A stretch of DNA of 54,235 nucleotides, the filler included, from Jimgerdemannia flammicorona (Eukaryota), in assembly GCA_003990765.1 (NCBI GenBank). It is 3 parts of 3 records of this genome, joined end to end, with 100 filler letters (N's around TTAATTAATTAA, not from the genome) between each part and the next. Parts side by side here need not be neighbours in the genome. Positions count along the whole stretch, not along the records: positions 18,115 to 36,125 come from RBNJ01002330.1; 2 more parts are not named here. One strand, written 5' to 3'. Under the pieces are notes generated by a model that ran no database searches, was not told the DNA's origin, and saw nothing but the letters and a program-made list of their open reading frames with translations. Positions 1 to 54,235 of the stretch are shown in pieces (position 1 is the stretch's first letter; every line of letters begins with the position of its first letter). The translations under genes and the position numbers were made by a program.

Positions 1-257
1 TTTTTATAGTCTCTTGGACTCCTTTATTATGAACTATCTAATACAATAACAAAGAACACAAACCACTACTAACATCGTAAAATATACAGAAGTAGAACCC
101 TTCAGCCAACTCCTTCCTTCTATCTTACTCTACTATCATCTAACACCAGGTACCCTTGACTCTGCTGTACAATATCCTGCACTTTCTTTAAGGCCCCTGG
201 CTAAAGTTGCCTCCCCTGATACCACTACCCCTGAACCACCTCCTGGATAAGCCACCT

Positions 258-3200
258 CTACCACTCCACCATCTCTCCAATCCCCATCCATGAGTTCTGT
301 TCAAAAATCCACCGCCAATACACTGTCATCAAGACCCAGACCCCCAAAACTCGACCTAGGCCCCCCCATATATCACCAATTTCCCCAACCAGCTGGCGCT
401 TGACCACCAGACTGGCCGGATCCACTGCCCTATGCCTCTCTGGGCCCCAGTACCCTTCCAAACTCTGCCAAAACCCTTCCATGCCTGGGCAGGCCCCCAG
501 AACATGTTCTGGTGTCTGAATGACCCCTCCATCCACCTCATTACACCACTTACAGTTCTGACAGCCATCTATCTCTATCCAGCCCATCTAATAGCTTAGC
601 ATCATATTATGTCTCAAAAATCGCCACCAAACCACCCAGTACTTGGGGGGCACCATCTTGCATACTGAGGCTCCCCAATTCCAAATTCGAGCCCACTCCC
701 AGTCCTCTCCAATACCAGTCCTCTGCCAACTAGGTGGCCATCTCTCCAGAGGGCCAGATCTGATCCACTCCATCGCCTCACTCAGAGAGTACTCCTTCAG
801 ACTGTGGCCACCAACGCGCAGGTCTCCCAGTTGCCACCATCTCTGCTCAGAGTTCTCACCCACCTCTATCTCTGGGCCTGCCAACTCCATGGCCAGCCAG
901 GCCTCTACAATACCCCACCAGAACCCCTTTAACCACAGCCTACCTACACTTCCAACCTGAATTAAGCCCCACATATCCTTCCAGACCTCACCACGAGGGC
1001 AGAACTGGGCCTCCCAATTGTCCATGGCCAGCCTGCCCCAACCTTCCTCACCAAGTTCTAACATTTGGTGCCCCCACCAACCCCAAAGTACCTTCAGTCA
1101 GCACCTGAAATCCACCAGCCCTAGGCCTCCATCAGAAGTCCTCATTACCAAAGTTTCTCATCCAATCTGCAGACACCTTCTATGCCATATCCATCCTTCT
1201 ACCATCTTCTTCAGCTGCTCACCCAGGAAAATCCAGATGATAACCCAGATACCACAGTTTGGGCAGCCAATACACATTCAAGACCACTATCCTGCCAACC
1301 AAGGAGAAGCTCCTCCCTGACCAACTCGTCAATGCACCTTCCAACTTCTGAATCAATCCACACCACTGCTCTCTTGGCAGGACTGTCCCATACACTGAGA
1401 ACCATATACCTAGATATCTAATGGCACTCCCTGTGGCTACCAATTGTCCAAATTGTCCATGTCCCCCCAGGCCGGCACCAAGTTCCATTGTCTCACACTT
1501 GCCCCAATTCAACTTTGCCCCTACCAGCCTCTCGTACTGTCCAACCCCTTCTTGCAGGACTACTACATCTTCTTGACTACCCAACCCTACCACTATATCA
1601 TCTGCAAAGGCACCCAACTGCCAGACCACATCTCTCAACCACAGTCCAGAGAGTCACCCCTTCAGCCACACCAGCAAAGGCTCTAGAGAAAGTACATAAA
1701 GAAGGGGGGAGAGAGGATCCCCCTGTGGTACCCCTCGCCCCAAGGCAAACTCTGGTCCACACCATCCATTCATCATGATCACTGCTCGGTATCCTCATAC
1801 TAAGCCCATCAGTTGCCCTGCCTCTACTATACCAAACCCTGCTCTCCTCAGAATGGCCTCCAGGTAACTCCACTGCACTCTGTCATAGGCCTTCTCTTGA
1901 TCCAGAAAGACCATCTGGCCATCTACCTGCCAGCTCCTACAGCTCTCTAAAACATTCTGCACCCAAGCAGTACTATCTCTGATCTGCCTCCCCTTGACAA
2001 AGCCTCACTGCTCTTCCCCAACTAGCACACCAACATACTGCTGCATCCTCCCTGCTAGAATCTTTGACACCAACTTTCTATCCACATTCAGCAGCATGAT
2101 AGGTCACCAATTACGCCACACTCATCGATCTCCCTTTTCCTTATATAGAAGAGAAACTAGCCCCAAGGAACCATTGCCAATCCAGCTACCCTCCTTCAGA
2201 ACAGCATTGGCCATCTCCACCAACCAGTCACCAAACTCAGTCTTGAACTCCTTCCAGAATTCCCAGGGCAATCCATCCTCCCCAGGAGATGAACCAGTCT
2301 GTGTCTTCCTCAGTACTTCCAATACTTCATCTAGAGACACCTCCCCCATGACCGCCTCCCCTATCTTAGGAATCGCTGTCACTGACCAATTAGTCACCAT
2401 ATTGTCATCATCCTCCCCAAGCCCAGCATCTTCAGCTTGTTTCCCTCTATCCTGCCAAAGCACTTGCTATTGACCGGACACCTCTCCTAACATATCAGCA
2501 ATTTCAGAGACCTCCACTCCATCTTCATGCAATACTGAGGCCCAACTATGTCATACTCTCCTGGCCTTCAAAACACCAGACAGATATCTCATTGGCCTCT
2601 CTCCTTCTTCCAACCACCTAGCACGCAGCCTGGCCAGCAGACCATCCACCACCCTGGTCTCAGACACCCTTAAATCTGCCTGTAGCTCTGCCACCTCTAA
2701 CGCCAACTGGTGGCCCACCACTCCAGACAAGTTCCCCTTTTTCAAAAGCTTCAAACGCCATCTCAGCCCCTTCTCTACTCTTCTTTTTTTGTTCTTCTGT
2801 TCCTTCCTAGCCACTTCTCCCACATCATGCCAGTAGGCACCAGCCAAATATTTGAATTTACCCCACCATTCTGCTATCACCTGCCCTTCATTCTGCCATC
2901 GCAAAACTTCCTGTCTCATAACTGCCACAAAGTTGTCCCTCTCCTTCTTTCTCCTAAGTAAGGCTACATTGAGGTGCCAGCACCCTCCACCACTACTTGC
3001 TGCCTGGAATCTACCACAAACCTCCACTCCCCAGTGATCAGACCAAGGGCACCAGTGCACCTCAGCAGTGTCCAGTACATTGCCCCAGCACTCCGCCACT
3101 AGCACCTAATCTATTCGTGTCCCAACCAATGCTGTTCCAACTGGATGCCACCGGGTGAAAGGTCCCAACTTATCCCTCTGTCGTTGTCACACGCCATCCA

Positions 3201-3706
3201 CCAAATCCATGTCACGCTCCACCTGAAGCCATTGAGAAAGTCCAGAGGATACTGCAACTCCTGCTCTACTATCAGACCTATCCAGTGTAGTCCCCCCCCA
3301 GAATGTCCAAAGCAACTACCTCCCAACCATCCCACTCCTGCCATCTCTCAACCTATTACTTTTGCTCTCTGCCAACTGCAGGGAGGTAAACTGAGCCAAT
3401 CATCAACCCATCATCTGCCCCACTCTTTAGTCTTCCCCAAATCAGTCTGTCACTATAGATCTCTACCTCTACCAGCTCGCCTTTGCCTATACCAACCAAG
3501 ATGCCCACCTGCTTATTCCAACCTGCTCCACCATACCATTCTTTACTCCACATCTTATAGTCTGACTCGTCATAAGCCCGAACATCCTGAAGAAACACCA
3601 CATCATACCTCCTGACTTTAAGCCATCTGAAAAGCCACCATCTTTTAACACCATCCCACAATCCATTAACATTGATCGACAGTATATGTATATTGTTCAT
3701 CATCAT
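258..3706 (-). pseudogene. LINE ORF2 (APE endonuclease, reverse transcriptase, zf-RVT), disrupted
   Basis: Endonuclease motifs SINVNGL, FLQDV and WSDH. RT motifs SPGEDGLPWEFWK, LDQEKAYDRV (~1880-1910), AFADD and IRYLG. Terminal finger CKWC...EHVLGACP. Confidence 0.92.
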
Positions 3707-3709
3707 TAA

Positions 3710-5401
3710 GGAAATTGTTTAAAGCTCAGCTGGGACTACCACCACCTTCTCAGCCCTTCCTCTAATGATCTCTCACTGGTCCTTACAAATCGCCCTCCAG
3801 ATTTGATCACCATTCACACTGCTGCAGAAAAGATCCACTCTCTCTGTTGCCACCTTCCTGATGTTGGCCATCCTGCTTTCATCAACATCATATCCTTTAT
3901 CATCCAGAAGGGCAGCCACCATCGCTGTCACCAGCTTAGGCCCCTGCATCGCTACATTGAGAAATCCTTCTCAAGCCTCCTGAGATCCATGAAACACATC
4001 CACTTCCTTAATGTCTTCCTCTGCCAGCTCCTCAAGTACTGCCTGATACCAGCTCTCCGCCATCATCACCAGGGGCCCAGGAGTCAATGGCCTGGGGGTC
4101 CTGCTCAGCTCTTGCAGTTGCTCTCTATCTGTCGACACATCAGAAGCCACATTCACCAGCTCATCCTCCTCTGCAACTTTCTTCAAGTGAATAACCTCAC
4201 TAGCTTCAGGGCACTCCCAATGAACATTTGCCGCCCCAGCCATATGGGTATCCTCTACCTGAGTCTCCGGCACCACTTCATTATCAACCTCAAAACCTCC
4301 TCCACCAACCTCCTCCTTATCTGCCCACTTTCCTCTCACTGGCGCATATGCCAAGTTCTCTACACCACCCAGCTGGGAAAAGGACACCTCTGCCACCTCC
4401 ACTCCTTCCATCTGATTCTTGGCTGCCTCTACTCTTGCCTCCTCTTCCACTACTGCTCCTTGAAGGGCTGCCTGCAGATGCTCCCAGTTTCCTTTCCTCC
4501 ACCTCTTCCGCTTGCCATCAGCCTCGATCCAGACCCAATTCTTGGCATACTCCTCCCACTTCCTCTTTCACAGCTCCTTGACAGCCTCTCTCTCCTCTAG
4601 AGCAATCACCAACTCTTCCTCCTCCTGTTCTGCTCCCTTCCTCCTCTACACCTTGCACTCTTGCCCCTCAATTCTAATCCCCTCAGGCCAGTTGTGGTCC
4701 AGCCCAGTAGCCTCCTTGTCTTCCAGTTGCAGCATTACCTTGCAGTTGCCATTCCTCAATTTGGTGCCCTCCCAGAACATGAACCCAAAGTCCACCATCT
4801 CACTATATCCACCCAGTGCCTCCACCACCATCTCCTTGGTCTCCTGTCTGCCCAGTATTGGCAATCCTTCCACCACCAGCCAAACAGCACATGGATCCCA
4901 CCTCAGACACCTTGCCATCCCAATCCGGACACCCTTGACCATCATTCCTTTCTCCAGCACCTTCACCAGCCTCAGAACCTCCCTCGCTGACATCGCCAAT
5001 CTCAGGAAGTTTGCTGAGACTGCCCATATCGATACCGATTTGTGAAAGAAAGGCCTCACCACCAACTCGCCTGTCCCTGCTGCCAGAGTCACCTTTCTCT
5101 TGGTCCCTGAAACACCTGTAGTCGTCCCGCTAGGTGTAGCTGTACCACTAGCAGTCCTCTCCCCAGCCACCTGCCCAGCCACAGAAGAACCAGTTCCCAG
5201 CATCACACCACCAGACCCCTGTCCCCTGCCAGCCACCTGACCTGTCACCTGACTCATCACCTGACCCCTCTCCCTGTCAACACTACACCCCCCCTGTCCA
5301 ACCCCCATGGGCCTAGCTGCAGTCCTCCTATTCCCAACCACCATATGCCAGGCCTCAATCCCACCAGTCCTCCCCTGTCTACCAGCCCTTCCAGCAGCCA
5401 C
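3710..5401 (-). pseudogene. LINE ORF1 (RRM-like nucleic-acid chaperone, Gly-rich N-terminus, Glu-rich coiled region), disrupted
   Basis: ORF pieces 4646..5401 (VVEGLP...LGGYSEMV...GTKLRNGNCKV, typical of L1/Tx1 ORF1) and 3971..4450, directly upstream of the endonuclease start. Confidence 0.7.
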
Positions 5402-6036
5402 ACCAGCCCCTGCAGCAACTGCAAAGCTCTTGGGAATACCCAGACCGGGCCTCCTCCTCTCCAGACACTCAGAGCTAGAGGAATCTTAACTAGTCATGTC
5501 ACCAAAACTTGATGGTTTTTCTCGAAACTTGTTGTGCCTTGTAGGTAGACTCCTGCCACACGATGTATACCAGTATGTTCGAAATAAAAACTTGAAAACA
5601 TGTTGTTTTTTACTGAAAGATGCCTGTGTGGCTTAGCTCGCTCTGAGTGGTTTGAGCAAAAGAAGTCCTCAGTGTGTCACCTCTGTTGGAGAGTGACAGA
5701 TGCTTCATCTGAACTCAAGAAAGCTGACATCGTTGAAACCAATCTCAAGCCATCCACATGACAGATATTACTATTAGAAATTGCCTCAGATTACAGAAAA
5801 TATCATTTCTAAGAAGTTCGAACCTCCAGCTGTGATATTGGGAGCCCTTGCCCTAGACAAGAATGGCCAGTCCTCACAAATGCACCAGAAGACCAAAAAA
5901 AAAAGAGAACCAAGTCCTGTTATTCTTGTACAACTATTGCCACCAAGGACAGTCTTAATCTTACAAGAGATAGAAGTGACAATACCTTGGAAACTGATGA
6001 TATCAGAAGTCAGAAGACTGCTCAGACTTTGCCAGT

Positions 6037-6765
6037 GATGATGTCATCAATAGTGATATCATCAAAGACTACTCAGACAGTGTCTAAACCTATAAATAGC
6101 TTAGCAGTCATAGTATAGTTAGATTAGCCTTATACAACATAACTGTGAACTGACTCAGCAGTCAGACGACCTCTTGATATGTCAGATCACACTTATACTA
6201 TGTGACTGTATTCTGACTCAGCAAAGCACTAAGTGCTACATCCATATCTAGCATAGTCCAGATAGCCCCTCACTAGTATAAATACCCCCTCCCCCAGACC
6301 TCAGAATCTCAGACTTGAATACATACAAGAACTATCCTGAACACTTTCCTATAATATTCCTTCATACAACTACTCCTAGTATAGCAATATCATGAATAGT
6401 GAATAAACCTATTATATAACCCACAAATCACTCTTAAGTAAATCTACTCTCCATTAGGTCCCACTCCTAACCCCATCACGAAATTTCCTAATTGGGTATT
6501 GTCTGCAGTGATATGCCAATTCAACTAAGCTGGTCTTAGTTTCTTGAACTTCCTGAAATATGGAAAATCCTGAACATCCAGAACTAGTCTGAAAAAGGAC
6601 TTTGGTTGAGACATTAACTCAATCTTGAAATCAATAAGCATAGAGGATGTACTCTATATGAAATTGATCTTGACCATAAGAAAATAGTCTTCTAGAATAT
6701 CCAGAACTTCCAGAAAACCCTTCCAGAACTATGTAATGGTTACTCTAAAAAGCAACCCTCTTACA
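6037..6765 (+). repeat. Family A 5' LTR, 3' part only
   Basis: Matches ~11510-12248 and ~15850-16586. Contains TATAAATA, AATAAA and TGACTCA; ends CTTACA. Confidence 0.92.
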
Positions 6766-6768
6766 ACT

Positions 6769-6780
6769 TGGTAGCAGCAG
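6769..6780 (+). promoter_or_regulatory. Primer-binding site, initiator tRNA-Met-like (TGGTAGCAG)
   Basis: Starts after a 3-nt spacer (ACT) following the LTR end; same motif at 12252-12263. Complementary to the ...CUGCUACCA end of eukaryotic tRNAi-Met. Confidence 0.75.
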
Positions 6781-8760
6781 TTTACAATCCAATTCTGCTT
6801 CAAGACACTTCCTCACCCCACTACAAACCTCTCTGAGAATTTCTACAAGTTGGTATAAAGCCCAACCTCTGAACTGGAATTTATCCCAAACCATCTAACA
6901 ATCTGGAGAGAATTGAACCTGATGTATAAGGACAATTTGACCTCTACACCTGCAACAAGTAGAACAAACTTCATACAAAGAAAGAAGTACTCTGATTAAA
7001 TCAGCAAATAGGTAAAACTCTATTCACTGAACTCCTTGCTCTACACCCTACAAGTCAAGACAAAGAAGGTCTTACATATAGAAGCCTTCTTTACTCTTCT
7101 CAACAAGAGTTTTATCAGCTCTACAAATCCGAGTGACCTAGGACAACCAGTAGCAGTCTTTCTAGCCTTAGTTCCTCACGAAGCCCAAGCCTCTGTAGTC
7201 AAGTGGCTCAACTCTACCAACTTTCACTATACCAGGACCAAGACTGCATTATACTACCAATTCCAGAACAGCAAGGCCTGCCATATTCTTAAAGAAGAAG
7301 CAAGAGAAACCCTTCATCAACAACCTGACCCTGAACCAGAAGCAGGCCCAGCCACAGCCCTACCTGAAACCAAAACCAATACTGAACCAGAACTTGACTT
7401 TGAATTAAGTCCATCTGAAATCAGATATACAACTGATTCAGTCTACTTTGACACTGAGCAAACCCAAATACACAGAGACCAAACTGAAGAAGAGGAGGAG
7501 TATCTCATTGAATTCGATCTCAGATATACTACCGAAGGAGGCACACCTCCATTAGGACAGAACACACCTATACAGCAACAGACAGCTATATATCAAGCCC
7601 TTACTCCAGACCCACAACTACTACTCTAGCAACTTATACAGACCCAAAGAACTCCATCACACTCTACACCAGTACCTCAAGTCATACTAGTAATACTACT
7701 ACCAATAGCCCAACTACCTCTAGTAAACAACATGGCGAACCAACAGATTCTAGATCTCACAGCCTAGGTAGTCATAATGGCAGCAACCATTACTGCCTTA
7801 GCTAAACAGACCTGACTTACCAAAAATCTGAGCCTACCTACCTTCAATGGTACTGCACAAGAAGTCCAAAGCTTCATTAGTATAGTTGACACCAACTTTG
7901 AAGCCAATCAATGGACCAATGAGCGAGTTGCTGACCACCTTCTGATAAACAATCAAGACCACACTCTGGAACAACTCTTTGCTACTACTACAGCCTATGT
8001 CTGCCGAGTTGTTACATACATTCTTCTGAGGACCCGCTGAAGAGTAGTGGTGAACTCTTCCTAAAAAACCCCTCACGTGGGATACCTGACTTGCAGTAGT
8101 TGCCCAGAATGCAGCAAATAATGCCCCAGAATATAGAGTCCATCCTACAGCCCCTGAACTGAAACAACTCATGATTGCTCAATACTACAGCAAAACCATG
8201 ATTGCTGAATCTCGAGTAAAACTCCACAACCTCAAATTTGATGTATATAGCAAGAAAGAATTTGAAACCTTCTATACAAAACTTGAGTCACTTCTGAACA
8301 CTGTTGGCCTAGGATATATTGTCAATGATGAAGCATGAAATGATATAAGAGCAGACCATCTATTCAATGCACTACCTGAATGGCTTACTAGAAAAATCCA
8401 AGAACAAGGCTGCTCAGTTGGTCGTGACCACCAACAATGGTGCCTGGCAAGAATCAAGACCATGGTCAAGTGAATCCTAACAGCTGGACCAATTCTGCCT
8501 TGAAGACAATTCAACAACAAGAAAAAGACTTAGACCAAGAAAGAAGTACCCAAGCATGAAGCATCCCAAGCTCCCTCCACATCCATCTCTTGGACACCCA
8601 GAAATCATGAACCCACTCAGCTGAGTACCTTCAAGAAACTCACTAAAGGAGAAAGGAATGAACTTCAAAGAAGCGGAGCATGCTTCTATTGCTGAAAGAC
8701 AGGACACATGACCAGTACCTGCCCCAACTGAAAACCCCAAACCACAATACAAGCAACTGT
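6781..8760 (+). pseudogene. Family A gag with long in-frame N-terminal extension and CCHC zinc knuckle
   Basis: ORF piece 7036..7629 is in frame with ATG 7732 (MANQQILDL...LPTFNG). The intervening TAG is CAG in the nested copy. Knuckle CFYC*KTGHMTSTC at ~8681-8722. Start is approximate. Confidence 0.75.
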
Positions 8761-8803
8761 TACTACTCTACACCACCTCAATAACCTGATCACCAGAACA
8801 CTG

Positions 8804-9210
8804 GATTTTGTTAAGTTAAGGCAAACTGCTAAGGCCCCAACCAAAGAAAGTCAAAAGGCAGCTGGATATGATCTGTATGCAGCCGAAGAAGCCACAGTTT
8901 CCAACCAAAAAGTCAAGCAAGTCTACACAGGAATCAGCATCCAAATCCCTGAAGGACATGTTAGAAGAATATGGTGTTGTAGCAGCCTAGCATTGAAAGG
9001 ACTCTCAGTAGAAGGAGGAGTCATTGATGAAGATTACACAGGTGAAATCATTATCCTTATCCAAAACCACAGTTGGACACCCTTCAAGATCCTTATTGGT
9101 TTCTGCATTGTCCAGATTCTATTCAAGAAAATCGAGTCAACTCTGACAGTCAAGAAAGTCCCTGAACTACTACCTACCATCTGAGGATCCAAAGGATTTA
9201 GCTCATCAAA
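8804..9210 (+). pseudogene. dUTPase domain in the family A polyprotein, between Gag and protease
   Basis: Motifs AAGYDL, SSLALKG, GGVIDEDYTGEI, IVQILF and (R)GSKGFSSS; same frame as the Gag knuckle. Confidence 0.92.
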
Positions 9211-9424
9211 TAAGGCCCCAGCCTAACCTACTATGAGCAAAGAAGAACAATTCTATAAGAAAATTGAAAACAGATATGTACCTAGTGGCTGATGTCCCTA
9301 TGGCATTGGAATGTACTCTTCCTGAATGATCAATGATTGCTTCTCTTATATCAATGAACTGGCTCAGAGAAGAACCAACAGAAGGAAAACTCCTACCACT
9401 GAAATCACCACCATTGGATCAGAC

Positions 9425-10175
9425 AAACTGCTTACACTCTAAGCTTTTGTCAACTGAGCACCTGTCAAGATTATGATAGACAGTGGTACCTCAGACAACT
9501 TCATCAATGAAGAAACAGCCAACAGACTCAAAGTCTTCACCTCTCTGGTATAACAAACTCAAGCAGTTGCCACAGCTGATGGAACCTCCCATGTCATTAG
9601 TAAGGAAGTCTGCAATCTACCCTTCCGAATTGGCAACTACTGAGTACATGTTACCCTCCAGATCGTACCACTCTCTGATAATGAAATCATCCTTGGAACT
9701 CTATGGTTGAAACAAGAGAACCCCATGATTGATTGGGTAAACCATTCTCTGACCATCAAGAAAGGACACCACAACTTCAAACTGCAAGGTAAAAGGGACC
9801 CACTCAGCTCTAGCGACCCTGGACCAAAGATCACCTACATCAATAAGTTACAACTCAAGAAATTTGCCAAGAAATGCCCTCTCTTTGCTATCTCTATCTG
9901 CCCATCCAAAGGAGAATCTGAGAACTCTGAAGAAGACTTTTCCAAAGTTGACAGCCACATTAGACCCCTACTCCAGAAATTTCGAGACATATTCCCAAAG
10001 AAACTTCTGAAAGATCTACCTCCTAAGTGAGCAGTAGACCATGTCATCAAGACCATCCCAGATGCCAAGCCAGCCTTCAAGTCAATCTACCACATATTGC
10101 CAAGAGAAATTGATGTACTCAAGAAAGAAATTGACGAACTCCTAGAATAAGAATTCATCAGACCCAGTATATTAC
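9425..10175 (+). pseudogene. Family A aspartic protease and start of RT
   Basis: IMIDSGTSDNFI (DSG at 9479), IILGTLWLKQENPMIDW, DLPPK-AVDHVI, then FIRPS cut by the insertion. Confidence 0.88.
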
Positions 10176-12248
10176 TGTAAGCGCACAACCTCCAAGCCAC
10201 AGAATCACACGTCACCCTCTGAACAAGCCACTGAAATCACACATGACCTCTGAACAAATCTGGAAATCACCTGCAAGATCACAAAGCTGAGTCAAACCGA
10301 AGTCACAGCACACAAAGCTGAGTCAACATGAAGTCACAGAATACAAGATTCACACAAACAGAATCTTACCAATCAGGACCAAATGCATATATACTAAGCA
10401 TCGAGATGCATTGAAACAGAGAACCAAAACAAACAACAACCACAACTTCTGAATATATACAAACATAACCACCGAGATCTACAACCGCATCCATGCTGAC
10501 ATTTGGAATGCCATTGTCAACTGAGCCACACCCCCTCTGCCCCTCATGAATATCTATAGCCTGGCACCCCTCTATTTCGTGGAAGCCTGATGGAACACTC
10601 TGAACATACTTAACGAGGCCCACCAGATCAGATAAATCTCAAGCTACTACCAGATCAGCCACCTCCTAGAAGATATGGTTGAACACCACCATGACACAGA
10701 CATTACCCAGATGTCTCAATATCAGAAACTCATTGCCCGCAAACATCGAGTACTCCTTTATGAGTACAGCACCTTTATTTCCCACCTCAGAGTCACTACC
10801 AGCAAAATGGTTGCCACTCTGTCCTATGGCCAAATTGATGACATGATATAAGAACTCAACCACAAGTACCTCAAGTATGTTGAAACCACAGACAGAACCT
10901 TCCCACACCCTGATGACCACATCCTGCAAATGCCCCAAGTTGAATATGCCATGAAGGATGTCTATGATATAATCCAATTTGATGAAGATGAAGTAGAAGA
11001 CAATGATCCCTCTGATACTGATATGACCTTAAGCCAAGGATCTCTGCCAACTCTGATCACTCTGCCAACATTGCTGATGAACTTACAACAGTTCATAACG
11101 ACCTACGAGACTTATTGGGACAATGACTACTGGCATGAATACCAACCTGTGTTCACTCCCGATTACTTCAATTATAATGAAGAGACCAGAGAACACAACC
11201 TGTACCTTCAGACAACCCTTGACATTGAACCAACCACTCCACTATCTGAGTACGAGCATCATGAACCACAGCCGCCAGCCTACTACAACCCCATGACCCA
11301 TAGTGCTGTAACTTATAGAAGGTATGCAGATAGCGAATCCGATGAAAGCAAAGATGATATATCCCTCCTTCGCCCACCAACACCTTATCCAACATACAAG
11401 ATAGATGATGCTATCCTGTGGGATGGCGATGAAGTCCCAATGTATTATTACCTCAGTGAACAAGGAGAAGTAATTCACGAACCACTCTTCCTAGACAACT
11501 ATTTCATCAGAGATGATGCAATTGATGGTGATATCATCGAAGACTACCCAGACAGCATCTAAACCTATAAATAGCTTAGCAGTCATAGTATAGTTAGATT
11601 AGCCTTGTATGACATGACTGTGAACTGACTCAGCAGTCAGATAATCTCTTGACATGTCAGATCACACTTGTACTATGTGACTGCATTCTGACTCAGCAAG
11701 GCACTTAGTGCTATATCCATATCTATCATAGTCCAGATAGCCCCTCACTAGTATAAATACCCCCTTCTCCAGACCTCAGAATCTCAGACTTGAATACTTG
11801 AACAATCTGAATACAACTCCTGGGCACTTCTCCACAATATTCCTTTATACAACTACTCCTAGTATAGCAATATCATGAATAGCAAATAAACCTATTTAAT
11901 AACCCACAAACCACTCTTAAGTAAATCTGCTCCCCGTTAAATCCCACTCCTAACCCCATCACAAAATTTCCTAATTGGGTATTGTCTGCAGCGATACACC
12001 AATTCAACTAAGCTGGTCTTAGTTTCTTGAACTTCCTGAAATATGGAAAATCCTGAACATCCAGAACTAGTCTGAAATAGGACTTTGGTTGAGATGTCAA
12101 TCCGATCTTGAAATCAATAAGCATAGAGGATGTACTCCATATGAAATTGATCTTGATCATAAGAAAATAGTCTTCCAGAATATCCAGAACTTCCAGAAAA
12201 CCCTTCCAGAACTACGTAACAGTTACCCTAAAAAGCAACCCTCTTACA
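10176..12248 (+). repeat. Family A 5' LTR (2073 bp)
   Basis: 6-bp terminal inverted repeat TGTAAG/CTTACA, TATAAATA at 11752-11759, AATAAA at 11885-11890; direct repeat of 14516-16586. Confidence 0.96.
10465..11562 (+). pseudogene. U3-encoded ORF of the family A LTR (~365 aa reconstructed; novel N-terminal domain plus acidic tail)
   Basis: One frame from ATA 10465 (ATG in the 3' LTR) to TAA 11562. Four in-frame stops (10522, 10588, 10633, 10849), all explicable as C>T. Includes track ORF 10930..11562. Confidence 0.85.
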
Positions 12249-12263
12249 ACTTGGTAGCAGTGG

Positions 12264-14086
12264 TTTACAATCCAATTCCACTTCAAGATGCTTCCTCACC
12301 CTGCTATAAACCCTTCTGCAAATTCCTACAAGTTGGTATAAAGCCCAACCTCTGAACTGGAATTTATCCTGAACTATCTGACAATCTGGAGAGAATTGAA
12401 TCTGACATATAAGGACAATTTGACCTCCACACCTGCAACAAGTGGGACAAACTTCATTTAAAGAAAGAAGTACTCTGATTAAACCAGCAAATAGGCAAAA
12501 CCCTATTCACCAAACTCCTTGCACTATATCCAGCAAGTCAGGACAAAGAAGGTCTTATAGAAGCCTTCTTTACTCTTCTCAATAAGAGTTTTGTTAGCTC
12601 AACAAATCTGAGCGACCTAGGACAACCAGCAGCAGTCTTTTTAGCCTTAGTTTCTCACAAAGCCCAAGCCTCTGTAGCCAAGTAGCTCAACTCTACTGAC
12701 TTTCACCATAACAGGACCAAGACTGCATTATACTACCGATTCCAGAACAATAAGGCCTACCATATTCTTAAAGAAGAAGTAAGAGAAACCCTCCATCAAC
12801 TACCTGACCCTGAACCAGAAGCAGGCCCTACTACTGCTTTACCTGAATCTGAAACCAACACTGAACCAGAACTTGACTTTGAATTAAGTCCATCTGAAAT
12901 CAGATATACAACTAATTCTGTCTACTTTGATACCGAGCAAACCCAATTATATGGGGACCAAACTGAAGAGGAGGAGGAGTATCTCAGTAAATTCGATCCC
13001 GGATACACCACCAAAGGAGACATACCTCCATCAGGCCAGAATACATCTATACAGCAACAGACAGCTATCTATCAAGCCCTTACTCCAGACCCACAACTAC
13101 TACTCCAGCAACTTACACAGACTCAAAGAACACCCTCACACTCTGCACCAATACCTCAAGTAGTACCAGTAACACTACTACCAGCAGTTCAACCACCTCC
13201 AGTAAACAACATGACAAACCAACAGATTTTAGACCTCACAGCCCAGGTAGCCATAATGGCAGCAACCATTACTGCCTTAGCCGAACAGACCTGACCTACC
13301 AAAAATCTGAGCCTACCTACCTTCAATGGTACTGCACAAGAAGTCCAAAGCTTTATTAGTGTAGTTGACACCAACTTCAAAGCCAATCAATGGACTGATA
13401 AACGAGTTGCTGACCGCCTTCTGACAAACAATCAAGACCACACTCTGGAACAACTCTTTGCTACCACTACAGCCTATATCCGCCAAGTTGTTATATTCTT
13501 CCAAGGACCCGCTGAAGAATGGTGGTGAACCCTTCCTGAAAAATCCCTCACATGGGACACCCGACCTGCAGTAGTTGCTCAGAATGCAGCAAATAATGTC
13601 TCAGGATATGGAGCCCATCCTACAGCCCCTGAACTCAAACAACTCATGATTGCTCAATACCACAGCGAAACCATGATTGCTGAATCCCAGGTAAAACTCT
13701 GCAATCTCAAATTTAATGTACATGGTAAAGAAGAATTCAAAACCTTCTGTACAGAACTTGAGTCACTCCTGAACACTGTTGGCCTAGGATATATTGCCAA
13801 TGATGAAGCACGAAATAGTACAAGAGCAGACCATTTATTCAATGTCCTGCCTGAATGGCTTACTAGAAAAATCCGAGAACAAGGCTGCCCAGTTGGTTGC
13901 GATCACCAACAATGGTACCTGACAAGAATCAAGACTATGGTCAAGCGAATCTTAACAGCTGGACCAATTCTGCCCCAAAGACAATTCAACAACAAGGAAA
14001 AGACTTGGACCAAGAAAGAAGAACCCAAGACCAATCTCCAGAATGCTACCGACTTAGTTCAGGAATATGATTCCTTGAACAACTGA
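12264..14086 (+). pseudogene. gag of the nested element fused to the C-terminal end of a chromodomain
   Basis: Colinear with 6781-8553, then diverges at GAACCCAAG (14021-14029) into EPKTNLQNATDLVQEY*, matching the chromodomain tail (W)EPxxNLxNAxxLVxxY. Confidence 0.75.
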
Positions 14087-14501
14087 AACCTGAATACTCT
14101 GACACCTATCAGTACATACTATATATTACTATCCTGAACACTATAATTATCATGAACAAAATCAAGAACTCAGCAAGTCAAGACAAAACAATACCGATCT
14201 TCAGAAAAAATAGCAAAACTGAAAGCAAGCCTATTCTCCCCATACCACTGGTGAGAAATGAGGCATAGATATTTAAGAAGATTCCTTAGAGGAAATTCTC
14301 CAGCAGTGAATGACGTCAGAATCACTTCTGGCACACAGCATCGAACACACGACCCTTTAACATGTGAATCCAATGCGTTAGGCAACTGTACTACAAGCAT
14401 GCCACTTTCTGAAAAAATGGACTTTACCAGACTTTTGATCTCCCAAATGGTGTAACAATACTAGAACAAATTAGAAGGCCCCAATGAGAACATCGAAAGC
14501 T

Positions 14502-14514
14502 AAGAAGGGGAGAG
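14502..14514 (+). promoter_or_regulatory. Polypurine tract (AAGAAGGGGAGAG)
   Basis: Separated by 1 nt from the 3' LTR start at 14516. Confidence 0.88.
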
Positions 14515-14515
14515 T

Positions 14516-16586
14516 TGTAAGTGCACAACCTCCAAGCCACAGAATCACATGTCACCCTCTGAACAAGCCACCAAAATCACACGTAACCTCCGAACAAATC
14601 TGGAAATCACCTGCAAGATCATGAAGCTGAGTCAAACCAAAGTCACAGCGTACAAAGCTGAGTCAACATGAAGTCACAGAACACAAGATTCACACAAACA
14701 GAATCTTACCAATCAGGACAAAATGCATATATACCGAGCATTGAGATGTATCGAAACAGAGAACCAAAACAAACAACAGCCACAACTTCTAAATATACAC
14801 AAACATGACCACCGAGATCTACAACCACATCTGCACTGATATTTGGAATGCCATTATCAACCAAACCACACCCCCTCTGTCCCTTATGAATATCCATAGC
14901 CTGGCACCCCTCTATTTTGTGGAAGCCTGATGGAATGCTCTGAATATGCTTAATGAGGCCCACCGGATTGAACAAATCTCAAGCTACTACCAGATCGGCC
15001 ACCTCCTAGAAGACATAGTCAAACACCACTATGATACAGACATTACCCAGATGTCTCAACACCAGAAACTCATTGCCCGCAAACATCGAGAACTCCTTTA
15101 CAAGTACAGTACCTTTATTCCCTGTCTCAGAGTTACTACCAGCGAAATGGTTGCCACCCTGTCCTATGGCCAAATCGACAACATGATACAAGAACTCAAC
15201 CACAAGTACCTCGAGTATGTTGAAACCACAGACAGAACCTTCCCGCACCCTGATGACCACATCCTGCAAATGCCCCAAGTTGGATACACCATGAAGGATG
15301 TCTACAATATAATCCAATTTGATGAAGATGAAAGAAGACAATGATTCCTCCGATGCTGACATGACCTCAAGCCAAAGATCCCTGCCAACTCTGATCACTC
15401 CGCCAATATTGCCGATGAACTTACAATAGTTCATAACGACCTATGAGACTTATTGGGACAATGACCACTAGCATGAATACCAACCTGCGTTCACCCCCGA
15501 TTACTTCAATTATAATGAAGAGACCGGAGAACACAACCTGTACCTTCAGACAACCCTTGATATTGAACCAACCACTCCACCACCTGAGTACGAGTGTCAC
15601 AAACCACAGCCACTAGCCTATTACAACCCCATGACCCATAGTGCTGTAACTTATAGAAGGTATGTAGATAGTGAATCCAATGAAAGTGAAGATAATGCAC
15701 TCCTCCTTCACCCACCAACACCTTATTCAGCATACAAGACAGATGATGCTATCTTGTGGGATGGTGATGAAGTCCCAATGTATTATTACCTCAGCGAACA
15801 AGGAGAAGTAATTCACGAACCACTCATCCTAGACAACTACTTCATCAGAGATGATGCAATTGATAGTGATGTCATCGAAGACTACCCAGACAGCATCTAA
15901 ACCTATAAATAGCTTAGTAGTCATAGTATAGTTAGATTAGCCTTATATGACATGACTGTAAACTGACTCAGCAGTCAGACGATCTCTTGACATGTCAGAT
16001 CACACTTGTACTACGTGACTGCATTCTGACTCAGCAAGGCACTTAGTGCTATATCTATATCTAGCATAGTCCAGATAGCCTCTCACTAGTATAAATACCC
16101 CCTCTCCCAGACCTCAGAATCTCAGACTTGAACACTTGAACAATCTGAATACAACTCCTGGGCACTTCCCCACAATATCCCTTTACACAACTACTCCTAG
16201 TATAGCAATATCATGAATAGCGAATAAACCTATTTAATAACCCACAACCCACTCTTAAGTAAATCTGCTCCCTGTTAGGTCCCACTCCTAACCCTATCAC
16301 AAAATTTCCTAATTGGGTATTATCTGCAGCGATATGCTGATTCAACTAAGCTAGTCTTAGTTTCTTGAACTTCCTGAAATACGGAAAATCCTGAACATCC
16401 AGAACTAGTCCGAAATAGGACTTTGGTTGAGACGTCAACCCAATCTTGAAATCAATAAGTGTAGAGGACATACTCCATATGAAATTGATCTTGACCATAA
16501 GAAAACAGTCTTCTAGAATATCCAGAACTTCCAGAAAACCCTTCCAGAACTATGTAACAGTTACCCTAAAAAGCAAACCTCTTACA
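14516..16586 (+). repeat. Family A 3' LTR (2071 bp)
   Basis: Direct repeat of 10176-12248; preceded by the PPT and followed by the TSD. Confidence 0.96.
14805..15900 (+). pseudogene. U3-encoded ORF, 3' LTR copy
   Basis: ATG 14805 MTTEIYNHI..., TGA at 14928, a 2-bp deletion near 15332 and further TAG stops. Track pieces 14946..15344 and 15631..15900. Confidence 0.82.
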
Positions 16587-16591
16587 ATTAC

Positions 16592-17446
16592 CTTATAGTG
16601 CACCAGTCCTCTTTGTTGTCAAGAAAGGAGGAGACCTATGAATGTGTATTGATTACTAAGACCTCAACAAACAGACCATCAAGAACTGTTACCCACTACC
16701 CAGAATTGATGAAATATTTGACAGGCTTACCAATACACAATTCATGAGCTCTTTTGACATACGAAATGGCTACTGGAAAATTGCCATGAAAGAAGAAGAC
16801 ATCTACAAGACAGCCTTTCAAACTTACTATGGACATTTCGAATTTCTGGTTATACTCTTTGGCTTAACTAATACTCCAGCAACCTTCTAGACTCTGATGA
16901 ATACTATCCTGTATCCATACCTGGACAAATTTATTGTTGTCTACATTGATGATATCCTAGTCTTCAGCAAAACCCTGGAGGAACATCTTGAACACCTTGA
17001 ACTAGTGCTACTGAAACTCTGAGAAAACTGACTCTTCGCAAAACTTAGCAAATGCAAATTTCTCCTGAAAGAAATCCAATTCCTTGGATATATTGTCACA
17101 CTGAATGGAATCACAAAATCTCCGCAATCAAGGATTGGCCCAGACCCAAGAAACTGAAAGACCTCCAGTCATTTCTAGGATTAGCAAACTATTATAGGCA
17201 ATTTGTTGCCAACTTCACCAAAATCACTACTGCCCTTACCCAAATGACCAAGCACAATAAGAAAGAAAAACAGTCCTGGACTATGAAATAAGAAAAAAAC
17301 TTCAAAAATCTTGTAAATTGGGGACCTGAACAAGATACAGCCTTTCAAACACTAAAAGATGCCTTGATAATCACTCCAGTACTTCAAGTGGCAAACCCTG
17401 CCCTACTATATGAAGTTACTACTGATGCCTCTGATCTAGCCCTTGG
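16592..17446 (+). pseudogene. Family A reverse transcriptase and start of RNase H (continuation of outer copy)
   Basis: [42 protein letters not shown] and VTTDASDLALG. Confidence 0.95.
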
Positions 17447-18014
17447 TGTAAGAGGGTTGCTTTTTAGAGTAACTGTTACGTAGTTCTGGAAGGGTTTTCT
17501 GGAAGTTCTGGATATTCTAGAAGACCATTTTCTTATGGTCAAGATCAATTTCATATGGAGTACATCCTCTATGCTTATTGATTTCAAGATCGGGTTGATG
17601 TCTCAACCAAAGTCCTTTTTTGGACTAGTTCTGGATGTTCAGGATTTTCTGTATTTCAGGAAGTTCAAGAAACTAAGACCAGCTTAGTTGAATTGGCGTA
17701 TCGCTGCAGACAATACCCAATTAGGAAATTTCATGACGGGGTTAGGAGTAGGACCTAACGGGGAGCGGATTTACTTAAGAGTGGTTTGTGGATTATTAAA
17801 TAGGTTTATTTGCTATTCATGATATTGCTATACTAGGAGTAGTTGTGTGAAGGGGTATTGTGGGGAAGTGCTCAGGAGTTGTGTTCAGATTGTTCAAGTC
17901 TGAGATTCTGAGGTCTGGGGGAGGGGGTATTTATACTAGTGAGGGGCTATCTGGACTATACTAAATATGGATGTAGCACTTAGTGCCTTGCTGAGTCAGA
18001 ATGCAGTCACGTAG
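17447..18014 (-). repeat. Family A LTR in reverse orientation inserted in RNase H (3' or solo LTR, cut by contig end)
   Basis: Reverse complement of the LTR end (TGTAAGAGGGTTGC...), matching ~11675-12248; no PBS follows it. Confidence 0.92.
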
Positions 18015-18114
18015 NNNNNNNNNNNNNNNNNNNNNNNNNNNNNNNNNNNNNNNNNNNNTTAATTAATTAANNNNNNNNNNNNNNNNNNNNNNNNNNNNNN
18101 NNNNNNNNNNNNNN
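18015..18114. other. Artificial contig spacer (44 N, TTAATTAATTAA, 44 N)
   Basis: Six-frame stop linker inside Ns. Confidence 0.97.
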
Positions 18115-20869
18115 GTGGTATGGGTCTGGCTTTCTGGTAGATAGGCTTGGTATCACCAGTGTCAACTTCATGGTAGTACTTGGGTTCTTGATTGTGGATA
18201 TCCCTAAAGTCTGTAGCAAGTACTCCTTCATTCTGGTGCAGAATCTTGAGAAGTTGTTCCTCCAGGGAAAAGTTTTCTCTAATGGTATATGTGTGCTTGT
18301 TCTGGTCCTTGTCTTTCTTGTGCTCGAGTTCGGTAATCTTGGTGGCAGCGTAGGCTCCTCTTCCAGTAGATCCAAAGCCTTGTTCTCCCCTCTTGGTCTT
18401 GATAAGTTCAGTGGCCTCTATGATCTTGGGCTTCTTGATTTCGTGGATCAGCATCTGGCCAATCCTGTCATGCTTCTTGACTTCAAAGGGGGTGGTGTAG
18501 TTGTGATTTCTGACTATGAGAAAAATCTCACCAGTGTAATCAGGGTCAATTACTCCTCCTTTAACTGAGATTTTGCTTTTGGCCAGACTGCTCCTGGTCT
18601 TGATAATTCTGGCATGGTTTTCTGGCAACTTGACTCCAATTCCAGTGCCAAGTAGGGTGGTGGTCTGTGGTTTGAGAGTAGCATTTTGGATGCTGGCAAG
18701 GTCCATTCCTATGGCTCCTTCAGTCTTGTATTCTGGGATCTTGGCTTTAGGGTGAAACTTCTTGACCTTGAGAGTGATGTCTGGTTCTTGTTCCTCCTCA
18801 TCGTCACTGTCAGCTTGAAGCTCTGGGGGCTGGTCATCTTCTTCGGCTTTCCTTTTTGTTTCGGCAGCTTCTTGCTCATGTTTCTGTTGGCGGATTTTCC
18901 TGACTTCACTAATATAGGACCAGCAGTCATTCAGGTGTTTGGAGCAGTACATCCTAGTACCATGGGGGCATCTTCCTTGAGGGGCATAGCCATCGATGAT
19001 CTTGTTGTACCACTGCTCATCTGTGAGCTTGGGTGTCTTGTTCTTGTTCTTGTTCACCGAGTGTATGAAGACCTCTGTGTCTTCTTCATCTCCTTCCTCC
19101 ATGTCTGGCAGGACTCCTTTATGGACATTGATAGAAACTCGTACCTTTCTCCCTCTGTAGTTGATCTGCATCTTCTGGGCATTGAGGTCAATGATGGCCT
19201 TGGCCTTGTGAAGCCATTGGTTGCCAATGAGGATGTCATAGTTGGTGGCGCTTATAACAATCACATCTACTAGGATGGTAGCTCCTCCTATCTTGATGGA
19301 GACTTCTCAGATTTTGCCAAGGGGGGTAGCTTGTGTACTGTCTGCTGTGACATAGACCATCTTGGTGGACTCTTCAATGTCCCAACCTAGGCGGTCAATT
19401 GCTTTCTTGCTCATGAGGCATCCTCCAGCACCAGTATCAATGATGGTATCAAAGATACAGTCTACGATCTAGCAGGGGATATAGGCTGATGTCTTGCGCT
19501 GGTCTTCAGATTCTTCACCTGAGTTCTCAGATTCTTCTTGTGCATTGTGAGCTTCTACAATCTTGTACTCTTAATTCTTGACAGTGGTTGCAAGTCCTAC
19601 TCTCAACTGTTGTCTGAAGGCAGGGACCTCAGCTAGCTGCCCAAAAGTGGCATTGACCTTCTGTTCCTTGAGGTCCTTGTAGATATCATACTGGTAGATC
19701 TTGGTCTTGCACAGCTTCTGTTCCTTCTTGCTCTCGCTTTCTCCTGAGACTGGAGTAGTGCCTTCGATAATTTGGCAGGCAGTCTCATCTAACTCCATAT
19801 CTTGATCAATCTCCTTGTGTTGGGTCTTGCTTTGAATAGTGACAGCTGGAGTCTTCTTTGGTCTTCTAACTGGCTTGCTGTTGCTCTTCTTATCATAGGG
19901 CTTGGACCGGGTTCTGGTACCTTCAGTAGCAGGGTAGAATTCGAGCTCCTCGTAATACTCTTCATCATCAGTGTCATCGATCTTCTTGATGACTACTGCA
20001 TTGGTTTGTTCTCTGGTTCTGCTAGTATTACTTGGTTGGGTTTTGCATCTTGTTTTGGTCATGCAATTCTTTGCATAGTGGCCTTCTTCTCCACATCGGA
20101 AGTATGTAATGTTATTGCATTCTTCTGTAGCAGCTGCAAATCTCTGCACTGGTCTCCTATTGGTGCTTCGGACTTCTCTAACAACATCACCAAGGTGTGT
20201 AGTCATCTTGGCAAACTGCTTGGCAAGTTCTTCCACTGGATCAGCTTTGGCTATCTTGGGGTTAGGTGGAGTTGGTTGTCTGTTTACAACTGTGGCAGGT
20301 AAGATACTAGTTGGCTTTGATGGCTCCATCTTGATGCCAGTTATTTTCTCCATTGAGTGTTTGGCAGGGTGTCTGGCTGTCTAATATCTCTGTGCAAAGA
20401 CCACTTTCTGATCAAGGGTCAGTGTAGCTGGGGTAGACCGGATTGCTAGGGCAATTTCAGAGTGAACTCCTTTAAGGAAGGTTGAATCCGCTATTTGTTC
20501 CTTGAGGCAGTCATCATAGCCAGCCAAGACAATCTGGTGGCAGTTTCGGGTATAGAATGAGTTGGGATCTTCACTAAGTCTCTGGCAGATAGTATTGAGT
20601 TGATCCTTGAGAGCTTGCTTGATCTCTTCAGTATAATATGTTGTTCTGAGGAAGGCCTTCATGTTGGCAAGTTTGGCTGCACCAGCATCAGCAATGGTGG
20701 CTGCATTGAACTTGTCTCTGGCAGGTCCTCTGAGGCTGACTGGTAGAAGGGCCAATTGAGCATCCACACCAAGGACTCGTATGGCGGTAAATTGTTCAAA
20801 GTCTTCAATGAAGGTCAGGATTGACTCTTCAGTAGTATATCTATAGAATGTGGGGGGATGCATTTCCAT
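18115..20869 (-). pseudogene. Family B gag-protease-dUTPase polyprotein with a few in-frame stops
   Basis: Track ORFs 20381..20869, 19571..20353 and 18059..19264 lie in one frame. dUTPase motifs AIGMDL, RSSLA, GGVIDPDYTGEI, RIGQ and RGEQGFGSTG at ~18357-18780. Confidence 0.9.
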
Positions 20870-20971
20870 CTTGTCTTGAATTCTTGCAGGGGTGACTCTT
20901 GTAGTCAGAGTAGTTGTTGTGGGGGTTGTTCGTTTTTCAGCTTGAAAGTGAGGGATTCATCTTGAATCACC

Positions 20972-20986
20972 AGCCAATGGGCACCA
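20972..20986 (-). promoter_or_regulatory. Primer-binding site of family B (TGGTGCCCATTGG; cognate tRNA not assigned)
   Basis: Starts TGG after a 3-nt spacer (ACT) following the LTR end, the same spacer as family A. Confidence 0.7.
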
Positions 20987-21295
20987 AGTTGTCACGTAGT
21001 GGTCGCTGAGTCCTTCAAATACGCCAGATTCTCTTCAAGGTATATCTCTTAGACTAACTCAAGTTGTTATAAGCAAGTTCTTATTGGAGTGCCTTCCCAA
21101 GATCTTATAGTCCTCAAACTTCTTATCTTTAACTGTCTTGTTATCTCTTAGATTGCTTGCAAGGAAGTGTGTATATTGCACTGAGAGGAACTGACTTTAT
21201 TTCAGAGAAAATAAGAGAGGTATTTATACAAAATATAATTCAATGGTTGCTAAGATATAAAGCTAAATATAAATTCTAATAACTAAAACTACTAA

Positions 21296-21435
21296 GTTCC
21301 AGGGCTGGCATTATTTAGTACCACATCAAAATACCAGTGCTGGAACAGTTTCACGTCACCTCAGAATACCAGTGCTAGCATTATCCAGTGTTACATGAGA
21401 ATACTGGTGCTGGCATTATCCAGTATAACAAAGAA
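21296..21435. repeat. Four 35-bp tandem units with near-palindromic core CCAGTGCTGG in family B U3
   Basis: Units start at 21296, 21331, 21366 and 21401; about five units in the copy 2 LTRs (~36350-36522, ~43540-43710). Confidence 0.8.
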
Positions 21436-21436
21436 C

Positions 21437-22291
21437 TTAGAGCAGAAAGTTCAGGATTATGGGAGCTTCGTCATCATCATCATTATCACTGAAGGATATG
21501 AGGTCTGCGAATTTGTCATATAGATCATACGTTTCGCATACTTCGCATGCCTCATCATGCAGTTCACGTGCTTCGGGTATGTCGTGCGGGATGATGTCAT
21601 CGATGACGTCATCACGTTCGGCTGTGGCGGGGAAGTCGGGAACAAGGTCTGGGGCTCTCCAGTCTATGAGGTTCTCTTTCACAAAATAGGGGACAAATGT
21701 GGGGTCTTGGGGAGATCTAACCCAGATGCTTGGGCCTTGGAATACTGAGATCAATCCTTGCAGGAATTGGTCTGGGTTGTTCTGAAGGATAGGGTACCAG
21801 AAGTCTTCTACTTTTTTGCTATTGAGGGTGATGGTGGACTGGGCTTCTGTAGCTACCCTGGCTTCTAGTGCATTGATATGGCAGGATGATAGGTCTCTGA
21901 AGTCTGAGACTCTAACATACTCCAAGTTGGGGATTGACCATGGTGCATGCCTGAAGATCTGATGGATCTTCTTTGCTGTCCTTGCCTCACGTAGGTCCAT
22001 GGGGGTGGCATCTTGTAGCTCTTGAGGGCTGGCCTGTGGGAACTCCCAGCAGAGGAGGTTTCCTATTTCGTACTCCTGCCACATTTGGAGGCATTCGGTG
22101 GCAATGGTGATCCTTGTTTCCATTTGACGGCGGTAGAGGATAAAGTAATAAGGGTCTGCAGTACCCAGGTTGATGCTAGGAGTCCTTCTTGAGCAGGTCC
22201 TCATGGCTCTTCTGATGTCTTGAAACATCCTTTCCTCGACTGAGATATCTTGATGATTCCTTGACCTTGAGGTTTGGCAGGCAGCAGGCAT
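21437..22291 (-). CDS. Intact U3-encoded protein of the family B LTR, 284 aa, unknown function (conserved N-terminal domain plus acidic tail)
   Basis: Open from ATG to stop entirely within the LTR and upstream of the TATA box. Hand alignment to the family A U3 ORF; decayed copies in the other two family B LTRs. Confidence 0.85.
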   Translation of the reverse strand: MPAACQTSRSRNHQDISVEERMFQDIRRAMRTCSRRTPSINLGTADPYYFILYRRQMETRITIATECLQMWQEYEIGNLLCWEFPQASPQELQDATPMDLREARTAKKIHQIFRHAPWSIPNLEYVRVSDFRDLSSCHINALEARVATEAQSTITLNSKKVEDFWYPILQNNPDQFLQGLISVFQGPSIWVRSPQDPTFVPYFVKENLIDWRAPDLVPDFPATAERDDVIDDIIPHDIPEARELHDEACEVCETYDLYDKFADLISFSDNDDDDEAPIILNFLL

Positions 22292-22532
22292 TTTGTTTGT
22301 AGTAAGTCTTTGAGCTATTTTGGGATTGGAGTTCTTGTTGGTTGCTGCTACTGTGGTTCCTTGATCCTTCTTTTATATTCTTCAGGATGCTTATGCTGTG
22401 GTCACAATGACTCACAGTTGGTCATCATTGCTCATCTCGTATACCATATGATCTTCTTGTACTCTGATCTGGTGGCTTGTAAAGAAAGGCTGTCTCCTGT
22501 GCTGATGTCATCATTCTGGGGTCACCATTACA

Positions 22533-24682
22533 ATAACTATAACTATTAGTTGAAAATTCTATAGAAATTTTCATAGAAATTTCATTAGAAATTTCAGTAG
22601 TTTTATAGATATATAATGATTCATTATATTAAGTATATTTAAATTTTATTAAAATATGAGTTATATATAAAGCTTAAGAAGTGTGAATTTTCAAAAAATA
22701 AGTTAAATATCTTAGCTATATTATTTCTGTATAAGAAATTCAAATAAACTTATATAAGATAGAAATAATTCAATAATGATCTAAATCAGTAAATCTCATA
22801 TATAAGGTCTACTAATACTATATTAAGTTCTAAATTGAGATAGCTACTTAATCAGAAATTAGACATAATTAAAAAGAATAGATTATTAAATATCAGATCT
22901 CTTATATATTGATAACTATTACTAAGTAAGTTTATAAGTTATTTAAGAATGATAAATCAGTCTTAGTCTATTTTTACAGAGTAATATTAGGTGATTATAT
23001 ATAAATAAGAAGGCTTTATTGAGAATATAATAATTTCTTAGTTATATCTTAATTATAGTATTTTTTATTTCTTTTTAGTTTTTTCTTATCTATTTTTAAA
23101 TATTTCACAATATTCCACTATCTTCTAAATACTTAGAAATCCTCTCTTAGTATCAAAACTTCACTAGAATATTCTTATCTTATTTTAGCATCAAGTATCT
23201 TATTTTAGCTAGTTATAGAATTTTTTAAAATATTATAAGATTCTATTACTTATCTTTATTAAAAACTATTCTTTTGGCTTTTCTTTTTATTTTTAAGATT
23301 CTTCTAGATCTTTTTTTTAGATCTTATAAATATTCTCTTTTTCTACTTAAATAAAGTTTAGTTTATTTTTTTCCAAAAAATCTTCAAGACTACTTATATT
23401 TATAAGTATCTTTTTAAGCTACTTTAAGTTTACTAGAACTTTCCTGATTAGCTATTTTCTTTTAAAGAAATTAGAACTATTATAGAAAAAATATAATTAT
23501 ATAAATCATATAGTATAAGAATATATAGCTTATAGAAGCTTGAGAGTTTAAATAAAATATCTCAGAGATGAGATTATCTATTTAGGAGAAAGTTATAATA
23601 GGTGATCTAAATTAGAAATAAAAATTAGATGATAAATATTTAATTATAATATCTGAATCTAATATCTAATATAGTATAGTATTATAGTTAGCAGTTACTC
23701 AATCTTATAGATATAAGAATCTTATAATTATAAGAATCTTATACTTATAAGAACTTATAAATTATATTAAGGATCTTATAGAAAAAGAAGTTCTAACTTA
23801 ACTAATATAGCTAGCAAACTTATATAAATATCTTCAGTATCTAAAATAAATAAACTATAGATTAAAATAGTTCAAAGATAAAAAAACAAGAGAACTAATA
23901 AGTCTGTAAATAGATATACTTTGACCTTACTCACTTCTGTACTCTTGAGAACTCTGAGGAGTTAAAGAAGATCAAGTTTTCAAAATAAAGAAATCTGCTA
24001 CACTTCTAAGGTTAAGTATCTACTATATTATAATATATTATATAATATATCACTAGTAGATATAATATTATTAGATAATAATAATTACTCTTTATAAGAT
24101 TTGAATATCTAACTACTAAACTTTTAGTTCTTATCTTATTAAATTTTGACTAAATATAATTATTCTTATATAATTTTAAAATTTAATAAGAATATTTATT
24201 TTAAAAAGAGAGATATAATAATTTCTTTAGTTATAGCTTATTTTTATATTATTTTTCTATTCTTTCTTAAATATTTCATAATGTTCTAATATTTTTTTCT
24301 TTCTTAGTATTAAGACTTTATTAGAATATATATTTTCTTAATACTAACTATCTTATTTTAGTTAGTTATAGAATCTACTAAAATATTTTAAAGCTTTATT
24401 AGTTATCTTTTACCAAGACTACTTTCTTAGTTTTTTATTTTATTTCTAAGATTCTTTCAGATCTTTCTTTTAGATCTTATATAAATATCTTTTCTGTCTA
24501 CTTAAATAAAGCTCAGATATATATTAATTATAATTTTTAGCTATAAAAATTTAGAGATCTGAATATTTTATAAACTTTTAAAACAAGCTGATGAATTTCT
24601 CAAGTAAATATAAAATAGTTTAGAAGAAAACTACTAGAATAGATGATTTATTAAAACTTTATGAAGAGATGATTTTCAATTC
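22533..24682. mobile_element. Extremely AT-rich eroded repeat relic, possibly a TIR DNA transposon
   Basis: Essentially no CpG, TpA-rich, no ORFs. Internal direct repeat ~23030-23360 / ~24218-24515; weak inverted similarity between ~22548-22605 and ~24625-24682. Confidence 0.5.
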
Positions 24683-24857
24683 ACACACCTTCATGCCCGA
24701 CAGAAAAATGGTAACGCACAGCAAAATCCAGAACCCATCACCATAAAAACTGCCTTCCCCCGAAAGGAGCCATTGTGCCGTTTACACCATCTATACCCAC
24801 ACAGACATCGCACATTAATTAGCATCTGCGGGCATTTCCAGTATGGCACAGCAAGGG

Positions 24858-24892
24858 CTCGTGGTAAGTTGGGTCCTTCCAGATGTCGGCTG
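24858..24892 (-). pseudogene. Scrap of BTB-SPRY exon 1 (DIWKDPTYH)
   Basis: Matches SIWKDPTYHD of the cluster genes. Confidence 0.55.
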
Positions 24893-25423
24893 TGGGATAA
24901 TTCAAAATTATTCTGTTTTGATCTGAGTCGTGATGCAGCATTTGAGCAGCTGATAACAGAAGGCTGTCTTTTTTTTTTTTTTTTTTTTTTTTGGTTGCTA
25001 AAGTAGATCTTGATGTGAAAGAGAATGTGTGTATGTGCTGAAAATTAAGCCAAGGTTCCAGAGCTCCCTTCAACTCCATCTAGTAAAACAGAAATTTGAA
25101 CCTTCAAACATTCATTGGAAATGCTAGCATCGATCCCAGGCCAAGGATCGGAGGTATTTCAAACTGTATGGGATATAGGGTTGGATTTTGACATTCTTGG
25201 TTCTGGATCGAATGTATGACGTTTAATCACACAGAACTCGGGTATTCTGAAACAGGACAATTTGTTGTGTTCACATTCACATAGAAGATATGACAGACAC
25301 AAATCACTACAGCTACAACATATAATTACAGTTCATGAAGTTACAGCATTGAATTTAATACAGAATGATAATAATATTCACTTATTAAGTTAAGAGTAGA
25401 TGAACCATCCATGACCTCATCAT

Positions 25424-26936
25424 TCAGCCTCGAAGCGCTTTTATCCGGTACTTGGATTGTAAACGTAAGCCCACGGCAGGGTACACCTTATTGGGGAGAT
25501 TGCTCCAAGCTGTTCCGTAATTGAATCCGTTGATCGAAAGGGCGCAAGTATGGTCATTCCGGTTTAAATGCAAGGTTATGACATCGCCGTTTGCAATTTG
25601 TTTTCCGTATTTACGAATATCATTTCCAGCCATCGTACGTTGGGCGCCATCCCAGGATTGGAAACACCATGCAGATGGCTTAGCTCCCATATGACAATTA
25701 AAATGTGTAAATTCCTCTCCAACTAAACCGATCTCACAGACTTGCGATCCAATGAATTCAACAACAATGTCCCATTCGCATAGCTCATTGTGAACCATCG
25801 TCCCGGGAGCGGAAAGCCGTGCTGTGCTATAATTGTAACTCCCCGATGGAAGCTCCACAACCTGGCCATCTTCCGAAACAACCACTTGAGAGCCGATTTT
25901 AGTTCGATCCCACTGAAGATTGACATTGTGACGCGCCTTTCCGCGATTTGCAGACGGGTGCCCTGTAGGGCATACGGTGTTCTTGCAGGCGTGATGGCAA
26001 AATGCCATGTAGTGTGGAGAGGTTTCCGCAAACGTGTCGGCTGCTTCCGCGAGGGTCTTGAGTCGATGTGGGCAGACGAGTGTGAGGTCAAAGTGGCTCA
26101 TCATTTTGAGCAGCAAAGCGCGCGACGCACCATCTCCAAGCCGGATCGTCCCGTCGCACCCCGTAACCATATCGTTAATGTCATGGAGAACTGCATGGCG
26201 CTCCGAAGCCGACGGCGCGTTATCGTTGCGTCCCCAAACCCAGTCGACGACGCACAGCAATAATTCGTGCTCGGATGTGGAAAGGGGCATTGCCTCGGTG
26301 AGGAGCAGCTCGAGGGCCTCTTCGGAGAGATCAGTCAGCTCACCTATGGCGAGCTTGTGAGAGCGGAAGGGGTTGAAGAGCACGTCGTAGAGGTCCTTGT
26401 TGGCTTCGCTCCAGGGGATAGCGGTGACGGCTTCGTTGAGAAGCGATGAGGCAACACCAAAATCAGCAAGGTCGTACGCTCGCTCCAGTACCATTTTCAT
26501 GAGCTTGGGGAGGAAGAGAAAGTTTGCTGCGCGATATATTCCTACCGCGATGGAAATGTTGACAGCGTTGTCGATGGTTTCAGTGTGAATGAAACCGAGG
26601 ACGATGTTGAATACCGCAGAGGTGATATCGTTGAGGACGACACGTTGAGAGGAACCCTCGTGCATGTTTCCGTACAGCATCGCCTTAAAAACTGGGCATC
26701 TTTTAAGAGAACATATAAAATCAGATGTATGAAAAGTATCGAAAACGATGACACAACTAAACTGTATAAAATTATCAAAATCGGACAAACCTTGAAGCTA
26801 GCACAGCACGGCATGCGCCCAGCTCGACGCCGTCGGCGCAGACGATGGTCACGTCGTGGTAGGTTGAGTCCTTCCAGATGGAAGCGATGTCGTCCTTGAG
26901 GTTAAGACCGCTCTCTGATTGCTCGACCATGTTCAT
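25424..26936 (-). CDS. BTB/POZ plus B30.2/SPRY domain protein, copy 1 (2 exons, 473 aa, intact)
   Basis: Exon 1 26936-26791 (YHDVTIVC...ACRAVLASR), GT-AG intron 26790-26700, exon 2 26699-25424. BTB motif CPVFKAMLYGNM; SPRY motifs EWDIVVE, IGLV, GDVITLHL and VYPAV. Total 1422 nt, divisible by 3. Confidence 0.92.
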
Positions 26937-27169
26937 AAAAGTGAGAGAAATAAAGAGTTTTGTTTGGGAAGGTTGAGGTTGAGGTGTGGTTTCGGCTGCG
27001 GAAAGAGTTCCTTTGTTTTTATATCTAAATCGTGGCGCAGCTTTGACAAGGTTTATATTGTCAAAGTGACCGAAGCCATTTTCGCAGAGCGTATTGATGA
27101 CGTTTACATGATGACGTAGTCAGGCTGCGGCTGCGCCACCACATATCGAGTTGCTATAACTAAGATATT

Positions 27170-27597
27170 TCAACACCATTTTCATGAGCTTGGGGAGGAG
27201 GAGAAAGTTTGCTGCGCGGTATATTCCTACCGCGATGGAAATGTTGACGGCGTTATCGATGGTTTCGGTGTGAATGAAGCCGAGCACAATGTTGAGCACC
27301 GTGAAGGTGATATCATTGAGGGCAACGCGCTGAGAGGAGCCCTCTTGCATGTTTCCATATAACATCGCCTTGAAGACTGGGCATCTTTTAAGTAACCACA
27401 TAAAATCAGGCATGGAAAAGGTGCACGAAAAACGACGAACACAACTGTGTAATTGAACAAACCTTGAAGCCAGTACGCACGGCCTCGACACCGTCAGCGC
27501 AGACAATGGTCACATCGTGGTAAGTTGCGTCCTTCCAGATGGAAGCGATGTCGTCCTTGAGACTAAGACCGATGTCGGATTGCTCGACCGTGTTCAT
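27170..27597 (-). pseudogene. BTB-SPRY copy 2, 3'-truncated (BTB only)
   Basis: Exon 1 has a small deletion after GVE; exon 2 homology stops after LMKMVL. Confidence 0.82.
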
Positions 27598-28179
27598 AAA
27601 AGCGAGTGAAATAAAGAGTTTTGCTTAGGCTGAGACGTGATTTCGACTGCAGTAAGAATTTCTTGTTTTTATATCTAATTAAATCGTTGAGAAGCCAATT
27701 CGGCGGCAAGCTCCTTCGTATGTGCAAATGTCGAAATGTTTACATCATTGTTCCAGCACATAATAATGGAGTGTATTGTGGACCATCCAACTCAACGCAT
27801 CGTATCGGGATGCCACGCCTCGAGATTACAATTACCAAATTGTAGTGCAATATCCAAAACGGTATTTCTACTATTCAAATGTTCATTAGAGATGCTAGTT
27901 TTGGGTTTTGGCTAGTAATTCGGCCCCGCCTTCAGCACTTAATGGATCGGAGTAGTTTGTGCTGCGTGGAGTGTGCGCTGAATTTCTATCCAGGTTCTGA
28001 ATTGCATATATTAGAGCTTGTATATAGACTTACATGCAGAAATTTACTTTTAATATCTTACTTAAGGTGAATATAAAGAACAATGCGAAAATGTGAAGAC
28101 GTTACAAAGTAGACTTTGAAGCAGAATAATAACTATTGCTAAGCTAAAAGCAGATGAACCATTCTTGACCGCATCGACA

Positions 28180-30154
28180 ACCCCCATCCGATACTTCGAT
28201 CCTAACCATAAGGTCACGGCAGGGTACACCTTGTCGGGGAGATTGCTCCTGGCTGTACCGTAATTGATTCCATTGATTGAAAGAGCACATGTATGTTCAT
28301 TTAGGTTTAAATGCGAGGTTACGATATCGCCATTTTTAATTTTTTTTGCCGTATTTACTTTTGGTTCTTTCAACCATCGTATATTGGTCGTTGGTATCGA
28401 AGCAGGAGGTCCATCCATATGGCTTCGTTGCCATGGATCTATCAAAATATCTGAATTCCTCTCCAACGACCCCCATCATTAAGTTCAATGGATTCAACGA
28501 CAATGTCCCAATCGCATAAACCGTTGTGAACCTTCATCCCGGAGACAGAAAGCCGTGCAGTCTGTTATGTCAATATCGAAGTTCCCCATGGAAACTCCAC
28601 AACCTGGCCATCTTCCGAGACGATCACTTGAGAACCAATTTTCGATCGATCCCACTGGAGACTGCCATTGTGATTTGCCATTCCGCGACTTTCGAAAGGA
28701 TGACCCGTAGGACATACGGTGTTCTTGCAATCGTGGTGGGAAAACGCCATGTAGTATGAGAGGTCTCCGCAAACGTGTCGACTGCGTCTGTGAGGACTTT
28801 GAGTCGATGCGGACAGATGAGCGTGAAGTCAGAGTGATTCGTCATTTTAAGCAGCAAGGCACGCGACGCTCCATCTCCCAACCGGACAGTATCGTCCCGT
28901 AACCATGTTGTTGACGTCATGCAGAACAGAACGGTGCTTCGAAGCCGACGGCGCGTTCTCGCTATGTGCCCAGACCCAGTCGACGACGCCCAACAATAGG
29001 TCGTGCTCGGGAGTGACAAGGGTCGCTGCCTTGGTGAGGAGCACCTCGAGGGCCTCTTCGGAGAGATCAGTTAGCTCACCGATGGCGATATTGTGAGCGC
29101 AGAAGGGATTGAGAAGCGCGTCGTAGAGGTTTTTGTTGGCTTCGCTCCAGGTGATGGCGGCGACAGCTTCGTTGAGAAGCGATGAGGCGACACCAAAATC
29201 AGCGAGGTCGTGCGTGCGTTCCAGCGCCATCTTCATGAGCTTTGGAAGGAGTGGAAAGCTTGCTGCGCAATATGTACCCACCAATATAGTTATGAACGTA
29301 GTTCAAACTTCGGCAAAGTGGCCGAACCGCGGACATTCATGCAGTTGCGCAAATTAGTTTCCTCGCAACCTAAGCATCTTAAGATGGCATAAGTCTCAGT
29401 TTACGCCAGTTTCGCCCCGTTGCAATTTAAATGCTAGCACCAGTTTCAGTACCTGTTTCGTTTCGCACCCGTTCAATTTAAATGTTAGCGCTAGTTTTAG
29501 TTTAGCACCTGTCTTTTAGTTTGCCCCGCTGGATCTATCTACATCCAAGATGGGTGCTTCGCCAGTTAAGCTGTAGCAATTGTAATCCTTTTACGCATCC
29601 CTCCCGCCCATTCCCCTGTCAAAATATAAATGCTCGGCCTCTTCGCGCAGAAGCACGAATGGCGGGCCTTGGAAGCGTTTTTACGCTTCATACAAGCCAA
29701 ACCCATGTTGCGCCGTGTTCTCGTCCTTCTTTTCTTTTCTCTCCCTTTGATTAAGTTGGGTTTCTTTTCGCAGTTATTTGGACATTTTACGCGTAAGGAC
29801 ACTTTGCGACGGAAATGTTGACGGTGTTGTCGATGGTTTCGGTGTGAATGAAGCCGAGGACAATGTTGAGTACCGCAGAGGTGATATCGTTGAGGACGAC
29901 GCGAGGAAGCCTCTCGCATATCTCCATACAGTATCGCCTTAAATAATGGGCATCTTTTAAGAGACCGCATGAAATTAGGTGTGTGGAAAGTAAGAGAATC
30001 GAAATCGGACAAACCTTGAAGCCAGTACGACACGGCACGCGCCTAGCTCGACACCATCAGCGCAGACGATGGTCACATCGTGGTAGGTTGAGTCCTTCCA
30101 GATGGCGGCGGTGTCGTCTCTGAGATTAAGACCGCTGTCGGAATGCTCGGCCAT
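28180..30154 (-). pseudogene. BTB-SPRY copy 3, frameshifted and split by a ~520-bp insertion
   Basis: 5' part 30154-29806 and 3' part 29282-28180 resume at adjacent codons (NISVA / VGTYCAASF); several frameshifts. Confidence 0.85.
29283..29805. mobile_element. Non-coding insertion in BTB-SPRY copy 3, possible MITE-like element
   Basis: Absent from paralogues. Imperfect inverted pair GCAAAGTGGCC (~29313) / GGACACTTTGC (~29797); internal repeat CAATTTAAATG(C/T)TAGC twice. No clear TSD. Confidence 0.4.
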
Positions 30155-30854
30155 GTTTATAAAGCGAGAAAAATAAAGGAACAGTGAGGTGTAATTTCGG
30201 TATATATCTGAATCGTGGCGCAGCTTTGCGTTACGATGGGTGAATCGTCGTCAGCGCAGTATTTTATTTGCACGGACAGTTGATAAGTTATAAAAACGCA
30301 ACGTTTCACCAGTTTGTGTGTTCCCTGGAATGTCTACGCCCTGCCGAGAAATTTCGCCACTGTATTGATTGAAGATCAGTGTTTATTATTGCCATATAAT
30401 TATATACGAAATTATCAACTCCGTCTAATAAAATATATCCAACACAGAGTTTCGACTTCTCAATTGTTCGCTGGAAATGCTAATCTTGGTTAAGGCCCAG
30501 CCAGGGCGCCTTCAGCGCTTATGAATGTACCATTGGAGTTTGACGTCCCTGATTCTGGAATGTAAAATCACAGCTGCGAGCTCGAATATGACGATGAATA
30601 TCATAAAGCAACATCGCATGCATGTCACACTTTGCTATACATGTACTTGTGTATATGGTACCGCGTACCGGTACTGAAAGTTGGTGATGAAGAAGCAAAA
30701 TTTATTGATAACATTCAATCGCCGTTTAGACAACGGCACTACCTAAAGATATCACAGATTATAATTGCTATAGCTACAATATATACAGTGCATAAATATG
30801 TTACAAACAGTTTGATACAGAACGATGGCAGTATTTGTATTAGCGATGGACCAT

Positions 30855-32357
30855 TCATGACCTTATTATTCGGTCTCTGCGATCTTTTATCCGATACTTG
30901 CAAAGATGGCATAAGGTCACAGCAGGGTACACCTTTTCGGGAAGATTGGTCCAGGCTGTCCCGTAATTGATTCCGTTGATCGAAAGGGCACAGCTGTGAT
31001 CATTTATATTTAAATGCAAGGTTATGACATCGCCATTTTGAATGTGGCTGCCATAAACATGAGAGCTTCTTCCATTAAAAGTACGATGGCCATTGTTGTA
31101 GGATTGAAAACCCCATGTATACGGCTGGTTGGTCATGTAACTATCAAAATATGTGAATTCCTCTCCAACGAGCCCAATCACACAGGCGCCTTGGGTGCCA
31201 AGTGATTCAACGACAATGTCCCATTCGCACAAATCGTTGTGAACCTTCGTGCCGGGAACAGAAAGTCGTGCGGTCTGTATCGAACCTCTTGACGGAAGCT
31301 CCACAACCTGGCCATCTCCCGAAACGACCACTTGAGAGCCGATTTTCGATCCATCCCACTGGAGATAGGCCCTTCCGCGACTTGCGGAAGGATGACCTGT
31401 AGGACATACGGTGTTCTTGCAGGCATGGTGGCAAAACGCCATGTAGTGAGGAGAGGTTTCCGCAAACGTGTCGACTGCTTCCACGAGGGTCTTGAGTCGA
31501 TGCGGACAGACGAGCGTAAGGTCAAAGTGACTTATCATTTTGAGAAGCAAGGCGCGCGACGCTCCGTCTCCCAGCCGGACAGTTTCTTCGCACCCCGCAG
31601 CCATCTCGTTGATGTCGTGCAGAACAGAACGGCGCTCCGAAGCTGACGGCGCGTTATTGTTACGTGCCCAAACCCAGTCGACGACGCACAACAATAAGTC
31701 GTGCTCGGACGTGGCAAGGGTCGATCCCTCGGTGAGGAGCAACTCGAGGGCTTCTTCGGACAGATCCGTCAGCTCGCCGATGGCGAGCTCCTGAGTGCGA
31801 AATGGGTTGAGGAGCACGTTGTAGAGGTCCTTGTTGGCTTCGCTCCAGGGGATGGCGGTGACGGCTTCGTTGAGAAGCGATGAGGTGACACCAAAATCAG
31901 CGGGGTCGTGCGCCTTTTCCAGCACCATCTTCATGAGCTTGGGGAGGAGGAGAAAGCTTGCTGCGCGATATATTCCTACCGCGACGGAAATGTTGACAGT
32001 ATTTTCGATGGCTTCGGTGTAAATGAACTCGAGGACAATGTTGAGCACCGCGGAGGTGATGTCTTTGAGGACGACGCGATGAAACGAACCCTCTCGCATA
32101 TTTCCGTACAGCATAACCTTGAAGACTGGGCATCTTTTATAAAATCAGGTGTGGAAAGTGTCATCAAAAAAGGCGGACACAATTAAACTTTGTAAGAGAA
32201 TCTGAATTCGGGCAAACCTTGAAGCCAGTACGGCACGGCACGCGCCTAGCTCGACACCGTCAACGCAGACGATAGTCACGTCGTGGTAGGTTGGGTCCTT
32301 CCAAATGGAGGCGATGTCGTCCCTGAGGCTAAAACCGCTGTCGTAGTGCTCGACCAT
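30855..32357 (-). CDS. BTB/POZ plus B30.2/SPRY domain protein, copy 4 (2 exons, 472 aa, intact)
   Basis: Exon 1 32357-32218, GT-AG intron, exon 2 32133-30855. Total 1419 nt, divisible by 3; same motifs as copy 1. Confidence 0.92.
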
Positions 32358-33030
32358 GTTTGTAAAAGCGAGAGAAATAATGGGAAGGTTGGGATTTCGG
32401 CTGCGGAATAATGTCTCTGTATATACATACAAATCGTGGCGCAGTGTTGGTAAGGTTAGTGCTTCGATCGACAATAGAAACCTATCGCATAGACTTATTT
32501 ATTGAACACACATTTGTATGTGAAAAACGGTTGAGAGGTCTACATCGTCGACCCAGCACATAGAAAGAAAAGTGCACTGTGGAGCATCCGACGCAACGCA
32601 TCGCACGGCGATGCCACGCTTTGACGCTTAGCGCCGCAGGTCGATTTACATTGTTCCCGTGGGTAGTCCATGTGATATAATGATCAAATTAGGAATACGT
32701 GCTCCTACATTCGTTACCCATGAATTTGACGATCAGTGTTTGTTACAACTCCACCTAGAAGAATATATCCAAACCGGATTTTTACAATCTAACGATTATT
32801 GGAGACACTAGTCTTGGTTTAGCTATCAGCTGCCTTCAGAATGTTCCATTGGATTGACGTTTCTCAACAACGCTAATTAAAGATAGTAGACACGAGTCAT
32901 TAATTAATTGCTATGGTTACAATATATACAGCTCACGATAATACAACATAGGCTTTGGTACGGATGATGACGGTATTCATGTGTTTATTTTACTAAGCCA
33001 AGAGCAGATGGACCATCCATGACCTCATCA

Positions 33031-34465
33031 TTTAGTATCGATAATCCTTTATCCGATATTTATATCCCCTACTTAAGGATACACCATGTTGGGGATAATG
33101 CTCCAGGCTGTCTCTAATTGAATCCATTTATCGAAATGGCACAGGTGTGGTTACGTAGGTTTCAATGCAAGGTTATAGCATCGCCATTTTCAATACGTTT
33201 TCCATAATGGCAACATTTTGTTTCGTCAAATTTACGTTGGTAGTTTTTGGAGGATTCGAAAGCCCATACATACGGCCAATCTGCCATGTAACCATCAAAA
33301 TGTGTGAATTTCTCTTCAACGAGTCCAATCCCTCAAAAACTCATAGTGCCAACGGGTTCAACGACAATGTCCCACTCGCATATATGGTTGTAAACTTTCG
33401 CCCCGGGGACGGAAAGCTGAGCTGTTCGTGCCGAAACGTCTAATGGAAGCTCCATAACCTGGCCGTCTTCTGAAATGACCACTTGTGAACCAATCTTCGA
33501 TCCATCTCACTGGAGATTGGCATTGTGACGCACCTTTCCGCGACGTGTAGACGGATGCTCGGCAGGGTATACGGTGTTCTTGCAAAAACGCCATGGAGTG
33601 TGGAGATATCTCTGCAAACGTGTTGACTGCCTCCGTGAGGATCTTGAGTCGATGCGGGCAGATGAGCGTGATGTCAAAATGGCTCATAATTTTGAATAGC
33701 AAGGCGTGCGACGCATCATCTCCTAGTCTGACCGTGCCGTCGCACCCCGCAACCATATCATTGATGTCATGCAAAACAGCATGGCGCTCCGAAGCCGACG
33801 GTGCGTTCTCGTTGCGTGCCCAGACCCAGTCGAAGACGCACAACAATAGGTCGTTCTCGGGCGTGGCAAGGGTTGGAAGTAGCTCGAGGGCCTCTTCGGA
33901 GAGATTAGTCAGCTCGCCGATGGCAAGTTTATGGGCGCCGAAGGGATTGAAGAGCACTTCGTAGAGGTCTTTGTCGGTTTCGCTCCGCGACAGCTTCGTT
34001 GAGAAGCTATGAAACGACACCAAGGTTAACGTGGTCGTGCACGCGCTCCAGCACCATCTCCATGAGTTTGGGGAGGAGGAGAAAACTTGCTGCGCGGTAT
34101 ATTCCTATCACGATTGAAATGACTGTATTGTTGATGGCTTCGGTGTGAATGAGATGTTGAACACCGCGAGGTGATGATGTTAAAGGCAACGCGATGAAAG
34201 GAACCCTCTCGCATGTATCCGTATAGCATCGCTTAAAACTGAGCATCTTTTTTAAAAGATCATATGAAATCAGGTGTGTGGAAAGTGTCGTGAAAAACGA
34301 CGGACACATAGAAGGATCGAAATCCGACAAACTTTGCAGTATGGCATGGCGTGCTCCTATCTCGACACCATCTGCGCAGACGATAGTCACATCGTGATAG
34401 GTTGAGTCCTTCCAAATGGAAGTGATATCGACCTTGAGGCTAAGACCGCTGTCAATCATGTTCAT
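33031..34465 (-). pseudogene. BTB-SPRY copy 5, multiple deletions and frameshifts
   Basis: Homologous pieces in different frames (34007..34465, 34026..34229, 33358..34023); splice donor region deleted. Confidence 0.85.
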
Positions 34466-34680
34466 AAAAGCGAGAGAAATAAAGGAGTTTGTTTAGGATT
34501 ATTAAGGTGCGATTACGGCTGTGGAAAGAATCCCTGTTATGTATATACCTAAACGTTCACAAAAAAAAAAAAAAAAAAAAAAAGAGCAACAGCATTGTGG
34601 AGCGTCCTGTGCGGGAAGTACATAATTATGATATAAAAATGGAGTCACTTCACTAGTTCATCTATTCTCGTCATTACTCA

Positions 34681-34766
34681 GATGTCCAGATGCTATGTTG
34701 GCTGATATTGATTAATCGAATTAGATGTCCAGATGCTATGTTAGCTGATATTGATTAATCAAATTA
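34681..34766. repeat. 43-bp tandem duplication (2 copies)
   Basis: GATGTCCAGATGCTATGTT(G/A)GCTGATATTGATTAATC(G/A)AATTA twice. Confidence 0.85.
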
Positions 34767-35181
34767 TTCTGAAGATCAGGCGCATGTTTTTTTTTTTTTT
34801 TTTTTTTTTGTCAAACAGACGAAGGGCGTGTAAGAATCGCACTGACGAACCGAAAGAGAATTCGTATATGAAACATGAATCTGGGATCCTAGAGTGGTGA
34901 ATATATCCGAAACAGAATTTCGATGCCGGGTTTAGTACGATAAGCCTGTGGTTTGCAATGTAGTATCCAATGCTAGTTGTTTAATCATAGTTGGTAGAGA
35001 AGTGAGTGAACAAAAAATTCTTGCAAATGGCGCGTATCCGTCGGATTTCTGTCCCGAAAGCATGGTGAGTCGAATATGAAGACAAAAATTGTTGAAACAT
35101 GAAATGTGGGTTCAATCAGTAAAAACCCGCTTTGTGCAAATAGTGCCTCAGAAGTTCTCCCTTACATTTTCGTCTATGTTC

Positions 35182-35217
<36 letters not shown>

Positions 35218-36125
35218 AAGAGAGAACAAATAGCTTTTGCTGGTATCCAACAAAGCCGAAACATATTCATCGAAAGGTTGGAGATAAGTAGCAATAACTG
35301 ACCGCTCCACTTGGGCGACTCCTAATTCGAAGAAAGTCACCAACACCTTCGGCGAAATCCCAATTCTCTCATACCTTTTGGCAAGGATCAAGTGGCATAT
35401 CCGTTGTTAATAGTTTGTCAACGACACGAAACCATTGTACTGAGAACACCGGACGCTTCAGCTTTAAAAATGAGATTGATAGGCTTTATCGCAACCTCGA
35501 GTGATTAATGCTGTATGCTTGGGTGGCAGAACGAGACATGTTTTCGCACGGAGAAACAAAAAATCGATGCGTAGAATTGGTATTAGAACCAGTTGAACGT
35601 CTAGGGATGCCCTGTGCCCAACTTTCGTGATCGCTAGAACCCTGAGCTCGGAACTTACGAACGAGCCGCCGTCAGTCAAGGATGAACGAGAACTTGGATA
35701 GATGTCTACTCGCGACATCCGCCTTCTGCCACCCAACCGGGAAACGTGTGTGTTTCATGAACAGGATACCAACATGGAACATCAAACATCCCCAGCACTC
35801 TCCGCCCTCACAAACCCCCATCACGAAACAATGGACGAACTTGGGAACCCTAGTCGTGACAACTCATAGATTGGCCTACATATATTACGCAGTACCTTAA
35901 GCTACGTTCACAGCGAACAAACAGAAAAAATAGCGGGAAACTGAAGCGGTGACAAAAAACAGGGGCAGAGAAACATATAAATGTGAAGAAAAGAATTTCC
36001 ATATCAACCAAGCAGATATATATGGATTTGTATATCGTTTGTAGAGGCACGGGCCGACCAGCGAAACAGCGTGCCGGAGCACAGGGACGCGGTGAGTCTC
36101 GAGCTCCGAAGAGCAAGAAGGGAAA

Positions 36126-36225
36126 NNNNNNNNNNNNNNNNNNNNNNNNNNNNNNNNNNNNNNNNNNNNTTAATTAATTAANNNNNNNNNNNNNNNNNNN
36201 NNNNNNNNNNNNNNNNNNNNNNNNN
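36126..36225. other. Artificial contig spacer
   Basis: Same 44N-TTAATTAATTAA-44N linker. Confidence 0.97.
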
Positions 36226-37530
36226 TGTGTATTGCACTGAGAGGAACTGACTTTATTTCAGAGAAAATAAGAGGGGTATTTATACAAAATATAATTCAAT
36301 GGTTGCTAAGATATAAAGCTAAATATAAATTCCAATAACTAAAACTACTAAGTTCTAGGGTCAGCACTGATAGTTGTACAGGTTCAGGATGCTGGTATAA
36401 TTCAGTGTCACATCAGAATACCTGTGCTGGAATAATTTTGTGTCACCTTAGAATACCAGTGCTGGCATTATCCAGTGTTATATCAAAATACCAGTGCTGG
36501 CATTATTCAGTATAACAAAGAACTTAGAGCAGAAAGTTCAGGATCATAGGGGCTTTATCCTCATCATTTTTGCATACTTCAATGTCACACAGGATGACAT
36601 CATCACCAATGACATCATCACATTTGGTAGTGGGAAGGAGGTCTGGGGCTCTCCAGTTTATGAGGTTCTCTTCTACAAAATAGGGGACAAATGTGAGGTC
36701 TTGGGGAGATCTAACCCAGATACTTGGGCCTTAGAATACTGAGATCAATCCTTGCAGAAATTGATCTGGATTGTCTTAGAGGATGGGGTGCTAGAAGTCT
36801 TCTACTTCATCACTATTAAAGATGATAGTGGACTGAACTTCTGTAGCCACTCTGGCTTCTAGTGCATTGATATGATGGGATGACAGGTCTCTGAAATCTG
36901 AAACTCTAACATACTCCAAGTTGGGGATTGACCATAGTGCATGCCTAAAGATCTGATGGATCTTCTTAGCTGTTCTTGTTTTGCATATATCCATAGAAGT
37001 AGCATCTTGTAGCTTTTGAGTGCTGGTCTGTGGGAACTCCTGGTAGAGGAGGTTTTCTATTTTATACTCCTGCCACATTTGGAGATATATATTCAGTAGT
37101 AATAGTAATTCTTGTTTCCATTTCACGGTAGTAGAGGATAAAGTGATAGGGATCTGCAGTACCCAAGTTGACACTAGGAGTCCTTCTTGAGCAGGTTCTC
37201 AAGCTCTTCTGATGTCTTGGAATATCCTTTCCTCAACTGAAATACCTTGGTGATTCCTTGACCTTGAGGTTTGGTGGACAGCAGATATTTCATTTATGGT
37301 AAATCTTTGAGCTATTTTGAGATTAGTGGTTCTTGTTGGTTGCTGCTACTGTGGTTCCTTGATCCTTCTTTTATATTCTTCAGGATACTTATACTGTAGT
37401 CACAATGACTCATAGTTGGTCATCATTACACATCTCATATGCCATATGATCTTCTTGTGCTCTGATCTAGTGGCTTGCAAAAAAAGACTGTCTCCTGTAC
37501 TGATGTCATTATTCTGGGGTCACCATTACA
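36226..37530 (-). repeat. Family B 3' LTR (partial) with decayed U3 ORF (~36523-37290)
   Basis: Homologous to 20990-22532; piece 36791..37174 encodes QMWQEYKIENLL...IPNLEYVRVSDFRDLS. Confidence 0.93.
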
Positions 37531-37889
37531 TCTTCCTCCTGAATAAGAATCTTTCTGAGTATTCTTATTCATTGGTCCAGTCCTGAAAAATTTGCTGATC
37601 TCATAACCTCTGACAAGGGGTCAAAAAGTAGTGTTTATGGGCTAGCATCTTCTTTTTGTATTTTGGCATAATGGTGAAGAGTTGCTCCCTTTATATAGAG
37701 CAAGGGCCTAATTCTGATCTTGACCAATCAGTTGATGGTTCGAACTCCTCTGACTTCGAAAGTCTCACAGATGAGTAGTTGCCAGTACTGTATCTCTTAG
37801 AGAATAATCTAGACAGATAACCTGCTGGTTACAGGACATGCTGTTATGATTCGTGGACTAGAACCTTGCAGGTGGTCATTATGTTTTAC

Positions 37890-40800
37890 TTCTCTTGTAT
37901 AGGTTCATGATACTTCTTGAGTCTATTCCTATATACCATAGTAGGCAGTATGGTCTCTGAGATTTTTCTAAGCCAGAAGATAGTTCTCTTGATATCTTGC
38001 ATGTAGAAGGGTCCTTTCCATTTGGGCTCCAGTTTTTGTAACTATGAGGCTTCTACTATATTTCGATACAATAGAATCTTTTCTCTGATTCAGATGGGTT
38101 CTAGGGCCTTGTAATTCTTTTCTGCATTCTTCCTTATCAGTGCTTGTAACTTGGTGATATAATCTTCAGTCTTCTTTCTAATTTGGTATAGTTTCTGGAT
38201 TTCTGCATCAACCTGTCTCTAAGTTAGGTCTAGATTTGTGGCTGAGGTTTCATCAGAATCTTCTTCTCTAAAGAGCAGCTCTCTTGGGGTAAAGTGTGTA
38301 CTCTGTGACTATATGTCTCATAGGATAGAGAGGGTGGTTGAGAGATAGTTATCCCAATTCTCATATGTCTCTGAGATCTTTGCTAGAATGTTCTTGAGGG
38401 TTTTATTAGTTCTCTCTATCTATCCATTTCCTTAAGAGTGGTATACAGTGGTCTTGATGTGTTGGATCTTATATTTCTGATATATTATCTTATGGAATCC
38501 ATTGACAAATTCCATTCTGCAGTCTGTTGTAATTTGCTTTGGTGTCTTGTAGTAGCAGATGATTTCTCGGTGCAGGAAGTCAGCTATAGAGAGAGCATTG
38601 GCTTCTTGTAATGCTCCTATCTCTATCTATTTAGTGAAGAGGTCTACAATAACTATAATATAGTGATTTTCTGATAGGATTACTGGTAGTGGTCCAACAA
38701 TATCCATTGCGATGTGGTAGAAGGGGATAGGCTCAATTCTTGATGACCTAGGTGCCTGGTCTTACTGATCTTATTTCTGTTTTTGGTACTTATTATACCC
38801 TTTGACAAATTGGTGCAGGTCTTCTTCCATCTTGGGCCACCACATGATTCTTCTTGCCTTATTGTATATATTGGTTCCTCCTAAGTGTTCTTGCTTATGT
38901 ACTTTCTTCATTACTTGATACTTCTTATATTCAGGTATTACTAGCTTTCCTCCTTTTCTGAGTGTAGTGTTGTTTAGTTCAAACTGTTTTCAGGTCTGGT
39001 TGATAATAGTAATTATCCAGGGTTCGAGGTAGTTGGACATCTTCTGCTGCTCAAGATAGTTGATTAATCTATAGTATAGCTCCTTATTTATGTTGAATAG
39101 TCTTGATGGGGGTGTTTCAGAATATTCTTGAGAGTGCATTGGTATTAGTATTGGTCTTTCCTGAGTAGTGCTTGATAGTACAGTTATATTCTTGCAGCCT
39201 ATAGATCTATCTGATATATATTCCTTTGGAGTTTAGGGTGTGAAATAGCCAGGCAAGAGTGGAGTGGTCTGTTTGAATGATGAAGTGTTTCTTGGCTACA
39301 TAGTAGTGGAACTTGTCTACTGCCCAGACTACTGCTAAGCATTTGAGCTTATATAACTCATAGTTCTGTTCTACTCTATAGATATCTCGGCTTGCATAGG
39401 AGATGACATATTCATATCTATCTTTCTTCTGAGCTAGGACTGCTCTAAGTCCTATAGCACTTGTATCTGTCTGTAGGATGAATTTTAGGTTCCAGTCTGA
39501 TCTTCTGAGAATAGGTACTTGGGTCAACCTAGTCTTAAGTTTATTGAAGGTTTCTTGGCACTTCTTGGTCTATTTGAATTTGGTCTCCTTCTTCAGTAGC
39601 TTATAGATAAGTACTGCAATGTTGGAGTATCCTTTGATGAATCTTCTGTAGTAGCTGGCCAGTCCAAGGAAGACATAGGCTTCTGTAGTTATTCTGGGTC
39701 TCGGGTAGGCTACAATAGCCTCAATCTTCATGAGGTCTGTGTGGATTCTGGTCTGGTTGATGAGGTATTCTAGATAGGTGATTTCTTGAGCTGCAAACTT
39801 GCATTTCTTAGGCTTGATGTAAAGGCCATACTCCTTGAGCTTCTTGAGGGCTAGCTGTATGTGATTGACATATTTCCATATAGTGTTGCTGAAGATAATC
39901 ATATCATCAATATAGACAAAGAGCCATTTTCCAATCTCATTGCTGAAGACTCTGTTCATCATTTGCTGGAAACTTGCTGGGGCATTATATATTCCAAATG
40001 GCATTTGTAGGTAGATATAGGTGGTGTCAGGTATGATGAAGACTGATTTCTCACTGGTATCTTAAGTGAGACCAATCTGATGGAAGCCTGAGAACAGATC
40101 CAAGGTAGTGTAGTATTTGGCTTCACTTCTAAGAGTAGTAAGGATCTCTTGAATATTTGGCAAGAGCTGTCTATTCTTCTTGGTGATGGCATTGAGCTTC
40201 CTGTAGTCAATGCAGAGTCTTGGCGCAAACTCTCCAGATTTGCTTCCTTTCTTCAGAGCAAGGATAATGAGTGAGGCCCAGGGGCTGATAGCTTGCTTGA
40301 TGATTCTAGCTTCTTCTATTTTCTTGAGTTCTGCTTGCAGCCATTCTCTGTAGGTAGGTGGTATGGGTCTGGCTTTCTGGTAGATGGGCTTGATATCACT
40401 AGTGTCAACTTCATGGTAGTACTTGAGTTCTTGATTGTGGATATCTCTAAAGTCTATAGCAAGTACTCCTTCATTCTGGTACAGGATCTTGAGAAGTTGT
40501 TTCTCTAGGGGAAAGTTTTCTCCAATAATATATGTGTGCTTATTCTGGTCCTTGTCTTTCTTGTGCTCAAGTTCAGTAATCTTGGTGGTAGCATAGGCTC
40601 CTCTTCCAATAGATCCAAAACCTTATTCTCCTCTCTTAGTCTTGATGAGTTCAATGGCTTCTATGATCTTGGGCTTCTTGACTTCATAGATCAGCATCTG
40701 GCCAATTCTGTCATACTTCTTGACTTTGAATGGGGTGGTGGAGTTGTGATTCCTAACTATGAGGAAGATCTCACCAGTGTAATCAGGGTCAATTACTCCT

Positions 40801-43122
40801 CTTTCAACTGAGATTTCACTTTTGGTCAGACTGCTCCTGATCTTGATAATTCTGGCATAGTTTTCTGGCAGCTTAACTCCAATTCCAGTGCCAAGTAGGG
40901 TGGTGGTCTATGGTTCAAGAGTAGCATCTTGAATGCTGACAAGGTCCATTCCTATGGCTCCTTCAGTCTTATATTCTGAGATCTTGGCTTTGGGGTGAAA
41001 CTTCTTGACCTTGAGGGTGATGTCTGATTCTTGTTCCTCCTCATCATCATTGTCAGCTTGAAGCTCTGGGGGCTGGTCATCTTCTTCAGCTTTCTTTTTT
41101 GCTTCAGTGGCTTCTTGCTCATGTTTCTGTTGGCAGATTTTCCTAACTTCACTGATATAGGACCAGCAGTCATTCAGGTGTTCTGAGCAGTACATCCTAG
41201 TACCATGGGGGTATCTTTCTTGAGAGGCATACCCATCGATGATCTTGTTGTACCACTGCTCATCTGTGAGCTTAGGTGTCTTGTTCTTGTTCTTATTCTT
41301 GTTCTTGTTCACTGAGTATATGAAGACCTCTGTATCCTCTTCATCTCCTTCCTCTATGTCTGGTAGAACTCCTTTGTAAACATTGATAGAGACTCATATC
41401 TTTCTTCCTCTGTAGTTGATCTGTATCTTCTGAGCATTGAGGTCAATGATGGCCTTGGCCTTGTGAAGCTATTGGTTGCTAATGAGGATGTCATAGTTGG
41501 TGGCACTTGTAACAATCATATCTACTGGGATGGTAGCTCCTCCTATCTTGATAGGGACTTTTCAGATTTTGCCAAGGGGGGTAGCTTGTATATTATCTGC
41601 TGTGACATAGACCATCTTGGTGGACTCTTCAATGTCCCAACCTAGGTGGTCAATTGTCTTCTTGCTTATGAGGTATCCTCTAGCACCAGTATCAATAATA
41701 GCATCAAAGATACAGTCTTCAATTTGACATAGGGTATAGGCTGATGTCTTGCACTGGTCTTCAGATTCTTCATCTGAGTTCTCAGATTCTTCCTGTGCAT
41801 TATGAGCTTCTACAATCTTGTACTCTTGATTCTTGGTGATAGTTGCAAGTCCTACTCTCAACTGCTGTCTGAAGGCAGAGACTTCAGCTAGCTGTCCAAA
41901 GGTGGTATTGATCTTCTATTCCTTGAGATCCTTGTAGATATCATACTAGTGGATCTTGGTCTTGTGCAGCTTCTATTCCTTCTTGTTTTTGCTTTCTCCT
42001 AAGACTAAAGTAGTACCTTCAATGATTTGGCAGGCAGCTTCATCTAACTCTATGTCTTGATCAATCTCCTCAGGTTGGGTCTTGCTTTGAATAGTGATAG
42101 CTGGAGTCTTCTTTGGTCTTCCAACTGGCTTGCTGTTGCTCTTTTTATCATAGGGCTTGAACTGGGTTCTGGTACCTTCAGTAGCAGGGTAGAATTCAAG
42201 CTTCTCGTAGTATTCTTCATCATCAGTATCACTAATCTCCTTGATGACTACTGTATTAGTTTGTTCTCTAGTTCTACTAGCATTACTTGATTAGGTTTTG
42301 CATCTTGTTTCAGTCATACAATTCTTTATATAGTGGCCTTCTTCTCCACATCTGAAGCATGTGATATTGCATTCTTCTGTAGCAGCTGCAAATCTCTGCA
42401 CTGGTCTTCTATTGGTACTTCAGACTTCTCTAATGACATCACCAAGATGTGCAGTTATTTTGGCAAATTTCTTGGTGAGTTCTTCCACTAGGTCAGCTTT
42501 GGCTGTCTTATAGATAGGTAGGATTGGTTGTCTGTTTACAACTGTGGCAGATATAATACTAGTTGGCTTTGATGGCTCCATTTTGATACCAGTTATTTTC
42601 TCCATTGAGTGTTCAGCAGGGTATCTAGCAGTCCAATATCTCTGTACAAAGACCACTTTCTGATCAAGGGTCAGTGTAGCTGGGGTAGATCAGATTGCTA
42701 GGGCAATTTCAAGATGAACTCCTTTGAGGAAGGTTGAATCCACTATTTGTTTCTTGAGATAGTCATCATAGCCAGCCAAGACAATCTGGTGACAGATTCA
42801 GATATAGAATAAGTTGGGATCTTCACTAAGTCTCTGGTAGATAGTATTGAGTTGATTCTTGAGAGCTTGCTTGATCTCTTCAGTATAATATATTATTCTA
42901 AGGAAGGCCTTCATATTGGTAAGTTTTGCTACACCAGCATTAGCAATGGTAGCTACATTGAACTTATCTCTGACAGATTCTCTGAGGCTGACTGGTAGAA
43001 GAGTCAATTGTGCATCTACACCAAGGGCTCATACAGCAGTGAATTGTTCAAAGTCTTCAATGAAGGTCAGGATTGACTCTTCAGTAGTATATCCATAGAA
43101 TATGAGGGGGTATATTTCCATC
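37890..43122 (-). pseudogene. Family B gag-pol (Gag, PR, dUTPase, RT, RH, IN) with many stops
   Basis: Track fragments 42798..43007, 42420..42656, 41562..41861, 40908..41312, 39570..40004 and 39207..39527; Gypsy domain order. Confidence 0.92.
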
Positions 43123-43231
43123 TTGTCTTGAATTCTTGCAGGGGTGACTCTTATAGTTAGGGTTGTTGTTATGAGGGTTGTTCATTTTTCAGCTTGAAAG
43201 TGAGGAATTCATCTTGAATCATCAGCCAAGT

Positions 43232-44748
43232 TGTCATGTAGTGGTCACTGAGTCCTTCAAATATATCAGATTCTCTTCAAGGTATATCTCTTAGACTAAC
43301 TCAAGTTTGTTATAAGTAAGTTCTTATTAGAGTATCTTCCCAAGGTCTTATAATCCTCAAACTTCTTATCTTTAAACTATCTTGTTATCTCTTAGATTGC
43401 TTGCAAAGAAGTATATATATTGCACTGAGAGGAACTGACTTTATTTCAAAGGAAATAAGAGGGATATTTATATAAAATATAATTCAATGGTTGCTAAGAT
43501 ATAAAGCTAAATATAAATTCCAATAACTAAAACTACTAAGTTCCAGGGTCAGCACTGATGGTTGTACAGGTTCAGAATACTGGTATAATTCAGTATCATA
43601 TCAGAATACCAGTGTTGGAATAATTTTGTATCACCTCAGAATGCCAGTGCTGGTATTATCTGATGTTATATCAAAATATCAGTACTGGTATTATTCAGTA
43701 TAACAAAGAACTTAGAGCAGAAAGTTCAGGATCATGGGGGCTTCATCCTCATTATTACTGAAGGAGATGAGATCTACAAACTTATCATTTTCATATACTT
43801 CGATATTATGCAAGATAATGTCATCACCGATGACATTATTATGTTTGGTGGTGGGAAGGAGGTCTGAGGCTCTCCAGTCTATGAGGTTCTCTTCTACAAA
43901 ATAGGAGACAAATGTGGGGTCTTGGAGAGATCTAACCCAGATGCTTGGGCCTTAGAATACTGAGATCAATTCTTGTAGGAATTGGTCTGAATTGTCTTGA
44001 AAGATGGAGTACCAGAAGTCTTCTACTTCATCACTATTGAGGGTGATAGTAGACTGGGCTTCTCTAGCTACTCTGGCTTCTAGTGCATTGATATGATGGA
44101 ATGACAAGTCTCTGAAATATGAAACTCTAATATACTCTAAGTTGGAGATCAACTATAATATATGTCTGAAGATCTAATAGATCTTCTTAACTATCCTTGT
44201 TTCGTATATATCCATGGAAGTGGCATCTTGTAGCTCTTGAGTGCTGGCCTGTGGGAACTCCTGGCAGAGGAGATTTCCTATTTCATACTTCTACCATATT
44301 TGAAGGTATTTGGTAGTAATGGTGATCCTTATTTCCATTTCATGGCAGTAGAGAATAAAGTGATAGAGATCTGCAGTACCCAGGTTGACACTAGAAGTCC
44401 TTCTTGAGCAGGTCCTCATGGCTCTTCTAATGTCTTGAAACATCCTTTCCTCAACTGAGATACCTTAGTAATTCCTTGACCTTAAGGTTTGGCAGATAGT
44501 AGATATTTCATTTATAATAAGTCTTTGAGCTATTTTGAAATTGGTGGTTCTTGTTGGTTGCTGCTACTACAGTTCCTTGATCCTTCTTTTATATTCTTCA
44601 GGATGCTTGTACTGTGGTCACAATGACTCACAGTTGGTCATCATTGCTCATCTCATATGCTGTATGATCTTCTTGTGCTCCGATCTGGTGGCTTGCAAGG
44701 AAAGGCTGTCTCCTGTGCTGATGTCATCATTCTGGGGTCACCGTTACA
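43232..44748 (-). repeat. Family B 5' LTR (1517 bp) with decayed U3 ORF (~43711-44510)
   Basis: TGTAAC...ATGACA on minus; piece 43952..44152 matches the U3 protein. Confidence 0.94.
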
Positions 44749-44818
44749 ATACATTTTCTTCGGCTAAGTATGCTACCCATTTGGTACTGTGGAGGCTTCC
44801 GCTGGAGGCTTCTAATAC

Positions 44819-45926
44819 TTACTCGTCCAGATTGATTAGGAAATCGTTGGCGCCTTCGTTGGACGGGTCCAGGTTTCTCGTGAAGAACCTTGTTTCCATC
44901 TCGATCAGGTGGTCCCTGGTGATTTTGTTGGTTTGGTCTTCGTCGAGTAACTGGTTGAGGATCAGGCATTCTCCTGTGCTGAGTTCCTTGAACATCCTTG
45001 GCGTGATCCTGTACAACCATTCCTCATCAAGTTGGAGCGCCGCCTTGCCTTGGTGATGTCGTTCCAGGATCGGTTCCTTGAAGTTGTTGAAGTCGGCGGC
45101 GGATTTCCTTGGTGGCGGCCTTCTTGATGGCTTGTTCGGATGCTGTCGGTCTCGCTTCCTTCCTTCTCGGCGATTAGCAGCCCGAAGCGTCGGTAGGCTA
45201 CTATGGATTGGGCTCCGAAAGCCTCTTCCGCTCCTTTATTTTTGGCGTCGGCGAAGGCTCCTGCAATGTCGTTGATGGGTCCTTCTGGGATCGTCGGAAT
45301 TGCTGGCCTTTCCGATGCTTCTTGGAAAGCTCTTCTGATCCTGTCTGCCGTGGTGCTGAGAACGGTGTTGATCGGGAAAAGGATTTCCGACAGTTCTGGA
45401 AGATCAGGTATATGCACTGGTAGTTGTGGAGGAGTGTTCAATCTCCAGGGCGTTGGAGATGGTATTTCTTGTTCTGCGCTGGCAGCTCCTTCATCATCGG
45501 ATATTTCAATCGGTGGCTCCATGGTCCTTTCCCGGAGGGTCCTTCTAACCCGTCTCGTTGCCCGGCCCCTTTGGTTTATCCTTGCCTGTAGCCAGGCCGG
45601 TGGTACGAGAGTCGCTTCTCGTTCCCGCCTTCTGAGGTCGGCGGTTTCTTCAAGAAGGCGCTGGATCTCTTCGCCTTGTTGTCGCGCGTATTCCATGTCT
45701 TCGATCTTTTTAAGCAGCTCGGCTACTTGTAGATCCTTGGGATATCGAAGATCGGCTTGATGCAGCTCAAGCATTTTCCGCCTTGGTTGACGTAAATGTG
45801 GGCTGCACATTGAACGTGGATTGGCGACTTGCACTTTGGACAATTCCAGGCGACTTCTCTCGGAAGGATGGGCTCGATGCACGCTGAGCACTCCTTTCGT
45901 AGATAGGGTTGGTCTCGGCGGTTCAA
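44819..45926 (-). pseudogene. C4HC3 (PHD/NSE1-RING-like) zinc finger, coiled coil and homologue of the LTR U3 domain; frameshifted
   Basis: C-x2-C-x12-C-x2-C-x4-H-x2-C-x11-C-x2-C in 45723..45926. Continues in other frames (44962..45891, 44819..45016) with IRRA...AYRRFGLLI and LYRITPRMFKELS. No in-frame ATG seen; CpG-rich. Confidence 0.6.
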
Positions 45927-46216
45927 TTCAATTTTTTCCGAGCACTAGACCAGATATCCTTTTTGTAATTTTTGGTATAATATTGTATAAGATAATATTT
46001 GCATCAACAAATATAGATATATATTTTTATAGCTCACAAAAATTGCCACATTTTGAAGAAAAGCAGATTTAAATATATGATATTTGGTGTTTTGGGTGTT
46101 CTCAACTCTGCAAAGATGGTAGTGGGCCTGTTGAATATAATTAAGCACTTTTTTTTTTTTTTTTTTTTTTTTTTTCAATTGAATATTATTCCCTGCGACG
46201 ACACCTTGGCCATCCA

Positions 46217-49200
46217 TTAATATTTTTCGCGCATCACCTCATACTGCCGCAACATCTCCCTCGTCAGCGACGGCCTGACCACCAAAAGTGCGTCCGCAAA
46301 ATGGCGCATTTCCTGGAATTGGACGTAATCAGTATCTAAACTTCCACCACTAAATGCCGACAAAGATCAAACAAAAACCCACCACGCATGCTGCCTCCCG
46401 CATCGCGCGAAGCGTTATAATGGCAGCCTCGCGGCAGAGGTTCTCAATATCTGCGCCCGTATACATATCGGTCTGCGGGTCGATATGAAACTACAATGGT
46501 TAAGTTTAAATGTGATATTGGCTCGTCATAGAATCGGGGTCGTGAGACGCACCTGTCCTGCCAGCGCCTCGAGGTCAACATCCTCCGACAATGGTGTATT
46601 TCGGGTGTGGATCTGCAAAATTTGGAGGCGGGCCGTGAAGTCTGGTGGGGGAACCTGTATGCGTGCGAAAGGCAAGACATACTATTAGTTTTGATCAATT
46701 GGCTGGCGACGACCAATCTCAGACTAATACGCACATAAACGAGCCTGTCAAACCTCCCTGGCCTTAGCAGTGCCGCATCAAGCATGTCGGGCCGGTTCGT
46801 CGCTCCCTATAAAGTCATCCATTTAGCATATTACCAATCCCCAAAAATAACTATTAGCGCGAAGATCCGTTCCGTCAAACCCACCACGACCAGCACCGAC
46901 GTCGCGCTTTCCACGCCGTCCATCTCGTTTAGTAGCATCGACAACACCCGTTCCTGCACATTATCACCGCTCCCGCTTCCGTAACCTAGGTTCCGCTTGC
47001 CAACGATGGCGTCAATCTCGTCGAAGAAGATAACGCTGGGAAAAGCAGAGCGGGCTTTTTGAAAGGTGGAGCGAACTGGTAAAATAGGGGGAGAGGGAGA
47101 AGTTTGTTACCCTTCGAAACAAACCGCTGGCATATCACAGAGATGAGGGGAATATACCGACTAATCTTCTCTGAATCACCAACATAGGGCGAATACAGCT
47201 GAGCGCTGTTAACGGAAAGGAAGCTAGCGCCTGAGGTGCTGGCGATGACCTGCGATATTGGATCACTAAAGAGTTCCATCAAAAACACAAATAGAAAATT
47301 CCGAATGATACTTGACCATATAGCGCCATCCACCCACCTTCACTAACGTAGTCTTACTGCACCCAGGCGGCCCGTACAGCAAGATCCCGCGCGGCGGACG
47401 CAACCCGAGCCGCTCGAAAGTGGCACGGTGTTTGATGGGCCACTCGACGGCCTGGCGCAATTTCTGGGAATCGAGGAGAACTTTTATTTAACCGAACATG
47501 GATGCTATATTGTAACATGCGTTGTCCGTAAATCTCTCCCCACACTCCCTACACTCCCTCCCAACCCAGAAAGCAAAGACTCGGACCTTTTTTACGTCAT
47601 CCAACCCTCCCACGTCTTCCCACCGCGTCATTTCCACCTCGACTTGCACCCCCCGCTGTATCGACGGCCCGACGCGCGCCATGGCGAGCTGGAAATCGCG
47701 CATCACGACCCGATCCACCGTACTGATCGAAACGTGAGGACGGACGTATCAGCGGCAGCCTTAGTAGCACAGAAAACAACATGCATGTAAAAAACAATAT
47801 CCCGGACGCACCCATCCCCGTCCGTTACACTCCGATGCACGGCGCCCATAGCCGCCTCGCGGCATAGTGCCGCCAGATCCGCGCCCACGTAGCCATTCGT
47901 CGCGCGGGCGAGGGCGGCTGGGTTGTTGGTGGATGAAAGCGGTGAGGCACCGAGAATGACAAAGGAGGGGGAGCAACGAAGACTTACCCATATCGACGTC
48001 GTCTGCCAGGGGCATGGTTCGTGTCTGCGACGAGAGGATCCGGAGGCGCGTCAGTTCGGAAGGTGGATCGATTGCAATTTCGCGGTCAAACCTGTCGATG
48101 CGAATGAAGAAAGCGTCTCAGGCAATCATGTTAAATTAATTGAACCTTAAAAGCACGAACACCCGACACTTTGAACGGGTTGCCCTCACCTCCCGGGTCT
48201 CCTGAGGGCTGGATCGATGGCGTTTTGTCGGTTGGTGGCCGCCACGACGACGACCCGCCCGCGCGACGTCACGCCGTCCATGAGAGTGAGAAGCTGCGCC
48301 ACGACACGGGACTCGTGCGGCTGCGCCGTGGCTCGATGAGGAGTCAAGGAGTCCTGTGAGATAGAACGAAGAGTGGTGAGCGTCGTTGGAGAGAAGAAGG
48401 GAATCAAATGGAGGTCGGCACGTACCAGCTCGTCAATGAAGAGGATCACGGATACCATTTCCTCAACGGCCAGGGCTTTGGCTTGATCGAACTTGGAACG
48501 GAGCTTTTCCTCGCTTTCGCCAATATAGGGGCTGTAAACTTCCGGACCGTGAATTGTCACCTAGAATAGATAAATGAACGAAGGTTCAGCGTGCCGAGCG
48601 CGGTGGCGAGCTGACCGAACCTATAGTGCAGCGTACCAGCTTGGCGTTGCAGGCTTGCGCAATGGAGGAAACGAGAAATGTCTTGCCAACGCCGGGAGGC
48701 CCGTAGAGGAGAACGCCTGAGGTAGGGAGGCATGGTTAAAATTCCAAAATATGAAGCGAGGGGTTCCTTAGTAACAGTCAAGAGCCCTTCCTGAAAAAGG
48801 TGAGATAACAGTAAAAATAAGACAAACCCTTCGGGCACTCGATCCCCAACGCTCGAATCAAGTCCGGGTACACCAACGGGTAGCTTACCACCTCCAACAA
48901 CGCGTCGTAAGCGCTCTCTAGTCCCGGTAACGACGGGGCACCGCTGCGCTTTATCGCATCGAGGGAGAGAGACACGAGCGACGATGCGACGGAATTCGCA
49001 AGGTCAGATTGGGAGGGAATGTGGAGGATAATCCGCGTGGCTGGGGTGATTTGGACATGATGGATGAAGGGGATGGTAGAAATTATCTGTGGGCAGGAAG
49101 GGGTGGGGAGGCATTGATTGTGAGAAGGGTTGTGTACGGAGAGAGAGAGGCGAGGGAAAGAAAGAAAGACGGACGAACCGAGATGGAGAGACAAAATCGT

Positions 49201-49892
49201 GATACTGGGCCAGCCACGACGCAACCAGTGCAAACTGAAAGACCGTTGAGCGCGTTTCGGACAGCCTGTGTGTAAGACATACGGAGGCACAATTAGCCAT
49301 TAATCCTTGTACCATGCACATTACGGAATCAAATCGGAGACAGAATGTTGCTCACATTCAACTTCGCCTCCTCCGTCGCGCTTTTAAACAGGAACCCGAT
49401 GTCTTGCTTCTGCAGCTCTTCGCTCTCGTTCTGGAGCTCCACGGATACAATGACGTGAACCGCAGGCCGGGGAGAGGGAATGGAGACTATGGTGCCTGGG
49501 AAGCCCAGAGGAATGAATTGTTATTCTGAAACCCCGGTAAAATGCGTGGAGGAAGGGAGAACGCAGGAAGGGGCCCAATAGTACATTTAGACATATCTAT
49601 GGGCGCAGGGGTGACGGATGTCGTGATGAGAGTATCGACTTGGACAACATGGTCTGGCAGGGACCTTGAGGGCCATATTCGACATGTATACCTCTAATAA
49701 AAAGGATGCCATTCGATTCAAGTTTTTCTCTTGTCTGCGCAGAACAATATCGATGAGGTTCACAATTACTCTGGATCCATTCTCCACGTCAACCCACTGC
49801 CCTACATAAGTGTTCAACTGGTTCAAGAGGTTTCTAGAGACTCTCAGGGACGCGGTGCCTGTGCTGTGGTAATCTGGTGAGATGGTTAGCAT
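46217..49892 (-). CDS. SPATA5L1: Double-ring AAA+ ATPase, AFG2B/SPATA5L1 family (60S maturation), multi-exon
   Basis: D1: [37 protein letters not shown]2: [61 protein letters not shown] and KTTL favour SPATA5L1 over AFG2/SPATA5. Stop TAA at 46217-46219. Confidence 0.85.
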
Positions 49893-50645
49893 TATTTATG
49901 TGACAAGATTCGCAGTCTTGATTGCGCCACTAATGAAAACCTTTTTAGGGGTCGCGTTTTGATAGTCACAACTCTGCACTCAGATCTTTACTACCCACCA
50001 CGCCTTCAGTCATCATATTTCCAACTGATGCCCCTAGGATCCTAAGACCCTAAGAACATCTGCTGAGCACATGGTCTTTGCGAAAAGATATTTTTAGTCC
50101 GAAATATTCACGTGCACATTTGGCCTTAGTTCGATACCAGCTCGAACATAAACGAAAATTTATGTAGTTACACGTTTTCGCTAAAGGCACAAAATCAGCA
50201 CCATGGAGAAAAGCGAAGGGATGAAATGATAGAATGCAATGGTATAGATTATGTATATGGAAAAAGAGATAAAACACCAAATAGATCAAGAGTAACAAAG
50301 TGAAATTACCATTGGAAAAACGTACTAACGACAAGTAGCAAGATACTGATATGTGAATACCCGCAAATTTTGGAAGAATGTAAGAATGTGCAAAATGGGG
50401 CTGATGGGGCCGATGATGCGAGAGTGTGTGGTATGGTGTAAAAGAAATATAAAACTGGGAACAACCCGTGGAAAAAAAAAAAAAAAATGTAATAACCACT
50501 CCGCACGTCCTTTTCTCCATTCGTTCAATCCATCCGAACGAAGGTTCATTTCGATACCCTCACCAGACCCGCCGATCTCCAGCAAATGGGGACCAATCAA
50601 ACCCCACTCTACCCCCGTTCCTCTCACAACACCATTTCGGTGCAT

Positions 50646-53142
50646 TCATGGAGCATCATCCTCTATCGCCCATCGGGTAGGCTTGCTTGACTCGATTTCT
50701 TGCAAGCCTGTGGGACTTAGTGACAGAGCTCCCGTCGGGCGTTGATTGACTGAGGTGAAGGATAAACGGTGGCCGATGAGAGTAACAGTATGGTATTTAG
50801 TATGATGAATAAATACCCAGCAACATAGGGAAACCAATTGAAGGTCAGCAGTACATACGATGTGTTTTGAGCCCTTTTCCAAAATTTCCTTTCACCAAGA
50901 ATCCGTAGATGGTGGTGATCTGAAATTTTCGAATATTGGAATGCAGAAGAAAGGGTCAGCATCCTACCGACCGAGATAGAAAAGAAGGGGATGGGGAGAG
51001 GGAAACCTTTGCATAAACCATGGCCGAGGTTCATTATGAATAGAATGGAAACATCAATACTTACGATGGCCAATACAATACTAACGAAGACTGCATGAAA
51101 AATATGTGAAGGCATCAGGTAATTTGTCAGAAATGGCGCCCTTCATTTTCCCAGATATAGAGCCAACACATCATCCCAGATGCCCCTTCCAATACAACGC
51201 TCCCAAAATAAAGAACAATTTAATGCGCTTACCGATGAAAATCCAGAAGAACCAGTTCTCATCCGGGTTCGGCGATATAGAGTGTCCAAGAATGTAGACG
51301 AAATCGCTGATGGCGGTCAGGTTGAATATGATGAAGAACCACATGAGATAGTGGTTTTCGTTACGTAACTGTGCAGGTGGTAAGATGCGCAGGAGAAGAG
51401 AGAAGGAATGGACGGGGCACAATAAATAATGAGAATTTTATACTCGTCCTCTGTCACTTCTATAGAAATACTCGTATACTTCCTCCAAGCCATACAGCGG
51501 GTCGTATTTTCTCCTCGTATCGGCTTAATTGTTCCCAATACCCATTAAACTACAGCCGCATTCCCTTAACCCTATTCCTCGTTTCCCATTCCCAACAAAG
51601 TCATCATGCCTCTTGCTACTCATTATCTACCGAACCTACCGCATGATACGCGATGAACAGCATTGGCAGGATCATCCCCGTGACGGTGGCATGAAAGATG
51701 AGCAGACCTGGGGAGTAGGCATTGACCTCCCAATTGGAGTTATTGATGGCCATGCCTATGAGGTAGAAGACAGAGAATCCGAGCTCAAAGAAGATGTTGA
51801 GCTTCATGAGCATCACGAATATTTGGTAGGTCTTGAAATGGCCTGAGAGGAGCGGAGCCAACGACGGCGGAACAAAAAGCGAGATTGGGTACTTTGACGA
51901 ATCAGAATTCGGGTACTTATCAGGTTCGAACACCGTTTCTCTACGTAGCGTCACTCCTTCCCATTTTCTCTCTCCTCATCCCACCCTCCATCCCAACCCA
52001 CCTTGCATCGCGATATTCGCGCCAATCCGCTTATAGATGAGCCACCCATACTGACGGTATAGCTTGTACGCCAAGAACATGAGGAAGAGGGCGAACACAA
52101 TCATGACGAAGGTAAGAACAATCTCGATCCACTTGGCCTGCATGAAGGGATCCACGTCCCTGAGCTGGAAACTGTCGATGATTTCCTGCACGCGCCCGAG
52201 CCACTTCTGCGACTCAAGGATTTGGACGACACCGAAAACCGCGCAGAGTAGGTTGATGAGCGAGGAAGTGGTGAGCTGGATTGTGTTGTGGTGGTAGAGC
52301 TGGGAGGTGGGGGCGGGACGAAGAGGAACGGCAGTGGGTGTGAGGGTCTGTGGTGACATTAAGTCATCGTTTGCTGTCCTCCCATCCAGAGCATCCATAG
52401 TTAAATCTGCCACTCCGCTCCTATGTTCCTGAGCATTGCTCTTAAACCATTCATCCAAAATCCACGTCCCACGTTCCACCTTTTTTTTTCTAGGATGGCG
52501 ACTCTAGCACGTCTCCATGCCGATGGGTCTTCAACTTTCCTCAAATCCACTTTCCTTCCAGTCCTTCTCAACTTGGCTTGAGCTAATTCCCTTGTGAACT
52601 TTCTCAAGCAGTTACTTATCCTTCGGCATCCTCCGATTTCCTGACATCCTCTCTTTATGCTTAACCGAAACAATAACACCACTCACCGCATCGAATGTAA
52701 ACCAAAGCTGGAACGCCTGGAACGCCATGAAAAATATGTTCTCGTACTTGAGCCTGCTGAACCTGTCAAGCGCCGGCGCTGTCGCAACTGCCATGACTAC
52801 GGGTGTGTCTGAGAATGAGGGAATGCGCGCAGTGTTGTTGTAACCATAGAAGGCAGAGTTGAAGAGGCCGAGCTGATCGTACTCCGCCTGGTTCGCGTTG
52901 AGTACCATCGACTCGAGAATAATGACACAGCCAGCCTGCAAAATCGTTGCGACGATAAAGGCGCGGGTCCAGGGCGTCTCGTTTATCCGTTTGAGCTGTG
53001 GAAGTGGAAGGTGAGGGTGTCAAAGGACAGGAAAGCGGGTTATCGGGCTTTTGCTCCGGAGTCCGTCGTGCCCAAATTGCGGGGTGGGGTTGCAACTAAC
53101 CAGTGTGTTCGAGAAGATAGATAATGTCTGTAGTAAACCCAT
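50646..53142 (-). CDS. Multi-pass membrane protein, UPF0658 (fungal Golgi membrane protein)-like, multi-exon
   Basis: Exons encode KYENIFFMAFQAFQLWFTFDA, AYKLYRQYGWLIYKRIGAN, YQIFVMLMKLNIFFELGF, LRNENHYLM and NFGKGLK with GT-AG introns. Family assigned from motif recognition. Confidence 0.75.
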
Positions 53143-53399
53143 GGTCTCTATTTGGGGAGGGCCCGAGGAGATGTTGGTGAGGTTGCTGTTGAAATGCGAG
53201 GAATGGCGATGGGCGTCGGGCGCAGATCTAGGGTTTGTGAAAAGAAATTGTTTGTTTGTTTGGCAAGAACGTTTGTCTTTGTAATTACAATAAGTTTCAC
53301 ACAAACACTTCGATCCCTCCTGCCAAAACCAGCCACCACCCAGCAGTACTCTCTCTTTTTTTTAACGGACTCAAGTCCCGCGGATTTTTATTGGAAGGG

Positions 53400-54235
53400 A
53401 ACCTAGACTATATAGGCTAAAACCCTCCCCCAACACCCCCATTAACCTAGGCTTGCTATTGTCCAGTGGCTCTACCAGCAGGGCTTATTGTAACCTGCAC
53501 CTCATTCTGTGCATCATGCTCTTCCTACCACCAGGAGGAACCTGACCATATGCCAACAACTGAAGGCACACGCCCACAACTCCAGAGCTAGTGCTCTCAA
53601 ATGAATCAAATTGGGGATTTTTCAAATCAAGGGTCCAATTCGAACCCTATTTTAGAAATGTAATAACTCAACGAAAACACGTCCAAATTTAACAAGCTAA
53701 AGAGTGTTAAATTTGGACATGTATTTATCAAGTTATTATATTTCAAAAAATAGGATTCAAATCGAATTTCAAATCGAATTTGGGTCAAATTCAATTCAAT
53801 TTGATTCATTGGGAGCACTAGTCAGAGCCAGATAACAAAGCTCCCACCACTCTAAAGAGAGTGACAGATAAAGAAAAACCCCCCCAAAAGATACAGAAGT
53901 AGGAGGAAACCTTCAATACTCTACTACTTAAGTTTGCAGGTCTCAATTATATCACTATGTCAGCTCTTAGTTCTAGTTGAGTACAATCTAAACACTTGAC
54001 CTAGATAGCTTTAAGTCTTCCAATAATCTTCAAATAACTGGAGTCTAATCTTATATATTATCAAGAGCTATCAAGAGTAATATCTATTACTTAACTACTT
54101 TATATCAATCAGAAGACCCTACTAATATAATATCCACAATAACTCTAATAACTATCATCAACCTGGTATCTGACTGATCTATTATAATTATTCTTTCTTC
54201 TATCTATAATGATCATCTTCTCTTTTTTTTTTTTT
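53400..54235. repeat. Decayed CpG-depleted repeat, becoming very AT-rich toward the contig end
   Basis: Composition like the other eroded TE sequence; hosts the MITE; no recognisable protein motif. Confidence 0.35.
53589..53820. mobile_element. 232-bp MITE, hAT-like
   Basis: TIRs TAGTGCTCTCAAATGAATCAAATTG / CAATTTGATTCATTGGGAGCACTA; flanking 8-mers TCCAGAGC and GTCAGAGC match 6/8. Confidence 0.8.

Follow-up and report, generated by a model that had tools for sequence, protein, structure and literature searches.

LTR retrotransposons are generally seen as gag-pol machines with purely regulatory LTRs, and accessory genes in U3 are a textbook trait of a few complex retroviruses. The stretch of Jimgerdemannia flammicorona DNA analyzed here (54,235 nucleotides, hereafter the window) raises the question of whether fungal Ty3/Gypsy elements can also keep a protein-coding gene inside their LTRs and, if so, how that gene might be expressed and what its product might do. 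The window is composed of three contigs joined by linkers (44 Ns, TTAATTAATTAA and a further 44 Ns) at 18015–18114 and 36126–36225. An initial annotation had proposed that two distinct Gypsy families in the window, A and B, carry homologous genes of this kind in the U3 of their LTRs.

A Sense ORF Lies inside the LTR in Both Gypsy Families

The repeat that holds the family B ORF was found three times, with repeat-alignment extents of 21170–22535, 36230–37530 and 43418–44751, corresponding to one LTR of a truncated copy (B1) and both LTRs of a full element (B2) (Table 1). The B LTR starts with TGTAATGG, its TG directly following a purine tract at the 3' copy of the full element, and ends in GACA, after which come ACT and TGGT. 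The 3' LTR is truncated by the contig end. We set the LTR end at 20990 rather than at 21170, based on two observations. The junction ACA/ACT/TGGT, which in family A joins the TSD-defined LTR end to the PBS, also occurs at 20990 in B, and public contigs cease matching the B LTR at 20989/20990 and at 22532/22533. Family B has the features expected of Ty3/Gypsy elements, namely an LTR pair, TG...CA ends, a PBS, a PPT and the appropriate pol order, which in B2 is zf-CCHC, PR, dUTPase, RVT_1, RNaseH and integrase by Pfam. No Chromo domain was detected at E<=0.001 by Pfam in the degenerate B2 copy.

The intact 284-residue sense ORF that had been reported wholly inside the B LTR was confirmed within these LTR boundaries. 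It begins 241 nt past the LTR start and stops 209 nt before the main TATAAATA box. The same frame is present in all three B LTRs, being intact in one and interrupted by stops in the other two.

Family A is represented by an inner element nested within an outer one. The inner element has direct LTRs with TG...CA ends, the TSD ATTAC on both sides, a PBS and a PPT, all as expected of Ty3/Gypsy. PR, RT and RNaseH are present in the family A pol, and integrase would fall beyond the contig end. The RT and RNaseH of the outer element continue past the inner element at 16592–17450. An A ORF of about 365 residues had been placed at the same LTR position as the B ORF. The frames do occur there in both full A LTRs, beginning 289 nt past the LTR start and leaving 190 nt between their end and the main TATAAATA box, but both are broken (intact in 0/2), and the 5' LTR remnant of the outer element keeps the last ORF codons with the stop near 6085. 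At the first three stop positions of the A ORF, the public protein P0014 has R, R and Q. Intact pieces of the A protein occur in public data as P0014 itself, with 128 aa at 84% identity, and as P0007, with 247 aa at 66%.

In both families the ORF is sense to the element and ends upstream of a TATAAATA TATA box, located at 21221–21228 in B and at 11566 and 11752 in A, in agreement with the initial annotation. Based on this position we assigned the ORFs to the presumed U3, the boundary of which was drawn from motifs; by that boundary, both families have a sense ORF inside U3, as U3 accessory genes do.

The earlier observation that the two families differ in LTR DNA, PBS and pol domain order also held. 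The A and B LTRs gave no blastn match to each other, their PBSs diverge after TGGT, and the dUTPase domain precedes PR in family A and follows it in family B. The RT identity between the families is 33% over 190 aa. Each carries a dUTPase, identified by Pfam at E 1e-22 to 1e-27.

Table 1. Positions of LTRs, ORFs and sequence motifs of the two Gypsy families along the window.
Feature	Positions	Strand	Remarks
Outer family A element	6033..10175	plus	5' LTR remnant 6033–6766, gag, dUTPase 8828–9209, PR 9419–9770, RT start; interrupted by inner element
Family A LTR, 5' LTR of nested inner element	10176..12248	plus	2073 nt; TSD ATTAC at 10171–10175
Two TGAGTCA sites upstream of A TATATAC	10288, 10319 (copy 2: 14628, 14659)	plus	
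TATATAC	10388..10394	plus	77 nt upstream of A ORF start; copy 2 at 14728; candidate ORF promoter
A LTR ORF, copy 1	10465..11562	plus	Roughly 365 codons; ATG lost; three stops within the frame (two CGA>TGA, one CAA>TAA)
TATAAATA downstream of A ORF	11752..11759	plus	Two TGACTCA sites before (11626, 11689); AATAAA at 11885; LTR end 490 nt further
Family A PBS TGGTAGCAGTGG	12252..12263	plus	
Family A LTR, 3' LTR of inner element	14516..16586	plus	PPT aagaaggggagag before; TSD ATTAC at 16587–16591 after
A LTR ORF, copy 2	14805..15900	plus	ATG retained; 1 stop, frameshift near 15341, more stops after
PBS-like TGGTGCCCATTGG	20974..20986	minus	3 nt past B LTR end; ACA/ACT/TGGT junction as in family A
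Family B LTR (B1)	20990..22532	minus	1543 nt, TG...CA ends; 5' LTR of copy truncated by contig end at 18115; from repeat alignment
TATAAATA, presumed genomic-RNA promoter	21221..21228	minus	Motif from sequence; AATAAA after it at 21196–21201
Short tandem repeats in U3	21300..21425	minus	Between ORF stop and downstream TATA box; copy number differs among public contigs (joints 21282–21431)
Intact B LTR ORF (P0001)	21437..22291	minus	ATG to stop, 284 aa, sense to element
TATAAAAG box	22370..22377	minus	86 nt upstream of B ORF ATG; candidate ORF promoter
TGAGTCA	22408..22414	minus	Upstream of TATAAAAG TATA box; retained in 3/3 B LTRs
Family B full element (B2), 3' LTR	36226..37530	minus	Truncated by contig end; PPT caggaggaaga precedes; ORF remnant 36524–37288 with stops and one shifted stretch
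Family B (B2) internal region	37531..43231	minus	gag (CCHC)-PR-dUTPase-RT-RNaseH-integrase (Pfam); degenerate
Family B full element (B2), 5' LTR	43232..44748	minus	ORF remnant 43712–44506 with stops

The B Protein Has Intact Relatives and Shows Signs of Selection

Five close relatives of the B protein were found at 58–84% identity. Among 1.84 billion representatives, six matches were obtained at E<=1e-3, five of which were true relatives, the lowest at 27% identity. P0012 (E 1.2e-4) was rejected as a relative and removed from the alignments, being a low-complexity repeat protein. P0006 was left out of alignments A4 and A6 because of its aberrant C-terminus, its lineage being represented by P0008. 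A metagenome scan yielded one locus, L001 (1535 nt), with an intact 291-residue ORF that is 44% identical to B; no LTR start and no internal-region sequence was recognised in its 1535 nt. Scans of viral contigs with A6, P0007 and P0010 gave no match. The family members from outside the window are on contigs of 0.9–4.8 kb, and the LTR context was seen for the window copies only. These comparisons indicate that the B protein is a member of a real, unnamed protein family.

The initial annotation had also suggested that the ORF was maintained by selection, and the longer-range comparisons bore this out. Intact relatives occur on separate public contigs at identities of 27–90%, and intact ORFs of 200–342 aa persist even at 27–44%. 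Between B and L001, dN was 0.63 and dS 1.70 (dN/dS about 0.37, and so not near 1), and identity at the three codon positions was 48/65/44%, with position 2 the best conserved. In-frame indels are limited to the acidic linker. Among the best-supported 40 of 580 contig variants, 30 were inside the ORF in set X1. Of these, 14 were at codon position 1, 2 at position 2 and 14 at position 3, and the codons concerned were synonymous in 14 cases and non-synonymous in 14.

Within the window, synonymous changes between the B1 ORF and the ORFs of the two B2 LTRs numbered 47 of 122 and 54 of 110, where 42.9 and 38.2 were expected from the mutation spectrum; after this correction the synonymous excess had p values of 0.25 and 0.0014. 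The copies inside the window mostly reflect the neutral decay of dead copies and are not decisive on selection. As judged from the sequence comparisons overall, these data showed a real gene, under purifying selection in the long term, inside bona fide LTRs in both A and B. We consider it very probable that there is a real, selected gene within the LTR.

The A and B Proteins Appear to Share an N-Terminal Domain

The initial annotation had aligned the A and B proteins in two gap-free blocks. This alignment was not significant by pairwise BLASTP (E 0.25–0.35), but its register was recovered by profile comparison. The hhalign P value fell from 0.028 to 9e-4 and then to 1.6e-4 with added sequences, while the register stayed constant over 124 collinear columns (B 21–147 against A 8–132). 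The profiles were shallow (Neff about 2 and 1.3), and the hhalign probability was 50–61% at 19% identity. The observed score was 36.9, whereas 150 column shuffles averaged 14.3 (sd 2.5) and went no higher than 22.3; with reversed profiles the scores were 18.4 and 17.6. For the N-terminal domain only, none of 120 shuffles reached 35.4 (maximum 21.0), giving 0/270 over both sets. The element's own Gag, used as an unrelated control, had an hhalign score of 15.0 (P 0.38), and a relation of the LTR ORF to that protein was rejected. The predicted helices of the A and B proteins were roughly collinear, and the C-terminal halves gave no alignment. Together, the profile comparisons supported a domain of about 125 residues, predicted to be helical, at the N-terminus of both proteins, and the two ORFs are in our view probably homologous.

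Two other explanations of these ORFs bear on the above conclusions. A chance open frame, or a functionless dead relic in an LTR that is merely long, would agree with the broken state of four of the five full LTR copies in the window and with the lack of any Pfam, PDB or named relative. We nonetheless regard this as extremely improbable, as intact ORFs have persisted among relatives of such low identity, and the dN/dS of 0.37, the conservation of codon position 2 and the in-frame linker indels all argue against it. It could also be supposed that there is a gene in each family but that the two are unrelated, either because different genes were captured or invented at the same LTR position or because a shared helical bias was combined with convergent acidic tails. 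The BLASTP result, the modest hhalign probability and identity, and the C-terminal halves that could not be aligned are consistent with this. However, no shuffle matched the observed score (maxima of 21–22 against 35–37), the register remained steady while sequences were added, the helical but unrelated Gag scored just 15, and the LTR position and overall layout are alike in the two families. Unrelated ORFs are therefore a distinctly unlikely explanation, and homology of the A and B proteins is the reading that we retain.

Predicted Features of the LTR Protein

The B protein has a basic N-terminus (8 K/R in residues 1–45), a predicted helical domain at about 47–185, a predicted hairpin at 200–212 and an acidic tail at 217–284. 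The tail ends in DLISF...EAPIILNFLL, in which the DLISF and LNFLL motifs are conserved. The D/E- and aromatic-rich tails described for both proteins were evident from residue counts, with 22 D/E and 3 K/R in the 69 residues of B 216–284, and 47 D/E and 30 F/W/Y in the 206 residues of A 160–365. In the structure model of B, the helical core had a pLDDT of 60–83 and the acidic tail was below 50 and predicted to be disordered. Both structure models were weak (mean pLDDT 57 and 55), which prevented the assignment of a fold or of a DNA-binding domain.

No already described domain was matched in Pfam or among PDB sequences. The A and B ORFs had no Pfam family at E<=1, and none of ten B-family members matched Sag, Nef or Tas/Bel-type families at E<=5 or any known DNA-binding family in Pfam. 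A match to ATG5_HBR (E 0.088, in two of the ten) was dismissed as noise. The profile search of PDB sequences had no match at E<=1. With a model of mean pLDDT 57, the best Foldseek E value was 1.7 and the best Z from the wide VIA-align search was 4.2, with none at 5 or above; the best ESM Atlas match, to an unnamed cluster at 0.92, fell short of the recognition threshold and gave no lead.

The transactivator or anti-silencing factor suggested in the initial annotation would draw its support from the basic N-terminus, the helical domain and the acidic, predicted-disordered tail. We propose that the protein would work in trans, either regulating the element or serving it as an adaptor. The B tail has the features of an activation region, being acidic, hydrophobic-studded and predicted to be disordered, and in one version of the proposal the helical domain would bind while the acidic tail would recruit host machinery to the downstream LTR promoter. 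That the LTR protein is specifically a transcriptional regulator is, based on these modelled features, conceivable but not likely.

How the LTR ORF Might Be Expressed

A TATA-like motif precedes the ORF in both families (Table 1). The TATAAAAG box occurs 86 nt ahead of the ATG in all three B LTRs and 81 nt ahead of it in L001, and B and L001 also share a conserved stretch immediately 5' of the ATG. Upstream of the TATA motifs are copies of TGAGTCA, which we take to be an AP-1/Gcn4-type heptamer. Both kinds of motif are short, and TGASTCA was not enriched across the window (17 found against 11.8 expected). The conserved TATA box 77–86 nt upstream of the ATG suggests that the ORF has its own promoter, which we consider a tentative but reasonable possibility, somewhat short of probable. 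Such a promoter would occupy the first ~200 nt of the LTR, with the TATA box 77–86 nt before the ATG and the heptamers upstream of it, and the ORF mRNA would end at the LTR's own poly(A) signal. Each LTR copy, whether 5', 3' or solo, would thereby be a small self-contained gene.

Among public contigs, depth in set X1 was 63–9870 over LTR bins and 0–3.4 over internal bins, and in set X3 it was 0.66–70 throughout; we did not read these depths as expression because depth was flat along the length of the contigs. The joints at 21282–21431 and 21391>21602 have non-canonical ends and are located in the U3 repeat and tail zone, and were accordingly read as copy variants and not as introns.

Based on these observations we lean, with slightly more belief than doubt, towards the view that the LTRs of two distant dUTPase-carrying Ty3/Gypsy families each house a complete sense accessory gene in the presumed U3, one that may have its own promoter and may encode a trans-acting regulator or adaptor. 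The same gene could instead be expressed in retroviral style, from a spliced subgenomic mRNA of the main LTR promoter or from an internal promoter in pol, with only the 3' LTR copy in use, as for nef, sag and tas. This would suit the location of the ORF in U3, downstream of integrase and in the 3'-terminal part of the presumed genomic RNA, and a paper on bdelloid rotifers states that LTR elements typically express their additional ORFs through spliced mRNAs (PMC5408684). We think it somewhat unlikely, as both families keep a TATA box ahead of the ATG within the LTR, and L001 has it as well. In addition, no leader-to-ORF joint was present among the contigs of three sets, although this is weak evidence as it comes from contigs only and the reference was without a 3' LTR. 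A further alternative is that the upstream TATA box is the sole promoter of the element, such that the ORF would lie in a very long R (about 1.1–1.5 kb), where it would be the leading cistron of the genomic RNA and recur at the 3' end of that RNA. This arrangement is compatible with the AATAAA downstream of the ORF and with the conserved TATA box and 5' leader that immediately precede the ORF. However, in both families another and better TATAAATA box, which has repeats or TGACTCA sites upstream of it, is located past the ORF and before the LTR end, and under a scanning model a 5'-proximal ORF of 284–365 codons with A at -3 would be expected to block gag translation. An R of such length would also be unusual, and we consider this arrangement very unlikely. 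A U3 gene with a candidate promoter of its own is the reading that we favour.

Comparison with Known Accessory Genes

The closest counterpart among retroviruses is sag of MMTV, called the "LTR ORF" in the literature and reported to have a second promoter in the LTR. Like the ORFs described here, sag is a complete sense ORF inside a long (>1 kb) U3 and so has a copy in every LTR. Sag, however, comes from a vertebrate retrovirus and is a type II membrane glycoprotein, whereas the LTR protein of these env-less Ty3/Gypsy elements is predicted to be helical with an acidic tail and has no Pfam match. The spumavirus tas/bel1 and lentiviral nef genes are likewise accessory regulators at the 3' end that overlap U3, and Tas, a transactivator expressed from an internal promoter, has an acidic activation domain. 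Both tas/bel1 and nef start upstream of the LTR and only overlap it, in contrast to the whole gene and candidate promoter inside the LTR here, and neither had a sequence match to the A or B ORFs in Pfam or PDB sequences.

Extra ORFs of other kinds have been described in retrotransposons, and brtn of Botrytis is one in antisense orientation. It belongs to Boty/BcGypsy1 and is an example of an accessory ORF in fungal Gypsy elements (bioRxiv 10.1101/2021.04.13.439636), and a figure legend of Novikova et al. 2010 marks an "add. ORF" in fungal elements (PMC2864245, Figure 3 legend). In bdelloid rotifers, ORF3 types are common to unrelated retroelement lineages, a dUTPase is also carried by three bdelloid lineages, and ORF3 is described as downstream of pol (PMC5408684). 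The available portions of these three sources place no extra ORF inside an LTR (10.1101/2021.04.13.439636, PMC5408684, PMC2864245). The rice Retrosat2/RIRE3/RIRE8 Gypsy elements, with LTRs of ~3 kb, are described as having an extra, fast-evolving ORF0 of unknown function that is common to related families at low identity (PMC3485330). This resembles the present case in being an extra ORF of long-LTR Gypsy elements, but by its description, which is the sole basis of the comparison, ORF0 is from plants and is located between the 5' LTR and gag-pol (PMC3485330). The ORFs studied here are not in such an internal location, as each is wholly inside the LTR and repeated in both LTRs of one element.

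Gypsy elements with a dUTPase are known from fungi, including PosPlaTy3 of Postia placenta, elements of Phanerochaete and Tmt1 of Tuber, and the position of the dUTPase within pol is variable and includes the PR-RT interval (PMC2864245). Family B is alike in having its dUTPase in that interval, while the dUTPase of family A differs in preceding PR, and no LTR gene is mentioned for these elements in the available part of the source (PMC2864245). In a literature search with limited coverage of subscription journals, we found no Gypsy retrotransposon, fungal or other, that had been described as having a sense ORF within its LTR, and the novelty of the arrangement is not proven.

Implications for Retrotransposon Biology

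A broader version of our proposal, which we hold as doubtful, is that the LTRs, solo LTRs included, are autonomous cassettes of promoter, ORF and terminator for a new class of retrotransposon regulator that was either ancestral to the two Gypsy lineages, with their 33% RT identity, or exchanged between them. If that were correct, a simple env-less retrotransposon would encode a trans-acting factor in its U3, a trait of the "complex retrovirus" kind, and the solo LTRs left by recombination would keep feeding the factor to active elements. Every element carries two copies of this conserved protein gene, and every solo LTR may carry it as well. LTRs could thus be protein-coding units that annotation pipelines for genes and repeats mask by default. 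The findings add a family of orphan proteins, with about 10 unnamed public members, whose link to retrotransposon control can be put to the test, and would offer a tractable case of the gain and retention of a regulator by retroelements.

Carrier elements and LTR boundaries

Self-comparison of the window, together with Pfam scans of read-through frames, located the elements of the two Ty3/Gypsy families. Since the window consists of three contigs joined by two copies of an artificial linker (44 N + TTAATTAATTAA + 44 N, 18015-18114 and 36126-36225), several elements end at contig limits, and neighbors across the linkers may not be adjacent in the genome. Family A was present as a nested pair of elements on the plus strand. 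The inner element had inserted into the RT-coding region of the outer one with a perfect 5-bp TSD (ATTAC, 10171-10175 and 16587-16591), and the outer RT frame continued past the insertion (RVT_1 by Pfam, 16621-17098). An inverted fragment of the A LTR (17447-18014) adjoins the contig end. The full family B element had the internal order gag (CCHC)-PR-dUTPase-RT-RNaseH-integrase, as assigned by Pfam.

Positions of the retroelement features and of the candidate upstream motifs in the window
Feature	Positions	Strand	Basis or remark
Outer A element, 5' LTR remnant	6033-6766	+	followed by gag
Outer A element, dUTPase	8828-9209	+	Pfam
Outer A element, PR	9419-9770	+	Pfam; first RT codons also present
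Inner A element, first LTR	10176-12248	+	inserted at 10176; deleted internal region follows
Inner A element, second LTR	14516-16586	+	
Second B copy	18115-22532	-	5' LTR, gag, PR and dUTPase retained; cut by other contig end
B LTR ORF, intact, 284 aa	21437-22291	-	first base 241 nt into LTR
B upstream TATAAAAG	22370-22377	-	86 nt before ATG; retained in 3/3 B LTRs
B upstream motif TGAGTCA	22408-22414	-	retained in 3/3 B LTRs
Full B element, degenerate	36226-44748	-	self-comparison, Pfam
Full B element, 3' LTR	36226-37530	-	cut by contig end
Full B element, 5' LTR	43232-44748	-	

The carriers of the two families are far apart; the initial annotation had noted that their LTR DNA and pol order differ. 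RT identity was 33%, the window self-comparison found no similarity between A and B LTR DNA, and dUTPase was on opposite sides of PR, being before it in A (8828-9770, plus strand) and after it in B (18116-19306 and 39771-41000, minus strand). The position of dUTPase varies in fungal Gypsy pol, and dUTPase-bearing Gypsy elements have been reported from basidiomycetes and Tuber (available text of PMC2864245) and from bdelloid rotifers (available text of PMC5408684).

The family A LTRs start with TGTAAG and end with TTACA, with the PPT aagaaggggagag preceding the 3' LTR and the PBS TGGTAGCAGTGG located 3 nt past the 5' LTR. The family B LTR starts with TGTAATGG, immediately after the purine tract caggaggaaga. 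We set its end at 20990 because the junction GACA-ACT-TGGTGCCCATTGG mirrors the family A junction TTACA-ACT-TGGTAGCAGTGG, and because contigs of public runs lose their match to the window at 20989/20990 and 22532/22533. An end at 21170, which the initial annotation and a first blastn pass would give, was rejected, as this is just where the 3' LTR meets the contig linker. With the boundaries so placed, the LTRs are 1543 nt (B) and 2073 nt (A) long.

Outside these elements, a tandem array (25382-34553, minus strand) comprised about four diverged units (72-80% identity, roughly 2.1-2.7 kb each), each encoding a BTB/POZ and SPRY protein. Two units kept long open frames (457 aa at 25427-26797 and 429 aa at 30858-32144); the rest were fragmented. 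Between the B LTR and this array, 23000-25000 was very AT-rich (GC 20-25%) with an internal repeat (23021-23356 and 24208-24511, 72% identical). Positions 1-5500 had a GC content of about 50% and an extreme GC skew (-0.43 to -0.49, plus strand C-rich). Their sole match, at 1222-1653 on the minus strand, was a weak one to RVT_1 (E 1e-4, under the Pfam cut-off), and this region may be another heavily mutated retroelement.

ORFs within the LTRs and decay of the copies

The intact 284-residue ORF of family B was confirmed to be wholly inside the LTR. Its end is followed by short tandem repeats and, after 209 nt, by the TATA box TATAAATA (21221-21228), then AATAAA (21196-21201). The number of units in the U3 repeats (21282-21431, minus strand) was not constant across contigs from three public runs, which showed skips of 68-143 nt. 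The ORF frame was found in all three B LTRs and was intact in one; both LTRs of the full B element had W/Q-to-stop changes. In family A, a frame of about 365 codons begins 289 nt into the LTR and ends at 11562, and is followed by TATAAATA boxes at 11566 and 11752, which enclose a pair of TGACTCA sites, and by AATAAA at 11885. Both ORFs end upstream of a TATA box, and the A frame occupies the matching LTR position as first described. Neither A copy is intact: copy 1 lacks the ATG and has three internal stops, and copy 2 retains the ATG with one stop, a frameshift near 15341 and more stops after it.

An intact public relative of the A protein (P0014, 128 aa, 84% identical) has R, R and Q at the first three stops of copy 1, indicating that these stops are CGA>TGA and CAA>TAA changes. 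Of the differences between copies (the two B copies, 18116-22535 against 40358-44751, and the A LTR pair), 94-96% were transitions, strongly biased toward CpG and CpA, indicating that the copies are decaying through C-to-T mutation. The full B element was more mutated than the contig-cut copy (211 C>T and 125 G>A changes, versus 64 and 44 in the opposite direction). To judge from this substitution pattern, the decay looks like a RIP-like or methylation-driven C-to-T process.

Protein family and selection

We have high confidence that the LTR ORF is a real gene. Among 5.8 billion proteins searched by word index, five relatives were 58-84% identical to the B protein, and exhaustive profile searching of 1.84 billion representatives gave six matches at E<=1e-3, one of which (P0012) was rejected as a repeat artefact. 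The matches included P0009 (E 2e-44, 42% identity), P0010 (342 aa, E 8e-36, 37%) and P0011 (200 aa, E 3e-11, 27%). A metagenome scan yielded a sole locus, L001, with an intact 291-residue ORF (P0013) 44% identical to B. In L001, a 33-nt motif (82% identical) flanks the ORF on both sides (170-202 and 1481-1513, 1311 nt apart), and might mark an enhancer or be a trace of tandem LTR units. An intact relative of the A protein (P0007, 247 aa, 66% identity) covers its C-terminal 69%. The public relatives are all unnamed proteins, encoded on 0.9-4.8 kb contigs of metagenome assemblies in JGI/IMG or ENA. Searches of Pfam and the PDB found no family or structural relative for the LTR proteins, and fold searches with weak models gave no fold assignment.

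Between the B ORF and L001, dN was 0.63 and dS 1.70 (NG86), with identities of 48/65/44% at codon positions 1/2/3. These values, with intact relatives down to 27% identity, support the earlier proposal of an accessory gene under selection. In the B-family alignment the N-terminal region was conserved and core residues 142-215 very conserved. Beyond the core, the acidic linker varied and contained in-frame indels, and the DLISF...EAPxxLNFLL end was again conserved. Contigs of one public run (X1) differed within the B ORF in 30 of the best-supported 40 of 580 substitution rows; these 30 fell at codon positions 1/2/3 as 14/2/14 and affected 14 synonymous and 14 non-synonymous codons. The selection signal within the window is weak, as would be expected of dead copies.

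Probable homology of the A and B proteins

The initial annotation had aligned the two proteins in two gap-free blocks as homologs. Pairwise BLASTP between A and B was not significant (E 0.25-0.35), although its two top segments were collinear. Profile comparison, by contrast, gave P 0.028 for eight B rows against four A rows, 9e-4 after divergent B members were added, and 1.6e-4 (probability 50%) after P0013 and P0014 were added. The register was unchanged across all three comparisons and equals that first proposed, the best alignment pairing B 21-147 with A 8-132 (124 columns, 19% identity).

As the profiles are shallow, we calibrated the score by shuffling. None of 150 column shuffles of the A alignment (mean 14.3, sd 2.5, maximum 22.3) reached the observed 36.9, and none of 120 shuffles of the N-terminal 140 columns alone (maximum 21.0) reached the 35.4 observed for these. 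Reversed profiles scored 18.4 and 17.6, and a score of 15.0 was obtained with the element's own Gag, which is helical and unrelated. AlphaFold models of both proteins were helical but weak (mean pLDDT 57 and 55), with helices roughly coinciding under the alignment. The C-terminal halves did not align; both are acidic and aromatic/hydrophobic-rich. We consider the N-terminal domains probably homologous, and it is for this domain that the profile comparison supports an accessory gene common to the two families.

Proposed expression and function

Should the genomic RNA be driven by the downstream TATAAATA, the ORF would belong to U3 and, in that RNA, would be confined to the 3' end. A second promoter-like arrangement was found upstream of the ORF in both families. 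In A, both LTRs have two TGAGTCA sites and then TATATAC, 77 nt upstream of the ATG. In L001, which is 44% identical, TATAAAAG is 81 nt before the ATG, and the stretch immediately 5' of the ATG is common to L001 and B. We tentatively prefer the reading in which the ORF would be transcribed from a putative promoter of its own, the candidate upstream one inside the LTR, and the transcript would terminate at the LTR poly(A) signal, such that any LTR could act as a small gene.

From a basic N-terminus the protein passes through a helical body into an acidic tail, which is predicted to be disordered and contains conserved hydrophobic motifs. In general terms this layout resembles that of transcriptional activators or adaptors, and the transactivator idea of the initial annotation would be compatible with it. 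We infer both promoter and regulator from motifs and composition.

Relationship to known accessory genes

By layout, MMTV sag is the closest known system, its whole ORF being in U3, as is presumed for the A and B ORFs; next are spumaviral tas/bel and lentiviral nef, which extend into U3. Pfam and PDB searches found no sequence match of the LTR proteins to Sag, tas/bel or nef. Additional ORFs of other LTR retrotransposons include ORF0 of rice Retrosat2/RIRE, between LTR and gag (PMC3485330), brtn of Botrytis BcGypsy1 (bioRxiv 10.1101/2021.04.13.439636), ORF3 downstream of pol in bdelloid elements (PMC5408684) and an unspecified "add. ORF" in the Figure 3 legend of a fungal survey (PMC2864245). 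Unlike the A and B ORFs, none is described as inside an LTR in the available portions of these sources. Full-text searches of a literature collection with few subscription journals revealed no published sense ORF within the LTR of a Gypsy retrotransposon. We rate accessory genes in the U3 of retroelements as known, and the env-less Gypsy carriers and the orphan protein family as what is new here.
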